DNA of 64,000 nucleotides, from NCBI GenBank assembly GCA_965223845.1, contig CBDCXR010000004.1, positions 5,984,001-6,048,000 on the forward strand, in the 5' to 3' direction. Of this stretch, positions 1 to 64,000 are shown in pieces. Numbering within the stretch: the stretch's first letter is position 1; the number at the start of each line of letters is the position of its first letter. Source of the DNA: Planctomycetota bacterium (lineage in GTDB: Bacteria > Planctomycetota > UBA8108 > SXIK01). The notes beneath the pieces were generated by a model, which did not search any database, had not been told where the DNA came from, and was given only the letters and a program-made list of their open reading frames with translations. The position numbers and the translations under genes were made by a program.

Positions 1-4
1 ACAG

Positions 5-1774
5 GTGTTTGGCACTGCGGATCCTGGTCCGAATCTCGTGTCGCTCGAGATTCCGGATCCCAATGACCCTGCCGACGACCGCGGCAGTTTTGTCAATTCT
101 TGGTCAGGAGTCGAGTGCGACACAAAGTTCCTTTTCTACTATCCGAGCGATATCGCTGATTCTCGGAGGCTGCCCGCTATTTGCTTTCTACATCTGTGTT
201 GTCGAGTAGAGGGGTCATACGACGAATACCGTCAGGTTCTGGGTGGAGTCGCAGAGCAGGGCTTTATCGTTGTCAGTGTGAACAAAGAAAGCAACGGGCT
301 CTGGTTCCCTGGTCATTGTAATCCTGGACAGGCGCAGTCATGCGAGGACTCCGGGATTCTCGCGCAGCTCGGGTATGGTCGAGCTTCGGGCTTTCAGGAA
401 GCGGCTTGGACGCGGCTCGAAGAATTGAATCGTGATCCGAGCTCAGCCCTGTTTGGACGCGTCGATTCGGACAACGTGTTCTTTGCCGGTCATTCCCGCG
501 GTGGAGCGACCACGTGGTTGAATTCGGTTTTCCTCGCCGATCGAATCCGGGGGATTATCCCGATCATGCCCACCGATCCGCGCCGAGAGGTTTGCCTTGT
601 ACCGAATCACCTGCCACCGGATTGGTTCCCTCCGCTGCCGACCCTTGCGATCAGCGCAGAACGAGACGTCGATGCCACGTTCGCCCAGCCAGACGGAATG
701 GTCGAAACGGCCCTCGAATCCGGAGGTGCCCGAACTCACGTGACACTCTACGGGGCGAAACACACCTACATGCTGGACGAACGAGTCGGCGAAAGCGAGC
801 GTCCGTGTTTAAATGATGGAACCCCCTTGCTTGCGAATCGAGTCTCGATCTCACGCGAGGAGGAGCACAAGCGAATTCGCCATTGGATAGTCGCGTTTCT
901 TAATCGACAAGCGCTCGGAGATCTCCGGCTTGAAGGGCAACTCTATTTGAACGAGCAGTCATTGAATCCGGACGCAGGAACGAGTCAGCACGCCGTGTAC
1001 GGTCGTCGCGATTTGTGTGTCGGTGAGACTTTGCTCGTTGATGATCATGAAAACGAAGATTCGGGCGAGAACCGGCTCGGCGGCTCCAACGTACTCGGGG
1101 GTTCGCTGGCATGCGACTGTCAACAGTGCGCGGCGTGTTCTGGGGAATCGGACAGCTACCACACCGGCGGAAACGGCAAGCATCTCGTACTTGCCTTTTC
1201 AGACGCGATGCTGGGGACTCACACGTGGGAGACGCCGCCGGGATCGTCTGAGGACGTCGAACGATTTCAATATCTAACGTTTCGGCTTCGACAATTCGAG
1301 ACCGGGTCGGGAAGACCCGATCCTGCGAACGACTTGCCGAATTGGGGACCCTACGGGATTGGGACGGTTCACTGGGACGACTGGATCAGTTCCTTCAAGA
1401 TCGTCCTCGTCGGCGGGCCTCCAGAAAACTCAGTGGGCTCGTTCGATCTCGTTCCCCATTTTCCTGTGCCCAATCCGTGCCAATTGACCGCGGCGTCGCA
1501 GAACTGCTTCGACGATCCAGATATGGACTGTCCGGATGCAAACTCGTGTCTCGACGGCGGTATCCCCGCAAATTGCGGAAGTGGGACTCAGCAGCGGTTC
1601 CACGGATTCTCGATTCCACTTATGGAGTTCGTCGGTGGGAATGACGACGACCCTTTGTTTGGTCTCAACGAGATCACGGCCGTACGTTTCGAGATCACGC
1701 CCAAAGATGACTCGGAATTTGCGCTATCCCTTGCCGACATGCGGATCGCAGTCGACGACGTTCGATTCGAGTGA
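5..1774 (+). CDS. Alpha/beta-hydrolase (chlorophyllase/dienelactone-hydrolase-like fold) with Cys-rich inserts and a C-terminal beta-sandwich; probably 5'-truncated by the window edge
   Basis: Nucleophile elbow FAGHSRGG, candidate acid in LAISAERDVD, His in LYGAKH, and the typical AEQGFIVVSV segment. The frame is open from the window edge. GC is visibly lower than in the rest of the window. Confidence 0.75.
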   Translation: MFGTADPGPNLVSLEIPDPNDPADDRGSFVNSWSGVECDTKFLFYYPSDIADSRRLPAICFLHLCCRVEGSYDEYRQVLGGVAEQGFIVVSVNKESNGLWFPGHCNPGQAQSCEDSGILAQLGYGRASGFQEAAWTRLEELNRDPSSALFGRVDSDNVFFAGHSRGGATTWLNSVFLADRIRGIIPIMPTDPRREVCLVPNHLPPDWFPPLPTLAISAERDVDATFAQPDGMVETALESGGARTHVTLYGAKHTYMLDERVGESERPCLNDGTPLLANRVSISREEEHKRIRHWIVAFLNRQALGDLRLEGQLYLNEQSLNPDAGTSQHAVYGRRDLCVGETLLVDDHENEDSGENRLGGSNVLGGSLACDCQQCAACSGESDSYHTGGNGKHLVLAFSDAMLGTHTWETPPGSSEDVERFQYLTFRLRQFETGSGRPDPANDLPNWGPYGIGTVHWDDWISSFKIVLVGGPPENSVGSFDLVPHFPVPNPCQLTAASQNCFDDPDMDCPDANSCLDGGIPANCGSGTQQRFHGFSIPLMEFVGGNDDDPLFGLNEITAVRFEITPKDDSEFALSLADMRIAVDDVRFE

Positions 1775-2069
1775 CGAAATCTCCTGCCCTTTCGCTTCGG
1801 GCGGCGTCGTGCCAGATCGTTTTCGAGATCCGAGGTCGACCGGGATCCCGGATGATCTCACCCGCCGCGGAACTTTCTTCCCGCCCCGGCCTTTACGCGG
1901 AGGGCAGCCTCGCCGAATCTGGTGAGGAACTGGGTTAGGCTCAACCATGGGTGCCTTGCGGATGGCGACCGGATGATCCGGCGCGACTCTGCCGAGGCAT
2001 CGCGATCACATCGCCTCGAGGGTCTCGCGTGGGGACGCGTCGGCGGTGGTGGAACGATAGGAGGCCAGG

Positions 2070-2738
2070 ATGGGACTTACTTTGGGGTTCAACGAACGGC
2101 GCGTGCTCGGGACCCTGATCGAAAAGGCGTTCACGACTCCGCAGCAGTGTCCGCTCACGCTCAACAGCCTCGTCAACGGCTGCAATCAGAAGAGCTGCCG
2201 CGATCCGATGTCGTACCTCGACGAGTCGGAGATCTTCGACGCGCTCGAGAACCTCCGCGAAGCGGGTTTCGCCGTCCTCGTTCGTTCGAGTGGATCGCAG
2301 GTCGATCGCTGGAAGCAGAAGGTCGGCGAGGCGCTCGAGCTCGAATCGCGCGAGGTCGCCGTTCTCGCCGAGCTTCTTCTTCGAGGACCGCAAACGGACG
2401 GCGAGATCCGCCAGCGCGCGAGTCGCATGGTGAAGATCGGGAGCCTCGACGACGTCGGCGAAGCGCTGAACGCGCTCGCGAGCCACGATCCCCCGCTCGC
2501 CGCCTGTCTCACTCCGGGGCGGAAGCGCGGCGTCAAGTACGGCCACACTCTCTATCCCGAGGGTGAGGCGCCCGAGATCGAGGAGAGTTCGGCCGAGACT
2601 CCCGCTGCGCCGCGACGGACGGCGGCAGCGTCGCCCGCCGTGGCCGAGAAGCTCGAAGCGCTCGAGGAAACGGTCGACGGCCTTCGGCGCGAGCTCGCGG
2701 AGCTCACGGAGCGCGTCGCGCGCCTCGAAGGCGGGTAA
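2070..2738 (+). CDS. yceH: YceH/DUF480 family protein
   Basis: ERRVLGTLIEKAFTTPQQCPLTLNSLVNGCNQKSCRDP and LAELLLRGPQTDGEIR motifs; C-terminal coiled coil; AGGAGG RBS upstream. Confidence 0.9.
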   Translation: MGLTLGFNERRVLGTLIEKAFTTPQQCPLTLNSLVNGCNQKSCRDPMSYLDESEIFDALENLREAGFAVLVRSSGSQVDRWKQKVGEALELESREVAVLAELLLRGPQTDGEIRQRASRMVKIGSLDDVGEALNALASHDPPLAACLTPGRKRGVKYGHTLYPEGEAPEIEESSAETPAAPRRTAAASPAVAEKLEALEETVDGLRRELAELTERVARLEGG

Positions 2739-2763
2739 GCGATCACGCGCGATCCGATGCGAG

Positions 2764-3579
2764 TCACGCTGCGTGGATCTCACGCCGCGAAAATATCCAC
2801 GCGCCGATCGCGGTGAAGCCGGCTCCGCAGCCGGTGAGTGCCGCGAAATGTCCCCACGGCCATTCGCCGCCGTGGAGGACGTAGACCGGACGGTAGTAGC
2901 TGAGAAAGCTGAGGAACCCGAGCCGCGACGCCGGTTCCCACATCTCCGCGAGGAAGCTGATCAGAAACGAGCCGACGATCGCGACGAGCACGACACCCAT
3001 CACCTTGACGCGCTGGTTCGAGACGGCCGAGCACGCGACCGTGAGACCTGCCACCGCCCCGAGGACGAAGAAGAGGTTCATCGCGACGCCCGCGATGGTG
3101 CCGAGCGGCGGAAGGTCGTTCCCCGAGAGCGCGACGCCGGCGAGAAAACCACCGGCGGTGCACGCGACGAGGAGCGCCGCCGACCCGCACCAAACGATGA
3201 GCTCCGCAAGAAGAATCATCGCGCGGGACGCTGGAAGCGTAAGGAGAAGATCCGCGGTACCGCGGTCGACCTCTCCGGCGGGAACGCGCGACAGCTGGAT
3301 CGCGACGTGCGCGAATGAAAGCGTGAGCACGATCGGATGCGCCCACGGGAGAACCAGGAGAAGATCGACGCCGTCGTCCGCGGCGATGTTGACTCCCATG
3401 AGCGCACTCATCAGCGCGCGGACAAACGGGATCTTTGTGATCGTCGCAACGATCGAATCGTCTTGGAAGAAGGGGAGCACGTAGGTCAGGAGAAGCTCGA
3501 CGCCGATGAGGCCGGCGCCGAGGAGGAGTGTCGTCCGCCAGGTTTCTCGGACGGCTTTTTCGACGAGCCCGCGGAGCAT
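2764..3579 (-). CDS. ABC-2 type transporter permease
   Basis: About six TM segments and the AGEVDRGTADLLLTLPASR motif. The real start (MLRGLVEK) overlaps the upstream ATPase stop (TGATG at 3577-3581). Confidence 0.85.
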   Translation of the reverse strand: MLRGLVEKAVRETWRTTLLLGAGLIGVELLLTYVLPFFQDDSIVATITKIPFVRALMSALMGVNIAADDGVDLLLVLPWAHPIVLTLSFAHVAIQLSRVPAGEVDRGTADLLLTLPASRAMILLAELIVWCGSAALLVACTAGGFLAGVALSGNDLPPLGTIAGVAMNLFFVLGAVAGLTVACSAVSNQRVKVMGVVLVAIVGSFLISFLAEMWEPASRLGFLSFLSYYRPVYVLHGGEWPWGHFAALTGCGAGFTAIGAWIFSRREIHAA

Positions 3580-4469
3580 CAGCGGTAGTACTCCTGAAAG
3601 ACGGTCTCTAGATCCGGCGGCGAGATCGACACGTCGCCGATCGCGCCTCGGTCGACACTCCGGATCCACTCGAGGAGGGCGGACGCGTCGCCGTGGAACG
3701 CGAGGCGCCACACGGATTCCCGTCGTGAGGTGACCTCGACGCTCGGCGGAAGGGAGTCGTCATCCGCCGTTGACTCGCCCCGCCACGTGACGACCGCCTC
3801 GCGCCGCGCGCGCGTGCGGAGTTCTTCGATCGTCGACTCGGCGACCGTGCGCCCTTCCTTGAGGATCACGACGCGCTCGCACACGCGTTCGACCTCGCTC
3901 AGGGTGTGGCTGGAGAAGAGCACGGTCGCGCCGGCGTCGGCTCGCTCTCGAAGAAGTGCCTTCAGCGCTTCCTGAACGAGGGGATCGAGACCCGACGTCG
4001 GCTCATCCAGAATGAGAAGCCGCGGCGAGTGAGCGAGGGCAAGCACGAGCCCGAGCTTCTGCCGCGTGCCGCGCGACATCCGTCCGGCCGGAAGCGTAGG
4101 GTCGAGGCCAAGCCGCTCGGCGAGCGAAAGCCCGACCGAGCGAAGGTCGCGCCCGCGGATCCGGCCGAACATTCCGAGAGCGACCTCGGCGGACAGCCGC
4201 GGATAGAGGCGCAAATCACCGGGGAGATAGCCGATCTCGTTTCGGACCCCGGGGCCGTGTTCCTTCGCGCGACGACCAAAGAGTCGCACGTCGCCCGACG
4301 ACGCCTTGAGGAGCCCGAGAACCACCCGAAGCGCGGTCGTCTTCCCCGCACCGTTCGGCCCGAGAAACCCGACGATCTCCCCTTCGCCGAGCGAAATCGA
4401 CAAGCCGTCGAGCGCGAGGTGGCGGCCGTAGTACTTCGTTAGGTTTTGTGTCTCGAGAAGGAGATTCAC
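3579..4469 (-). CDS. ABC transporter ATP-binding protein (CcmA/DrrA-like)
   Basis: Walker A GPNGAGKTT, signature MSRGTRQK, Walker B LLILDEPTSGLDP, H-loop SSH. Confidence 0.95.
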   Translation of the reverse strand: MNLLLETQNLTKYYGRHLALDGLSISLGEGEIVGFLGPNGAGKTTALRVVLGLLKASSGDVRLFGRRAKEHGPGVRNEIGYLPGDLRLYPRLSAEVALGMFGRIRGRDLRSVGLSLAERLGLDPTLPAGRMSRGTRQKLGLVLALAHSPRLLILDEPTSGLDPLVQEALKALLRERADAGATVLFSSHTLSEVERVCERVVILKEGRTVAESTIEELRTRARREAVVTWRGESTADDDSLPPSVEVTSRRESVWRLAFHGDASALLEWIRSVDRGAIGDVSISPPDLETVFQEYYR

Positions 4470-4626
4470 ACGAAGAGCGCGAAGGACCGCGAAGAAAGAC
4501 GAAGGAAGAAGGGGGAGTAAATCAGACGTGTAGAAAAAGCGAGCGCGAAGCTCCCTCGCCCAATTAGCTAACTAAATCTCTATCTATCTCTTTCTCCCCC
4601 TTCGTCTTCCTTCGCGCTCTCCGTGT
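4468..4626. repeat. REP/MITE-like long imperfect inverted repeat filling an intergenic gap
   Basis: Left arm ACACGAAGAGCGCGAAGGA...GAAGGGGGAG (4468-4517) is complementary to right arm CTCCCCCTTCGTCTTCCTTCGCGCTCTCCGTGT (4594-4626); AT-rich loop between them. Confidence 0.7.
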
Positions 4627-6252
4627 TCAATCTGCTAGAAGAGGAAGCTCAAGACAAGCCGCCTCCTTGTCCGTCCGAATGAGAAGATACGGCGCCGCAA
4701 GCGCGGGAGGGTTCCACATCTTGTCGTCGAGACCGATCACGCGGATCAACTCGCGGTATTCGTCGGGATTCGGCTCGATGAGCGCGATCTCACCGGTCGT
4801 TTCCACCGTCGCGATGATCAAATCGGAAGTCGCGATGAGCTGGCCGTGCCCGATCCGTCCGGCTTTCCAGCGCCGCTCGCCCGTCGCCGGATCGAGGCAG
4901 ACCATAATCCCGTCGTCGAGACCGTAGACGTAACCGTCGAGCTCGAAGAAGTTCGAGAACTTCGCCTTGAGGCTCTTCGTCTTCCAGATCGCCTTCGACG
5001 TGAGCGAGCCGTCCGCGGCCGCCGCGATTTCGAAGAGCGCGCAGCCGATTCCATAACCGGCCGAGACGAGGACGCGATCGGAACCGATCGGCACGGGCTG
5101 CGCGACTTTCGGCCGAGAACCGGGCCAATCCTCACGCCAGAGCACGCGACCGGTATCCGGTGCGTGGGCGGCCACCGAGCGGCCGTTGAGGACGAGGATC
5201 TGCGGAACGCCCGCGACCGTGTGGAGGCTCGGCGAGCTGTAACCGTAGCTCGCGTCCCCCTCGCTCCAGCGCGGCTCCCCGCTCTCGCGATCGAACGCGA
5301 GGAGCGAGCTACCGCTGCCGGCGACCGTCACGATGCAGAGATCGTCCGTGAGAAGTGGCGAACTGCTGAGACCCCACTCGGGGACCATCGATTCCTTGTC
5401 CGGTGCGATGTCACGCGACCACACGGGTTGTCCGGATTCGAGCTCGAGACAGCTCAGCCGTCCGAGCGAACCGAGTGTGTAGACGCGGTCGCCCGAGATC
5501 GTCGGTGTCGCGCGCGGTCCGATTCCGCCGAGCACGGTCTCGTATCGACCTGCATCGGAGTGTGACCAGAGCGGGTCACCGGTCGTGAGCGCGTAGGCGG
5601 TGACGAGTTCGTTCTCGCCGCGCTGTTCCTGCGTGACCGCGATGTCTCCCGCGACGGCGAACCCGGACCAGCCGGATCCGATCTTGCGGCGCCAGACGAC
5701 GATCGGCGGCTCTTCCCTCCAGTTGCGCGCGATCTCGATCCAGCGGGCCTTCCCGTCCCGGTTGTCGCCGAGAAACTGTCGCCAATCGCTCCGCACGCGA
5801 GGCGGAGGCACCGGGGCCGACGAGGTATCCGGCGGAAGCGGGGTCGCCTCGAGTGCGCGGTCGGGCTTCTTCGCGAACCGCCATCCGATGATCGGGACCA
5901 TGTCCCCGGTCACTTGCTCGATGCGAAAGAGCGTCGCGCTTCCGCCGATGACGATGATTGCGCCGATCGCGATCCCCACGCGCGTTCGCCGCCGAAGCGG
6001 CGAGAGGAGTACGCACCAGATGAGAAACAGCGCTCCTCCCACGAGCGCGGATGCCAACGAAAGGAGCACTTTCATCTGCCGATCGGTGTCCCAGAACAGC
6101 CACGCCCAGGCGAGAAGAAGTGCGAGCGCGAAGAGGAGGGCGAGCGGGATCGCATTGACGAACGCGCGAACGAGAAGCCGGCTCGCGCTCGGCGGGCGCG
6201 GTGAGGCCGAGCCGCTCGACGCGGGCGTTCCTTGCGACGATGGATCGTTCAC
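4627..6252 (-). CDS. Membrane-anchored PQQ-binding-like (BamB-like) beta-propeller protein
   Basis: Three N-terminal TM helices, then DWRQFLGDNRDG, GWSGFAV, GPRATPTI, SSSPL, GYSSP and WNPPALA motifs typical of planctomycete PQQ_2 proteins. Confidence 0.85.
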   Translation of the reverse strand: MNDPSSQGTPASSGSASPRPPSASRLLVRAFVNAIPLALLFALALLLAWAWLFWDTDRQMKVLLSLASALVGGALFLIWCVLLSPLRRRTRVGIAIGAIIVIGGSATLFRIEQVTGDMVPIIGWRFAKKPDRALEATPLPPDTSSAPVPPPRVRSDWRQFLGDNRDGKARWIEIARNWREEPPIVVWRRKIGSGWSGFAVAGDIAVTQEQRGENELVTAYALTTGDPLWSHSDAGRYETVLGGIGPRATPTISGDRVYTLGSLGRLSCLELESGQPVWSRDIAPDKESMVPEWGLSSSPLLTDDLCIVTVAGSGSSLLAFDRESGEPRWSEGDASYGYSSPSLHTVAGVPQILVLNGRSVAAHAPDTGRVLWREDWPGSRPKVAQPVPIGSDRVLVSAGYGIGCALFEIAAAADGSLTSKAIWKTKSLKAKFSNFFELDGYVYGLDDGIMVCLDPATGERRWKAGRIGHGQLIATSDLIIATVETTGEIALIEPNPDEYRELIRVIGLDDKMWNPPALAAPYLLIRTDKEAACLELPLLAD

Positions 6253-6291
6253 GCGATTCTCCTTCGCGGCGATTTCGGGCGAGTCGCCACG

Positions 6292-8859
6292 CTACTCCTT
6301 GTCGCCGCCGAGGATGCCGTCGAGAACTCCCTTGACGCCATCGGGGCCGAGAACACCGCCCGATTTCTTGTCGCCGTCTTTCGAGGCATCGTTTTCGGCA
6401 CCCGGAAGTCGAAGCTTCGGAACCGCTTCGCCGATTGCCGATTCGAGCGCTCCTCTGAGGTCGAGCTTGTCGAGCTTCGCGTCGAACGCGAGCTTCGGCG
6501 CGGTGAGGCTCCCCTGGAGACGAAGCGGTAAGGTCTCCATGCCGAGGACCTTTCGTGCCTGCGAGAAGATCGCGCGCGCTTTCTTGTCGCCGATCGCGCT
6601 CTCGACGGCGGAGAGCTCGACGGCGTAGTCGATGCGTCCATCGAGCCACGTCGCCCCGCGAAGGGCGAGCCCCTGAATCGAGCCGCCTTCCTTCGACTGA
6701 ACAAAGAGCTTTCCGGCGTCGATCTTTCCCGAACCGATGCTGAATTCCGAGCCGAGTTGCTCGAGACGTACCGAGGAGAGGTCCGCCTTGAGAAGCGCGG
6801 CGAGCTCCGTGAAGAGCTTCGAGCCGCTGATCGTCGCGTCGCCGATGTTCAGCGCACCGCTTCCCTTGAGCGCCGAGGTGAGGTCCGCAAGCTCGAATCC
6901 CTGTCCTTCCAGCTGGAGTGCGCCGTCGAGAAAACCGCCGAGCGCCGCGCCCTCCCCGTCGAGCGAGAGCATCGGGAGAATGAACGAGAGGAGCGGAGTC
7001 ATTTCGTAATTCGCGGCGACGCGCGCGAGCGACGCGTCCACCTTGAATCCCGTCTTCGGCGTCGTCGTATCGAGCGAGACTTCCTTTGCGGCGAGCTCGC
7101 CGCCGTTGATCGCCGCCTTCGCGTTGGTGACGACGAAGCGCCCGCGATCCGCCGCAAGCGCGCTCTCGATGTCTCCGATGGAGATTCCGTACGACCGGAC
7201 GCCGCCTTCGACTTCGAGTCGACTCGAGAGAGTCGTCGCCTCGACGATCGGCTTCTCGCCGCCGAGAACCGTGTCGAGAACGAGCCCTGAGAGCGTCGCT
7301 CGGGTTCCGGGTTTCACGGAGACGTTCGCCGGGACGATTCCGGTTTCCTCGATTCCAGCCGGGACAACGAGTCCGGCCGAGCCGGCGAGCTTCACACGAT
7401 TGGCTTCGCCTTCGGCGGCTGCGCTTCCCGTCGCGTCGAGCTGAATGTGCTTTCCCGCGAGCGTGAGCTTCGGGATCTCGATTTCGCGCGGGCTCGCGCC
7501 GAGGCGAATCTCGACTCGCCCCGTGAGCGAAGGCTCATCGATGACGATGGGTTTCTTCGGCGCCGGGGGCTCTTCGGTCTGGGTTTCCGCGGCGGGGGAA
7601 TCCCCTTCCTCCGCCGCGTCTGCCGGCGCTTCCGCGAGCGTGTGCTCGATTCGCCCGCCGTCGAGCGCGAGATCGACGTCGATGGCGAGCCCCGCGAGCG
7701 CGGCTTCAGCGTCGGCGAGGATCGCGTCGAGAGAGGTCGGACCTTCGACGACGACGGTGCCGTGAAAGTCCCCCGCGACGCTCGTCGTCGGCAGAGCATC
7801 GCGAAGCGCTCCGACGGCGCTCGTAAGAGCGCCCAGGTCGGCGTGGTAGGGAATCTTTACGGCGAGTCCCTTCTCGCTCGACGGCTTGACGGGAAGATCG
7901 AACTCGATCCCCTTCCAGCCGATGTAACCCGCGTCGAGAGTCGATTCGGCGTGCACGACTCCGTTCTCGGTCCGGACGGAGAACTCCCCGTCGATCGGGC
8001 GGTCGGGCGGCGTGACGTTCGCGAGCTTCTCGATCAGCGCGGCGAGCGGCCGCAGGTCGACGCCCTTCGCGGCGCCCTTCGCTTCGAGCTGGAGCGCCTC
8101 GAGCGGCGCACCGACGACGAGCTCACGGACGAGAATGTCGGCGGTGAGGGTGCCTGGAGCACCTCCACCGGCCGAGAGCGCCGCCGCGAATTTCGCCGTC
8201 GCGTTCGCATCCTTCACTTCGAAGCTCGTCTCGATCCCGTCGATTCGAGACGACGTCCCGAGTTCGTCGTCGACGTAGTCGATCCGGCCACCGGTTACTC
8301 GAAGCACGATCGGGCGCGGCGTCTTCAGCTCGACTTTCTTTTCCTCGCTCGTCGGCGGGCTCGGCTGGGGTGCCGGAGGCTGGGGCCCCGATCCGGTCTC
8401 GCTTCGCTTGACGATCTCTTCGAAGTTGAAGGTTCCGTCCTTCCGTTTGTGAAGGCGCGCGACGGGACGCGAGACTTCGACTTCCACCGGGTCGCTTCCG
8501 AAAACGAGGTTCCAGAGGCTGTTCTTTACCGTGAGGCCCTCGAGCTCGACGACGTTCTCCTCCGGAGGGAAGCCCGGCGGCGGGCCGATCGAGAGCTTCT
8601 CCACCTTCTGCTCGCTCGTCCAGGCGAACTGGGTCGCTTCGATCGCGAGTTCGGCGTTGAGCGATTCGTTGATCGAGCCGACAACTCCCGCGCGCATCGA
8701 CGAGACGACCGTTGGCGCGAGAGAGATCCCGATTCCCACGAGGATGAGCAGCAAGACGCAGAGCCAGACGAGAGCGCGTAGCCAACGACGACGACGGCGC
8801 TTCGGCGGCGCGGGGGTCTGCTCTTCGGACTGAAACTCAACGGGCTCGGTGGAACTCAT
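6292..8859 (-). CDS. AsmA-like/DUF748-type protein
   Basis: N-terminal basic stretch plus single TM helix, beta-rich body, RKDGTFNFEEI motif, C-terminal GATWLDGRIDY...PLRLQGSLTAPKL and amphipathic tail. Confidence 0.65.
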   Translation of the reverse strand: MSSTEPVEFQSEEQTPAPPKRRRRRWLRALVWLCVLLLILVGIGISLAPTVVSSMRAGVVGSINESLNAELAIEATQFAWTSEQKVEKLSIGPPPGFPPEENVVELEGLTVKNSLWNLVFGSDPVEVEVSRPVARLHKRKDGTFNFEEIVKRSETGSGPQPPAPQPSPPTSEEKKVELKTPRPIVLRVTGGRIDYVDDELGTSSRIDGIETSFEVKDANATAKFAAALSAGGGAPGTLTADILVRELVVGAPLEALQLEAKGAAKGVDLRPLAALIEKLANVTPPDRPIDGEFSVRTENGVVHAESTLDAGYIGWKGIEFDLPVKPSSEKGLAVKIPYHADLGALTSAVGALRDALPTTSVAGDFHGTVVVEGPTSLDAILADAEAALAGLAIDVDLALDGGRIEHTLAEAPADAAEEGDSPAAETQTEEPPAPKKPIVIDEPSLTGRVEIRLGASPREIEIPKLTLAGKHIQLDATGSAAAEGEANRVKLAGSAGLVVPAGIEETGIVPANVSVKPGTRATLSGLVLDTVLGGEKPIVEATTLSSRLEVEGGVRSYGISIGDIESALAADRGRFVVTNAKAAINGGELAAKEVSLDTTTPKTGFKVDASLARVAANYEMTPLLSFILPMLSLDGEGAALGGFLDGALQLEGQGFELADLTSALKGSGALNIGDATISGSKLFTELAALLKADLSSVRLEQLGSEFSIGSGKIDAGKLFVQSKEGGSIQGLALRGATWLDGRIDYAVELSAVESAIGDKKARAIFSQARKVLGMETLPLRLQGSLTAPKLAFDAKLDKLDLRGALESAIGEAVPKLRLPGAENDASKDGDKKSGGVLGPDGVKGVLDGILGGDKE

Positions 8860-9281
8860 GTGTGGCCTCCTCTGAAGTGTCGTGCGAGCGCGCCGCCCGC
8901 CGTCGCGGGTGAGTCCTCGCCGACGGCTCCAGGATCCTCGCAGCTCGTCCGATCGATCGCAAGCCGGAGGAGTCGGTGCTCGTGATCGGGAAATCCCGGA
9001 CGAAGACGCCGTGGCGGGCGGAGTGTCGAGCCGATTCCGCGAAGCACGGCGAGATCAGAAGCGCCCGAGGGGCTACGACCTCCTGATCGCCGTATCCTGC
9101 TTAGAGCGCTAGTGCGCGCCGACGGTCTTACTGCACGGAAAGGTCAGTCAGCCCGAAAACTCGCTGCGGTACCGATCCGACGGACGACCCTCTCGCCGAG
9201 TGTGTGGAGTCGCCGAACCCATGCTGAAACGGGCGGACCTTTCCGCGAACTTCGCGTCCGTCAAAAACGTCCGCACCCAAC

Positions 9282-10421
9282 TCAACAAGCCAGCCGCCGC
9301 CTGAGGTACCGCCGCGCCGGCAGCTCGAAGAGATGATACGCCATCGCCGCGAACACGATCGCCGCGAGGACGAAGCCCGCCAGAAGGAGCGACGCCGCCT
9401 CCGTCCCGAGCCCCGTTCCGAACGGCTCGTTGTAGATGCGCCGCCAACCCTGCCACGGCACCCAGTAGACGAGCCAGTGCGTCATATAGAGCGCGTAGGA
9501 GATGTCTCCGAGGTAGGTGAGCGGACGGCAATTGAACCAGCGCATGAGGCGTCCGGAGATGCTCGCTCCCGAAAGCACGAGAAGCCCGGCGAACAGCACC
9601 GAGATGGCGTCGTGCGTGTCGTAGTGAAGCGTGACGAGAAAGCCGAGGAATGCGAAGACGAAGCTCGCCGGCGATCCTGCGAGACGCCGTGCCGCCGGAG
9701 TGAGCCAGAGCTCGTAGAGAACGAGTCCGAAGAGGCACTCCGCGACGCAGCGGATTTGACCGGGGATGCCGCCGTGATCTAGTCCCTTGTCGTAGTTCGC
9801 GTAGACGAAGGAGAGCGACCAGGCGACGACGACGATCACGGCCGCGCGCACGAGCCAGCTCGTTCGGTGGACAAACGAAAAGAGCATCGGCACGACGAGA
9901 TACGTGAGCCACTCCGCTCCGATCGACCACGAAGGCTGATTCCAGTACGCCATGTCCTTCAGCGACTGAAGGAGGAAGAGGTACGGGACGAACCATTCGG
10001 CGGGATAGCGTCCGACGAATCCCTCCGTGCGGAGGAGCTGAAGCGCGAAGAACACCCACATCATCAGAAAATGAAGCGGGTAGATGCGCGCGAGTCGGGC
10101 GAGGAGGAATTTGAAGTAGCCGTAGGCGCCGACGCCGCGAGCGAATCGCTCTCGGTAGACGTGAGCGAGGACGAACCCGCTCAAAACGAAAAAGAAATCG
10201 ACCCAGAGCCAACCGCGAAAGAGGAGCTGTGTCCGCTTGTCGATCGCTTCGCCGACCTGTGGGAGCAGAAGGTATCCCAGGTGGTAGACCGTCACGTACA
10301 CCGCGGCGATCCCCCGTAGTGGGGTGAGCGTCGGGATGAACGTCACCCCCGTCGACGTCCCGGGCGGCGGCTTCACGCCGTCGGCGCTCTCCGACAGCGC
10401 TCGCGATGATCCCTCTCCCAT
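9282..10421 (-). CDS. Acyltransferase-3 (OafA-like) membrane O-acyltransferase
   Basis: LTPLRGIAAVYVTVYH, VDFFFVLSGF, ARLARIYPLH, WNQPSWSIGAEW, LGDISYALYMTH and YHLFELPAR motifs. Confidence 0.9.
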   Translation of the reverse strand: MGEGSSRALSESADGVKPPPGTSTGVTFIPTLTPLRGIAAVYVTVYHLGYLLLPQVGEAIDKRTQLLFRGWLWVDFFFVLSGFVLAHVYRERFARGVGAYGYFKFLLARLARIYPLHFLMMWVFFALQLLRTEGFVGRYPAEWFVPYLFLLQSLKDMAYWNQPSWSIGAEWLTYLVVPMLFSFVHRTSWLVRAAVIVVVAWSLSFVYANYDKGLDHGGIPGQIRCVAECLFGLVLYELWLTPAARRLAGSPASFVFAFLGFLVTLHYDTHDAISVLFAGLLVLSGASISGRLMRWFNCRPLTYLGDISYALYMTHWLVYWVPWQGWRRIYNEPFGTGLGTEAASLLLAGFVLAAIVFAAMAYHLFELPARRYLRRRLAC

Positions 10422-10619
10422 GACTCACGCTCCGGATGCCCGCGACTCCGCGGCGGACGAGACGACGACGTCGCCTCGAGCTCTCCCGCCGCTATCCCTC
10501 CACCCGCTTCGCTGTTCTCGCTTCTCTCTCCACTTCGCCCTTCGACGTGGATCTCCTCTTCGACCTCGCAGGAGAGCTCCAGCCGATATGTGACGCGTCC
10601 ACGAACTCGTCGCGCCGAG

Positions 10620-13600
10620 CTAGACCCGAGCCGCACCCGTCGAGGCCCGGGTCGCCTCCGTTTTGCAATCGGCGCAATCACATTCGCCGTTCTTCTTCGA
10701 GCAGGCCGCAGCGATCACTCGCCTGAGCTGACGCGCGAGCGTCTCGACGACCGGCTCGAGCACCGCGCCGTCGTGATCGCCCGGCCGCGCGGGCAGCTCG
10801 TGGACTTCGAGGTCGGCGATGTACTTCTTCCAGCCGTTGTCTTCATGGACGAAACGCTTCTTGCTGTCGATCCTGCGGCCGTCTCCGAGCTCGCCGGCGA
10901 TGTCGAGCGGAGGACGGAAGAGCGCGACGCGCCCGGAATACGGATCGGGCTCGTACTCGGCCATCGCGCGGAAGGTCGCATCGTAGATCGCCTCCGAACG
11001 GTAGGACGCCGGGTCGGAGCTCGGCTTCGGCTCACGCCGGAGGCGCCACTCGACCCAGCGCTTCCCGGTCTCGAAGATGTGCCGAACGCCGCGCGACTTC
11101 ACGCGGTCGCGGTGGAGCTTCAGACGGTCGCCGAGGCGAAGACGCTCCCCGGTTCGGGGGACGAGCGTGTCGAGGAACACGAGGAGCTCGACCGTCTGAC
11201 CTTCTCGCTGAAGCTGCTGCGCCATCTCGTAAGCGATGATTCCACCGGAGCAGAATCCGCCGAGGATGTACGGTCCTTCCGGCTGTACTTCGCGCACCTC
11301 GCGAAGGTAGTCAGCGGCCATCTCTTCGAACGACTCGTGAGGGTTGTCGTCGCCGAGGAGGCCGCGCGCCTGAATCCCGTAGAACGGCCGTCGCTCGCCC
11401 ACCCGGACCGCGAGCTGACGCAAATTGAGGACGTTTCCGTAGGCGCCGGCGACGACGAAGATCGGTGTGCCCGAGCCTTCACGCGGCGTCGACATCGGAA
11501 CGACGTAGCGTCGGCGCGCCGGCTCCGTGGCCTTTCCCCCGCACGCTTCGTCCGCGCTCTTGAGATCGCGTCGCAACCGCGCAGCGAGGCTCTCGATCGT
11601 CGGCGCGTCGAAGAGCGTCGCGAGCGGGTATTCGAGCCCGAACTCGGAATTGATCATCGTCATCAGCCGAACGGCGACGAGAGAGTGACCCCCGACGCTG
11701 AAGAAGTCATCGCGCACGCTGAACGCGCCGGTGCCGATGCACTCCTCCCAGAACTCGCTCAGGCGAACCTCGAGCTCGTCGCGCGGTGCGACCCACCGTG
11801 AGTCTCCGGTCGGTATCTCGGCGTTGAGGTCGTACATCGAGACGGCCATCCCGCTCGCGGCCGAGCGGCGGAAGCTGTGCTGGAGAGTGCGCAGGAGGCT
11901 AGCGGCAAGCTCGTCCGAACACTCGTCCACCGCGGGCGCCTCGATCGCGACCGATTGCGGCCGGGCTGCCGCCCACGCGTCGAGGAACGCGGCCGCCGCC
12001 GCCGAGTCGACCTGCGGTTCGAGCGCGCCGAACGGATCCTCTCGAAGCGACACGACGAAGTCGAGCTCTCCGCTCTCGAAGAGCGACTCGACGACGAGCG
12101 CGCCGTGGATTTGCGCGGTGAACACGGCCTCGACGTCGCGGTCCGTTTTTCCTAGAAGCCTTCCGGGGCGAGTGATCGCGTCGTTGTGGATCACGCCGCG
12201 CACCGCGCGGGACTCCGCGAGAAGTCGCTCGCGGAGAGAGCGCATCTCCGCGACGTCGGAGACCACGCCCGAGATCACCGACACGGTGGATCCGAGCGTC
12301 TCGATGCGCTCGATCGCGGCTTCACGCTCGTCGCTCCACTCATCGCGAGGGGCGACCGGCTCGTGTGAGAGCAAGACCGCGTGCACCGGGGCCGTGCGGG
12401 CGAGCGCTTCGGCGGCGAGGAGACCGGAGGGTGAGAGTCCGTCCGTGATCATGTACGACGCGCCCGCCACGACCGGCACGTCGTCTCGGCGTGCGAGCTC
12501 ATTCGCCGGGAGCGGAACGTAGCGACGGACCCACCGGCGACCGCCACTCAGGGCGACGCTCTCCGCCGTGGGATGGCAGAGCTCGGCGAGGAGCGCGTCG
12601 ACGATGTCTTCGCCCACTTGAGCACCCGAGAGATCGACGCTCGCGAACGCGAAGTTCTCGAGGAGGCGCGGAACGACGCGCGCGACGCCGAGAGCCGTCG
12701 CCTTCTCGGGATGGGTTCGCCGTGCGGACGCCCCTCCGACGTCCGAGTGCATGTCGCTCGAGACGATCAGGGTCTCGAGCGACCGGTCCGGCGAACGCCT
12801 CGCCATCGCCTGCGTGAGCGCGAGGAGGCTGTAAAACCCGTGTTCTTGATTCCGCTGGAAGAAACTCGAGCCCGGCCGGCAGGTCTCCTCGTCCGTCACG
12901 AGCCAGCAGTGAACGACGCGTGACGCTTCGAATCCACGGCGAGCGAGCGAGGCGAGGAGCCGATCGTACTCCTCCCGACCGAGTGAGGGATTGAGCCAGT
13001 ACTCTTCCGGCGAGAGCTCGACGAACGAATCTCCGGCGGAAACCGTCACCACACGGGCTCCTTCCGTACGGAGCGCCGCTGCGAGCTCCGCTCCGATCCC
13101 GGCTTCGTCGGCGAAGACGAGCCAGTCGCCGAGGAGCGAGATCGATCGATCGACGGCGCGTAGTTCCGACTCGACCCACTCGACGCGCTGAACCCACTCG
13201 CGCGGATCCGAACGTCGTGCGGGCGTCGTGGCCGGACGCGCCCTACTCTGCGTCGGCGCGGGCAGTCGCGCGCGGTCGATCTTCCCGTTCGGCGTGAGTG
13301 GGAGTTCCTCGAGCGCGACGAAGTGCTGCGGCACCATGTAGTACGGCAAACGACTGCGAAGAAGCTCTCGGAGCTCGTCGCGCGGCGGCTCGGCATCGTC
13401 CGCCGGAACGTAGTACGCGACGAGACGCTGGTCGCCCTCGCGATCTTCGCGGACCGAGGCCACCGCCGAATGAACTCTCGGGTGCTCGCGGAGAAGTCCT
13501 TCGATCTCGCCGAGCTCGACCCGGAAGCCGCGGATCTTCACCTGGTCGTCGGCGCGGTGGAGCCACTGAAGGAGTCCGTCGCCGTGGAAGCGTGCGATGT

Positions 13601-16325
13601 CGCCCGTTCGGTACATGCGCGCGTTCGGCTCGTTCGCGAACGGGTCCTCGACGAAGCGCGCCGCCGTGAGGTCGGGTTGGCCGTGGTATCCCCGCGCGAC
13701 ACCCGCGCCGCCGATGTAGAGCTCGCCCGGAACGCCGGCCGGAACCGGCTCTCCCGCCTCGTCGAGGATGTAGAGACGGGTGTTCGCGATCGGTCGACCG
13801 GCGACGACGAGAGCGTCACCCGAAGAGAGGCGCTGACACGTCGACCAGACGGTTGTCTCGGTCGGCCCGTAGAGGTTCCACACTTCGTCGGAATGCGCAG
13901 TGAGCTCGTGCGCGAGATCGACAGCCAAGGCCTCCCCTCCGGAGAGGACGCGAAGCGGCGTCGCGGGCCAACCGGCGTCGACGATCATGCGCCAGGTCAC
14001 CGGTGTGGCCTGAAGCGTCGTGATCTCGTGCTGCTCGATCAAGTGGAGGATGGTTCGTCCGTCCATCGCCGAAGCACTGTCGGCGACGACGGAGCGCGCA
14101 CCGACCCAGACGGGAAGGAAGAGCTCGAGCGCCGCGATATCGAACGAAATCGTCGTGAGCGCGAGGAGGCGATCCTCCGGCCCCAAGCCGGGCTCCTCGG
14201 CCATGCTGTCGAGAAAGTTCGCGAGGTTCGCGTGCGTCACCTCGACGCCCTTTGGTTTCCCGGTCGAGCCGGAGGTGTAGATGATGTAGGCGACATCGTC
14301 GCCGTCGATCCGGAGATCGCCCGGGAGGGGAGGATCGTTCGCACCCTCGCTCGGGGCTCGGTCGATGCACAGGGTCTTCGCGGCCGTCGCGGGGAGGGCG
14401 CTCTCGAGCGTCGTGCTCGTGACGACGAGCGTGGCACCCGAGCTCTCGAGGATGGCGCGCTGGCGTTCGGCCGGGTACTGCGGGTCGATCGGCACGTAGG
14501 CCGCGCCCGCCGTGAGGACTCCTAGGAGCGCGGCGGGGAGGTCGATTCCGCGCTCGAGGCAAACTGCGACGATGCCGTGCGGCGCAACTCCACTCGCTGC
14601 GATGCGGCGTGCGATGACGTCGACGCGCTCGCCGAACTCGCGGTAGGTGAACGCTCCGTCGTGCGCCTCGAAGGCGACGGCGTCCGGGGTGGCGGCGATG
14701 CGCTCGCGGATGCGGGCGGGAACGGACACCTCCGGAATCTCGCGCGCGGTTTCATTCCAGGCGACGACGACTTCGTGTCGTTCCGCGTCGGAGAGTCGCA
14801 GCGCATCGCACAGCGGTCGGTCGGGCGCTTCGACGAGCGCCTCGAGAACGTCGCGGAACTGCGCGAGGAGCCGCCGCGCGGTTACGGGACTGAAGAGATC
14901 CGTGCTGTAGTCGAGCGCGAGGGTCCAGTCGTCGACCTGCGCCTTGATGACGAAGTGGAGATCTGTCTGGGAGGACCCCATCGGCACGTTGAACTGAGTG
15001 AGCTCGACCGGCCCGAACGAGCGGGGCCGCGCCGACGCGTCCTGGTAGAGGAACATCACCTGAAAGAGCGGGTTCCGGCTCCGGTCGCGCGCGACGCTCA
15101 GCTCCTCGACGAGCTGCTCGAAGGGAAGCGACTGGTGTGTAAACGCGTCGAGCGAGTTTTCGCGGACGACTCGGACGAGCTCGCGAAAGCTCATGTCTGC
15201 GCGCAGCTCGCTCCGGGTGACGAGCATGTTGACGAAGTATCCGATGAGCGGCTCGATCTCCGGTCGGGTGGTGTTCTCGATCGGACAGCCGACCGCCAGG
15301 TCGGTCTGACCCGTCAGCCGGTGCATGAACGCCTTCACCGCGGCGAGGACGGTCATGTAGAGAGTCGCCTTCTCCGAGCGGCCGAGCTCGATCAACTTCG
15401 CGACGAGGGCATCCGGAATCGGAAGCAGCTCGGAGGTTCCGCGGTAGCTGATCGCCGCGGGACGCGGCAAGTCGGTCGGCAGCTCGAGAAACGGGACGCC
15501 GTCGCCGAGCTTCTCGCGCCAGAAATCGATATCGGCGCGCAGTGCATCGTCGCGAAGCAGGTCGCGCTCCCACGCAGCGAAGTCGGCGTACTGAACCTCG
15601 AGTGCCGGGAGCTCGGCGTCTCGATCGGCGATGTCGGCTTCGTAGAGTTGCGCGAGCTCCGCGAGCGCGATGTCGAACGACCACGCGTCCCAGACGATGT
15701 GATGCGGGAGGATGAGGATCGCGTGCTCTTCGTCGTCGAGTTGATAGAGAACGAAGCGCACGAGGCGATCGCTCGCGAGATCGAACGGTTGATGCACCTC
15801 GGCTTGGATTCGCTCGGCGAGCTCGCGCTCGCGCTCTTCCCGCGTACCCGTGCGCAAATCGTAGAGCGGTACGTCGACGTCGACCTCGTCGTGGATGACG
15901 AGCACCGGCTCACCGTTCTGCGTGAGGAAGTTCGTTCGCAGCGTCTCGTGGCGAGCGAAGATCGCAGCGATCGCGCGGCGGAGCGCCTCGACATCGAGCG
16001 GGCCGCGGAGGTGCCAGCCCCCGGGGATGTTGTGCAGCGGGCAACCCGGTTGCAGCTGCTCGAGGAACCACGCTCGTTGCTGCGAGAACGAAAGCGGAAG
16101 CGGACCGCTCCGTTCGCGGCGCGCGATCGGCGGAAGCGATTGCGATGCTTCCTCGGTCTCGGTCCGCTTGAAGAACGCGAGGAACTCGTCGCGACGCTCA
16201 CGAATCCTCGCGATGAGCTGCGGGTCCGCGGAGCCCCGTGGCGCATTGCAGATCAGTCGACCGGATTCGACGCGGAGCTCGATCCCGGCCTCTCTGAGCT
16301 CAGAGAGAAACTCGTAGATTCTCAA
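10620..16325 (-). CDS. NRPS: TubC-type N-terminal docking - C - A (Gly-like code) - degenerate KR - T - thioesterase (Cys nucleophile)
   Basis: Docking MRIYEFLSELREAGIELRVESGRL; C HHIVWDAWS; A YTSGSTGKPKG, NLYGPTE, YRTGD, PNGKIDR; KR-like region with ITDGLSPSG; T FFSVGGHSL; TE GGFCSGG...GDH. Confidence 0.9.
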   Translation of the reverse strand: MRIYEFLSELREAGIELRVESGRLICNAPRGSADPQLIARIRERRDEFLAFFKRTETEEASQSLPPIARRERSGPLPLSFSQQRAWFLEQLQPGCPLHNIPGGWHLRGPLDVEALRRAIAAIFARHETLRTNFLTQNGEPVLVIHDEVDVDVPLYDLRTGTREERERELAERIQAEVHQPFDLASDRLVRFVLYQLDDEEHAILILPHHIVWDAWSFDIALAELAQLYEADIADRDAELPALEVQYADFAAWERDLLRDDALRADIDFWREKLGDGVPFLELPTDLPRPAAISYRGTSELLPIPDALVAKLIELGRSEKATLYMTVLAAVKAFMHRLTGQTDLAVGCPIENTTRPEIEPLIGYFVNMLVTRSELRADMSFRELVRVVRENSLDAFTHQSLPFEQLVEELSVARDRSRNPLFQVMFLYQDASARPRSFGPVELTQFNVPMGSSQTDLHFVIKAQVDDWTLALDYSTDLFSPVTARRLLAQFRDVLEALVEAPDRPLCDALRLSDAERHEVVVAWNETAREIPEVSVPARIRERIAATPDAVAFEAHDGAFTYREFGERVDVIARRIAASGVAPHGIVAVCLERGIDLPAALLGVLTAGAAYVPIDPQYPAERQRAILESSGATLVVTSTTLESALPATAAKTLCIDRAPSEGANDPPLPGDLRIDGDDVAYIIYTSGSTGKPKGVEVTHANLANFLDSMAEEPGLGPEDRLLALTTISFDIAALELFLPVWVGARSVVADSASAMDGRTILHLIEQHEITTLQATPVTWRMIVDAGWPATPLRVLSGGEALAVDLAHELTAHSDEVWNLYGPTETTVWSTCQRLSSGDALVVAGRPIANTRLYILDEAGEPVPAGVPGELYIGGAGVARGYHGQPDLTAARFVEDPFANEPNARMYRTGDIARFHGDGLLQWLHRADDQVKIRGFRVELGEIEGLLREHPRVHSAVASVREDREGDQRLVAYYVPADDAEPPRDELRELLRSRLPYYMVPQHFVALEELPLTPNGKIDRARLPAPTQSRARPATTPARRSDPREWVQRVEWVESELRAVDRSISLLGDWLVFADEAGIGAELAAALRTEGARVVTVSAGDSFVELSPEEYWLNPSLGREEYDRLLASLARRGFEASRVVHCWLVTDEETCRPGSSFFQRNQEHGFYSLLALTQAMARRSPDRSLETLIVSSDMHSDVGGASARRTHPEKATALGVARVVPRLLENFAFASVDLSGAQVGEDIVDALLAELCHPTAESVALSGGRRWVRRYVPLPANELARRDDVPVVAGASYMITDGLSPSGLLAAEALARTAPVHAVLLSHEPVAPRDEWSDEREAAIERIETLGSTVSVISGVVSDVAEMRSLRERLLAESRAVRGVIHNDAITRPGRLLGKTDRDVEAVFTAQIHGALVVESLFESGELDFVVSLREDPFGALEPQVDSAAAAAFLDAWAAARPQSVAIEAPAVDECSDELAASLLRTLQHSFRRSAASGMAVSMYDLNAEIPTGDSRWVAPRDELEVRLSEFWEECIGTGAFSVRDDFFSVGGHSLVAVRLMTMINSEFGLEYPLATLFDAPTIESLAARLRRDLKSADEACGGKATEPARRRYVVPMSTPREGSGTPIFVVAGAYGNVLNLRQLAVRVGERRPFYGIQARGLLGDDNPHESFEEMAADYLREVREVQPEGPYILGGFCSGGIIAYEMAQQLQREGQTVELLVFLDTLVPRTGERLRLGDRLKLHRDRVKSRGVRHIFETGKRWVEWRLRREPKPSSDPASYRSEAIYDATFRAMAEYEPDPYSGRVALFRPPLDIAGELGDGRRIDSKKRFVHEDNGWKKYIADLEVHELPARPGDHDGAVLEPVVETLARQLRRVIAAACSKKNGECDCADCKTEATRASTGAARV

Positions 16326-19300
16326 ATCTCGATGTCCTCACGCCCGTCGTCCGCGGTTCCACCCGCGGACGCGCCCACGTACCGCTGCGCCTCGATGTAT
16401 TCGGCCAGCCCACGAATCGTCGGATCGACGAAAAACCCTCGCAGTTGCAGATCGACGTGAAACTCTTCGCGCGCCTTGGCGAGCATTCGCGCCGCGACGA
16501 GTGAGTGTCCGCCGAGGTCGAAGAAGTCCGCCCGCACGCTCACGCGCTCGAGGCGCAGTGTTTCGCTCCAGAGCTGCGCGAGATACGACTCGACCTCGCC
16601 CGCCGCCGGCGCGTACGTCTCGACGATGATCGAGGCGCCGTCCGGCGGCGGCAGCGCGCGGCGGTCGACCTTCCCGTTCGGCGTGCGCGGCACTTCGTCG
16701 AGCTCGACAAAGTGCTGCGGCACCATGTACTCGGGGAGACGCGCGCGAACGAAGGCTCGCAATTCTCCGAGATCGAGCGAATCGTGCTCCCAGCGAACGT
16801 AGGCGACCAGGCGGTGGTCGCCGGACTCGCCCTCCCACACCGAGGCGACCGCCTCGGCGACGCCTCCGAACGCGGCGAGCGCGCTCTCGACTTCACCGAG
16901 CTCGATGCGGAAGCCTCGGACCTTGACCTGGTCGTCGACGCGGCGGAGGCACTCGATCGCTCCGCTCGACGTGACGCGCGCGAGGTCGCCGGTCCGGTAG
17001 AGTCGATCTCCGTCGCGGAAGGGATGCTCGACGAACTTCTCCGAGGTGAGCTCGTCGCGACCGAGGTAACCGCGTGCGAGGCCGGTGCCGCCGATGTAGA
17101 GCTCGCCGACCGCGCCGACGGGAAGGAGCTCCCTCGCATCGTCGAGGACGAAGAGCTCGGTGTTCGCGATCGGTCGACCGACGAGAACTCGGTCGTCGGA
17201 AGGATGGACGCGATGACAGGAAGACCAGACCGTGGTCTCCGTCGGCCCATACATATTCCACACCTCCTCCGAACGCTCGCCAAACTGCCGCGCGAGGTCC
17301 TCGGGGAGACGTTCACCGCCGCAGAGAACCTTGAGGGGGACTTCTCGTGTCCACCCCGCTTCGATGAGAAGTCGCCAGGTGACTGGCGTCGCTTGGAGGA
17401 CCGTCGCGCCCGTCGTGCGAATGAGCCGCAGCAGCTCGGCGCCGTCGGCGGCCGTTTCGCTCGGCACTAGAATACACTTCGCTCCAACGAAGAGCGGAAG
17501 GAAAAGCTCGAGCGCGGCGATGTCGAACGAGATCGTCGTGACCGCCGCGAGTCCATCGATCGGACGAAGTCCGGGCTCGCGCGCCATGCTGGCGAGGAAG
17601 TTGACGAGGCTCCGGTGCGTGATCTGAACGCCCTTCGGCTTTCCCGTCGAACCGGACGTATAAATGACGTACGCAAGATGTTCGGGGCCGGTCGTCGGTT
17701 CGAGGTCCGAGGCGTCCGCGTCTCCGATCACGTTCGCTTCGAGATCGAGACAGACGACGCGCGCACTGCCCTTCGGCAGATCCGCCGCGATGCTCGAATG
17801 CGAGAGCACGACGCTCGCCCGCGAATCTTCGAGCATGAACTCGATGCGTGCGGCGGGAAAATCCGGGTCGAGGGGAACGTAAGCCCCGCCGGCCTTGTGA
17901 ATCGCGAGGAGCGCGATGACGAGATCCGGTCCGCGCTCGAGGTGAACGCCGATCAGATCTTCCGCACCGACTCCGATCGAGCGCAGGTAGCGCGCGAGTC
18001 GGTTCGCCTCGGCGTTCAGCTCGCGGTACGTCCAGCTCGACTCTCCGAAGACGACAGCGGTCGCGTTCGGCGTCTTCGTCGCCTGCTCGGCGATCACGCG
18101 CTGGAGGCAGCCGTCGGGGAATTCGGCGGTCGTCCGATTGAGCTCCGTCTCGAGGTGGTCCCGCTGATCGGCGGTGAGGACGGGAAGGCGCCGCACTTCG
18201 GTCTCGGGCGTGCGCACCGCGCTTTCGAGCAAGCACTCGAAGTGGCTGAGCCAGCGGCGGATCGTCGCTTCGTCGTAGAGATCGGTATTGAAATCGAGGT
18301 CGACGGTGAGGCTTCCCTGACCCTCGTTCAGGTTGACGAACATGTCGAAGTGCGCCGCGCCCTTCGGGTTCTCATGAATCGACGCGCTGAGTCCACTGAA
18401 CCCGCTTCCCGGCACGTCGCGGTCGACGTTGAAGATCACCTCGATGAGCGGCAGTCGACTCGGATCGCGTTTGACGGCGATCTCTTCGAGCAGGCGACCG
18501 AACGCGACGTCCTGGTTCTCGTACATGTCGAGCACCTTCGACTGCACTTCGTCGAGGAGGGTCGCAAACGTCGCCCCGCGGGGGAACTTCATGCGAACCG
18601 GCACCAGATTGACGCAGTGCCCGATCATGTTCTGCTCGCCGGCGAGCGCTTGGCCGGCCGTCGGGATGCCGACGACGAGATCGTCCTGGCCGGTGAGCCG
18701 GTGGAGAAGCGCACCGTACGTGGCGAGGAGTGCCGCGAAGAGTGTCACGCCGCGCTCTCCGGCGAAGGCCTTGAACGACTCGTACACGTCTTGATCGAAC
18801 TGATGGTGGATCGATGAACCGCCGTTTGTGCGCACACGAGGCCGGATTCGATCGGTCGGGAGGTCGAGGGGCGGTGGAACGCTCGCGAACTCGTTTTTCC
18901 AGAAGCGAATGATCTCGTCGCCCGCCTCGCTCGCGCGCCGTTCCTCTTCCTCGATCGCATAGCGGAGAAACGAGCCTGCGTCGGGAAGGAGCGCCGGACG
19001 ATTCTCGACCGAGCTCGAGTAGAGGACGCTCACCTCGTCCACGAACACGCCTGCTGACCAGCCGTCGAAGACGATATGGTGGGACGTGCCGATGAGGTGG
19101 TGCGTCGTCGCGTCGAGCTTGACGACGTGGAGCCGGAGGAGCGGCCCCGCCTCGAGATCGAACGGCGTTCGCCCCTCGTGGTCGTAGATCCGGCGGAGCT
19201 CTTCTTTCTTCTTCGAGCGTGAACAGCCGGAGAGATCGGTCCACTCCCACTCGGGTGTCTCGGAAAGAACGAGCCGCTGGGACGGACCATCGCTGCTGAA

Positions 19301-22300
19301 GCGCAGCGAAAACCCTTCGTGCCGCTCGACCGTCTGCCGGATCGCGTCGCGAAGGGCGTCGACGTCGAGCTTGCCCCGCAGCTTGAGCGTAAACGACTCG
19401 TTGTACGCGCAGGAGGCGTCGTCCCCCATTTGCGATGCGAACCAGATCTCGCGCTGCCCGTCCGTGAGAGGAAACGATCCGACGGGAACGTCGACGACGA
19501 GCTCGCTCTCCGGAAGAAATCCACCGGCTTGCATCTCGAGCACGCTCTCCTCGATCGCCGCTTGCACGCGCGCAATCTCCTCGCTCGTGTGCTGCGTCGA
19601 GAAGAAGCAGTTCTGCCCGATCTCGCGGATGTAGATCCCGCGCTCGATCAGGTGGTAGACGAGGATCGGGCCGATCGGGAGGTCGCTCGGAAGGTCGAAG
19701 CGGAACCACGAGCTGAACTGACGGATGCGAATTGGTACGCGTCGCGACTCGAAGAAGAGATTGAGCTCGCGCGCGAAGCGTGTCGTGCGCGCATTCACGC
19801 CCTCCTGGAGCTTCGGACCTTCGGTTTCGAGGTGCTCGAGCACCGCGCCCGCGGCCGCGAGGGCGAGCGGATGGCGGACGAACGTCCCGGCGAAGAACGT
19901 CATGTCGGCCTCCGGCGCGGAGTCGTCGCCGTAGTTCCACATGCCGCCGTCGAGCGCATCCATGTATTTCGCGCTCCCGGCGACGACTCCGATCGGGAGC
20001 CCGCCGCCGATCACCTTCCCGTAGGTTGCGAGGTCGCCGCGGATGCCGAAGAGAGCCTGCGCGCCGCCGGGGTGCACGCGGAATCCGGTGATGACCTCGT
20101 CGAAGATCATCGCCGTTCCACTCTCTTCGGTGAGCTGACGCACCGCGCGGAGGAACTCAACCGGACGGTTCTCCGGGTGGCGACTCTGAATCGGCTCCAC
20201 CAGCACCGCCGCCAGCTCGCCCGCGTGCGCTCGGAGCACCTCGAGACTTTCCGGCGCCCCGTAGTCGAGGATCATCGCCGCGTTCACCGCTTGCTGCACG
20301 ATTCCCGGTGCCGCGGGCAGGGTCTGAAGGTTCCCACGCACCACCTGTGAGCGACCGAGCACTTCGTCGAAGACGCCGTGGTAGTCACCGGCGAAGTACG
20401 CGATGCGATCGCGTCCCGTCACCGTTCGCGCCATGCGAAGAGCCGCGGTGACGGCTTCCGAGCCGGTATTGCAGAACGACACTCGCTCCATCCCGGTGAG
20501 CCGCGCGAGGCGCTCGGCGACCGGCCCGGCGAGCTCGTGCTGCGGTCCGATCTCCATCCCTCGCTCGAGCTGTGCGCGAATCGCCGCCTCGACGTAATCG
20601 GGCGAGTGCCCGAGGTAGTTGACGCCGAATCCCATGGTGATGTCGATGTACTCGTTGCCATCGACGTCCCAGAGGCGCGAACCCTTCGAGCGCTCGGTGA
20701 CGATCTGGTAGACGAGCTCCTTCCACGCGCCGCGGAAGCCCGCGACCGATCGCGGATCGGACTGAACGGGCCGATAGCGCGCGGCGGCGGCTTTCGATCC
20801 GGCGGTCTTTTCGCTGACGCGATGGACGAGCGCGTCGAGATGCTGCTGTTGGCGCGAAGTGAGTCCGCCGTCGGCACCGCGCGCGACCGGCGCGTAGGGG
20901 CCGAAGCGTCCCTTCGTCGACTCGGTGTCGCCTCGCGCGCCGAGCTTCGCCTGCGCGACGGGGCGCCGGAGATCCTCGGGCTCGAGATCGCCCGTCGAGC
21001 GAGCGCTTTGCGCGCGCAGACCGGCAAGTTCCGACTGGATCGTCTGGAGCTGTGCCGCGATGCGATCGACGGGATCGCCCCCCTCGCTCGGCGCGATCGG
21101 GGGAGCGGCGGCCGGAGGCGCGCTCGACGCCGCCGGTGCGGGCGTCGTGGCAACCGGGGCCGGCGCCGCGAACGCGTCTGCGGGGAGGCGTTCGTCGTAG
21201 TATTCGGCGAGCGCTTCGATCGACGTCACGTCTTCGAGAAGCTGGCGGAACTTGATTCGCTCGCCGAGCTGCTGACCGAGCTCGGCGCTCGCCTGCGTGA
21301 GGAAGAGCGAATCGAGTCCCATTTCGAGGAACGTCGTCTCGCGATCGTCCTCGCCGATCTCGATGCCGGAGAGGTCGTAGAAGATCTCGCGGATGCGACT
21401 CGCGATCCGGTCCTTTCGGCTGCCGGGATCCTCCGCTTCGGTCGGAGCGGCGGCGGGAGGGACCGCGGCGTCCGCGGTGAGCTCAGAGCTCGAAACCGCG
21501 GTGACGCCCGAGGGGGTAGCGCGCGTCGGGTCCCCGAGCGGGGGCGGGTCGATCCAGTGCCGTTCGCGGGCGAACGCGTAGCCGGGAAGCTCGACGCGGC
21601 GGCGCCCTTCTTCGGCGTAGAACTTCTCCCAATCGACTGCGACGCCGTTCGTCCACAAGCGACCGACCGCGTCGAGGATCGATGCGAGTGCGTCGCCGGC
21701 ATCCTTCGGATGCGCACACGACGAAACGACGCTCGGACGTCTGCCGTCGAACGAGTGCTGGAGCGCGGAGTTGGACAGCGTGCGCGAAGGTCCGACCTCG
21801 AGAAACACGCGACCCTCCTCGCGTGCGACCTCGGACAGCGCGGCGCTGAAGCGCACCGGACGGCGGAGTTGCTGTGCCCAGTAGCTCGGATCGGTCGCCT
21901 CGGAGTCGGTGAGCCACCTTCCGGTGAGCGTCGAGAGAATGGGGCGCGAGGGCGCACGCCGCTCGACGCCGGCGACGATGGCGGTGAACGGCGCGACGAC
22001 CGGCTCCATCATCTCCGAGTGGAACGCGTGCGACGTGTGGAGCGGGATCGTCTCGAGCTTGTCGGCGCTCAAGCGTTTCTCGAACGCCTGAATCGCCTCC
22101 GGCGAGCCGCTCACGATCGAGACCTGCGGCGCGTTCGCGGCGGCGAGCGCAACGCCGTCACCGAGATAAGGCGCAACATCCTCTTCGCTGAGCCGAACGG
22201 CGCGCATGTGACCCGCGGGCATCGACTGCATGAGGCGCGCGCGCTCGGCGAGAACGCGGAGGGCGTCGTCGAACGTGAACACTCCGGCGAGGCACGCCGC

Positions 22301-24226
22301 GGTGTACTCGCCGACACTGTGACCGATCATCACCTCCGGCGTGAATCCCCAGCTTTCCCACAGCTCTGCGAGTGCGTATTCGATGACGAAGAGGGCCGGC
22401 TGCGTGACGCTCGTCTGCGTGAGAGTCTTCGCGGCGCTCTTTCGCTCGTCTTCGCTTCCCGTCGGGTAGAGCACGCTCCGGAGATCGAGATCGAGGATCG
22501 GCCGGAGTCCCTCACAGCCGCGATCGACTGCGTCGCGGAAGACGCGCTCCGACTCGTAGAGCGCGCGACACATATCCACGTGCTGCGCGCCTTGTCCCGG
22601 GAAGAGGTAGACGAGCGAACGATCGCCGTCGGGCGCGGTCTGCTTGACGCGGCGACTCTTCTCCCGCAGCGCCGCGTGCGCGTCGGCGGCGTCCGCCGCG
22701 ACTACGAATAGACGCTCGGAGAATTCTTCGCGGCCGACGGCGAGCGTGTACGCCGCGTCGGGAAGTTCGGGGGCGCCGTCGCGACCGAACGCCTCGGCGA
22801 GCTCTGCGGCACTTCGTTCGAGCGCCTCCGTCGTTTTCGCCGAGAGCGGAACGAGCTCGAGCCGCCGGGCCGAGAGCGCCGGACGCGGTGCCGGCGCTTC
22901 CTCGAGTACGACGTGGACATTGGTTCCCCCGACGCCGAACGAGCTCACTCCCGCGCGGCGAGGAACTCCCTCGGGCGGAGTCCAAGCGCGGTGCTTCTCG
23001 ACCGGATAGAACGGGCTCGACGCGAAGTCGATCTCGGGGTTCGGCGCGGTGTAGTGGAGCGTTGCGGGGATCTCTCCGTGCTGGAGTGCGAGCACGGTCT
23101 TGATGAGGCCCGCGACGCCGGCGGCCGCATCGAGGTGGCCGATGTTGCTCTTCACCGAGCCGAGCCCGCAGTACTGCTCTCGATCCGTTTTCGCACGGAA
23201 CGCCTTCGTGAGGCCCGCGACTTCGATGGGATCGCCGAGCGGAGTCGCCGTACCGTGGCCTTCGACGTAGGTGATCGTCTCGGGGTCGACGCCCGCGACG
23301 CTCTGCGCGAGGGCGATCACCTCCGCCTGACCATCGACCGACGGGGCCGGGTAGCTCACCTTGAGCGCGCCGTCGTTGTTCGTGCCCCAGCCGCGGATCA
23401 CCGCGAGGATGCGATCGCCGCTCGCGATCGCGTCTTCTAGCCGGCGGAGGACGACGACTCCGACGCCGCTCGAAAAGACGGTCCCGCACGCGTTCTCATC
23501 GAAGGGGCGACAGTGCCCGTCGGGCGAGAGCATGCCGCCTTCCTGAGAGATGTATCCCTTCTCCTGCGGAAAGGAGATGCAAACGCCTCCGGCGAGGCAG
23601 AGATCGCACTCGAAGTTGACGAGGCTGCTGCAGCCCATCGCGACCGCGACGAGCGACGTCGAGCACGCGGTCTGGACGTTGACCGACGGACCCTTCAGGT
23701 TGAACTTGAAGCTCGTCCGTGTCGGCAGGTAGTCCTTGTCGTTGCTGATGATGTTTTGGAACGCGTCGACCGACCGAAACCGCACCAGTCGTTCGATGTA
23801 CTCGCGATCCCGGCACAGGTTGTAGAGGAGGTACGAGTTGATGTAGCTCCCGGCGTACACGCCGATCGAGCCCCGGAACTTGCTCGGCGCGTGACCGGCG
23901 TTCTCGAGCGCGTGCCACGCGGTCTCGAGCCACACGCGCTGCTGGGGGTCGAGCACCGCGGCTTCCCGCGGGCTGAAGCCGAAGAATCCGGCGTCGAACT
24001 TGTCGACGTCCGCGAGGATCCCGCGCGCCCGTACGTAGCTCGGATCGTTCTGGATGCGTTCGAAGTCGAGCTCCACACCGCGGAGCTGGTCGTCGGAGAG
24101 ACGGTGGAGGCTCTCCCTGCCGGCAGCGAGGTTCTGCCAGAACTCGGCGATATTCCGAGCGTCTGGGAACCGCCCCGCCATGCCGACGATGGCGACCCCT
24201 TCGAGGTCTTGCGCGCCTGTCTGCAT
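16322..24226 (-). CDS. Hybrid PKS-NRPS: KS - AT (malonyl) - ACP - class III aminotransferase - C - A (Gly-like code) - T
   Basis: KS VQTACSTS/EGHGTAT/GHLDAAAG; AT GHSVGE and HAFHS; ACP MGLDSL; AMT CNTGSEA, FDEVITGFR, TYGKVIGGG; C HHIVFDGWS; A core motifs; T FFDLGGHSL. 4-bp overlap with the downstream NRPS. Confidence 0.95.
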   Translation of the reverse strand: MQTGAQDLEGVAIVGMAGRFPDARNIAEFWQNLAAGRESLHRLSDDQLRGVELDFERIQNDPSYVRARGILADVDKFDAGFFGFSPREAAVLDPQQRVWLETAWHALENAGHAPSKFRGSIGVYAGSYINSYLLYNLCRDREYIERLVRFRSVDAFQNIISNDKDYLPTRTSFKFNLKGPSVNVQTACSTSLVAVAMGCSSLVNFECDLCLAGGVCISFPQEKGYISQEGGMLSPDGHCRPFDENACGTVFSSGVGVVVLRRLEDAIASGDRILAVIRGWGTNNDGALKVSYPAPSVDGQAEVIALAQSVAGVDPETITYVEGHGTATPLGDPIEVAGLTKAFRAKTDREQYCGLGSVKSNIGHLDAAAGVAGLIKTVLALQHGEIPATLHYTAPNPEIDFASSPFYPVEKHRAWTPPEGVPRRAGVSSFGVGGTNVHVVLEEAPAPRPALSARRLELVPLSAKTTEALERSAAELAEAFGRDGAPELPDAAYTLAVGREEFSERLFVVAADAADAHAALREKSRRVKQTAPDGDRSLVYLFPGQGAQHVDMCRALYESERVFRDAVDRGCEGLRPILDLDLRSVLYPTGSEDERKSAAKTLTQTSVTQPALFVIEYALAELWESWGFTPEVMIGHSVGEYTAACLAGVFTFDDALRVLAERARLMQSMPAGHMRAVRLSEEDVAPYLGDGVALAAANAPQVSIVSGSPEAIQAFEKRLSADKLETIPLHTSHAFHSEMMEPVVAPFTAIVAGVERRAPSRPILSTLTGRWLTDSEATDPSYWAQQLRRPVRFSAALSEVAREEGRVFLEVGPSRTLSNSALQHSFDGRRPSVVSSCAHPKDAGDALASILDAVGRLWTNGVAVDWEKFYAEEGRRRVELPGYAFARERHWIDPPPLGDPTRATPSGVTAVSSSELTADAAVPPAAAPTEAEDPGSRKDRIASRIREIFYDLSGIEIGEDDRETTFLEMGLDSLFLTQASAELGQQLGERIKFRQLLEDVTSIEALAEYYDERLPADAFAAPAPVATTPAPAASSAPPAAAPPIAPSEGGDPVDRIAAQLQTIQSELAGLRAQSARSTGDLEPEDLRRPVAQAKLGARGDTESTKGRFGPYAPVARGADGGLTSRQQQHLDALVHRVSEKTAGSKAAAARYRPVQSDPRSVAGFRGAWKELVYQIVTERSKGSRLWDVDGNEYIDITMGFGVNYLGHSPDYVEAAIRAQLERGMEIGPQHELAGPVAERLARLTGMERVSFCNTGSEAVTAALRMARTVTGRDRIAYFAGDYHGVFDEVLGRSQVVRGNLQTLPAAPGIVQQAVNAAMILDYGAPESLEVLRAHAGELAAVLVEPIQSRHPENRPVEFLRAVRQLTEESGTAMIFDEVITGFRVHPGGAQALFGIRGDLATYGKVIGGGLPIGVVAGSAKYMDALDGGMWNYGDDSAPEADMTFFAGTFVRHPLALAAAGAVLEHLETEGPKLQEGVNARTTRFARELNLFFESRRVPIRIRQFSSWFRFDLPSDLPIGPILVYHLIERGIYIREIGQNCFFSTQHTSEEIARVQAAIEESVLEMQAGGFLPESELVVDVPVGSFPLTDGQREIWFASQMGDDASCAYNESFTLKLRGKLDVDALRDAIRQTVERHEGFSLRFSSDGPSQRLVLSETPEWEWTDLSGCSRSKKKEELRRIYDHEGRTPFDLEAGPLLRLHVVKLDATTHHLIGTSHHIVFDGWSAGVFVDEVSVLYSSSVENRPALLPDAGSFLRYAIEEEERRASEAGDEIIRFWKNEFASVPPPLDLPTDRIRPRVRTNGGSSIHHQFDQDVYESFKAFAGERGVTLFAALLATYGALLHRLTGQDDLVVGIPTAGQALAGEQNMIGHCVNLVPVRMKFPRGATFATLLDEVQSKVLDMYENQDVAFGRLLEEIAVKRDPSRLPLIEVIFNVDRDVPGSGFSGLSASIHENPKGAAHFDMFVNLNEGQGSLTVDLDFNTDLYDEATIRRWLSHFECLLESAVRTPETEVRRLPVLTADQRDHLETELNRTTAEFPDGCLQRVIAEQATKTPNATAVVFGESSWTYRELNAEANRLARYLRSIGVGAEDLIGVHLERGPDLVIALLAIHKAGGAYVPLDPDFPAARIEFMLEDSRASVVLSHSSIAADLPKGSARVVCLDLEANVIGDADASDLEPTTGPEHLAYVIYTSGSTGKPKGVQITHRSLVNFLASMAREPGLRPIDGLAAVTTISFDIAALELFLPLFVGAKCILVPSETAADGAELLRLIRTTGATVLQATPVTWRLLIEAGWTREVPLKVLCGGERLPEDLARQFGERSEEVWNMYGPTETTVWSSCHRVHPSDDRVLVGRPIANTELFVLDDARELLPVGAVGELYIGGTGLARGYLGRDELTSEKFVEHPFRDGDRLYRTGDLARVTSSGAIECLRRVDDQVKVRGFRIELGEVESALAAFGGVAEAVASVWEGESGDHRLVAYVRWEHDSLDLGELRAFVRARLPEYMVPQHFVELDEVPRTPNGKVDRRALPPPDGASIIVETYAPAAGEVESYLAQLWSETLRLERVSVRADFFDLGGHSLVAARMLAKAREEFHVDLQLRGFFVDPTIRGLAEYIEAQRYVGASAGGTADDGREDIEI

Positions 24227-24439
24227 AGATACTAGCTCGTGCCCGGCGTTTCGCGTCGAAGCGGCGGCCGCCGATACGACGAAAAAACGCTGATCTTCCG
24301 TTGACGACCCGCGAAGCGGGAAGGTGCTGTGACATCCCCGGGGGACGCGTCACCGCCGAGATGTAACGCACGATTCGGATTCGCCGAGCGCGCGCCCATC
24401 GTTACGGAAGTTCGGTTCCTGGTTAGGGTATGCCGCCAA

Positions 24440-24469
24440 AGTATAGCTGCCGCGCCGTCACGGGAGCAA
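24440..24469 (-). promoter_or_regulatory. Candidate sigma70-type promoter for the PKS-NRPS operon
   Basis: Minus strand TTGCTC-N18-TATACT, about 210 bp upstream of the ATG at 24226, in a GC-rich background where such a -10 hexamer is rare. Confidence 0.4.
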
Positions 24470-25079
24470 ACCGGCGCGCGCTGAGGTCGTTCGGTGATGC
24501 CGGAGCGTCCGAGAACGCGCTCAGATCGTCCGAAAAGCGGAGCTCTCGCCGGCGTACTCGGACGCTTCGCGCGGGAGCGAGGCGAGCCGACGGGCTCGCG
24601 AGCGTGGCACCAATCGCATGGGCCATGCGCCGGCGCAGACCACCAGAGTGCGGTCGATGCGTCGAAACATCGAACGTGCGCGCGCGACGAGACGGATATC
24701 GCCACCAACTGTCTTCGGCCCCTGCGTTGCGTTACCCCTGGTTCCTTCGTCCCGGCTCGCGCCGAAGCCACGTCGCGAACGAACACTCGAAACGAGGGCC
24801 CGCGATCGCCGCACCCGGCGAAGCCGTTCCGACGGCAAGAGCCCGGAGCGCTGCCGGCGTCGCATCCTGCAGCACAGTCGAACTGTCCTGCGGCTGCCGA
24901 ACCGAGTCCACCGACTGCCCGATCTGTCACGTCCCGTCACAGATCGGTGCCGGAAGAAACATCCACCGTCCGAACCCAAACTTCGCGAGGCATTGTACTG
25001 AGCGCCCCGGAGCGATGAAAGACGCCGGCGAACTCGCTCTCTACGATCGAGGGCGATTTTTTTGTTGCGAAGTCGCGTT

Positions 25080-26261
25080 CTACTGCCGCCGGTCGATGAA
25101 CGCCGGCAGCGCACTCGCCGCATCGGGATGGTACTCGCCGGCACGGAAACCGAGGAGCTCGAGCACCGTCGCGGCGACGCTGCTCAGGTAGACCGTCGGC
25201 GCGCGTTTCGCCTCACCGATGTCCGGCGTGTCGGGACCGATCACGGCGATCCAGATGTCTTCGGCGCCGTCGACGCGCTCGCCGTGATCGGTCCAGTCGG
25301 CGCCGGTCCGGCCGCGGCCGTGGTCGGTGGTGATGATGAGCGTCGTCTGATCCCGGTACGCGTCGAGGCTCTGAAGGAGCGTCCACAGGTCGCGCAGGGT
25401 GTCGTCGAAGATCTTCGCCGCCAAGAGCACCCGATCGTAGCGCCGCTGATGCGCCCAGTCGTCGGTCTCGCCGAGCGCGAGGTAGAGAAACCGCGGCTGG
25501 TACCGCCGGATGTACCCGAGCGCGAGGCCGGCCGTCACCGTGTCGTGCCGGACGGTGTCCCACGGCGTCATCATCGTGAACTGAATCTCGTTCAGCCGCG
25601 CCATCTCGGGATCGCAGTATGCGGGCTCCAATCGTTCGTAGCCGGCGTTCGAGAGGATCCCCTCCTCGCGCGAGGTCACGATGTAGTCGAAGACATCCCA
25701 CGAGGCGAAGGACGCGACCCCGTTCGCGCCGATGCGATCCGCGACGTAGTCGAGGATGGTCGGCACGCGGATCCGCACGCGGTCGTTGCTCGTGACGTCG
25801 GGCTGAGGTCGTCCGGTGAGAAGCTCGGCGTAGCCGGGAAAAGAGAAGCGGAGCGGGTTGCGGAGGAGCGCCTGGCTCCCGAGCTCTCGATTGCCGAACA
25901 CCGCGCCTTGGGGCGCGAGGAACGACCAGAAGAAGGGGAGGAGGGCGCGGCGCCGAGCATGCGGCGTCGAACGCCAGTAGCGCTCGCGAATCGCGGCTTC
26001 GCTCTCGATCCCCGACGCGTCCTTGTTCGCGAGAAGAAGCGGATCGACGCCACGAAAAAGCTCGTCTGCGCGGAGGCCGTCGACGGTGATGAGGATGACG
26101 TTCTTCGTCGCGAGAGCGGCGGGACGCGCCGCGGCGGGCTCCGCGCGCGCGGGATTGCTGCGAGCGCCGATGAGGACGAGCGCGAGTGAGACGAGGAGCA
26201 TGGCGCCGAGCCCGCGCCGAACTTCATTCGTCGCGAAGAGCGCCGTTCGTAGATGGGTCAT
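25080..26261 (-). CDS. Alkaline-phosphatase superfamily protein (phosphodiesterase/phosphoglyceromutase-like), probably exported
   Basis: Metal/nucleophile motifs ITVDGLR, FSFPGY, ETDDWAH, TTDHGRG, DHG; hydrophobic signal segment. Start codon uncertain (26261 chosen; ORF track gives 26318). Confidence 0.8.
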   Translation of the reverse strand: MTHLRTALFATNEVRRGLGAMLLVSLALVLIGARSNPARAEPAAARPAALATKNVILITVDGLRADELFRGVDPLLLANKDASGIESEAAIRERYWRSTPHARRRALLPFFWSFLAPQGAVFGNRELGSQALLRNPLRFSFPGYAELLTGRPQPDVTSNDRVRIRVPTILDYVADRIGANGVASFASWDVFDYIVTSREEGILSNAGYERLEPAYCDPEMARLNEIQFTMMTPWDTVRHDTVTAGLALGYIRRYQPRFLYLALGETDDWAHQRRYDRVLLAAKIFDDTLRDLWTLLQSLDAYRDQTTLIITTDHGRGRTGADWTDHGERVDGAEDIWIAVIGPDTPDIGEAKRAPTVYLSSVAATVLELLGFRAGEYHPDAASALPAFIDRRQ

Positions 26262-26338
26262 GTTCGGTTTCGCGTTTTTCGCTACACGTGCAGCCCGTCG
26301 AGTTCCGATCGCCAACATTCCGTCGAGCTTCGGGTTGG

Positions 26339-27175
26339 TCAGCGGGCCCAGAGGAGTGGGTAGACCTTCTTTACGGAGCGGCGGTCGAGGACGACAACTG
26401 CTCTCGCCGTAAATACGCCGAGCGGATCACGCTTTCCGTCTCCCGCGCGTTTCTCTGCGACGCTCGGCGGCAGCTCGGAGAGATCCTCGAGCTCGTTCGC
26501 TCGCACCTCGATGTAGCTGCGGCTTCGCAGCTTCTTCCGCTCGATCTCGAGACGATGGAGCACGGGCGCTCCTTTCTCGAGGGTGACGCGATGGTCGGTG
26601 CGATCGAACTTGACGAGAAGGCCTCCACCCGCCTTCACGGCGGTCCCGTCACACCACTTGTGTCCGGGGAGCTTCGTATGCTTCGACTTCGGGTTTCGCA
26701 CGCTGTGATCGTCGATAAAACCCGTGAGGACGACGTGCGCGTTTTGGATTTGCGCGTCCTTCCGTCCGCGCCCTTGTCCTCGTCGATCGGGCACGTCGCG
26801 CACGATCGGACGGCCGAAGATCATGACGCGCGACGAATCCTCGATCTTCTCGACGGGGATGCGAACGTCCGCCGTGAGCTCGGTCTCGTCCGTGACTCGG
26901 AGGTAGGCCTTCACCTTCTTCCGCCTGCCCTTCTTGTCCTTGACGTGGTGGGTGAACTCGAAGAAATCGGTTCCCTTGACCGCTTTGCCGAGCTGTCCCC
27001 ACGTGTCGAGGTCGAACTTCCGCGTGGGAATCTCGTCGCGGTCGGCGCGCCGACCGCGTCGCTTTCGTCGCTCGGTGTCTTGCCCGATCGAGTCGACCGC
27101 TACCACGGCCACGAGTACCATGGCGAGTGCGATCACGCGCCGTGCGTTCCGCTGGGTGAGCGCTCTATCGAACAT
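26339..27175 (-). CDS. Hypothetical exported, very basic beta-rich protein
   Basis: AGGAG RBS before ATG at 27175 (MFDRALTQ), signal-like VIALAMVLVAVVA, codon usage consistent with coding DNA; no family recognised. Confidence 0.7.
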   Translation of the reverse strand: MFDRALTQRNARRVIALAMVLVAVVAVDSIGQDTERRKRRGRRADRDEIPTRKFDLDTWGQLGKAVKGTDFFEFTHHVKDKKGRRKKVKAYLRVTDETELTADVRIPVEKIEDSSRVMIFGRPIVRDVPDRRGQGRGRKDAQIQNAHVVLTGFIDDHSVRNPKSKHTKLPGHKWCDGTAVKAGGGLLVKFDRTDHRVTLEKGAPVLHRLEIERKKLRSRSYIEVRANELEDLSELPPSVAEKRAGDGKRDPLGVFTARAVVVLDRRSVKKVYPLLWAR

Positions 27176-27303
27176 GTCATCGGTCTCCTGCCGTCGCGAT
27201 CGGTGGACGCCGGAGGCGTCGAGCGATGCCCCCCTCGAGTCGAGCTCGAGACACGGTTCGGGGATGGCGGACCATCTTACCCCGAAGAGTCGACGACCCT
27301 CCC

Positions 27304-28170
27304 ATGAATGCCCCGCGCGAACTCGACTCCGCCCTTGCACGCGCGGCGAAACTTCTGCGGGCGGCCTCCTCGCTCGTCGTCGGTGCGGGTGCCGGAATGG
27401 GCGTCGACTCGGGGCTCCCGGATTTTCGCGGGACCGCCGGCTTCTGGCGAGCCTACCCACCCCTCGCGCGGCTCGGGCTCCGCTTCGAGGAATCCGCGAA
27501 TCCCGCGCTGTTCGAGCGGGATGTCCGGCTCGGATGGGGGTTCTACGGCCACCGTCTTCTCCTCTACCGCCGGATCGAGCCCCACGCGGGATTCCGCGCG
27601 ATCCTCGATTGTGCGGGCGCGCTCGACCTTCCTTGGTTCGTCGTGACGTCCAATGTCGACGGTCACTTCGTTCGCGCGGGCTTCGCGCCGGAGAGAGTGT
27701 GCGAAGTACACGGGTCGATCCATCACGCGCAGTGTTTTCGTCCCTGTGGCCGCCGTATCTGGACGAACGAAGCATCGCTCGCGGTCGACGAGGACACGCT
27801 TCGACTGACGGGCGAGATCCCGACTTGCCCCGACTGCGGTGGAATCGCGCGGCCGAACATCCTCATGTTCGGAGACGCTGGGTGGCTCGCCGACCGCACC
27901 GATGAGCAGGCAGAGCGCTACCGCCGCTTCCTCGAGGGGGAGGCTGGGCCACGTCCCCTCTTCCTCGAGATCGGTGCCGGAACTGCCGTGCCGACCATCC
28001 GGTGCGAAGCGCAGCGGATCGCGCGCCTCGGCGGAACGGTGGTTCGCCTCAATCTGCGCGAAGCGGAGATCGCGGCGCCCCACCTCGCCGTCGAGTGCGG
28101 CGCGGAGGCAGCCTTGCTCGCGCTCGGGAGTCTGATTGCGCCCCAAGCGCGCGATCACTCGTCCTCGTAG
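27304..28170 (+). CDS. Sir2-family NAD-dependent deacylase
   Basis: GAGAGMGVDSGLPDFRG, TSNVDGHF, EVHGS, Zn-ribbon C..C/CPDC, RPNILMFGD, EIGAGTAVPTIR. Confidence 0.9.
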   Translation: MNAPRELDSALARAAKLLRAASSLVVGAGAGMGVDSGLPDFRGTAGFWRAYPPLARLGLRFEESANPALFERDVRLGWGFYGHRLLLYRRIEPHAGFRAILDCAGALDLPWFVVTSNVDGHFVRAGFAPERVCEVHGSIHHAQCFRPCGRRIWTNEASLAVDEDTLRLTGEIPTCPDCGGIARPNILMFGDAGWLADRTDEQAERYRRFLEGEAGPRPLFLEIGAGTAVPTIRCEAQRIARLGGTVVRLNLREAEIAAPHLAVECGAEAALLALGSLIAPQARDHSSS

Positions 28171-28751
28171 AGCTCCCCGAGCCGAAGCAGCTTCGAGCTC
28201 AGCTTGAGTTTCGCCCGCCGCGTCGCAGCGAGATGGATACGGAAGCGGACCTTCTGCGCCGACTTGAAGAGCTCGATCATCCCGCCGCGCTTACAGAAGA
28301 GCTCCTGGTCGGAAACGGTGAGCACGGAAGCGTCGATCGCCGCGCGCACGACCTCGGTCACCGCGGGGCGAAACGCTCCACCGACGTAGACGACGTGGCA
28401 CGACTCGATCTCGTCGGTCGTCTTCAAGCGGACGACCTCGATGGACCGGCCGCGCGCCTTCTTGCCACCGGTCGCCTGCTCGAGCGCCGCGAACACCGCC
28501 GGGTCGTCGAGCACGCCGATCACGATCGGCTTGCCTTCGCGGGGACGGCGCTCCTCGGGCCACTCCACGTACTTCACGAAACGGTAGACGAACGCCGCTT
28601 TGACCCGCTGCTCGAGCTTGATCTTCGGCTTGCGCTCGGTCTGCGCGAACGCGACCGCACCCAAGCCCAAGCCCACGAGGCTCGTGAGCAGCAGGAGCGT
28701 CCGCGAGAGCGGCGGTCGGTCGACTCTGGCTAGTGTGAATGGCGGACGCAT
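28155..28751 (-). CDS. YfiR/DUF4154 family periplasmic protein
   Basis: VKAAFVYRFVKYVEWP, CHVVYV, VLTVSD..F...GGMIEL, LKLSSKLLRL; signal peptide. Confidence 0.9.
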   Translation of the reverse strand: MRPPFTLARVDRPPLSRTLLLLTSLVGLGLGAVAFAQTERKPKIKLEQRVKAAFVYRFVKYVEWPEERRPREGKPIVIGVLDDPAVFAALEQATGGKKARGRSIEVVRLKTTDEIESCHVVYVGGAFRPAVTEVVRAAIDASVLTVSDQELFCKRGGMIELFKSAQKVRFRIHLAATRRAKLKLSSKLLRLGELYEDE

Positions 28752-28757
28752 CGTGCC

Positions 28758-30851
28758 TCAGAACGCCCAACTGGCCTGCGCGTACACCGCCCGCTCGACT
28801 TCGCTACGGACGCCGAACAGATCACCGTTCCACTCCGGGTGACGATCGTCGAGGAGATTCTGGCCTACGACACTGAGCTCGAAGTTTTCGAGCGGCCGCC
28901 ACGCGAGACGGACGTCGAGGCGAAAGTAGCTCGGTACGTTCCGGTCGGTGATCTGATCGACGTAGTAGAGGCTGACGTCGAAATCGACCTCGCCGGGAAG
29001 GGTGAGTTCGGATCGAATCGACGCCGTGTGACGGGGATAAAGACGCTCGGGTTCTTGGACGCCCCCGCTGATCCCAGACTTCTTCTGGAGCCGCGCCCGG
29101 CTCCAGCCGGCGGTGCCGACGACGCGCCAACGATCGGTAGCGCGCCACTGGGCGACGGCTTCGACTCCGAACATGTCGCCGCGGAAGGCATTGTCGAAGT
29201 GCGACCCGAGTTGAACTCGCGGCGGCGTCCCGCCCGGAAGCGCGACGGGTGCTTCTCCCCGCGTGGCGATGAAGTCGTCGTAGGCGTGAACGTACGCCGT
29301 GAGATCGACGACGAGATCCTCGAGGAGCTCTGAACGCCAGCCGGCTTCGACGGCGAGCAGATCTTCTGCATCGATGCTCCCCGGCGTCGGATTCACGATG
29401 ATCTCGTTCAGCCCGAGCGGAGGACCGGGCACCGCTGCGATCCGGAGGAAGCTGAGATCATCGTTGACTCGCGAGGGGGTGCGCACCGCGCGGGAGACCG
29501 AGAGCCAGAGCGCCTGCGAGTCGACCGGCTTCCAAAGAAGGCGCGCGCTCGGCTGCACCTCGAGTCCGGTGAAGTCGTTGTACTCGAGCTTCGACCCGAG
29601 TGTGAGCGCTAGGTGCTCGCGCACGAGGGAGATCTCGTCCTGCGCGAACGCACTCAGAATGTCATACGTCTCGCTCGGAGATTTCAGGGTGAAGTTCAGC
29701 GAGCCCGGCACGCGGTCGTGTTGGAGGCGGTATCCCGCACCCGCGACAATGTCGTGCCGGTCGAGACCGGTCCAGCGGTGCTGAAGCGTCACGTCGAACG
29801 TATCGAGAACCGCGTTCGAGATCGGACCTTCGCGGTCGGTGCGGTAGTAGTAGGACTGAACGGTGAGTTCGGATGTTTCCGAAAGCCGGCGCGACCAGCG
29901 CGCGAGGAGATTGCCGATCCTCTGGGGGTCCTCCGTGTCGATCACGCGACCGAACGGCGCCGTGAGCAGCGGCTGAAACTCGCGCGACTGCACTCGGGCG
30001 TAGCCGAGATCGCCTTGAACGGTGACCAGATCCTCGGTCGTCGGCTCCCAGTCGAGGCGAAACCCGAGATGGCCGGCGTACCAGCCGTCGTGCGCGCGAT
30101 CGTCGTTCGCGTCGACGAAGTCGTCGTGGATGAAATAGCGACCGAAGACGCGGACGAACGCGTTCTCGGCGAGGCGATGGCCGTAGCGCCCGCTGAAGTC
30201 GCCCATGCGTTCCGACCCACCGCCGGCCTGGACGAACACCCCCTGCGTATCGCGCGCGTGCCGCGTGATCACGTTGATGACGCCGTTGACGGCGTTCGCG
30301 CCCCAGAGCGTGCCGCCCGGACCACGCACGACCTCGACGCGCTCGACGTCCTCGAGAAGAACGTCTTGAAGGTCCCAGATCACGCCGGAAAAGATCGGCG
30401 TGTAGACCGCCCGGCCGTCGATGAGAACGAGGAGCTGCGTCGCGAAGCGCGAATTGAACCCACGCGCGGCAATCGCCCATTTATTCGCGTCGAGGTGGGC
30501 GACGTGCATGCCCGGGACGAGACGGAGAAGCTCGGGGAGCGAGCGAAGTCCCGACCGGCGGATGTCCTCGCGCGTGATGACGAACACCGCCGCCGGGGTA
30601 TCGGATACGCGCTGAGAGCGTCCCGCCACGATCCCGACTTCGACTTCCATGAGGTCGTCTAGATCGAGGTCGAACACGTCCTCGCCGTCGACGAGCCCCG
30701 CGTCGACCTCGCCCGAGACGGTGAGGTCACCCGAGGCGGAGATCGACTGAGCGCTGTCGTCAGCCAAGGATGACACCGCCGATGCGATGACGACACCGGC
30801 GATGGCGCACCAAGTTCGCGCGCGCGCGAATCGTTCATTCAACCGACGCAT
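28758..30851 (-). CDS. TonB-dependent receptor (YfiR-associated type)
   Basis: Plug motifs [51 protein letters not shown]; NLLD near the C-terminus; terminal Phe. Confidence 0.95.
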
Positions 30852-32835
30852 CGGAGACTCCTTTCGCGACGCGCGAGGGCGGATTCGGGCGCGGTCGGAG
30901 TTCTGTGCTAGTGCCCCGAATCAGCCCCTTCAACTCATCGACGACTTGGGTCAACGCGGCCGCTCGCTGCTGGAGCTCGGTCGCGAGGACCGCGGATTCC
31001 TTGGTTCCGCGCGCGTACGATTCCCCGACGGCGTCGATCTGAGCGATCGAGCGGCCCAGGCTGTCGATGCTCTGGGCCTGCGCCTGGCTCGAGTCGCTGA
31101 TGCCGTCGACGAGCACGCCGGTCTTCTCGGCGTTCGCCGTGATCTCGGCGAGGGCAACGGAGGTTGTACGCGCGATCTCTGCTCCTTTGGCAACGCTCTC
31201 GACCGCCTTCTGGATGAGTGCGGCCGAGCTCTGCGCCGCCTCGCCCGCGCTGTTGGCGAGAGCGCGAACCTCCTCCGCGACGACCGCGAACCCGCGGCCG
31301 TGCTCCCCCGCCCGCGCCGCCTCGACCGCGGCGTTGAGTGCGAGGAGATTCGTTTGGAATGCAATTTCCTCGATGGATTCGATGACGCGCGAGGTCTCGC
31401 CGGCGGCTTCGCGGATGCGCTGAAGCGAAGCGTTCAGCTCCTCCATCCACTTCGCTCCCTCGTCGACCGAATCGAGCGTGCGCGCCATCAGGTTCTCGGC
31501 TTCGGTCGCTCGCTTCGTGTTCTTCTGCGACCGTCCGGCGATGTCGCTCGCGATCGCGGTGGTCCGTTGCATCGCCGAAGATTGGCGTTCGGCTCCACCG
31601 GCGAGCTCGCGACTGGAGGTCGTCATCTTCTCGGACACGCCGGAGGTGTGACTCGCAGTCTCGGTGAGGTTCTGAATCGCCGATTCGAGCGGCGCTCCGA
31701 TCGAGCGCGCGACGCAAATCCCCACGACGACCGCTATCACGAAGGAGAGAAGCCCGACGACGATTTGGAGGTAGCGCTGACGAGTGACGAAGCGCGAGCC
31801 GTTCGCCGCGGCGTCGGAGGCGTCGCGACTAGCTGCGCGGGTATCGCGGAGGAACTCTCGATCGAGCTCGGCGAGGAGGGCGACGGATGCCACCGTGGCC
31901 TCCTGGAAACTCGCCCCGGTCGAGAGGAAGTGGCGGCGGTTCTCTGCCATGGCGTCCACCGCTCGACGAAGCTTCGTCGTCGAGGAGCGGATCCGAGTCG
32001 TGTTCTCGTCCTCGGGAAGAACATCGAGCTCGCCGATCGTCAGCTCCGAGACGCGGCGCATCTGATCGCGCAGGCTCTCGATCGCTGCCGCGTCGTTCGC
32101 GGTCAGGATGCCGAGCGCGAGCGTCTCGATCTCGAGGCCTCCGGCGTGGAGATTGAGTGCGGCCTGCACTCGGAGAAGGGCGCGAGTCGTCACTTCGGAG
32201 ATCGTCGCGAACGCGTTCGTCAGCGCCTCGTCTCGGCCGTTCTCGCCGGGGCGACTCCGCGACGCCGAGGCCTCGCCGTCGCGCAAGTTCGCGAACTCGT
32301 CTCTGAGATCGATCTGCGCGTCTTCGAGGCTCGAGAGCGCCTGAAACTCCGCACCGTCGACCGTCTCACGCGCGGCGAAGCGAATCTCGCGGAGAAGACC
32401 CGTCACGTCGGCGCGCAGCGTTTCGAGTCTCGTCGCGAGATCGAGCTTGGTTCGCTTGAGTGCGAGCAGGCGATCGAGCGGTCGTTCGACGGGCGCGAGG
32501 CGTTCGTCCGAGCCGCGGAGTGCCTTCGCGAGGTCATCGCGGAGGCCATCGAGCTCCTCCTGGGAGCGTGCGAGCGGAACGGCCGTGACGAGCCGCCGCA
32601 CGGTCGAGAGCGACTGAGCGCCGATGTTCTGCGCTTCGACCGTACCCGCGACCTTGCTCGTCACGGTGTCCATCTCGGTCTGAACCCGTACGAGCGAGAC
32701 GAGGCCGAGGATGACCGAGAGGCAGCCGCAGGCCGCCACGCCCAAGCACCCCGCGAGCAACCGCCAGCGGAGGGAGCGCGCCGCGGACGAGCGCAGCCAG
32801 CCTCGCCAATGGAGTAGCGAATGAAGAATACGCAA
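30835..32835 (-). CDS. Methyl-accepting chemotaxis-like transducer
   Basis: Two TM segments flanking a large helical periplasmic domain; conserved tip [37 protein letters not shown]. Start codon uncertain. Confidence 0.9.
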
Positions 32836-33181
32836 AATAGACTACTACCCAAGCCCTGCGCAACTCGGAGGAATTTCGCCCGATGCGGTTCTTCCCCCAA
32901 CCAAGTTTCGGCTGCGCGGTGTCTGTCCTCCACCGATCGCCCGGTAAGCGGGCGGGGAGCCCGCCGACTCCTCAAATTCGACTACGTACCGGTTCGCTCG
33001 ACGAACGCGGCGGGACGGGCGAGCGGGGCGTCGGGGCTGCGCGGAGGTCGTTCCCGTCCGCTCGGCTTCCAGTGGACGCCGTCGATCGTCCGAGGTAAGA
33101 AGAAGGACGCTTGGTCCCCGGAGAACCCGGAGCCGAACCGGGAGGGCTAGGCGAGACGACGTTCGACTCAGGTAGGAATCG

Positions 33182-33883
33182 ATGCCCTTCTTATTGGACC
33201 CACTCTATTTGATCGTTATGGGAATCGCGGCCCTGCTCAGCATCTGGGCCTCGTTCCAGGTGAAGGGAACCTTCGCGCGCTACAGCAAGCGGTCCACGCG
33301 CGCCGGGGTCTCGGGGGCCGAGATCGCCCGGGCGATTCTTCGCTCGAACGGGATCGACGATGTTCACGTCGAACGGGTCCCGGGTTCCCTCAGCGACCAC
33401 TACGATCCCATGAACCGCGTCCTTCGCCTCAGTGAGCCGGTCTACGGCAGCTCGAGCATGGCCGCTTTGGGCGTGGCGGCGCACGAAGTCGGCCACGCGA
33501 TTCAGCACGCGCAGGGCTACGCGCCGCTCAAGTTCCGCTCCGCTTGGGTTCCCGTTGCGAACGTGGCGAGTGGACTCTCCGGCATTCTCCTGATGGCCGG
33601 GTTTTTCCTCGGCATGGCCGGTCTCGCGAAGATCGGTGTCGTCGCGTTCGCGGCGACGACCCTCTTCACGCTCATCACGCTGCCGGTCGAGTTCGACGCG
33701 AGCAAGCGCGCGCTCATCGCGCTCGAGGGCGGCGGATTCGTCACGGAAGAGGAGCTTACCGGAGCGCGGCGCGTCCTCAACGCAGCCGCCATGACGTACG
33801 TCGCTGCGTTCGTCACTTCGCTGCTCCAGCTTCTCTATTTCGCGTACCGGGCGGGACTCATCGGAGGAAGCCGGGACGAGTAG
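33182..33883 (+). CDS. YugP-like membrane zinc metallopeptidase (Zn_peptidase_2)
   Basis: LSDHYDP, VAAHEVGHAIQH, TLPVEFDASKRA, LNAAAMTYVAA. Confidence 0.92.
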   Translation: MPFLLDPLYLIVMGIAALLSIWASFQVKGTFARYSKRSTRAGVSGAEIARAILRSNGIDDVHVERVPGSLSDHYDPMNRVLRLSEPVYGSSSMAALGVAAHEVGHAIQHAQGYAPLKFRSAWVPVANVASGLSGILLMAGFFLGMAGLAKIGVVAFAATTLFTLITLPVEFDASKRALIALEGGGFVTEEELTGARRVLNAAAMTYVAAFVTSLLQLLYFAYRAGLIGGSRDE

Positions 33884-34229
33884 TTCTCGTTCCGGGAAGA
33901 ACTCTCTCTGGTCCCTCGGCCTCTTGGTCGGCCCACGCTGCTCGCGCTGCCGCGTACGACTGGCCCGCGCATCGCCTCTACTGTCTCGCCTGCGGGGCGG
34001 AGGAGACCGGCTTCGAGATTCACAGTTTCTTAGTTCTCTCGAAACATTCGCTCGGTGCCTGAACGCGATGCGAGCTCGGTTCGAAGCCTCCCTCGACTCC
34101 TCGAAGCCGAGCTAAGTGCGAGCGATGTCCTTCGGCAGCTCGTCGACACGATCTGTAATCCCGTGTCGTCGGGGTTCCCGACGCAAAGAATTGGCCCGGG
34201 CCCCGCAGCGCGCCGAGTGGGAGATCCGC

Positions 34230-37200
34230 CTACGGCACCCCGAAACAAGCCGAAAGATCACACCCGACGTCGACGACTCCCGCCGCGCAGTCCGGAAACG
34301 GCGCGCTCGGCGCTTCCCCCGCCGCGAACAGGTAGAGGAAGAGAAAAATCGGATCGCCAATGTCGACGTCTCCGTCGGTGTTTACGTCCGCCGAGTCTCG
34401 ACAGTTCGGCTCGCGCTCGCCCGAGAACAGCCAATTGAGGACGAAAATCCCGTCGGCGAGGTCGACGCGAAGGTCCTGGTTCGCGTCCCCGCGTAGGAAC
34501 TCCGGCGAGTTTGGATCGACGACGTGCACGTTGATGATCTCGGTGCCGCGGCCGCCGACGGAGTCCTCGACGGCGAGCTCGACCGAGTAGTTCCCCTGGG
34601 CGCCCATTCCGAACGAAGAGAGATCCGCGTGGCTCACGATCGGCTGCGGGCCGGCGACGATGTTCCCGTCGAAGTTCCACTCGTAGAGGACGATGCCGTC
34701 GCCGAGCGCCGAATTGGGTTCGGAGGAAGCGGTCCCGTCGAGATGAAGATCGTCGCCGACGAGCACAGTGTAGCCGTCATTCGGATCGTCGGGGTCGGCA
34801 TCGGCGACGGGATCGTCGTTCTCGTAGCTGAACGCGTTCGGAGCGAGGAACGACGTGCCTTCGGCCCGTGTGATGAAAATGTCGACGTCGTGAGGCGGAA
34901 ACGCGCCCGACGGAGCGGTGACTTCGACGCCGCCCGGGACCGGGGTGAGCTCGCTCGCGAGTGCGGCGCCGAATCGAACCTCGCTCGCGCCGAGCGCGCC
35001 GCGCCCTTCGATCCGAACGCGGTAGCCGCCGTTCACCGAGCCGACGCTCGGGACGACGTCGTTGATCTCGATCGGCTGCGATGCGCGTGACATCGCGTTC
35101 GCGCCGCCATCGATTTCCTCCGAGTTCGACCATCCATCTCCGTCGAGATCGCCGTCCGGGTCGACGCTGTTCGCGAAGACGAAGCCTGTCGCGTCGCCGC
35201 GATTGAGCGGGGCGTAGCCGACGAGCTCGGAACTGATCTGCGTGCCGTCGGACGCTAGGCGAAAGAGTGTCGATCCGATGCCGGCTGCGTACTGCGACGC
35301 CCAGATGTCGCCGTCGCCGCTAACCGAGAGGCCGCGGAGACTCGGTGCGAGGGTGATCGTCGTGAGATTCGTGCCGTCGGCATCGAGGCGAGTGAGAGTC
35401 GGCTCAAAATCGTTCGCAACCCAGATGCGCCCGGCGATATCGAGAGTGATTTCTACGGGACGAAGGCCGGCGGCGAATGTCCCGATCGTCGAGCCGTCGC
35501 CGGCGAGGATCGTCACGTCGTCCGAGCCGCGGTTTGCAACGTAGACCCGGCCGGCGCGATCGCAAACGAGCGCCGACGGTTCCGCGCCGGCGGCGTACGG
35601 CGAGCCGGCAAGCTCCGCACCGGAGGAGTCGAGCTTCGTCACGTCGTCGCTCCCCGCGTTCGCGATCCAGATGTGCCCCGTGCGATCGATGGCGACGGCG
35701 ACCGGCCTCGTGCCGGCCGCGTAGAGCGCCGTGTCCACCTGTCCGTCCGCGCGCACGCGCGCGACGCTTCCCGTCTTCTCGAGACTCACCCAAGCATCTC
35801 CCGCCGCGTCGACCGCGATTCCGATGAGGTCAACGTCCTGGAGCGCGCCGACCAGACTGGCGAGATCCGAGCGGAAGCGCACCTGTCCGGCCGAATTGAG
35901 CTTCGTCACACTCGCGTTTTTTCGGCACGCGAGCCAGACGCCGCCGTCGCCGCCGACCGCGATTCCGAGAGGCTTTCGTCCTCCGCCGAGACGGAACGGA
36001 CCCTCGAGCGCGACGACGTCCGATGTCACATCGTCGAGCGCGACGAATGTCGCCGCGTCGTCGAACGAACTCGCCGACCAGACGCCGTGTCGAATGCCGA
36101 GATCGACCGGGAGCGCACCGTACGCATCGACGAGTCCCGTTCCGTACGTCGCGTTCCACGCCGGATCGAGGAGCGGCTCGTCCGGAGTTCCGATCGGCTC
36201 CGCGGTGATGCGGAGCGCGGTTCGAACCGCCCCGGGGTCGAGAGATTCTCCGGCGTCGAGAAGGAGCGCCGCAACTCCACTCACGTGAGCCGACGCGGCC
36301 GAGCTTCCGCTCAGCTCCGAATAGGAGAGCGGCGGCGCGGGCGCGACGCTTCCCGTCGGCGCGAGGATGGCAACACCCGGCGCGACCACGTCCGGTTTCA
36401 TTTCGTCGGTGGGATCGCCGTCGCCGTCGTCGAGCCGCGGCCCGAAGTTCGCCGGCGGGTAGATCGCGTCGTCGGCGCGGTCGATCGTGCCGCCGTCGTC
36501 GAGCGCCGCGACGGTGATCGCCCCGTCGGCGGCGCCGGGCGCGCCGAAACCGGACGCGCCGGCACCGCTGTTGCCCGCCGACGCGACGACGATGAGGCCT
36601 GCTGCAGTCGCCGCGTCGACGGCCATGCTGATCGCGTCCTTCCCGTCCGTCCGCGTCGTGCTCGAGAGGCTCAGGTTGAGGACGTCGATGCCGCGATGGG
36701 CGGTCGGTTGACCGCTCCAGGCGGTCGTTCGGTTGTTCATGCACCACTGAAGACCGGCGAGCAGCGTCGCGCTTGTCCCTTGGCCGAATCGATTGAGCAC
36801 CTTGACGTCGACGAGTTTCGCGTCGGGCGCGATCCCGAGCGAGGTCGAGCTTCGACCGCAGGCGATGCCGGCAGCGTGTGTCCCGTGAAAGACTCCAATG
36901 AAGTCCATATCGTCGTCGGGATTCGAAGCGCTTCCGGCCGTCGCCGGATCGTCGCTGAACGCATCGAAGCCCGCGACGAACTTGCCGGCGAGCGCCGGGT
37001 GATCGTCGTCGACACCGCTGTCGAGAAACGCGATGTTGACGCCTGCGCCGGTGATTCCGAGATCGTGCGCCGTCGACGGCGAGTGCACATCGCTCGGCGC
37101 GGCGCGAAGGACAGCCGCGCTGATATCGAGAGTCGCTTCGAGCGTGACGTCTTCCTCGATGCGAAAGATCGTCGTCTCGGTTGCGAGCACTTGCTTGACG

Positions 37201-40200
37201 TCCTCGACGCGGATGCCCGCGAGACAGACCGCCGAGATCAGCGGAAACGTGCGCGGCGGATGCGCGGCGAGGGGCGCGAGTCGGTCTGCGATCGCAGCGA
37301 GATCCGATCCCGCCTCGAAGACGACCACGATATCGATCGACTCGGAGTCCCGGCGGGCGTCGATCGCATCGTCGAGTCGATCGCCGTCGCGGTCGCCCTC
37401 CCAATCGGCGTAGTCGTCGTTCGGAAACGTTTCGGCGCGAGCGCGGACCCGGATCACCGCCTCGCTCGATCCCTCTGCTCCCATGCGATCCTCGACCGTG
37501 AGCTCGACGCGGTGCTCGCCGACCCGCGCGAGACCGAAGCTCTCGAGCTCGATCGCCTCGATAAATACCTTCGCCCCGCGTCGGTCCGGTTCGCCGTCGC
37601 GGTCGAGATCCCACCAGTAGCCCGCGATCGCGTCGCCGGCGGGCACGTTCGGATCGGAGGAGGAGGAGCCATCGAGAACGAGGCCGCGACCGAGTCGCGT
37701 CGCGTAGCCATCTTCGTTCGCGATCGGCATCGCGCGCGCGACAGGAGGGTCGTTGAGGTACGTAAAGCCCTCGGCGAGAAAGATGGTCGTCTCCTCGAGC
37801 TCGACGGCGACGGTGACCGCGCCCGCGGGAATCCGTCCCGTGGGGACGATCGCTTCGATGGTCACGTCGTCGATGATCGCGAGGCTCGCCGCGCGGCCGT
37901 CGAACCGGACCGCCTTCGCGCCGGCGAGCCCGGGGCCCGAAATCACGACCGGGTAGCCACCGTTGATGGAACCCGATCGCGGAACGACTTCGATCGTTGT
38001 GAGCTCGACCGTCGTCACGTCCTCGTCGCGAGCGCCCGCGCTATCGGCCACGCGGAGGATGACCGGGTATACGCCGAGATCGCGGATGCCGAGCGCCGCG
38101 AGCCCAGCGGCGGTAAGACGCGGCGTGACGCCCGAGGTCTCGAACAGCCCGTCGCCACCCACGTCCCACTCGTACGTCACGAGGACGTCGCCGAGAGGAG
38201 AGTTTCGATCGGTCGAGGCGCTGCCGTCGAGACGGAGACCGTCGCCCGCCCGAACGACGTATCCGGCCCCCGACGACTGGGGGTGAGCCGCGGCGACGGG
38301 CGCATCGTTCAGATAGACGTAGTCGCCGAGCGGGAACTCGAGCCCTGGCGACAGGGTGACGACCGCAGGAACGGTTTCCGGCGGAAATCGTCCGGCGGGG
38401 ACGACGACTTCGAGCGTCGTTTCGTCGATGGCCCGGACGGACGGCGACGCGTTGTCGCCGAAGAACACTCCGACCTTGTCGGCCGCGACGGGCGAGGACG
38501 AGCGGATGTGCGCGAGCTGTCCGCCGTTCACCGAACCGCGCCGGGGATCGAGACCGAACTCGAGCCGAATGATGTCGACCACGCGGATGCGTTCGTTTCC
38601 TTTGTCCGCGATGAAGATGTGCGAGCCGTCGGGAGAATAGAGAGCCGCGGCCGGCCGCCGGAGCTCAGCGAGATTCGCGGGGCCGCCATCGCCGCTCGCA
38701 CCAGGAACGCCGCTTCCGACGAGTGGGATCCACTCACCGCCTCCTCCGAGCGCGACGACTTGATGACGCGCCCGGTCGACGACGCGGAGCGCACCGGAGA
38801 AATCGAGTGCGAGGCCGGCGGGATCAATCGCGGTTCCAATGGTTCGGATCACCCTACCCGCATCGATTTCGAAGACCGCACCGAGCCCTTCGTCGGCGAT
38901 GTAGAGGTTTCCCGTCGCATCGGCCGCGAGCGAGGACGGAAGACCGAGACGAGCGTCCGTACCCGCGACATCGCGGGGTTCGAGTGCGCCCCCGCCCGCG
39001 TAGACCGAGAGCTCGCCGTTGCTCAAGAGATAGATGCGTCCCGCCGAGCGATCAGCGATCCACGCACCGGCGGGACCGAGCGCAACGTCGGTCGGATCTT
39101 GGAGCGCCGCCGCGAGCGCATCGACCGGTCCGTTCCCGGGTGCCATCGTACCGCCGCCGGCGACCGTTTCGATGTTTCGTCCGGTGACACGCCTCACTCG
39201 CGCGTGTCCCGTATCGGCGATCCAGAGCGCTCCGTCCGCACCGATGGCGATCCCGCGCGGACGGGCGAGCCGCGCGAGTTCCGCGGGTCCGCCGTCACCG
39301 AGCCCATCGAGCGACGAACTACCGCCCGCCGCGGTTCGGATGGTTTCGGCGACGGGATCGATGACGCGAACGCGATCGTTCTCGGTGTCGGCGATCCAGA
39401 CGAGTCCGCTCGACATCGCGAGATCGCTTGGACAGGCGAAGAGAGCCTCTGCGAGCGAGTCGCCGCGGTCGTAGAACCGCGTGGACCCGTTTCCGGCGAC
39501 GGTTCGGATGATTCCATCGTCTCCGATTGCCCGGAGTCTCCGATTCAGCCGATCGGCGATCCGGAGCGTTCCGTCGGCAGCCACTCCCAGATCGGCGACT
39601 CGTCCGAGGCGGGCGGCCGTGGCCGGGCCGCCGTCGCCGAGACCGTCTGCCGGTGCGCCGCCACCGGCGAACGGAGTGACGATCGCGTCGTCGATCCCGA
39701 CGCGGAGGACGCGTTCGAGCGAGGTGGTCTCACAGTCATCGCCTTCGCGCTTGCAGATGCGATCGGCGACGTAGAGCGCTCGCGCTTGAGCGTCGACCGC
39801 GATCGCGGTCGGATACGCGAACGCCGGGGGTAGATCCTCGATTCCCTCCGCTCCGCCGGCGTCGCTCGCTACCGCCGAACCGAGAACGATTTCGCGGTCG
39901 ATGTCGAACGCGTAAACGTCCCGGCGCGTTGCGTCGGCGATCCATAGAGTCCACGGCATCTCGAGATCGATGGCGGTGATCTCGCCGAGGAGAAATTCGC
40001 GCGCCGGAGTTTCAGCGATGACGGGATCCTCGCGGTCCGCGATGCCGGTCGTGCCGGCGATCGTAGAGATGCGGCCGTCCGCCGTGAGCCGCCGAATGCG
40101 AAACGTGGACGCTTCGGCAAAGAGAAGGCTTCCGTCCGGCGCGACGACCATCGAGGACACTTCGCCGATGGGTTCCGTGCGCGCGTCGTCGCCGTCCGCG

Positions 40201-40661
40201 CCGATTCCTTCCTCGCCGTTTCCTCCGACGAGCGAGACTCGATTCGATGCGACGTCGAGGCGGAACACGCGACGCTGCTCTCGGTCGTAGATCCAGAGAT
40301 TGCTGCGGTCATCCACGGCGACGGGACCCGTTCGTTCGAATGCGGCTGCGGACGCATCGACGTCGCCGGCCCAGCTCGCCGGAACGCCAGTACCGAACGC
40401 GAGCGCGACGCTGCCGTCGCCGCGTAGCTCGTAGATCGCAGGTCCGCTAGCGAACCGAATTGCGACTCCCGGCGCGTGTGCGATCCCCGTCGGATCGACA
40501 CCGAGCTCATCGGCGAAGAAGGGGCCCGGCGGATGGCGATCGCCGGCGAGGGTCCGAATCACTCCGCTCTCTTCGGCCGCTAGTGAGCTGGCGCAAGCGA
40601 CAATGACGGGGAGAAGAAGTCGACGCACCGCCCGCGAGCAAAAGAACTGGGACGTCATCAT
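34230..40661 (-). CDS. Giant secreted multidomain protein: NHL propellers, 3x(IPT/TIG+PKD), S8 subtilase, Vgb-like propeller, C-terminal dockerin-like domain
   Basis: Signal peptide; GDGGPA..A.L..P NHL repeats; subtilase FLDSGV, HGTHAAG, AGNSG, KPDVVAPG, SGSSAASAHVSG; C-terminal FLRGDANQD...C.DSADVNTDG. Confidence 0.85.
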   Translation of the reverse strand: MMTSQFFCSRAVRRLLLPVIVACASSLAAEESGVIRTLAGDRHPPGPFFADELGVDPTGIAHAPGVAIRFASGPAIYELRGDGSVALAFGTGVPASWAGDVDASAAAFERTGPVAVDDRSNLWIYDREQRRVFRLDVASNRVSLVGGNGEEGIGADGDDARTEPIGEVSSMVVAPDGSLLFAEASTFRIRRLTADGRISTIAGTTGIADREDPVIAETPAREFLLGEITAIDLEMPWTLWIADATRRDVYAFDIDREIVLGSAVASDAGGAEGIEDLPPAFAYPTAIAVDAQARALYVADRICKREGDDCETTSLERVLRVGIDDAIVTPFAGGGAPADGLGDGGPATAARLGRVADLGVAADGTLRIADRLNRRLRAIGDDGIIRTVAGNGSTRFYDRGDSLAEALFACPSDLAMSSGLVWIADTENDRVRVIDPVAETIRTAAGGSSSLDGLGDGGPAELARLARPRGIAIGADGALWIADTGHARVRRVTGRNIETVAGGGTMAPGNGPVDALAAALQDPTDVALGPAGAWIADRSAGRIYLLSNGELSVYAGGGALEPRDVAGTDARLGLPSSLAADATGNLYIADEGLGAVFEIDAGRVIRTIGTAIDPAGLALDFSGALRVVDRARHQVVALGGGGEWIPLVGSGVPGASGDGGPANLAELRRPAAALYSPDGSHIFIADKGNERIRVVDIIRLEFGLDPRRGSVNGGQLAHIRSSSPVAADKVGVFFGDNASPSVRAIDETTLEVVVPAGRFPPETVPAVVTLSPGLEFPLGDYVYLNDAPVAAAHPQSSGAGYVVRAGDGLRLDGSASTDRNSPLGDVLVTYEWDVGGDGLFETSGVTPRLTAAGLAALGIRDLGVYPVILRVADSAGARDEDVTTVELTTIEVVPRSGSINGGYPVVISGPGLAGAKAVRFDGRAASLAIIDDVTIEAIVPTGRIPAGAVTVAVELEETTIFLAEGFTYLNDPPVARAMPIANEDGYATRLGRGLVLDGSSSSDPNVPAGDAIAGYWWDLDRDGEPDRRGAKVFIEAIELESFGLARVGEHRVELTVEDRMGAEGSSEAVIRVRARAETFPNDDYADWEGDRDGDRLDDAIDARRDSESIDIVVVFEAGSDLAAIADRLAPLAAHPPRTFPLISAVCLAGIRVEDVKQVLATETTIFRIEEDVTLEATLDISAAVLRAAPSDVHSPSTAHDLGITGAGVNIAFLDSGVDDDHPALAGKFVAGFDAFSDDPATAGSASNPDDDMDFIGVFHGTHAAGIACGRSSTSLGIAPDAKLVDVKVLNRFGQGTSATLLAGLQWCMNNRTTAWSGQPTAHRGIDVLNLSLSSTTRTDGKDAISMAVDAATAAGLIVVASAGNSGAGASGFGAPGAADGAITVAALDDGGTIDRADDAIYPPANFGPRLDDGDGDPTDEMKPDVVAPGVAILAPTGSVAPAPPLSYSELSGSSAASAHVSGVAALLLDAGESLDPGAVRTALRITAEPIGTPDEPLLDPAWNATYGTGLVDAYGALPVDLGIRHGVWSASSFDDAATFVALDDVTSDVVALEGPFRLGGGRKPLGIAVGGDGGVWLACRKNASVTKLNSAGQVRFRSDLASLVGALQDVDLIGIAVDAAGDAWVSLEKTGSVARVRADGQVDTALYAAGTRPVAVAIDRTGHIWIANAGSDDVTKLDSSGAELAGSPYAAGAEPSALVCDRAGRVYVANRGSDDVTILAGDGSTIGTFAAGLRPVEITLDIAGRIWVANDFEPTLTRLDADGTNLTTITLAPSLRGLSVSGDGDIWASQYAAGIGSTLFRLASDGTQISSELVGYAPLNRGDATGFVFANSVDPDGDLDGDGWSNSEEIDGGANAMSRASQPIEINDVVPSVGSVNGGYRVRIEGRGALGASEVRFGAALASELTPVPGGVEVTAPSGAFPPHDVDIFITRAEGTSFLAPNAFSYENDDPVADADPDDPNDGYTVLVGDDLHLDGTASSEPNSALGDGIVLYEWNFDGNIVAGPQPIVSHADLSSFGMGAQGNYSVELAVEDSVGGRGTEIINVHVVDPNSPEFLRGDANQDLRVDLADGIFVLNWLFSGEREPNCRDSADVNTDGDVDIGDPIFLFLYLFAAGEAPSAPFPDCAAGVVDVGCDLSACFGVP

Positions 40662-41015
40662 GGAAGCTCCGCGTCGCCGCCCGACGTCGCGGACGCGGCA
40701 TCGGGCGGCGATTTCGATTCGAGGGGGAAAGGGCTAGCGCGGGATCGAGAGCTCGTGTCCGCGCGAAGCGTGCTCCGACCGGCGAGGCCGACGGACGCGC
40801 AAAGAGTCGAGATTCCGATCGCGCTCGCTCGGAGGAACGACCCCGGCCGGCTCGTCTTCGCCGCGTCGGAGGCGACATCGCACGACGATCGAACGATCGC
40901 CGCCGTGTCCTCCGAGAAGGGGATCCAAGACGCAGCGATACGCCGGCTCGCGGTCATTCCACGAGCGGCCAACAGAGGTGGAAGAAGCTGCTGCTTGGAC
41001 GGTTGACCCCAGACA

Positions 41016-41154
41016 CTCCCGTCGTGCGGGAGGGCAAACAACCCGAACCTCACTGTAGTCGCAGGACGAAGGATCGGTCAACCCGAGGCGCGACAAGGAG
41101 TTGGCGAAGGCCTCGCGGTATGGGTTATGTTCAGAGGCTGCGATGGGACGGGAA
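41016..41154 (-). ncRNA. Candidate structured ncRNA, 6S (SsrS)-like
   Basis: Minus strand folds by eye as a rod: TCCCGTC/GACGGGA closing stem, CTGAAC/GTTCGG inner stem, asymmetric central bubble, CGAGGC/GCCTCG apical stem. It lies in a 690-bp intergenic gap. Strand and ends are uncertain. Confidence 0.4.
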
Positions 41155-41354
41155 CTCCACCCAGACGCGGTTCGTTGGCTGAGCGGCGCGGGATCCGCGG
41201 CCAGCTCTCGCGAATTCACCGCCCGCTTGTGACGCGGCGCGGCGGAGCGGAGAAGACCCATTCAGCGAACGTGAGCCCGGCGTGCGGGCGAACTGGAGAG
41301 CCGGGGCGCGAACGTTCCCTCCGGCGTCGGTCGATCGTTTTTTGAGGTGTCCAG

Positions 41355-41720
41355 ATGAAGAGACGCGAATTCAACAAACGCCTTCTCGGCGCGGCAGCGG
41401 GCGGGGTGTTCGCCGGCCTCACCGCCGGATGTACGAGCAACGGGACGGAAGAGTCGCCCGATGTGAGCGAGCTTCACATCTGTAAGGGCCACAACGATTG
41501 CAAGGGAAAGGGCGGCTGCAAGACGGGCGACAATGGTTGCGCGGGCAAGAACTCCTGCAAGGGAAAGGGCGGCTGCGCACCGAAGGACGCCCACCACGAC
41601 TGCAAGGGAAAGAACCTCTGCAAGGGACTCGGCGGCTGCGGCTCGGGCGACCAGGGCTGCGTCGGTAAGAACACGTGCAAGGGGAAAGGTGGCTGCGCGG
41701 TTCCCGTGAAGCCCATGTAG
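41355..41720 (+). CDS. Cys-rich bufferin (BufA2)-like RiPP precursor, predicted Tat lipoprotein
   Basis: MKRREF twin-arginine motif, lipobox-like TAGC, four CxGxNxCKGxGGC repeats; GAGGTG RBS; directly upstream of a DUF692 gene. Confidence 0.85.
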   Translation: MKRREFNKRLLGAAAGGVFAGLTAGCTSNGTEESPDVSELHICKGHNDCKGKGGCKTGDNGCAGKNSCKGKGGCAPKDAHHDCKGKNLCKGLGGCGSGDQGCVGKNTCKGKGGCAVPVKPM

Positions 41721-41816
41721 AGCGCGGCCCATTCCGCGTGAGTGAACGTTCGGGGGAAACGACCGGCCGAGGCGTTTCCCTCGAGCGTTGTTTCTGAAGT
41801 TGCGAGCGCCGTCGCC

Positions 41817-42701
41817 ATGCTGGCCAACAAGTGGAACCTTCCCGATCTCGGACTCGGGGTCGGCCTTCGGACGGTGCACTTCAATCACGTCCTCGCGGAG
41901 CGTCCGGACGTCGATTGGTTCGAAATCATCTCCGAGAACTTCATGGATACCGAAGGGCGCCCGATGTGGGTGCTCGACCAAGTGGCCGAGCGGTATCCGA
42001 TCGCGATGCACGGAGTTTCGCTTTCGATCGGTAGCACGGATCCGATCGACTTCGAGTATCTGCGAAAGCTGAAGAATCTCGCCGATCGCTGTGGCGCGGT
42101 GTGGCTCGGCGACCACGTCTGCTGGACGGGCGTCGCCGGGCGGAACGGGCACGATCTCTATCCGATTCCGTACAGCGAAGAATCCCTCGCGCACATCGTC
42201 GAGAGGATTCGCATCGTTCAGGACTATCTCGAGCGCCCGCTCGTCCTCGAGAATCCGTCGACGTATCTCACCTTCGCGTCGTCGACGATGACGGAGGAGG
42301 AGTTCATTGCGCGCATGGCGGAGGACGCCGACTGCGGGCTTCTTCTCGACGTGAACAACGTCTACGTCACGTGCCGGAACCACGACCTCGATCCCTTCCC
42401 CTTCCTCGATCGGATTCCCTACGAGCGCGTCGTTCAGATTCACCTCGCGGGGCATACGGATCACGGGACGCACTGCATCGACACGCACAACGATCACGTC
42501 ATCGATCGCGTGTGGGAGTTCTACGGCTACGTTCACGCGCGTACGGGCGGCCGCGCGACGCTGCTCGAGTGGGACGCGGACATTCCCGAGTTTCCCGTCG
42601 TTCACGCCGAAGTGCTCAAGGCGCGGCGGTTCCGAGAGGAAGTCGCGGTCGGTAGGGACGCAGCGGGCGAACCCGAGAGCGAGGGCGGTAGCGGTGGCTG
42701 A
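41817..42701 (+). CDS. bufB: DUF692 multinuclear non-heme iron oxidative enzyme (MNIO, BufB-like)
   Basis: GLGVGLR, WFEIISENF, HGVSLSIGS, DHVCW, ENPSTY, LLDVNNVYV, QIHLAGH, IDTH, LLEWD. Confidence 0.93.
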   Translation: MLANKWNLPDLGLGVGLRTVHFNHVLAERPDVDWFEIISENFMDTEGRPMWVLDQVAERYPIAMHGVSLSIGSTDPIDFEYLRKLKNLADRCGAVWLGDHVCWTGVAGRNGHDLYPIPYSEESLAHIVERIRIVQDYLERPLVLENPSTYLTFASSTMTEEEFIARMAEDADCGLLLDVNNVYVTCRNHDLDPFPFLDRIPYERVVQIHLAGHTDHGTHCIDTHNDHVIDRVWEFYGYVHARTGGRATLLEWDADIPEFPVVHAEVLKARRFREEVAVGRDAAGEPESEGGSGG

Positions 42702-43614
42702 AAAGGCGAGCGAGAATCGTCGGCGGAGGGACGACGCGGCGAGCGGCCCCGGCGCGGCGGCAGGCAGCCGTCTCGACACTCTCGAGCGCTGGTGGATGGA
42801 GGTGATCACGCATCCCGACGGGGTCGACGTCGGAAGCGCGACCCCGAGCGCCCGCGCGATCTTCGATCGGTCGGTCGAAGCGGTCGTCGAGCCGTCGCAA
42901 TCGCTCAGCTCCGAGGAGCGGCTCGGAATCTACTCGAGTATGTACTTCTCGCGCCTCTTCGAAGTGCTCGAGAAGGACTTTGCGGCGACGCGCGATGTGG
43001 TCGGCGTGGACGACTTTCGCCGGCTCTCCGCGGAGTACGTCATCCGACACCCGCCGTATCACTACAGCCTGAATCGTCTCGGCGAGTCGTTCGCAAAGTT
43101 CCTCCGCGACGAAGCGGACGATTGCCCTCATCGCGCGTTCGCGGCGGAGGTCGCTTCGCTCGAGCGTGTGATCGAAGAGATCTTCGACGCGCCGGAAGCG
43201 CCGGGGCTCGACGTCGACGCTCTTCTCGCGATTTCGCCCGAAGACTGGGGCGACGCGCGCTTTCGACTGATCCCCGCGTCTCGTCTTTGCGCGTTCGAGC
43301 ATCCGGTGAACGCGTTCTTCGAGGCGCGGCGTCGCGGGAAGCTGCTGGACGTTCCGCGACCGGAGGCGTCGTGGCTGGCGGTGTTTCGCCGCGACTTTCG
43401 CACGTGGCGGCTGCCGCTCGCGGAGGATCGCTACCGTCTACTCGCGGCGATCGCGGAGGGAAAGGTCCTCGGCGAGGCGATCGAAGATTGCCTCGAGTCG
43501 ACGGGGCTCACCGAAGACGAGCTTCTGCCTCAGCTCGAGCGCTGGTTCCGCGACTGGGCGGGCGAGGGACTCTTCGCGGGTGTCGAGGTCGCGGGCGCGG
43601 GGCGGCAGGGCTGA
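42694..43614 (+). CDS. DUF2063 (HvfC/BufC-like) MNIO partner protein
   Basis: RLGIYSSMYFSRLFEVLEKDF, HPPYHYSLNRLGESF, EVASLE; overlaps the MNIO stop codon. Confidence 0.85.
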   Translation: MAEKASENRRRRDDAASGPGAAAGSRLDTLERWWMEVITHPDGVDVGSATPSARAIFDRSVEAVVEPSQSLSSEERLGIYSSMYFSRLFEVLEKDFAATRDVVGVDDFRRLSAEYVIRHPPYHYSLNRLGESFAKFLRDEADDCPHRAFAAEVASLERVIEEIFDAPEAPGLDVDALLAISPEDWGDARFRLIPASRLCAFEHPVNAFFEARRRGKLLDVPRPEASWLAVFRRDFRTWRLPLAEDRYRLLAAIAEGKVLGEAIEDCLESTGLTEDELLPQLERWFRDWAGEGLFAGVEVAGAGRQG

Positions 43615-43639
43615 AGCCTCTCTGCCGGACCGGACGTCG

Positions 43640-44059
43640 TCAGCACGTCGAGTGATAGTGAATCGCGACTCGCACGCCTCGATCCTTGAGCTCGTTGTAG
43701 AGCTCGGCGGCTTCGCCACTCGGCAGCAGGTGCAGCGCGCAGCTTCGAATCGCCTTCACCCGATCGCTCGGCCGAACGACTCGATCCCACCCGAGGGCGA
43801 TGATGAGAACTTCGGGCTCGGGCTCGAGAAGCCACGCGACACTCTCATAGTCGAGCGAGTGCGTCTTCTCGACAGTGCGTACCTCTCCGTCGGCGCGGAT
43901 CTGGAGATCCGAGACGGGCCGCGGGATCCGGTCGAACGTCGTGAACGCGAAGCCGCTCCACCCGAAACGATCGGAGTCGTTCCCGAGAATCCAGATCAGA
44001 ACGACGACGAGGAAGAGCGCCGACGCGGCGAGAAGAACGCGTTTCCGCATCCGTTTCAT
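43640..44059 (-). CDS. Mth938-like (DUF498/AAMDC) protein with N-terminal membrane anchor
   Basis: PEVLIIALGW, EAAELYNEL and terminal HSTC are characteristic of Mth938-like domains. Confidence 0.75.
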   Translation of the reverse strand: MKRMRKRVLLAASALFLVVVLIWILGNDSDRFGWSGFAFTTFDRIPRPVSDLQIRADGEVRTVEKTHSLDYESVAWLLEPEPEVLIIALGWDRVVRPSDRVKAIRSCALHLLPSGEAAELYNELKDRGVRVAIHYHSTC

Positions 44060-44266
44060 ACGGGCGATCCTCTGCAGGGCCTAAGCCGGCCGAACCAAGG
44101 ACGAGTCCTGGGATGACTTCTTCTGATCTTGGGGCTTCGACCGTGGAACTCAAGCTCGCAAACGACGGGCGAAACGATCCTCCGGCCGTCCGTGCCCGCG
44201 CTTGTGAACCTGAGGACAGTGCCGCTGGGACGTCCGTTGCGCCGGTGATGCACGGCGCGGCGAACC

Positions 44267-45868
44267 TCACTCGTTTCCGCCGTTTCCTTCGCCGTCTCGC
44301 GCCGGCTGGAGCGCTCGAGTGAAGAGCGATTTGCCGTCGAGATCCTTCAGCTGCACCGTCATGACTCCGGTTCGACCGTCGATGTCGAACTGCCCGAAGA
44401 ACTGTAGGCCGGCAAACGGCGAGTAGTTCGGACCCGGGGGAGCTTTTTGGAAGACGACTTTCGGCCCGAACGTGTTGTCGAGTGCATTCGGTCCGAAGCT
44501 GCCGGCGTTCAGCGGACCCGTGACGAACTCCCAAAACGGCAGAAAGTCCCGAAACTGAGCTCGAGCGGGGTCGTAGTGGTGCGCGGCCGTGTAGTGGACA
44601 TCCGCGGTCACCCAAACGACGTTCTGAATGCGGTGTTTCTTGATGAAACTCAAGATGTCGGCGATCTCGAACTCGCGGCCGAGCACGGGGCCATCGCCGT
44701 TCGCGGCGTTCTCGAAGCGCGGGCGGCCTTTCGCGTCGACACCATCGCCGGCGAGAAGCCCGATCGGCATATCCGATGCGATGACTTTCCAAGTGGAGCG
44801 CGACGCCTTCAGGTTTCGCTTCAGCCACTCGATCTGCTCGCGGCCGAGCAACGCGGTATCGGGACCTGGCTCGGGCTGACGATTGAACGTGTTCGGGCCG
44901 CGGTAGCTCCGTTTGTCGATGACGAAAACGTCGAGGTGCCGACCGAACGGCACGTGGCGGTAGACGCGTTCGAGTTCCCTCAGGTCGAACGGACGCAGCG
45001 GCGCGTAATCGAGGAAGGCCTGGGTGCCGTAACCGATCAGCGTGGGAACGTTCTTCTCCTTGTAGCGATCGTCACTCGTCAGATCTTTCGAGTCCGACCA
45101 GTTGTTCACCACCTCGTGGTCGTCCCACTGCCAGAGCTGAGGCACCTCCGCGTTGAAGCGCCTCACGTTCTCGTCGAGCATGTTGTAGCGATAGCGACCG
45201 CGAAACTCGTCGAGCGTCTCGGCGACCTTCGCAACCTCGGGAGTCACGATGTTGCGCCACGTCTCGCCATTCTCGGCTTTCTGGGTTTCCGGGATCGGAC
45301 CGTCGGCGTACACGTTGTCGCCCGAGTGAATGAAGAAATCCGGCTGAGTTCGTCGCATCGTCTCGTAGATCCGCATCCCCCCAAACTCCGGGTTGATCCC
45401 CCAGCCCTGCCCGGCGGTGTCGCCGGAGACGAGAAAGCGAATATCGCGGCGTTCCCACGGAGCAGTACGAAAGTGACCGCCGACGGGATCGCTCACCTTG
45501 CGGTCGTTCGTCAGGTCCTGAAACCTCACCCGGGCGAAGACCTCGGTGTCCGCGGGAAGATGGGCGAGGTCGATCCGGGCGGTGTAATCGGTGCTTTCGA
45601 GCGCATGCGGTCCGCGAAGCGTCTTCGCGTTCTTGAACCGTTCGTCGAAATCGAACTCGACTAGCATCCGCGACGGGCGATCGGCGCGGCTCCAGACGAT
45701 CGCTCCGGTCTGGTGGACGTCGCCGATCTGAATGCCGTGCTCGAGACGCGGAGCCGACAGCGCCCCGATTCCGGGCCGACCCACGGTCGGCACAACCGCG
45801 GAGCCGAGCACGGCGCCGCTGAGCGACTTGAGAAATGTGCGACGAGAGCGTCTGCGGTTCGTCTTCAT
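44267..45868 (-). CDS. phoD: Alkaline phosphatase D, Tat-exported
   Basis: SRRTFLK Tat motif; HSGDNVYADGP, QWDDHEV, TADVHY motifs. Confidence 0.93.
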   Translation of the reverse strand: MKTNRRRSRRTFLKSLSGAVLGSAVVPTVGRPGIGALSAPRLEHGIQIGDVHQTGAIVWSRADRPSRMLVEFDFDERFKNAKTLRGPHALESTDYTARIDLAHLPADTEVFARVRFQDLTNDRKVSDPVGGHFRTAPWERRDIRFLVSGDTAGQGWGINPEFGGMRIYETMRRTQPDFFIHSGDNVYADGPIPETQKAENGETWRNIVTPEVAKVAETLDEFRGRYRYNMLDENVRRFNAEVPQLWQWDDHEVVNNWSDSKDLTSDDRYKEKNVPTLIGYGTQAFLDYAPLRPFDLRELERVYRHVPFGRHLDVFVIDKRSYRGPNTFNRQPEPGPDTALLGREQIEWLKRNLKASRSTWKVIASDMPIGLLAGDGVDAKGRPRFENAANGDGPVLGREFEIADILSFIKKHRIQNVVWVTADVHYTAAHHYDPARAQFRDFLPFWEFVTGPLNAGSFGPNALDNTFGPKVVFQKAPPGPNYSPFAGLQFFGQFDIDGRTGVMTVQLKDLDGKSLFTRALQPARDGEGNGGNE

Positions 45869-45975
45869 TGAATCCCTACCTTGAAACGCGACACAGATCG
45901 ACTCACTCCGGACGCCAACGCCTCGGAACGGGCGCGAGCTCCTCGCTCTAGGCTAGAGCCGGGTCCGAACGTCGC

Positions 45976-48900
45976 TCAGCGACACCCGAGTGCGTCCGCC
46001 GTTGGATCGAGTCCGGGCGAGAACGCGCCGGGGAGCGCCGGCGGTGTCCCGCGTGAGAACAGGAACTCGAGGAGCCGAATCGCATCCGTGACGTCGACCG
46101 CACCGCTGTCGTCGACGTCCGCCGCGTCGAGGCAGCGGATATGCGCGGGTCCGGCGAAGAGGTAGATGAGCGTGAGCAGGGCGTCGGAGATGTCCGTCAC
46201 GCCGTCCGAGTTGACGTCGCTCCGACGAAACGTCGGCGCGTTCTTGAAGGTGAGCTTGGAGGCATCGACCTCGCGGAGAAAGCGGAGTGACGGTCCGGAC
46301 CCGAAGTCGATTACGCCGCAAAGATCGCCCTTCCGAACGACGAGCTCGTGCTCGGGATCGTCGTCGACATCGACGACGTGGAATCGATCTTCACGCGCGA
46401 AGGTCCATTCGCTTACGCGCCGGTCGACCGTGAGCACGGGCGAGAATTCCGAGGCTCCGTCAACCGCCGGGCCACCGTCGAACGCGACGAGAGAGAAGCC
46501 GTTCGGGTCGTGAAAGAGAAGGAGGTCACCGTGGTCCGGGAGGAAACGTCCGACGTGGATGCGTTGTCCCCGTTCGAGCGTCCAGCGGTGGTCGAGAGGA
46601 CCGACCAACTCGCGGAGACTCCGCCCGATCGGCGCGAGCCGGCGCTCGTCGTCCCGCCACATGAGAGCGAGCAGCGCCGAGTCGGACGCGAGGACGACTA
46701 GCTCGCGACTCGGACCACCGAACGTGCCGTGAACGACCCGCTGCGGCTCGAGCAGCGACCACGGGCGTCCCGCGGGATCCCCCACGCTCTCTTCCGCCTG
46801 CCACGCGAGCACCGGGCCGCGCTCCTCCCATTCGACGACCCCGATGCGCCCAGCACCGGTAAGGAGAAGCTCGTCTTCCTCGTCGCCATCGAGATCGATC
46901 GCTTCGACGCAGTCGTCGATGCGAAACCGCCAGCTCGGACCGCCGTCGATACCGGGGATCTCTCCACCGACGGTGACTGGTACCAGTGCCGGGCTCGAGC
47001 TCGGCCCCCGAAGCTCGATGAGCGTCGAGCCACTGCGCAGGAAGCCGGTCCGCGCGCCGGTCCTGAGATCCCGACCCGGGACGAGCACGAAGCGCTCTCC
47101 GGGTCGCATCTCCTCGTCGACGCCGCGAATCGGCGAGGACCAGCCGAGGAACAGATCGGTTCGCGCGTCGGATTCGCCCGGCGAGACGAGCGAGATCCAC
47201 TGGCCGTTCGTCAACGCGAGGCGGCTCGAGCCCCCCGGGTCGAGCCGGAGCGAAAGAAGCTGGTCGGACGCGCGCAGAGGCCACCAGTCGAGCGGAGCGT
47301 TCGGCGGCTCCCCGCCGCCCTCGCCCTCGCCCTCACCCTCGCCTTCCCCTCCCTCGAGCGGCGCTTCGGGCCCGAGTCCGTCCCGCTCGGCGGTCAGTCC
47401 TCCGCGTGCGACCCAGCGCACCGCGAGGCGATCGTCGCTGTACTCGAGTACCGCCATTTCAGCGTGCCGACGAACGACGAGCGACTCTCTTCCCCGCGCG
47501 ACGATCTCGTCGACGAGACGATCGTCTCCCGCATTGAGATCCCAATCGTCCACCGTTCCCCGCTCGACGGCGCTCGGATCGAGATCGAGCGTTCCGTCTC
47601 CGCGGCTCGCGGCGAGAACGATCGCGTCGCCGCGAGCGAAGAGAAAGTCGTCGCGCCCGGTGCCGCGAAAGTCTCCGTGCGACCACACGACCTCGCGCTC
47701 CGCCGTGCACGCGATGCCGCACCCGCGAAACGCGTTCGCGCCGATGCCATCGAAGCCGTAGCGAACGAGCCAGCCCCAGTCGTCGTGGTCAGACGTCGGT
47801 TCCTCATCGATCGTGCCGTTCCCATTGAGATCGAATCGCTGTGGCTCGCCGTTCAGCTCGCCGTCGCCGTTCCAATCGAGATTGCTGCTCCAGGGTGAGT
47901 CGTCGATGTGATCGACGAGTAGATTCGCGCGGACGTGCGCGTTCGTTTCCGCACCCATCCCGATGTGCTCGAAGAGCTCGAACTCGCGCAGCGTCGAAAA
48001 CCGTCCGTCGGACAATCCGAGTCGCCTCTCGCCGTCGACTAGGTCGACGCCCCAGAACACGTAGCGGTTGTTCATCACGCTCACGTAGTTCGCCCGGTGG
48101 TCCGTGTTGTCGCGCCGGCCGCCGGGAAGCGTCCCGCCGTGCCCGAGCCCGAACGCGTGGCCGAGCTCGTGGAGAAGCATCGCACTGTAGTGGAACCGGA
48201 CGAAGGCCGGGTCGAGTCGCGGCACCGGACGGCGATACACCACCGCGGCGTGGACGCCGATGCTATCGAGCCCCGCGGCGTGAGCCTCCTCGTCGGAGAA
48301 GGAGTCGACGAACGCGGGGAGCGAGGCCGATTCCCCGCCGCCGCGTCCGAGGTTGTCGCTCTGCTCGGCGATGAGAACGTAGTAGAAGAGATTCCGGCGC
48401 GACGGACGAAAGAAGCGGGGGTCGTTGTAGACCGTGTAGAGCGACGTTTCCGTGCCGAGGCCGCACTGCGGTCGACCCGGGAACGACTCGCGGTAAGCGA
48501 TCACTTTTTCGGGATCCGGCTCGACCGCGAACGCCGACGAGTCGAAGTCCGCGGCGATCGACTCCGGGGGGATGTTCGCCGTGATGTCGACGCCGAGGTC
48601 GAAGTGGATGCGGATCTCTTCGTGCGGCCGAAGCGAACTTCCCGCCCTGGCGTGATCCTCGATGCGCCGGCGGAAGACGCGCGCGACATCGACCGCCGCT
48701 TCGTACGCGATCCTCGCGCCCGTCTCGGAGTCGCCGTCGGCGGTCTCCATCCAGTCGATCTCGACGAAGACATCCTTCCGCAGCGGATCGGCACCGTAGA
48801 GATGGAGCGGCTCGAGGAAGTGTCCGTTCCAGTAACCGTCGACTTCCCAGCCGTCGAGGAGGCCGTCGCCATCGGTGTCGGCGCGCGAGGGAGACGTGCC

Positions 48901-49065
48901 GTAGTCGTGCTCGCGCTCGTCGGGGATTCCGTCGCGATCGGTGTCCTTGAGCGCTTCCGCACCGCCCTGGGCGGAGAGCCCCCCACCGGCGAAAACGATG
49001 ATCGCCGCCCCGAGCCACTGCGCGGCCGGCGAAGGAGACAATCGACAACGAAGAAGAGCGGGCAT
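45976..49065 (-). CDS. Secreted metzincin-like zinc protease with Ca-binding DxDxDG repeats, FG-GAP-like propeller and C-terminal dockerin-like domain
   Basis: DTDRDGIPD/DTDGDGLLDGWE, KDVFVEIDWM, HELGHAFGLGH followed by Met-turn SVMN, C-terminal FRRSDVNSDG...CLDAADVDDSG. Confidence 0.8.
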   Translation of the reverse strand: MPALLRCRLSPSPAAQWLGAAIIVFAGGGLSAQGGAEALKDTDRDGIPDEREHDYGTSPSRADTDGDGLLDGWEVDGYWNGHFLEPLHLYGADPLRKDVFVEIDWMETADGDSETGARIAYEAAVDVARVFRRRIEDHARAGSSLRPHEEIRIHFDLGVDITANIPPESIAADFDSSAFAVEPDPEKVIAYRESFPGRPQCGLGTETSLYTVYNDPRFFRPSRRNLFYYVLIAEQSDNLGRGGGESASLPAFVDSFSDEEAHAAGLDSIGVHAAVVYRRPVPRLDPAFVRFHYSAMLLHELGHAFGLGHGGTLPGGRRDNTDHRANYVSVMNNRYVFWGVDLVDGERRLGLSDGRFSTLREFELFEHIGMGAETNAHVRANLLVDHIDDSPWSSNLDWNGDGELNGEPQRFDLNGNGTIDEEPTSDHDDWGWLVRYGFDGIGANAFRGCGIACTAEREVVWSHGDFRGTGRDDFLFARGDAIVLAASRGDGTLDLDPSAVERGTVDDWDLNAGDDRLVDEIVARGRESLVVRRHAEMAVLEYSDDRLAVRWVARGGLTAERDGLGPEAPLEGGEGEGEGEGEGGGEPPNAPLDWWPLRASDQLLSLRLDPGGSSRLALTNGQWISLVSPGESDARTDLFLGWSSPIRGVDEEMRPGERFVLVPGRDLRTGARTGFLRSGSTLIELRGPSSSPALVPVTVGGEIPGIDGGPSWRFRIDDCVEAIDLDGDEEDELLLTGAGRIGVVEWEERGPVLAWQAEESVGDPAGRPWSLLEPQRVVHGTFGGPSRELVVLASDSALLALMWRDDERRLAPIGRSLRELVGPLDHRWTLERGQRIHVGRFLPDHGDLLLFHDPNGFSLVAFDGGPAVDGASEFSPVLTVDRRVSEWTFAREDRFHVVDVDDDPEHELVVRKGDLCGVIDFGSGPSLRFLREVDASKLTFKNAPTFRRSDVNSDGVTDISDALLTLIYLFAGPAHIRCLDAADVDDSGAVDVTDAIRLLEFLFSRGTPPALPGAFSPGLDPTADALGCR

Positions 49066-49334
49066 AGAGACACCCGAGTCCGCTCGTTCGCGCGGAGCCG
49101 CGTGAACGAGACGAAATGCCTGGCTCGAGAAACACGTGACATCCAGCGCTCAAACCGCTTCGCGCAGGCGCGCTCTCGACCGGGGAGAGCCGAGGTGCTT
49201 CTGCCGAAGGCCTCGTCGTCGCGCTGGAGTAAACTCTGTCGCTCCGGAGCGCGGCCTTGGCCGCGTCCGCGGGCCGGGTCACCGCCCATCTCCTCCCGAC
49301 CTCGAACCGACAGAATCTCGATGGTACATCTCGC

Positions 49335-50027
49335 GTGAAACCCTTACAAGTCCACGAGGAGCTCCCCGGGCTCGTCCTCGCCTCCGCTTCGCCCCGTCGG
49401 CGCGAGCTTCTCGCGCGGCTCGATGTCTCCTTCGCTGTCGAGTCGTCCGCCATCGACGAGTCCGCGTTCGCGCAGGACTCGCCGCAGGCCTTGGTCGTTC
49501 GACTCGCCGAAGCGAAAGCACGCGCCGTCTTCGACCGGTTCTCGAGACGTAGCGGTCTCGCGCCCGCCGTGTTCGGCGCCGATACGATCGTCGCTCAGCT
49601 GGACGGCGAGCTCCTCGGAAAGCCCCGCGACGACGACGACGCGCGGCGCATGCTCACCGCGCTGAGCGGGCGCTCGCATCGCGTTCTCACCGGCATCGCA
49701 CTCGTCTCGCCCGGCGGCGCCGCGGACCCGACGGTCGTTTGCGACGTCGAAGTGACGACCGTCGAGTTCCGCCGGCTGTCGCGCGAGGAGATCGATGGCT
49801 ACGTCCGCTCGGGCGAACCGCTCGATAAGGCGGGCGCCTACGGGATCCAGGGCCGCGGCGGCGAGTTCGTGGCGAGTCTCGACGGGTGCTACTACAACGT
49901 GATCGGCCTCCCGCTCGAGAGGACGCGAGGTCTCCTCTCGCCCTGGATCGGACCGCAGGCGACAGGATGCGACTGCGGATCGCATCCGCTCCAGCGCGGA
50001 TTACCAGAATGTGAACGCGGCGCGTAG
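49335..50027 (+). CDS. maf: Maf nucleotide pyrophosphatase (YhdE-type)
   Basis: LVLASASPRRRELL, GADTIV, GKPRD, LSGRSHRVLTG, DKAGAYGIQG, NVIGLPL; GTG start at 49335 assumed. Confidence 0.92.
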   Translation: MKPLQVHEELPGLVLASASPRRRELLARLDVSFAVESSAIDESAFAQDSPQALVVRLAEAKARAVFDRFSRRSGLAPAVFGADTIVAQLDGELLGKPRDDDDARRMLTALSGRSHRVLTGIALVSPGGAADPTVVCDVEVTTVEFRRLSREEIDGYVRSGEPLDKAGAYGIQGRGGEFVASLDGCYYNVIGLPLERTRGLLSPWIGPQATGCDCGSHPLQRGLPECERGA

Positions 50028-50305
50028 GCGGCGTGATGGCGCCGGCGTTCAAACGCCCGCCTTGTCGGGAGTCCTCTCCCTGCGAACTGCGCTCTCGGTC
50101 GACGCGCCGACTCGGAAGCGGCGACCGCATCTCCCGGGTGAAGGTTCTCTTGCAATCCCCGAACGAGTCCGCCTAATAGGGGGCGCCTTCTGAGGCGCCG
50201 CGCGTAGGCGTGATCGCAAACGCCTCGTGGTGACTCACCCGGCGCATCGGGCCGCGACACCGCCCGGTCGCGAGTGGGACGCGCACTCACTCTCGGACAG
50301 AACTC

Positions 50306-50959
50306 ATGGTGCCCGTCACGGCCGACCGCTCCAGCCCCTCCCGTCCGCTCCGCGCCGGACCGCTTCCGTTCGCGGTGGCCGGCGCTCTCCTCGCCGCTCT
50401 TTGGGTCGTCTTCTCGGGCAAGTTCGACCCGCTCCACCTCGCCTACGGAGTGCTCTCGGTCGCCGTCGTTCTCTGGCTCAACCGCCACCTCGTTCGAGCA
50501 CCGTGCTCCGAAGGACGAACGAAACTGCTCACGCGCGTCCATTGGCCGCGGGCGATCGTATTTCCGCTCTGGCTACTCAAAGAGATCGCGCTCGCGAACG
50601 TTCAGGTTGCGCGCACGATCGTGCGGCCGAACCTCGACCTCGATCCGGTGATCCTCCGCTTTCGTTATCCGGTCGATTGTCGCGTGACGAAGGCCGTGCT
50701 CGGGAATTCGATCACGCTCACGCCGGGGACGTTCACCGTTCGTGTGCGTGGCGACTGGTTCGTCGTTCACGCGCTGGATCTGAGGCTCGCGGGGTCGATT
50801 CTCGACGGCACTATGCCCCGCCGGGTCGCCGCGATGTTCGGAATTGCCATCGAGAAGCCGGACGTCGAGATTCGTCGCTCGTTCGCGCCGGAGGACGGAG
50901 ACATTCGACCGGGCGATGAATTCGTCGCCAGCGACTTCGGTCGCGGGGGGTCGCGATGA
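50306..50959 (+). CDS. mrpE: Mrp/Mnh antiporter subunit E
   Basis: EIALANVQVA, NSITLTPGTFTV, VVHALD. Confidence 0.9.
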   Translation: MVPVTADRSSPSRPLRAGPLPFAVAGALLAALWVVFSGKFDPLHLAYGVLSVAVVLWLNRHLVRAPCSEGRTKLLTRVHWPRAIVFPLWLLKEIALANVQVARTIVRPNLDLDPVILRFRYPVDCRVTKAVLGNSITLTPGTFTVRVRGDWFVVHALDLRLAGSILDGTMPRRVAAMFGIAIEKPDVEIRRSFAPEDGDIRPGDEFVASDFGRGGSR

Positions 50960-51225
50960 CGGTGCTCGACGTCGTGACGTTTGCCGTAGCGGTTGCGCTT
51001 CTCCTTCCGTTCTACCGAGTGCTTCGAGGACCGACGGTCTACGACCGGATGCTCGGCGTCGGCGTCATCGGAACGAAGACGGTGATCCTCATCTGCTTCG
51101 TAGGTTTCCTCTACGAGCGAATCGAACTCTTTGTCGACATCGCACTCGCCTACGCGCTCCTCAATTACGCCGGGGCGGTCGTCGTCGCCAAGTATCTCGA
51201 TCGAACGGGAGGTGCGGCGCGGTGA
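50956..51225 (+). CDS. mrpF: Mrp/Mnh antiporter subunit F
   Basis: RVLRGPTVYDRML, DIALAYALLN; ATGA overlap with mrpE. Confidence 0.9.
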   Translation: MTVLDVVTFAVAVALLLPFYRVLRGPTVYDRMLGVGVIGTKTVILICFVGFLYERIELFVDIALAYALLNYAGAVVVAKYLDRTGGAAR

Positions 51226-51584
51226 TCACGGCGTGGGTGAGCGACGCGTTTCTCATCGCGGGAACGATGTTTCTTCTCCTCGGAAGCATCGGACTCATCC
51301 GTCTGCCGGATTTCTACACTCGCGCTCACGCGGCGACGAAGCCCGACACGCTCGGTCTCATTCTCGTCTTGCTCGGTCTCGCCGTTCGGCAGGGCGCGGA
51401 TCTCAACAGCGCGAAGTTGATCCTCGTCACGTTCATCGTTGCGATCGCGAACCCGGCCGCGGCGCACGCACTCGGCCGCTCGGCCCTGCGTGCGCGACTC
51501 GAGCCAGGGATCTCCGACGAGCGAGCGGAACAGGTAGACGCCGGCGACGCCGAGGCCGAGCGGAGCGAGAGGGAACCATCTTGA
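51222..51584 (+). CDS. mrpG: Mrp/Mnh antiporter subunit G
   Basis: GLIRLPDFYTRAHAATKPDTLG, NPAAAHALGR; GTGA overlap; C-terminal part of track ORF 50844..51584. Confidence 0.88.
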   Translation: MITAWVSDAFLIAGTMFLLLGSIGLIRLPDFYTRAHAATKPDTLGLILVLLGLAVRQGADLNSAKLILVTFIVAIANPAAAHALGRSALRARLEPGISDERAEQVDAGDAEAERSEREPS

Positions 51585-51823
51585 CCGCGCTCATTCCGAT
51601 GTTTTTCGTCATCGCGATCGTCGCCGCCCTCGTCGCGCTCGAGGTGAAGGACCTCATCGCGGCGTCGTCGCTCCTGGCCGTGTCCAGCTTTACCGTCGCG
51701 CTCCTCTACGTGTCGCTCGGCGCGGTCGACGTCGGATTCAACGAGGCGGTTCTCGGCGCGGGTGTGACGGGCCTACTCTTCTTGACGGCAGTGTTTCACA
51801 CGCGCCGACGGTCGGCGGACTGA
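51581..51823 (+). CDS. DUF4040/MbhD-like small antiporter subunit (split MrpA/B part)
   Basis: KDLIAAS...LGAVDVGFNEAVLGAGVT; TTG start overlapping the mrpG stop. Confidence 0.8.
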   Translation: MTALIPMFFVIAIVAALVALEVKDLIAASSLLAVSSFTVALLYVSLGAVDVGFNEAVLGAGVTGLLFLTAVFHTRRRSAD

Positions 51824-51832
51824 GAGGCTAGG

Positions 51833-52150
51833 TTGAGACTTCTCGTCAAAGTACTGGTGATCGCGGTGGGAGTTCTTCTCGCCTACGCCGGAACCGGCCT
51901 CGCTCGCTTTGGTGACCCGGCCGCCCCGGCGGCCGTCCACGTCTCCGACCAATACCTCGAGGACGCCTACCGCGACGCGCACACGCCGAACATCGTCACC
52001 GTCATGATCGCGGACTACCGTTCGTTCGACACATTCGGCGAGACCGTCGTTGTCTTCGTGGCGGGAATGGCCTGCCTTCTCATACTGCGCGGCGAGCCGC
52101 CCCGGCGTCGTTTTCGCGGGCCGAGGCATCGGTTCGGGAGGGACGATTAG
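51833..52150 (+). CDS. MbhE-like small antiporter subunit (split MrpA/B part)
   Basis: TPNIVTVMIADYRSFDTFGETVV motif. Confidence 0.82.
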   Translation: MRLLVKVLVIAVGVLLAYAGTGLARFGDPAAPAAVHVSDQYLEDAYRDAHTPNIVTVMIADYRSFDTFGETVVVFVAGMACLLILRGEPPRRRFRGPRHRFGRDD

Positions 52151-52648
52151 ATGCTCGAGCTCAAGGGAAGCGTCATCGTCGACATCTCGACGCGCGTTCT
52201 CGTTCCGGTGATTCAGCTCTTTGCTCTCTACGTCATCTTTCACGGGCACTACAGTCCGGGCGGCGGTTTTCAGGGCGGCGCCCTCCTCGCGGCGAGCGTT
52301 CTCGTACAGCGCATCGTGTTCGGACGCGTCGCGAGCGCGGCGGGATTCGCGCCGTGGTGCGCGCTTCCCTGCGGCATCGTCGGGATCGCGATCTACTTCG
52401 GGACCGGACTCGCCGGCCTTCCCGACGGCCGCTTCCTCCAGTACGACTCGCTCCCCTTCGGCCTCGACGCAGTTTGGCTGCGGAACACCGGAATCCTCCT
52501 CGTCGAGATCGGCGTCGCATTCGCGGTGATGGGGATCCTCGTCTCGATCTTCGACAGTCTCGCCGAAGGAGAAGACTCGGTCGACGACGGCGAAGACGAA
52601 GAGAACGTCGGCGCGACCTCGATTCCCGGGGAAGGAGCGCCGACGTGA
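52151..52648 (+). CDS. mrpB: Mrp/Mnh antiporter subunit B
   Basis: HGHYSPGGGFQGG, EIGVAFAV. Confidence 0.88.
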   Translation: MLELKGSVIVDISTRVLVPVIQLFALYVIFHGHYSPGGGFQGGALLAASVLVQRIVFGRVASAAGFAPWCALPCGIVGIAIYFGTGLAGLPDGRFLQYDSLPFGLDAVWLRNTGILLVEIGVAFAVMGILVSIFDSLAEGEDSVDDGEDEENVGATSIPGEGAPT

Positions 52649-53034
52649 TCGCGGCCGCGTTCGACGAGTTCATGGCGACGCACTGGGCGTACCTCCTCAC
52701 GGTCGTCCTCCTCGTGATCGGCCTCTACGGCATGCTGCTCAAGCGCAACATGGTGAAGAAGCTGATCGGAATGAACGTCTTTCAGGGCGCGATCATCCTT
52801 CTCTACGTCGTCTTCGCCTACAAGGACGGGGCGACGGTTCCCGTGCATCACGAAGACTTCCCGGGTGAGGCGACCCGGTACATGAATCCGATTCCGCACG
52901 GGCTCATGCTGACCGCCATCGTCGTCTCCGTCGCCACTACGGGAGTGGCGCTCGCGCTCCTCATCGTGATCTACCGCCGGTACGGGACGCTCGAAGAGGG
53001 CGAGCTCCTCGAGAGGCTTCGCGACGATGGCTGA
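52645..53034 (+). CDS. mrpC: Mrp/Mnh antiporter subunit C
   Basis: NMVKKLIG, NPIPHGLMLTAIVVSVAT, YRRYGTLE; GTGA overlap. Confidence 0.88.
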   Translation: MIAAAFDEFMATHWAYLLTVVLLVIGLYGMLLKRNMVKKLIGMNVFQGAIILLYVVFAYKDGATVPVHHEDFPGEATRYMNPIPHGLMLTAIVVSVATTGVALALLIVIYRRYGTLEEGELLERLRDDG

Positions 53035-54511
53035 GCAGCTCCCGTTTCTCGTGATCTTGCCGCTCCTCCTCGGCCTTCTCGTGGTCCCCGCGGTCGGACT
53101 CGTGCGGAGCTCGCTCGCGCATCCGCTCGCTTGCCTCGCCGTGCTCGCCTACGCCGCGCTCGCCTTCGCGCAGCTGAGCGAAGTCCTTCGCTCCGGCGTG
53201 ATCCGCTATTCCTTCGGCGGTTGGCCCCCGCCTCAGGGAATCGAGTTTCGCGTCGACGCGCTCAGTGCGTTCGTCGTCGCGGTGGTCTCGGCGATCGCGC
53301 TCATCGTCGTCGTCTATTCTCGATTGCCGGTGCGGCGCGAGCTCCCCGAGAAGGAGATGCCGTTCTACGGCGTCCTCTTGATTCTTCTTCTCGGCCTCAC
53401 CGGCATCGTGCTCACGGGTGATCTCTTCAATCTCTACGTTTTTTTCGAGGTGAGTTCGCTCTCCGGCTACGCCCTGATGGCGATCGGGTCGCGGAAGGCG
53501 GTCGTGTCGGCCTATCGCTATCTCATCATGGGAACGATGGGTGCGTCGTTCTATCTCCTCGGCGTCGGGTACCTCTACTTCCTTACCGGCAGCCTCAACA
53601 TGGTCGACGTCGCCGCGCGCGTCGGTGAGCTCGGTGCGAACCCGGCCTTCGTCCTCTCGCTCGTGCTCATGACCGCCGGCGTCGGCCTCAAGATGGCGCT
53701 CTTTCCGATGCATCTTTGGCTGCCCGATGCGTACACCTACGCGAGCAGCGCGGCGACCGCGATCATCGCGCCGGTGATGACGAAGGTGTCGGCGTACGTC
53801 CTCATCCGGATGCTGTTCTTCGTGTACGGAGCGAACCTCGTTAGCTCGTCGCTCCCGATCGCCGATGCCATCACCTGGCTCGGCCTCGCCGGCATCGTCG
53901 TCGGCTCCGTCTTCGCGATCGCGCAAAAGGACGCGAAGCGCATGCTCGCCCACAGCTCGGTCGCGCAGGTCGGGTTCATCGCGGTCGGAATCGGGATTGG
54001 TACTCCCCTCGCCCTCGTGGCAGCTCTCCTCCACGTCCTCAACCATGCCGCGATGAAGTGCTGCCTCTTCCTCGTGACCGGCAATATCGCGCGCGAGATC
54101 GGCAGCACGCGCATCGACCGGATTTCGGGGATGGGGGCGAACATGCCCTGGACGTTTTTCGGCTTCACCGTAGGTGCGCTCGCGATGATCGGAATTCCGC
54201 CGACGAACGGCTTCTTCAGCAAGTGGTATCTCGTTCTCGGCGGAATCCGCGAGGAGCGCTGGACGGTCGTCGCGATCGTGATCGCGAGCGGCCTGCTGAC
54301 GAGCGTCTACTTCTTTCGCCTCCTCGTGAAGATCTACACCGGCACTCCGCACGCCGCCCGACCGCGGGAAGTCCGTGAGGCGCCGGTATCGATGTGCGCT
54401 CCGGTAGTGGCGCTCGCGGCGGGACTCGTCGCGCTCGGCCTCGCGAACGCCTGGTTCGTGGGAGACGTGCTCCAGGCCACGCTGCCGCCCGGGATGGAGC
54501 TACCGAAATGA
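53027..54511 (+). CDS. mrpD: MrpD-family proton-conducting membrane subunit (copy 1)
   Basis: TGDLFNLYVFFEV, KMALFPMHLWLPDAY, KRMLAHSS, GIPPTNGFFSKW. Confidence 0.9.
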   Translation: MAEQLPFLVILPLLLGLLVVPAVGLVRSSLAHPLACLAVLAYAALAFAQLSEVLRSGVIRYSFGGWPPPQGIEFRVDALSAFVVAVVSAIALIVVVYSRLPVRRELPEKEMPFYGVLLILLLGLTGIVLTGDLFNLYVFFEVSSLSGYALMAIGSRKAVVSAYRYLIMGTMGASFYLLGVGYLYFLTGSLNMVDVAARVGELGANPAFVLSLVLMTAGVGLKMALFPMHLWLPDAYTYASSAATAIIAPVMTKVSAYVLIRMLFFVYGANLVSSSLPIADAITWLGLAGIVVGSVFAIAQKDAKRMLAHSSVAQVGFIAVGIGIGTPLALVAALLHVLNHAAMKCCLFLVTGNIAREIGSTRIDRISGMGANMPWTFFGFTVGALAMIGIPPTNGFFSKWYLVLGGIREERWTVVAIVIASGLLTSVYFFRLLVKIYTGTPHAARPREVREAPVSMCAPVVALAAGLVALGLANAWFVGDVLQATLPPGMELPK

Positions 54512-54533
54512 CCTCGACGGAGAGAGCGGCCTC

Positions 54534-56024
54534 GTGGAATTCGTAGAGAGCTATCGGCCGCTAGTGGCCGTCCTCGTCTCGCTCGCCGCCGTGCCGCTCA
54601 TTGTCGCGAGCGACCGCCGCCCGAATCTGCGCGAGACGTGGACGCTGATCGCGGCGTTCGCGAAGGCCGCGCTCGTCGTCTCGATGCTCCCCTTCGTGCT
54701 CGACGACAAGATCCTCACTTGTGCTCTGTGGGAGCTCTCCCCGGACATTCGCCTCGAGCTTCGCGTCGACCCGCTCGGTTTGATCTTTGCGCTCGTTGCC
54801 AGCGTCCTCTGGGTGTTCACGTCGTTCTACTCGATCGGATACGTGCGCGGCGCGAGAGAGCACAAGCAGACGCGGTACTTCGCGAGCTTCGCCGTCTGCG
54901 TCTCGGCGACGATCGGCATCGCGTTCGCCGCGAATCTTCTCACGTTTCTCGTCTTCTTCGAGATGCTCACCTTCGCGACGTTTCCGCTCGTGATCCACAA
55001 GGAGACTCCGGTCGCGAAGGCCGCCGCGTGGAAGTACCTCGCGTACACGATCCCGGCGGGACTCTGTCTCATCACGGCGACCGCGTGGAGTGTGAGCCTC
55101 GTCGGCGACACGACGTTTCGTCCGGGAGGTTTCCTCGCCGAGAGCGGGGCGAGCTCGGGCGCGTTCGGTTGGCTGTTCCTCCTCTTCATCCTCGCCGTCG
55201 GAGTGAAGGCGGGCATCATGCCGCTTCACTCCTGGCTCCCGTCGGCGATGGCCGCACCGACTCCCGTCTCGGCGCTCCTTCACGCCGTCGCGGTGGTCAA
55301 AGCCGGAGTCTTCGGTGTTCTCCGGGTGACGGGCTACGTCTTCGGGACGGACCTCCTCCGCGAGCTCGGCGCGTGGTCAGTGCTCGCGTGGGCGGCCGGG
55401 ATCACGCTCACGGTCGCTTCGCTGCTAGCGATGCGACAGGACAACTTGAAACGCCGACTCGCCTACAGCACCGTCGGCCACCTGAGCTACATCGTCCTCG
55501 GCGCGGCTCTCCTCACCCCCGCGGCGTGGACGGGAGCGGTGCTCCACCTCCTCTTCCACGCGACGATGAAGATCACGCTCTTCTTCTGCGCCGGAGCGAT
55601 CTACGTGCGCACGCGCAAAGAGAACATCAGTCAGCTCGACGGGATCGGACGGCAGATGCCGATCACCATGGCCGCGTTCACGATCGCGAGTCTCGGGCTC
55701 GCCGGTGTACCCGGCGTGAACGGATTCCTGTCGAAGTGGTATCTCGCGCTCGGCGCTCTCGAGGCCGACCGGCAGGTGTTTCTCCTTCTGCTCGTCCTCA
55801 GCGGAGTCCTCAACGCCGCGTACTTCTTTCCCGTCATCCGCGTCGCGTTCTTTCGCTCGGGAGATGAATTCTCGCGCTTCGGCGAGGCGAGCGCGCTCAT
55901 GGTGGCGCCCCTCGCGATCACCGCATTGATTTCGGTGACTCTCGGACTCGCGCCGAATCTCGGACCGGCGGCGTTTGATCTAGCGCGTGGCATCGCGATG
56001 GCCGTCGCGGGAGGTGCACCGTGA
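54534..56024 (+). CDS. mrpD: MrpD-family proton-conducting membrane subunit (copy 2)
   Basis: WLPSAMAAPTPVSALLHAVAVVKAG, LKRRLAYST, GFLSKW. Confidence 0.88.
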   Translation: MEFVESYRPLVAVLVSLAAVPLIVASDRRPNLRETWTLIAAFAKAALVVSMLPFVLDDKILTCALWELSPDIRLELRVDPLGLIFALVASVLWVFTSFYSIGYVRGAREHKQTRYFASFAVCVSATIGIAFAANLLTFLVFFEMLTFATFPLVIHKETPVAKAAAWKYLAYTIPAGLCLITATAWSVSLVGDTTFRPGGFLAESGASSGAFGWLFLLFILAVGVKAGIMPLHSWLPSAMAAPTPVSALLHAVAVVKAGVFGVLRVTGYVFGTDLLRELGAWSVLAWAAGITLTVASLLAMRQDNLKRRLAYSTVGHLSYIVLGAALLTPAAWTGAVLHLLFHATMKITLFFCAGAIYVRTRKENISQLDGIGRQMPITMAAFTIASLGLAGVPGVNGFLSKWYLALGALEADRQVFLLLLVLSGVLNAAYFFPVIRVAFFRSGDEFSRFGEASALMVAPLAITALISVTLGLAPNLGPAAFDLARGIAMAVAGGAP

Positions 56025-56248
56025 AGCTCAAGTTCCCCGGCGCGCGTGGACTCATCGTTGCGCTCATCTGCGCTGCGATCGCTCTAGCGCTTCCCTACGT
56101 GATCCACGTCGAGCACCACGGCGGATTCTGGGAGAAGATTCCGGCGTGGTGGGCGCTCTTCGGAGCGGTCGGCTGCGTCGTGATCATCCTCGCGAGCAAG
56201 GCGCTCGGTGCGATCCTCCTTCAAAAGCCGGAAGACTGGTATGACTGA
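56021..56248 (+). CDS. Small 2-TM protein of Mrp operons
   Basis: IPAWWALFGAVGC...ASKALG...LQKPEDWYD; translationally coupled on both sides. Confidence 0.75.
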   Translation: MKLKFPGARGLIVALICAAIALALPYVIHVEHHGGFWEKIPAWWALFGAVGCVVIILASKALGAILLQKPEDWYD

Positions 56249-58151
56249 GGCGCGCCGAGCTTCGATCGCGATCGCCGTGTTCGCGGCCTTGAGTGCAGGG
56301 GGAGGTTCCCTATTCGCGGCCGACGTACCCGCCGAAACGGCCGGTGGACTCGGTCTCGCCGTGGATCCAGTCTCGCTTCCCGCCCCGGCGAGCTCGATTC
56401 CGGGCGCGGTTCCCCCGGCGCTCTTCCTTCTCGCCGGCGCCCTCGCTCTGCCCGCGCTTCCCCGCGCTCTCCGAGGGGTCGCCACCGTCCTCGTTCCCGC
56501 GGCGGCGTTCTGGTGGATCCTCGCCGAGCTCACGCCCGGCGCGACGCTCGCAGTGCCGTTTCTCGGCTACGAGCTCCAGATCGTACGCGCCGATCGACTC
56601 AGCATCGTCTTCGGCCTCATCTTCTCTGCGGTCGGGGTCATCGCCGGCGTCTACGCGCTTCACATGACCGAGCGGCGACAGCAAGTTGCCGCTCTCCTCT
56701 ACACGGCGGGAGCGCTCGGCGTGACGTTCGCGGGTGATTGGTTCACGCTCTACGCGTTCTGGGAGCTGATGGCGGTGGCGTCGACCGTTCTCATCTGGGC
56801 GCGGCGGACGGTCGACTCCGAGCGCGCGGGGACGAGGTACATCATCGTCCACCTCGCCGGCGGCGCGTTGCTCCTCGCGGGAATTCTCCTTCACGTCCAC
56901 GAGACGGGCTCCATCGCGTTCGAGCATTTCGATCCCTCCGGCGACGCGAGCGCAGGTGCGTGGTGGATCCTCATCGGCTTCGCCGTCAACGCGGCGATTC
57001 CACCGCTCGGCGCTTGGCTTCCCGACAGCTATCCGCGCGCCACGGTGACGGGCGCCGTGTTCTGTTCGGCGCTCACGACGAAGACGGCGGTGTACGCACT
57101 CATCCGCGGATTCCACGGCTGGGAGATCCTCGTCGTCGCGGGAGTGGTGATGGCGCTCTACGGCGTCGTCTACGCCGTTCTCGCGAACGATATCCGCGAG
57201 CTTCTCGCGTACCACATCATCTCGCAGGTCGGTTACATGGTCGCCGGCGTCGGACTGGGTTCCGAGCTCGCTCTCAACGGCGCGGTCGCGCACGCCGTGT
57301 GTCACATCCTCTATAAGTCCGTCCTCTTCATGGGCTGCGGCGCGGTGATCGAGACGACGGGCCGCTCGAAGCTGACGGAGCTCGGAGGATTTCTCAAACG
57401 GCAGAAACTGATCTTCGCGCTCTACATGATCGGCGCGTTCTCGATTTCGGGCTTTCCGCTTTGGAATGGGTTCATCTCAAAGTCGATGGTCACCGCGGCG
57501 GCGCACGAGGTGCACGTCGACTGGGCGTTTCTTCTCCTCATGCTCGCCTCGGTGGGAACGTTCCTTCACACCGGGCTCAAGCTCCCCCACGGCATCTGGT
57601 TCGGCGAGGACAAGGGGATCGCGCCGCGCCGCGCGCCGGCGAACATGCTCGCGGCGCTGGCGCTTGGCGGGGCGCTCTGCACTCTCCTCGGCGTTTGGCC
57701 CGCCCTTCTCTACGCTTTCTTGCCGTTCGAAGTGCGCTGGGAGCCGTACACCGCCGCGCACGTCATCGAGATGGTGCAGATCCTCCTCTTTACGTTCTTT
57801 GCGTTCTACCTCTTCATCCCGAAGCTGAAGGGAGAGCCGACGATCTCGATGGACACGGACGTCGTCTATCGAAAGCCGGCCCCCGCGGCGCGAGCGGTGT
57901 TCGTCGATGCCCCCGCGGTGGCGTTCGCGGCGATCGAGCGGATCGCGCTCGCCGTCGCGCGCCGACTCGACTCGCTTCTTCGCGATCCCACGCGCGGGAT
58001 CCCCGGCGTACCCCGCGCCGTCGAGGGCGACGAGGATGGCTACGACGAAGATCGCTGTCGCCGGCCGCTCGGTGTTTCGCTCGCGCTCACGCTTCTCGCC
58101 TTTGCGGCCCTCGCGGCGTGGTCGCTCGTCGCCGCGACCTCGGGTAGGTGA
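56241..58151 (+). CDS. mrpD: MrpD/MrpA-like proton-conducting membrane subunit (copy 3)
   Basis: FWELMAVAS, WLPDSYPRAT, TTKTAVY, LLAYHIISQVGYM, NGFISKSM. Confidence 0.88.
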   Translation: MTEARRASIAIAVFAALSAGGGSLFAADVPAETAGGLGLAVDPVSLPAPASSIPGAVPPALFLLAGALALPALPRALRGVATVLVPAAAFWWILAELTPGATLAVPFLGYELQIVRADRLSIVFGLIFSAVGVIAGVYALHMTERRQQVAALLYTAGALGVTFAGDWFTLYAFWELMAVASTVLIWARRTVDSERAGTRYIIVHLAGGALLLAGILLHVHETGSIAFEHFDPSGDASAGAWWILIGFAVNAAIPPLGAWLPDSYPRATVTGAVFCSALTTKTAVYALIRGFHGWEILVVAGVVMALYGVVYAVLANDIRELLAYHIISQVGYMVAGVGLGSELALNGAVAHAVCHILYKSVLFMGCGAVIETTGRSKLTELGGFLKRQKLIFALYMIGAFSISGFPLWNGFISKSMVTAAAHEVHVDWAFLLLMLASVGTFLHTGLKLPHGIWFGEDKGIAPRRAPANMLAALALGGALCTLLGVWPALLYAFLPFEVRWEPYTAAHVIEMVQILLFTFFAFYLFIPKLKGEPTISMDTDVVYRKPAPAARAVFVDAPAVAFAAIERIALAVARRLDSLLRDPTRGIPGVPRAVEGDEDGYDEDRCRRPLGVSLALTLLAFAALAAWSLVAATSGR

Positions 58152-58402
58152 TTGTTTCGCCCGCGGTCCTGCGCTTGCCCTCATCTGCGCAGAACATCCG
58201 ACTCATCTCTCGTCCACGAATAGACGGCGTACTCCGTTTCACCGCCTGAACGACAGCGGAAACGCGTTTGCAAGGACGAGTCCGAGAGATAACGTAGAGG
58301 TTCGGGCCGAGACTGAATCCCAAGCGGGCTTGACGATCAGGCGGGGGGCTGAGTGGATCAGCACGGCGGCGGGCACCGCGCGTGCGCAACCCGGGCGTAG
58401 AC

Positions 58403-61400
58403 ATGATGCGTTGTTCGTGGGCATTGCCGGCGGCGCGGTGGCGCGGCGTCGTCGGAGCCGGAATCGTGGCTGCCGCCGCCGCGATTCTCTCCGGCTGCTA
58501 CGGAACGGTCGGCATCGTCGTCGCCGTGCTTCTCGACGACCCACCGGACGGGCCCGAAAACGCGACGGTGATCCTCCGCTCCGCGGCTCCCGTCGTCGAC
58601 GCCGACTCGTGCACGGACACGCTCGAGAGTCGGCTCGATCTCGACCGGGAGAGCGATGGCGCGCTCGTCTACACCACGAGCCCGATCCTCATCCGATTCT
58701 GTGTCGTCTCGAAGGACAGCGACAGCGAAGTTCGCATCAGCTATCGCATCCTCCAGGTGGAGTCCCCGCGGAACGCCGAGAGCGCCCTCGTCGGCCAGGT
58801 GCGAACGATCTCAAAGGCGGGGCGAAGGACCGGGTGCGACGACGTACACACGCTCGAGTGGAACGCGCGCGAAGCGTTCGCGGCCCTCGGAGTTTCTCGC
58901 GCGCGAGTGCAAATCATCGGAAGGGCACGCGGTTCGTCGGACGATCTGCCGCCGTTCTGGCTCGACTTGACCGAGCCTCCCGCCGTCGTGTCGGATCCGA
59001 TCCTCCGCCTCGGAACGGTCGACGAACCGGGAGAGCCGATGCGGGACGCGATCTACGGCGAAGCCCACGTCCGGCTTGAGCTCGGAGGCGGCGATCCTGA
59101 TACCGGAGCGCCTCGCGCGGCGCTCTTCTTCGCGCCGGACGGAGTGGGACCCTGCCCCGAGTTCTGCGCGGAAGACCTCGTCGCGCTCTCGAGCGAGCCC
59201 GTGACGACCGAAGACGAGGATCCGGCCGAGCCGCTCGAGCTCTTCGCGGAGTTCGATTCCGCTGAGGTTTCCGAATCGCGGGCGCGCGGCCATCTCGTCG
59301 TCGTTCCGTTCAGTACGCGGGTCGGTGAACCGAGGTGCATTCCGATCGAGATCGACAACCGGGTGCCGCGGTTCGAGGTGATCGCGCCGTCGTCGGCGCT
59401 CGCGGGGGTCGTCGGCGTCGCCGTGCGCGTCGAGCATCGCTCCGTTCCCGAGGCCGATTACCTTCTTCGCGCGGTCGACGTCGTCGCGCTCGATCCCGCC
59501 GGCGAGCCGAGCGAAGAGTTTCCCGCGACGCCGGCGCTCGGCGGGCGCAACGAGTTCTTCGCCGACGTCGACGCGGCCTGCGCGGCCGAGCCGGACCCGT
59601 TTCGATCTTCGCGAAAGCCACGCACATACGTGTGGAACGCACCTCGCGACGTGGACGCTTGGCTCGCCCGTGGCGGCGCCGTCGTGCCGCCGGCGACACT
59701 TCGCGTCACGATCGAGAACCAGTCGACCGGACGCATCTTCGCGCGTGAGTCGAACGTGATGACCTACGGCCGCGAACGCGTCGGGACGGTCGCCGGCGGC
59801 GGATCGCAGGCGAACACCTGCGCGGGAAAGATCACTTTTTCTTCCGTCGCGGACGTCGCGTTTGCGAACGGCTCGGTGTTTGCGGCCGACGACGTGCGGC
59901 AGACGATTCACCAGTTCGAGCTCTCGTTCGACTGCGCGGCGGACGAGCCGATCGCCTGTCAGCTCGCGCTCGCCGAGCCGATCCGGGTGTTCGCCGGGGA
60001 CGGGTTTCGAGGCTTCGACGCCGGTTCTCTGCCGGCGACGCTCGCGAGCTTCGATACGCCGTCCGGCCTCGCGGCCGCGCCCGACGGACGCATTTACATC
60101 GCCGACTCGGGGAACGACCGCGTTCGCTTCGTCGATCCGGAGACGCAGTTCCTCGAGAGCTTTCCACCGAGTGGCGGAGTGCGCTTCGATCGTCCGCGCG
60201 ATGTTGCGGTCGTGGCGCCGGATCCCGCGACACCCGGGCGTTACTTCGTCTACGTTGCCGACACGGGAGGAAACCGCGTCGTCCGCATCGATCCCCTCGA
60301 GCTCGAACCACCGGAGGTGGCCGCGACTCTCGCGGCTCCGCGAAGTCTCGCGGGGCGAGTGGAGGCTGGCGAGGTCGCTCTCTACGTCGCCGAATCGGCC
60401 GCGGACGATGCCGTCGCGTCGAGCTGCGGTCCGGCGACCGCGGGAAGCGGTCGCGTGGTTCGTATCGCGCGGGCGGCGGGCGGGACGTACTCGTGCGAAG
60501 CCGTTGCGGACTTTCCGAGTCCGATCGCGGTCGCGGTAGCGGGCGAGACTTTGTTCGTCGCCGATGAAGCGCGCCGCAACGTCTTTCGAGTTGGGGCGGA
60601 CGGGACGATCGAGGCGATCTTCGCCGACTTACCCGCGCTCGTCGAGGGCTTCGCGTGTGCACCGGAGAGCGGCGGTGGGGTTCGACTTTCGTGGGACGTC
60701 GATGACCCGAGCGCGCGAGTTCTGATCTCGCGCGATCCGGGATTCCCGGACGCACCGACGCGCGTTGCCGAGCTGGGCGCGGGAGGATTCGAGGACGCGG
60801 ATGCGCCGCCCGGAGTTTACACGTACTCGGTTCAGCGAATCGGTCCGCCGATCGCGGCGATCGACTGTGACGCGGAAGCGGCCGAACTCGCGAGCATCGG
60901 CGAGGCCGTCACCTGCCTCGCTGAGGTCGCCCCTCGTCCCGTCCGAGATCTCTCGTGCGCTCGCGCCGCAAGCGCGGCAGAGCTCACCTGGACGAACGAC
61001 GGCGTCTACGACGAGATCCGCATCGTCCGCCGTGATTCGCGTGGAGTCGTGAGCGAAGTCGTCGTGCCGGGGGACGCGGCTCGCTACGTCGATTCGACGG
61101 CGACCCGGCTGGGCGCGAGCTACTCCCTTCGCGGAGTGCGGGCGGAGGTCGCGAGCGACGCCGTCGACTGCGAGTTGACCGAGGACAAGCCTCCCGCGCC
61201 GTCGAGTCTCGTCTGCATCGCCGGTGCGACATCGGTCGAGCTGGCGTGGATGAACGCCGCGGAATACGACCGCCTGACCATCCGCCGGGAGTCGTCCGGA
61301 AGAGACGACGTCACGCTGCGGCTGCCGGGGAGCGTCGAGAGCTACATCGACGCGGCAGTCCCGCCCGGTGCCCAGCGGTACTTCGTCGCGGGTTCGATCG

Positions 61401-63319
61401 ATGGCATCGAGTCGGACGAGACGAGCTGCGAAGTCGTCGTGGACGCGTCGACACCGAGCGTTCGCGATCTCGCCATCGACGAGATCGGCGCGGAGGGTAC
61501 CGTCCGGCTGCGCTGGTCGAATGCGCCCGGCGGCTACGATTCCATACTCCTCAATCGCTTCCCGCCGCTCCCCGGCGGGAGTCGCGTGCTGGACGGAGAG
61601 AGTGAAGCATTCGAAGACGTCGGCGCCGAACCGAATCTCTACCGCTATCGCGTCGAAGGGATCCGCGGGTCTGAGCGGAGTGTCCCGGTCTCGGTGCGTC
61701 TCGTGTGGCCGGTCGAGAATCTCGCCTGCCGGGGTGACGAGGAAGTCGAGCTCCGGTGGTCGAACCCGAGCTCGTTTTCGTACGACTCGATCGTCGTCAC
61801 CGCGGAGAGCAGCTCCGGGAGGACGCTCGTCTACAACTTGCCGGGGAGTCACGAATCGATCACTCACTTCCGTACGCCCACGGACGCGTTCACGTACATC
61901 GTGCGCGGTGTCGAGAGCGGAGAGTCGAGTCCGGACGCGACCTGCGTGCTCGCGGCGAACGCCGCTCGGGGTCGCGCCGGTGGGATGGACGTCGACCCGA
62001 ATGCGGCACGCCGCATCGAGCCGCGTGGTCTCGCGGCGGGGCCGTGCGACACCCTTCTCATCGCGATCGGATCGTCGGATCCACTCGCTCGCCGTCAAGT
62101 TCTCGTCTGGGACGATGCCCGCCGCTCGCTCGCGCGTCTCGCCGGTCTCACCACGGTGCGCATCGAAGAGATCGAGCGCCCCGGTGAGACGATCCCGATC
62201 TTTACCTGCGAAGACATCGGCGACGGCGCGATCGAGATCGCTCCGATCGACGAAGAAACCGCTGCTCCGAGCGCACTTCCGATCGCCGCGACGGAGGCGG
62301 AGCTCGCCGAGCCGGCGCGCCTCGCGCTCGAGTCCGCGGAGAGCGGAGAAACGGTTGCCGTCTACGTCTCCGACGCTCCGCAGAGCCGCGTCGTCCGCGC
62401 CGACGGTTGCACTGGAGTCCTCACGGAGTTTGCGGCCGTCGACTCGCCCGGTTCGATCGCGACGGACGGTCGTGGCTCGGTGTACGTCGTTGCTTCGAGC
62501 GGTGGGAGGCGCGTCGTGCGCGTGCTTCCCGGGGATTCGGTGCTCGAGTTCGCCGAGCAGCCGGTGGGGCCGGTCCACATCGCCTGGGATCCCCTCCGTG
62601 AGCGCCTTTGCTACGCGACCGATTGGACCTTTGGATGCTTCGACGGCGAACGGGCGGTGTCGCGCCGGTACTCGCTCACCTACACGCCGAGCCGTGGCGG
62701 CGCGCTCGAGGTCGAAGCGGTCGCGGCGCGCGTCGATGCCCTCGCCATCGACCGTGCCGGAGATTTCGCGATCGCGGGACGATACTCGGTCCGGATCACG
62801 GATGTTGAGCTCGGCGTCCACACCGTCGCGGCGGACGTTCGCGTCATCGGGATCGACGGCGATGCGATCGACACTCCGGGTGAGATGACCGCGCGCGATT
62901 TCGTTCGCGGCACCTACGCGTCGACCTGTGATCTCGTGGAGGAGTCGCGGCGAGACTTTCCGAGCGTCGTCGAGGTGCGCGGGCTCGCGTTTCTCCCCGG
63001 CGGCGACCTCGTGCTTGCCGAGCGGACGGCGGAGGGCCAAAGCTTCGTGTACCTCGTGAGCGCGGAGAGCTTCGCGGCCGGCCGGCCGGAACGAAGCCTC
63101 ATCGCGGGCGGCGCGCTCAGTCCTGCGGATCCACGGGAGCTCATCGGAGTCGACGCCGACGGCAGCGACGCGCGGGTGACGCTGATCCCCGAGCTCTCCG
63201 ATCTCGAGACGGATGCTCTCGGAAATGTCTACTTCACCCAGCTCGGGGGACGGCGCGTGCGGCGGTTTTCGCCCGATGTGTCGATCGCAGGCGAAGAAGA
63301 GGGCGGCGATGAACCCTGA
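58403..63319 (+). CDS. Giant predicted lipoprotein with NHL-type propeller repeats and about five Fn3-like repeats
   Basis: Lipobox-like ILSGC; NHL motifs (PSGLAAAPDGRIYIADSGNDRVR, YVADTGGNRV); repeated V.DL.C...L.W.N...YD.I units. Start could be 58382. Confidence 0.75.
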   Translation: MMRCSWALPAARWRGVVGAGIVAAAAAILSGCYGTVGIVVAVLLDDPPDGPENATVILRSAAPVVDADSCTDTLESRLDLDRESDGALVYTTSPILIRFCVVSKDSDSEVRISYRILQVESPRNAESALVGQVRTISKAGRRTGCDDVHTLEWNAREAFAALGVSRARVQIIGRARGSSDDLPPFWLDLTEPPAVVSDPILRLGTVDEPGEPMRDAIYGEAHVRLELGGGDPDTGAPRAALFFAPDGVGPCPEFCAEDLVALSSEPVTTEDEDPAEPLELFAEFDSAEVSESRARGHLVVVPFSTRVGEPRCIPIEIDNRVPRFEVIAPSSALAGVVGVAVRVEHRSVPEADYLLRAVDVVALDPAGEPSEEFPATPALGGRNEFFADVDAACAAEPDPFRSSRKPRTYVWNAPRDVDAWLARGGAVVPPATLRVTIENQSTGRIFARESNVMTYGRERVGTVAGGGSQANTCAGKITFSSVADVAFANGSVFAADDVRQTIHQFELSFDCAADEPIACQLALAEPIRVFAGDGFRGFDAGSLPATLASFDTPSGLAAAPDGRIYIADSGNDRVRFVDPETQFLESFPPSGGVRFDRPRDVAVVAPDPATPGRYFVYVADTGGNRVVRIDPLELEPPEVAATLAAPRSLAGRVEAGEVALYVAESAADDAVASSCGPATAGSGRVVRIARAAGGTYSCEAVADFPSPIAVAVAGETLFVADEARRNVFRVGADGTIEAIFADLPALVEGFACAPESGGGVRLSWDVDDPSARVLISRDPGFPDAPTRVAELGAGGFEDADAPPGVYTYSVQRIGPPIAAIDCDAEAAELASIGEAVTCLAEVAPRPVRDLSCARAASAAELTWTNDGVYDEIRIVRRDSRGVVSEVVVPGDAARYVDSTATRLGASYSLRGVRAEVASDAVDCELTEDKPPAPSSLVCIAGATSVELAWMNAAEYDRLTIRRESSGRDDVTLRLPGSVESYIDAAVPPGAQRYFVAGSIDGIESDETSCEVVVDASTPSVRDLAIDEIGAEGTVRLRWSNAPGGYDSILLNRFPPLPGGSRVLDGESEAFEDVGAEPNLYRYRVEGIRGSERSVPVSVRLVWPVENLACRGDEEVELRWSNPSSFSYDSIVVTAESSSGRTLVYNLPGSHESITHFRTPTDAFTYIVRGVESGESSPDATCVLAANAARGRAGGMDVDPNAARRIEPRGLAAGPCDTLLIAIGSSDPLARRQVLVWDDARRSLARLAGLTTVRIEEIERPGETIPIFTCEDIGDGAIEIAPIDEETAAPSALPIAATEAELAEPARLALESAESGETVAVYVSDAPQSRVVRADGCTGVLTEFAAVDSPGSIATDGRGSVYVVASSGGRRVVRVLPGDSVLEFAEQPVGPVHIAWDPLRERLCYATDWTFGCFDGERAVSRRYSLTYTPSRGGALEVEAVAARVDALAIDRAGDFAIAGRYSVRITDVELGVHTVAADVRVIGIDGDAIDTPGEMTARDFVRGTYASTCDLVEESRRDFPSVVEVRGLAFLPGGDLVLAERTAEGQSFVYLVSAESFAAGRPERSLIAGGALSPADPRELIGVDADGSDARVTLIPELSDLETDALGNVYFTQLGGRRVRRFSPDVSIAGEEEGGDEP

Positions 63320-63343
63320 ACGATCGCACGAGAGAGGTTCGCG

Positions 63344-64000
63344 ATGATCTCTGCAGAAGCTCTGGACGACCTCGTCTACCAGATCAAGAACCGCGAGCTC
63401 GTTCCGGTCGTCGGCCCTGAGCTTCTCGTCGTCGAGTGGGAAGGTCGCGAGCGGCGTCTCTACGATGTCATCGCGGATCACCTCATCGATAAGCTTCGCA
63501 TCGATCGCGCGGCCCTGAAGATTCGTCCGACGCTCAGCGAGGTGGCCGCCGAGTATCTCGTGCGGCAGCCGCGCGGGAGAGGAAAGCTCAATCTCGCGAT
63601 CCAGCGCTTCCTCGACGAAACGTCGTTCGAGGTTCCCACGCCGCTCCGCCGGCTCGCGGAGATCACCGACTTCAGTCTCTTCGTCTCGACGACGTTCGAC
63701 GGGCTCCTCGAGCACGCTCTCAACGAGGTGCGCTACGGCGGCGAAGACCGCACGATCCGCGGCGCCTACGCGATTCGTACGCAGGCCGACGACATGCCGG
63801 ACGACATCCCCGAGCTCCACGCGTCGTCGGAAGCCCATGTCTACCGCCTGTTCGGCCGGATCTCGAAGCACGAGGACCAGGTCATCCTCGATCGGGACGC
63901 GCTCGAGTTCTTCTCCCGCCTCCACGAGCCGCGGCAGAGACCGCAAAACCTGTTCGATCTCCTTCGCGATCAGCAGCTTCTCATCCTCGGCTGCAACTAT
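63344..64000 (+). CDS. SIR2-like (SIR2_2-type) domain protein, 3'-truncated; resembles SIR2-TIR proteins of STAND-associated conflict systems
   Basis: Manual translation is open for 219 codons to the window end: MISAEALDDLVYQIKNRELVPVVGPELL...LRRLAEITDFSLFVSTTFDGLLEHAL...VYRLFGRIS...LFDLLRDQQLLILGCNY; AGAGG RBS upstream. Confidence 0.75.
   Translation, partial: MISAEALDDLVYQIKNRELVPVVGPELLVVEWEGRERRLYDVIADHLIDKLRIDRAALKIRPTLSEVAAEYLVRQPRGRGKLNLAIQRFLDETSFEVPTPLRRLAEITDFSLFVSTTFDGLLEHALNEVRYGGEDRTIRGAYAIRTQADDMPDDIPELHASSEAHVYRLFGRISKHEDQVILDRDALEFFSRLHEPRQRPQNLFDLLRDQQLLILGCNY

Follow-up and report, generated by a model that had tools for sequence, protein, structure and literature searches.

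Silent domains are common in assembly lines. In the depsipeptide synthetases StsA/CesA (structure 6ULW), CrpD-M2 and NatD, a two-lobed ketoreductase (KR) lies between a complete adenylation (A) domain and a carrier (T), and NatD represents the terminal C-A-KR-T-TE form in the portion of PMC11355689 that describes it. The A domains of these modules, which load 2-oxo acids, have replaced Asp235 and the proline of core motif A5 (Ile306 and Met415 in StsA), and the accompanying KRs are active, as set out in section 2.5 of PMC11253843. StsA also has a split pseudo-Asub, to which the N-terminus contributes 30 residues and the segment following the KR about 70 (PMC10510592, section 2.2.5). Module Dol15D-M2 of dolastatin 15 (C-Ax-KAL-KR-T) has an acidic residue at position 235 of its A domain and a KR before its carrier; its A domain is dead and degenerate in A3, a keto-acid AMP-ligase domain is embedded between A and KR, the KR is active, and one vestigial domain has been proposed to be kept for structure, according to the relevant passages of PMC13643306. 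The redox-inactive KRs of modular PKSs (KR0 and C-type) keep the fold without reduction and follow KS-AT in PKS modules. An epimerising C2-type KR keeps the catalytic Tyr and Ser.

Here we describe a terminal NRPS module in a 64,000-nucleotide stretch of Planctomycetota DNA (the window) that resembles each of these systems in part. It shares the placement of a two-lobed KR with the depsipeptide modules, the acidic residue 235 and the KR before the carrier with Dol15D-M2, and a fold kept without reduction with the KR0 and C-type domains. In contrast to the depsipeptide modules, however, the A domain has kept the two residues and the KR appears inactive. The module mirrors Dol15D-M2, since its A domain looks active and is followed directly by the KR, which is apparently dead. 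Unlike the KR0 and C-type domains, this KR follows an amino-acid A domain in an NRPS module and lacks all four catalytic residues. We refer to the degenerate domain as KRd; the labels 'dead' and 'structural' are read from its sequence and predicted model. KRd is probably a vestigial, PKS-derived KR whose retained role, in a terminal glycine module with Cys-thioesterase (TE) release, is that of a structural spacer.

Layout of the terminal module and its partner gene

The gene of the terminal module (Table 1) is one open frame of 1901 codons in the list of open reading frames and its translation, and the 1901-aa protein has the Pfam order docking domain-C-A-KRd-T-TE. The Pfam envelopes were AMP-binding at residues 540-881, AMP-binding_C at 940-1015, PF21394 (the N-terminal structural KR lobe) at 1070-1191, KR PF08659 at 1289-1457, PP-binding at 1533-1584 and Thioesterase at 1621-1728. 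The scan of the 1901-aa protein gave no PP-binding match between the A domain and the KR, so the KR adjoins a complete A domain and the carrier comes next, in agreement with an earlier reading of the letters alone (the sequence-only reading), in which the chain ran from A into KR without a carrier. Motif A10 (PNGKIDRARLPAP) occupies residues 1012-1024 (window 13254-13292). The structural lobe was recognised by the motifs REWVQRVEW, WLVFADEAGIG, RVVHCW and RPGSSFFQRNQEHGFYSLL, and the stretch VDSAAAAAF begins at residue 1439 (window about 11991-12008). The nucleophile motif of the TE is GGFCSGG, with Cys1692 (window 11250-11252) and the His in PGDHDG, meaning that GxCxG replaces GxSxG.

Table 1. 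Features of the terminal module and its partner gene in the window
Feature	Position	Strand	Evidence
Upstream partner gene, 2634 aa, KS-AT-ACP-aminotransferase-C-A(Gly)-T	16322..24226	-	Pfam; pocket columns
Terminal NRPS module gene, dock-C-A(Gly)-KRd-T-TE(Cys)	10620..16325	-	ORF list, translation, Pfam
TubC_N-type N-terminal docking domain, residues 3-53	16167..16319	-	Pfam PF18563, 45.4 bits
Condensation domain, residues 76-518, HHIVWDAW motif	14772..16100	-	Pfam PF00668, 314.8 bits; motif from translation
Adenylation domain, residues 540-1024	13254..14708	-	Pfam, motifs from translation, pocket columns
Linker from A10 to first KR strand, about 18 residues, without carrier	13200..13253	-	Translation, Pfam, alignment
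Structural (pseudo-KR) lobe, residues about 1043-1270	12516..13199	-	Pfam PF21394, AlphaFold model, PKS KR alignment
KR catalytic-lobe remnant, residues about 1285-1462	11940..12473	-	Pfam PF08659, alignments, model, Foldseek
Degenerate NADPH loop MITDGLSPSG, residues 1292-1301	12423..12452	-	KR alignment
Former YxxxN motif: Ser1441 (Tyr column), Ala1445 (Asn column)	11991..12005	-	KR alignment
Carrier (T) domain, residues about 1517-1595, GGHS with Ser1548	11541..11777	-	Pfam PF00550
Thioesterase, residues about 1615-1880	10686..11483	-	Pfam PF00975, TE alignment/tree

The A domain retains Asp235 in SFDIA and the proline of NLYGPTE. When the translation was read by eye against the NRPS A-domain core-motif consensus, A3, A5, A7, A8 and A10 were intact; the motifs read were YIIYTSGSTGKPKG, NLYGPTE, YRTGD, QVKIRGFRVELGEIE, LPYYMVP and PNGKIDR. 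The extracted pocket columns gave DILQLGLVW, and the nearest A domains, which are 50-54% identical and belong to ordinary C-A-T NRPSs, carry DILQLG[LMV][IV]W. We take DILQLG..W to be the code for glycine. By these residues the A domain belongs to the amino-acid type, is intact, has a glycine pocket and looks active; the earlier description of a glycine-type domain that keeps its Asp is supported. A PDB match to LgrA module 2 (Gly) at 622 bits was dropped, as two A domains (297.9 and 323.7 bits) together make up that score.

The partner gene's stop and the terminal module's start overlap (TTGA), and the pocket of the partner A domain reads DILQLGMVW. The partner gene is 50% identical over 1342 aa to the one that accompanies a related terminal module, L042, in a Planctomycetota MAG. 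The genes downstream of the two loci are unrelated (window 9148-10428 compared with L042 12832-14343). No starter-loading enzyme was found beside the window's two genes, and for this reason any product proposed for them is a guess.

Active site, fold and ancestry of the ketoreductase

KRd was compared with its relatives in an alignment of 387 KR segments from 266 related proteins. The TGGLGGIG column reads TDGLSPSG in KRd (MITDGLSPSG, compared with LITGGLGGIG in active relatives), and coordinates and alignment agree on this change of the NADPH motif, which the sequence-only reading had placed at about 12423-12452. The column of the catalytic Lys contains Gln1405 (window 12111-12113), the catalytic Ser-Ser stretch has become Arg-Glu, and the Tyr and Asn columns contain Ser1441 and Ala1445, respectively. 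The catalytic Tyr was present in 375 of the 387 segments, indicating that its loss departs from the family norm. YxAAN had been reported as lost to DSAAAA; the catalytic motif is indeed gone, although the residue in the Tyr column is Ser1441 and not the Asp one residue earlier. With Gln, Arg/Glu, Ser and Ala in the catalytic columns, the alignment bears out the proposal of a KR without reductive function: by sequence KRd is redox-dead, having lost the cofactor loop together with Lys, Ser, Tyr and Asn.

KRd is nevertheless predicted to keep its two-lobed Rossmann fold. PF08659 was matched with 64.9 bits (cut-off 22.6) and PF21394 with 46 bits (cut-off 26.9). Structure prediction, which had been suggested as a check, was run with AlphaFold on a 19-row alignment and gave a model with the KR fold (mean pLDDT 80.6, pTM 0.82). 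In Foldseek, this model matched 6ULW, 5D2E, 7S6B and 2FR0 with TM values of 0.66-0.76; 6ULW was the best (TMq 0.76), followed by MlnE, Lsd14 and DEBS KR1 at TM about 0.7, and the C2-type KR 3QP9 was also among the fold matches. An ESM Atlas look-up of the KR region returned generic KR clusters only.

The A-KRd-T-TE arrangement is found in at least seven further proteins, from distantly related uncultured bacteria, giving a family of eight: the window protein, L042, P0121, P0251, L089, L092, L093 and L096. The catalytic Tyr is absent from all eight, and the Lys is retained in three. The loop of L042, SGALSGVG, still fits GxxxGxG, so cofactor binding is possible in some family members. The T-domain GGHS, the TE motif GGFC[SIV]GG with its Cys nucleophile and the TE H-D-G are each present in 8/8, and every family A domain that could be read has glycine-type pocket residues. 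Among 161 TE matches, the nucleophile position was Ser in 140, Cys in 15 and gapped in 6. Single-protein relatives of the form KS-AT-ACP-C-A-KRd-T-TE also exist. A profile search for longer proteins with six family tails placed only the L042 and window proteins on top and yielded no further full-length member in its best 120; it missed P0121 and is therefore not exhaustive. The search for orthologues across 21 genomes of the order to which the window belongs found none; the best non-self match was 34% identical, in a 2168-aa frame. A search of a large protein collection with residues 930-1310, which span the A/KR junction, recovered no A-KR proteins, because multi-module NRPSs swamp the result by adding several A-domain scores.

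The KR, carrier and TE of the window module are homologous to those of PKSs of about 2140 aa with the order KS-AT-KR-DH-ACP-TE (P0006, P0012 and the own-genome paralogue L002), a type recorded in many Planctomycetota and Rhodobacterales. Identity between the window and P0006 was 46% in the structural lobe, 34% in the catalytic lobe, 48% in T and 46% in the TE. Unlike the window module, these PKSs begin with KS-AT, carry a DH between their KR and ACP, and combine an intact KR with a TE whose nucleophile is Ser. Trees were made by short-search IQ-TREE with SH-aLRT support only, and depsipeptide KRs were not in them. In the KR tree, 7 of the 8 dead KRs were placed within a clade that comprises KRs of the PKSs of roughly 2140 aa and has an SH-aLRT of 99; in a KR tree with all eight members, the family formed one side of a branch (92). 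The dead KRs have long branches (1.1-2.1) in these trees. In the TE tree, the eight family TEs grouped together as a single clade (99) within a larger clade (100) of TEs from the 2140-aa PKSs. KRd scored 190-270 bits against the 2140-aa PKS family compared with 77.6 bits against the depsipeptide module 6ULW; as depsipeptide KRs are outside the trees, the placement with PKSs rather than depsipeptide modules rests on these scores. Because both KR and TE nest in the 2140-aa PKS family and not with depsipeptide KRs, descent of the two domains from the KS-AT-KR-DH-ACP-TE lineage is supported by sequence comparison. The window KRd scored 190 bits to its own-genome paralogue compared with 114 bits to the KRd of L042; without the TE tree, such raw scores could have pointed to independent origins.

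The sequence-only reading had predicted that the KR-T-TE part would match PKSs with an intact KR, and KS-AT-KR-(DH)-ACP-TE proteins are what it matched. The partner gene's KS-AT shows no particular closeness to the 2140-aa PKSs (mean 809 vs 777 bits), so ancestry in this PKS family applies to the KR-T-TE block only; a scenario in which an NRPS cassette was inserted into one PKS module is unsupported, as the partner KS-AT does not stand out. P0436 (dock-C-A(Gly)-T-KS-AT-KR-ACP-TE, with an intact KR) has the layout of the proposed ancestor, its dock-C-A is 42% identical to that of the window over 1021 residues, and it carries glycine-type A-domain motifs. Its TE, however, belongs to another group (GGHSFGS; 75.8 bits to the window TE compared with 220-237 for family members and P0006), which makes P0436, as regards the KR-T-TE block, an analogue rather than a demonstrated relative. 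Of the earlier suggestion that T-KS-AT had been lost from an NRPS-PKS, the PKS origin stands, whereas deletion and recombination are indistinguishable. The further idea of a snapshot of how A-KR-T modules arise does not fit: the layout is old, being shared by eight proteins with TEs that form one clade (99) and are only 44-49% identical, and the dead KR is apparently still under purifying selection, which argues against a recent event. A road to the depsipeptide A-KR-T modules is likewise not evident, given the amino-acid hallmarks of the A domain and KR scores that favour the PKS family.

Constraint on the dead domain and rival explanations

Mean pairwise identity within the family was 33.5% in the structural lobe, 21.2% in the catalytic lobe, 45.4% in T and 46.2% in the TE, compared with 45.9, 50.1, 60.4 and 52.3%, respectively, in 16 active PKSs. 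Pairwise identity in the catalytic lobe ranged from 18 to 28%; across the eight members, almost no column of this lobe is invariant, and no conserved residue set or candidate active site was found in it. For the three closest pairs, Nei-Gojobori dN/dS was 0.31-0.34 in the catalytic lobe and 0.19-0.26 in the TE, figures that are rough because dS is near saturation (about 1). The six family tail frames that were translated from DNA contained no stops. KRd thus appears to be under relaxed but real purifying selection, with a rough dN/dS of about 0.3.

That the locus is an artefact or a decaying gene, with a misassembled junction or a pseudogene module being lost, is the least probable of the explanations considered and can hardly be credited. 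The 1901-aa protein is a singleton at 90% clustering and has no orthologue in the other 20 genomes of its order, as this explanation would have it. However, two runs of one sample each yielded a 9073-base assembled contig that spans 12700-13543, and a different study provided one of 157 bases that spans 13170-13314, all with 0 differences; the two-run contigs are possibly the window's own source data, so that the second study alone counts as independent. The contigs break at 13514-13545, within the conserved A8 motif QVKIRGFRVEL and away from the A/KR junction. Bridging of the junction, raised in the sequence-only reading, was checked with these assembled contigs, and their exact coverage refutes misassembly; the same junction is also present in seven independent sequences. 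No RNA was listed among the sequencing runs matching the window. Pseudogene decay is contradicted by the open frame and by the intact A, T and TE motifs; no frameshift was seen, and neither the T serine nor the TE triad is missing. It is also very unlikely that the module is of the depsipeptide keto-acid type (cereulide, valinomycin, cryptophycin CrpD-M2 or neoantimycin NatD), loading glyoxylate or another 2-oxo acid to yield a hydroxy acid, or that it belongs to this type and lost its activity recently. Its C-A-KR-T-TE order is the one given for NatD in that portion of PMC11355689, and among solved structures 6ULW matches best in sequence as well as in fold. Yet Asp235 and the A5 proline are kept, unlike in the keto-acid A domains of PMC11253843 (section 2.5), KRd lacks the cofactor loop and four catalytic residues, and its scores and nesting place it among PKS KRs, so this explanation is largely refuted. 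A split pseudo-Asub like that of StsA is not evident in the window, where only about 55 residues separate KRd from T and pLDDT falls below 50 at model residues 455-484; the other seven family members have about 30 more residues there. The embedded ligase domain and the degenerate A3 of the Dol15D-M2 type are also missing, with only 18 residues between A10 and KR and A3 intact.

A more serious alternative, still unlikely in our estimation, is that KRd has been repurposed for a non-redox task such as substrate binding, gating, or aiding cyclisation or oligomerisation by the Cys-TE. KRd is full length in 8/8 family members and always occurs with the Ser-to-Cys change in the TE, the dN/dS of its catalytic lobe is low, and dead KRs directly precede a TE of the same kind in P0003, P0005 and P0031 (KS-AT-KR-DH-ACP-KRd-TE). 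However, the near absence of invariant catalytic-lobe residues and of a candidate active site argues against such a task, and the dead KRs of P0003/P0005 and of P0031 are separate from the family in the KR tree, indicating that the association of dead KR and TE is convergent and not inherited. Redox-inactive SDR-fold domains can serve as Dieckmann cyclases in fungal PKS-NRPSs, and Dieckmann-type release of an N-(3-oxoacyl)glycyl chain might take place in the KS-AT-ACP-C-A-KRd-T-TE relatives. For the window KRd a Dieckmann or tetramate role was rejected, because the aminotransferase domain of the pathway aminates the 3-oxo group. We give a similarly low probability to KRd being a recruited non-redox adaptor that lets an NRPS C-A pair drive a PKS-derived carrier-TE pair. 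If it were, Gly-A/KRd/T/TE(Cys) would be a conserved and previously unrecognised termination cassette, in which KRd and the Cys-TE would act in an unusual release, such as closure of a small-ring lactam or the oligomerisation of beta-aminoacyl-Gly-Gly. The long retention of a 450-residue KRd could equally mean a non-redox activity. Retention as a vestigial spacer is the reading we prefer; directly supported are the domain order, the motif loss, the fold, the glycine-type pockets, the eight-member family, the PKS ancestry and the constraint on KRd.

Proposed pathway and implications

We propose that the two proteins form a hybrid assembly line with KRd in the middle of the last module. KRd, the following carrier and the TE would have been taken from a type I PKS lineage of the KS-AT-KR-DH-ACP-TE order. 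In its present position KRd would have no substrate to reduce, since there is no ketone in a glycyl or peptidyl-glycyl thioester. It would have lost cofactor binding and catalytic residues, and purifying selection would have kept it as a folded element, a spacer or scaffold, that positions A, T and TE. The KS-AT-ACP-aminotransferase part may build a beta-amino acyl chain to which two glycines would be joined, and the Cys-TE may free beta-aminoacyl-Gly-Gly by hydrolysis or as a lactam with the beta-amine. The structural role of KRd, the product and the mode of release are what we infer from sequence and model.

In open-access full text we found no description of a dead PKS-type KR conserved between an amino-acid A domain and a carrier. 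The recently described dolastatin-15 module, in which the A domain is vestigial and the KR alive, is the mirror image of the window module. For genome mining, the module calls for caution: software that reads C-A-KR-T-TE predicts a hydroxy acid (depsipeptide) unit, whereas the sequence here points to plain glycine. The family indicates that the KR-ACP-TE block of a PKS can be joined to the end of an NRPS C-A pair and function there over a long time, a natural precedent for a PKS/NRPS fusion point at the A10/pseudo-KR boundary. The analysis also marks out a small two-gene pathway, found in a Planctomycetota MAG and in metagenome contigs, that is predicted to combine a beta-amino acid with two glycines and to release the product by a Cys-TE.

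Gene, junction and inferred product

The terminal module is encoded by a single open frame and carries docking, condensation (C), adenylation (A), degenerate ketoreductase (KR*), carrier (T) and thioesterase (TE) domains. The A10 motif and the first KR strand are separated by only about 18 residues, and Pfam found no carrier domain between A and KR in the 1901-residue protein, which bears out the sequence-only reading. The positions that it gave for both degenerate KR motifs were correct to within a few bases.

Coordinates of the terminal module, its domains and other frames in the window
Feature	Residues	Window position	Strand	Basis and remarks
Terminal module		10620-16325	-	1901 codons; ORF list, translation
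TubC-type docking domain, N-terminal	3-53		-	Pfam
Condensation domain	76-518		-	Pfam
Adenylation domain	540-881, 940-1015		-	Pfam
A10 motif PNGKIDRARLPAP	1012-1024	13254-13292	-	recomputed motif position
PF21394, N-terminal structural lobe of this KR kind	1070-1191		-	Pfam
KR domain PF08659	1289-1457		-	Pfam, 64.9 bits (cut-off 22.6)
Carrier domain	1533-1584		-	Pfam
Thioesterase	1621-1728		-	Pfam
Upstream partner gene		16322-24226	-	2634 aa, KS-AT-ACP-class III aminotransferase-C-A-T; Pfam
Membrane acyltransferase (Acyl_transf_3)		9282-10421	-	directly downstream of terminal module; Pfam
PQQ-type beta-propeller protein		4627-6252	-	further downstream; Pfam
2143-aa protein		34230-40661	-	NHL repeats, subtilase, Vgb-lyase-like beta-propeller, TIG, PKD
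Long frame, 1029 aa		45976-49065	-	
Long frame, 676 aa		30787-32817	+	
Long frame, 515 aa		41262-42809	-	

Logan contigs bridged the A-KR* junction across 13150-13300, with no sign of the misassembly that the earlier reading had allowed for. In each of two runs from one sample, a 9073-base contig covered 12700-13543 with 0 differences, and a 157-base contig from a separate study matched 13170-13314 exactly. Because the two-run contigs may be source data of the genome assembly, only the separate-study contig is counted as independent. Contigs of three runs ended or piled up at 13514-13545, where the summed depth reached 93 versus about 6 on either side. This 32-mer encodes the A8 core motif QVKIRGFRVEL and is not repeated within the window; the break and depth spike probably reflect k-mers common to other NRPS genes of the samples. 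Stronger support than the contigs provide comes from the same junction in seven independent sequences.

The upstream partner gene and the terminal-module gene overlap, the stop codon of the former with the start of the latter. In the partner protein the KS begins at once, at residue 9, and the A pocket reads DILQLGMVW. No loading module, loading enzyme or acyl ligase was seen by Pfam among the genes neighbouring the synthetase genes, whose other neighbours encode an AsmA-like protein and an ABC transporter. The Planctomycetota MAG locus L042 has an equivalent partner gene (50% identity over 1342 residues), with two further proteins encoded upstream of it, one A-methyltransferase-T and one KS-AT; a protein similar to the window's beta-propeller protein is also encoded near the L042 cluster, at 19143-20405. 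Iturin-type and microcystin-type lines have aminotransferase-containing modules, and by analogy the window chain would be a beta-amino acyl unit followed by two glycines. The 2143-aa protein lies outside the synthetase cluster. The three long frames had no Pfam match at E 1e-5 and, the DNA being G+C-rich, are not necessarily all genes.

Adenylation pocket and ketoreductase residues

Judged against the consensus of A core motifs, those of the terminal module are intact in translation (YIIYTSGSTGKPKG, NLYGPTE, YRTGD, QVKIRGFRVELGEIE, LPYYMVP and PNGKIDR). The extracted pocket columns read DILQLGLVW, and the nearest A domains in the collection searched (50-54% identity, pocket DILQLG[LMV][IV]W) come from ordinary C-A-T synthetases. 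We take the DILQLG..W pocket to specify glycine. A PDB match to 'LgrA module 2' (622 bits) was discarded as evidence for glycine because its score summed two A domains. In keto-acid A domains, according to section 2.5 of PMC11253843, the amino-binding Asp is replaced by a hydrophobic residue (StsA Ile306) and the A5 proline by Met (StsA Met415). The window domain retains both Asp and Pro, in agreement with the glycine-type assignment of the sequence-only reading.

Two database searches gave 266 relatives with 418 KR-like segments, and the 387 segments spanning both motifs were aligned. The window sequence MITDGLSPSG aligned with the usual loop (L/V)ITGGLGGIG, and the catalytic Lys, Tyr and Asn columns held Gln1405, Ser1441 and Ala1445, respectively; in an alignment of the window protein with the seven sequences sharing its layout, Arg-Glu stood at the Ser-Ser stretch. 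The KR was thus rightly called dead, with the glycine loop and the Lys, Ser, Tyr and Asn columns all replaced. The YxxxN motif is gone as claimed, except that the Tyr column holds Ser rather than the neighbouring Asp, which leaves the substance unchanged. The catalytic Tyr was present in 375 of the 387 segments; the other 12 comprised two gaps (truncated proteins), four His and six otherwise degenerate segments, the window's among them. An AlphaFold model of residues 1030-1530 from a 19-row alignment (mean pLDDT 80.6, pTM 0.82) had two Rossmann-like lobes, and Foldseek placed it with the solved depsipeptide A-KR module 6ULW (TMq 0.76) and the PKS KRs MlnE, Lsd14 and DEBS KR1 (TM about 0.7). 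From the model and its placement KR* is predicted to have kept its fold, and from the lost motif and catalytic residues its reductive chemistry appears to be gone.

Origin of the KR*-T-TE block

The top database matches of residues 1030-1530 were KS-AT-KR-DH-ACP-TE PKSs of about 2100-2200 aa (200-270 bits, 30-40% identity), one of which is encoded in the window's own genome (2172-aa frame, 37% identity, 193.7 bits); KR* matched 6ULW with 77.6 bits. Trees were short-search trees with SH-aLRT support only, in which dead KRs formed long branches. Seven of the eight dead KRs in an 81-row KR tree fell within the clade of those PKS KRs (99), the remaining one, P0168b, being that of an unrelated modular PKS. 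In a 64-row tree, all eight proteins of the window's layout lay on one side of a branch (92), and the dead KRs of P0003/P0005 and P0031 (KS-AT-KR-DH-ACP-KR*-TE) were placed apart, indicating independent inactivations. These three proteins (2657-2797 aa) have their second, dead KR between ACP and TE with no second carrier after it; one example has the loop VTDGLAGVG and Glu in the Tyr column. Firmer than the KR results is that of a 53-row TE tree, where the eight formed one clade (99) inside a clade of PKS TEs (100), with three Ser-type PKS TEs adjoining (93).

These matches and trees support derivation of the KR-T-TE block from a PKS, as the sequence-only reading had anticipated. It had also proposed that T-KS-AT was lost from an NRPS-PKS. 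The PKS stock of that proposal stands, and the proposed ancestral layout exists in P0436 (dock-C-A(Gly)-T-KS-AT-KR(active)-ACP-TE), whose dock-C-A is 42% identical to the window's, but its TE belongs to a different group (75.8 bits to the window TE), and deletion and recombination are equally possible routes. No special kinship of the partner-gene KS-AT to the family of these PKSs, typically of about 2140 aa, was found. Within that family, P0110 (1946 aa, KS-AT-KR-DH) has an AMP-binding_C fragment at residues 1749-1818, between DH and ACP, a further sign of A-domain/PKS mosaics. P0499 and P0454 (about 3070 aa; KS-AT-KR-DH-ACP-C-A-T-TE) are PKSs of this type too, in which an NRPS module has been inserted ahead of the TE.

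A conserved termination module and the constraint on its KR

The window protein is a singleton in its 90% cluster, and the other 20 genomes of the order contained no orthologue (best non-self match 34% identity, a 2168-aa frame). The same layout was found in the database proteins P0121, (KS)-AT-ACP-C-A-KR*-T-TE, and P0251, a fragment with C-terminal A-KR*-T-TE; in L042 (E 3e-132; domains by Pfam), which alone among 80 kept genome loci matched from A10 to TE; and in the metagenome contigs L089, L092, L093 and L096 (Pfam for three of the four), the only ones among 52 loci to match from residue 1. When the eight were aligned, none had the catalytic Tyr (the column reads S, A, D, P, E, E, Q, D) or the Asn four residues beyond it, and three (P0121, L093 and L089) kept the Lys. 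The glycine loop is degenerate in all eight, yet SGALSGVG of L042 fits GxxxGxG. Every member has the carrier GGHS, the TE H-D-G and a Cys nucleophile in GGFC[SIV]GG; across 161 TE matches in the proteins examined, the nucleophile was Ser in 140, Cys in 15 and gapped in 6. The complete nine-residue A pocket was readable in four members and was DILQLG..W each time; L089, L093 and L096 show only FDIAGLE, the first three pocket positions, and the L092 contig lacks the A core.

Gly-A/dead KR/T/Cys-TE is a conserved termination module, present in the window protein and seven distant relatives, and the earlier suggestion of a fresh evolutionary snapshot toward depsipeptide modules does not hold. PKSs with silent KRs and depsipeptide synthetases with A-KR-T modules are known already; the present variant is new, and no published description of it was found in the open-access full text searched. 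According to PMC13643306, the dolastatin-15 module has the A domain as its vestige; the window module is its mirror image, with the KR as the vestige.

Mean pairwise identity within the family was 33.5% in the structural lobe, 21.2% in the catalytic lobe, 45.4% in T and 46.2% in TE, versus 45.9, 50.1, 60.4 and 52.3%, respectively, in 16 active PKSs; the difference in the catalytic lobe indicates that it has been freed from most constraint. It has almost no invariant column across the eight, and no new active site was apparent from this conservation. None of the six tail frames translated from DNA had a stop codon. L089, L092 and L093 form the three closest pairs, and their Nei-Gojobori dN/dS ranges were as follows: catalytic lobe 0.31-0.34, structural lobe 0.23-0.31, T 0.13-0.40 and TE 0.19-0.26. 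These ratios are rough because dS is near 1. KR* has been neither deleted nor broken in the family. A domain that still has to fold and hold its place after catalysis is gone would be expected to show this pattern, and the role of KR* is probably structural.
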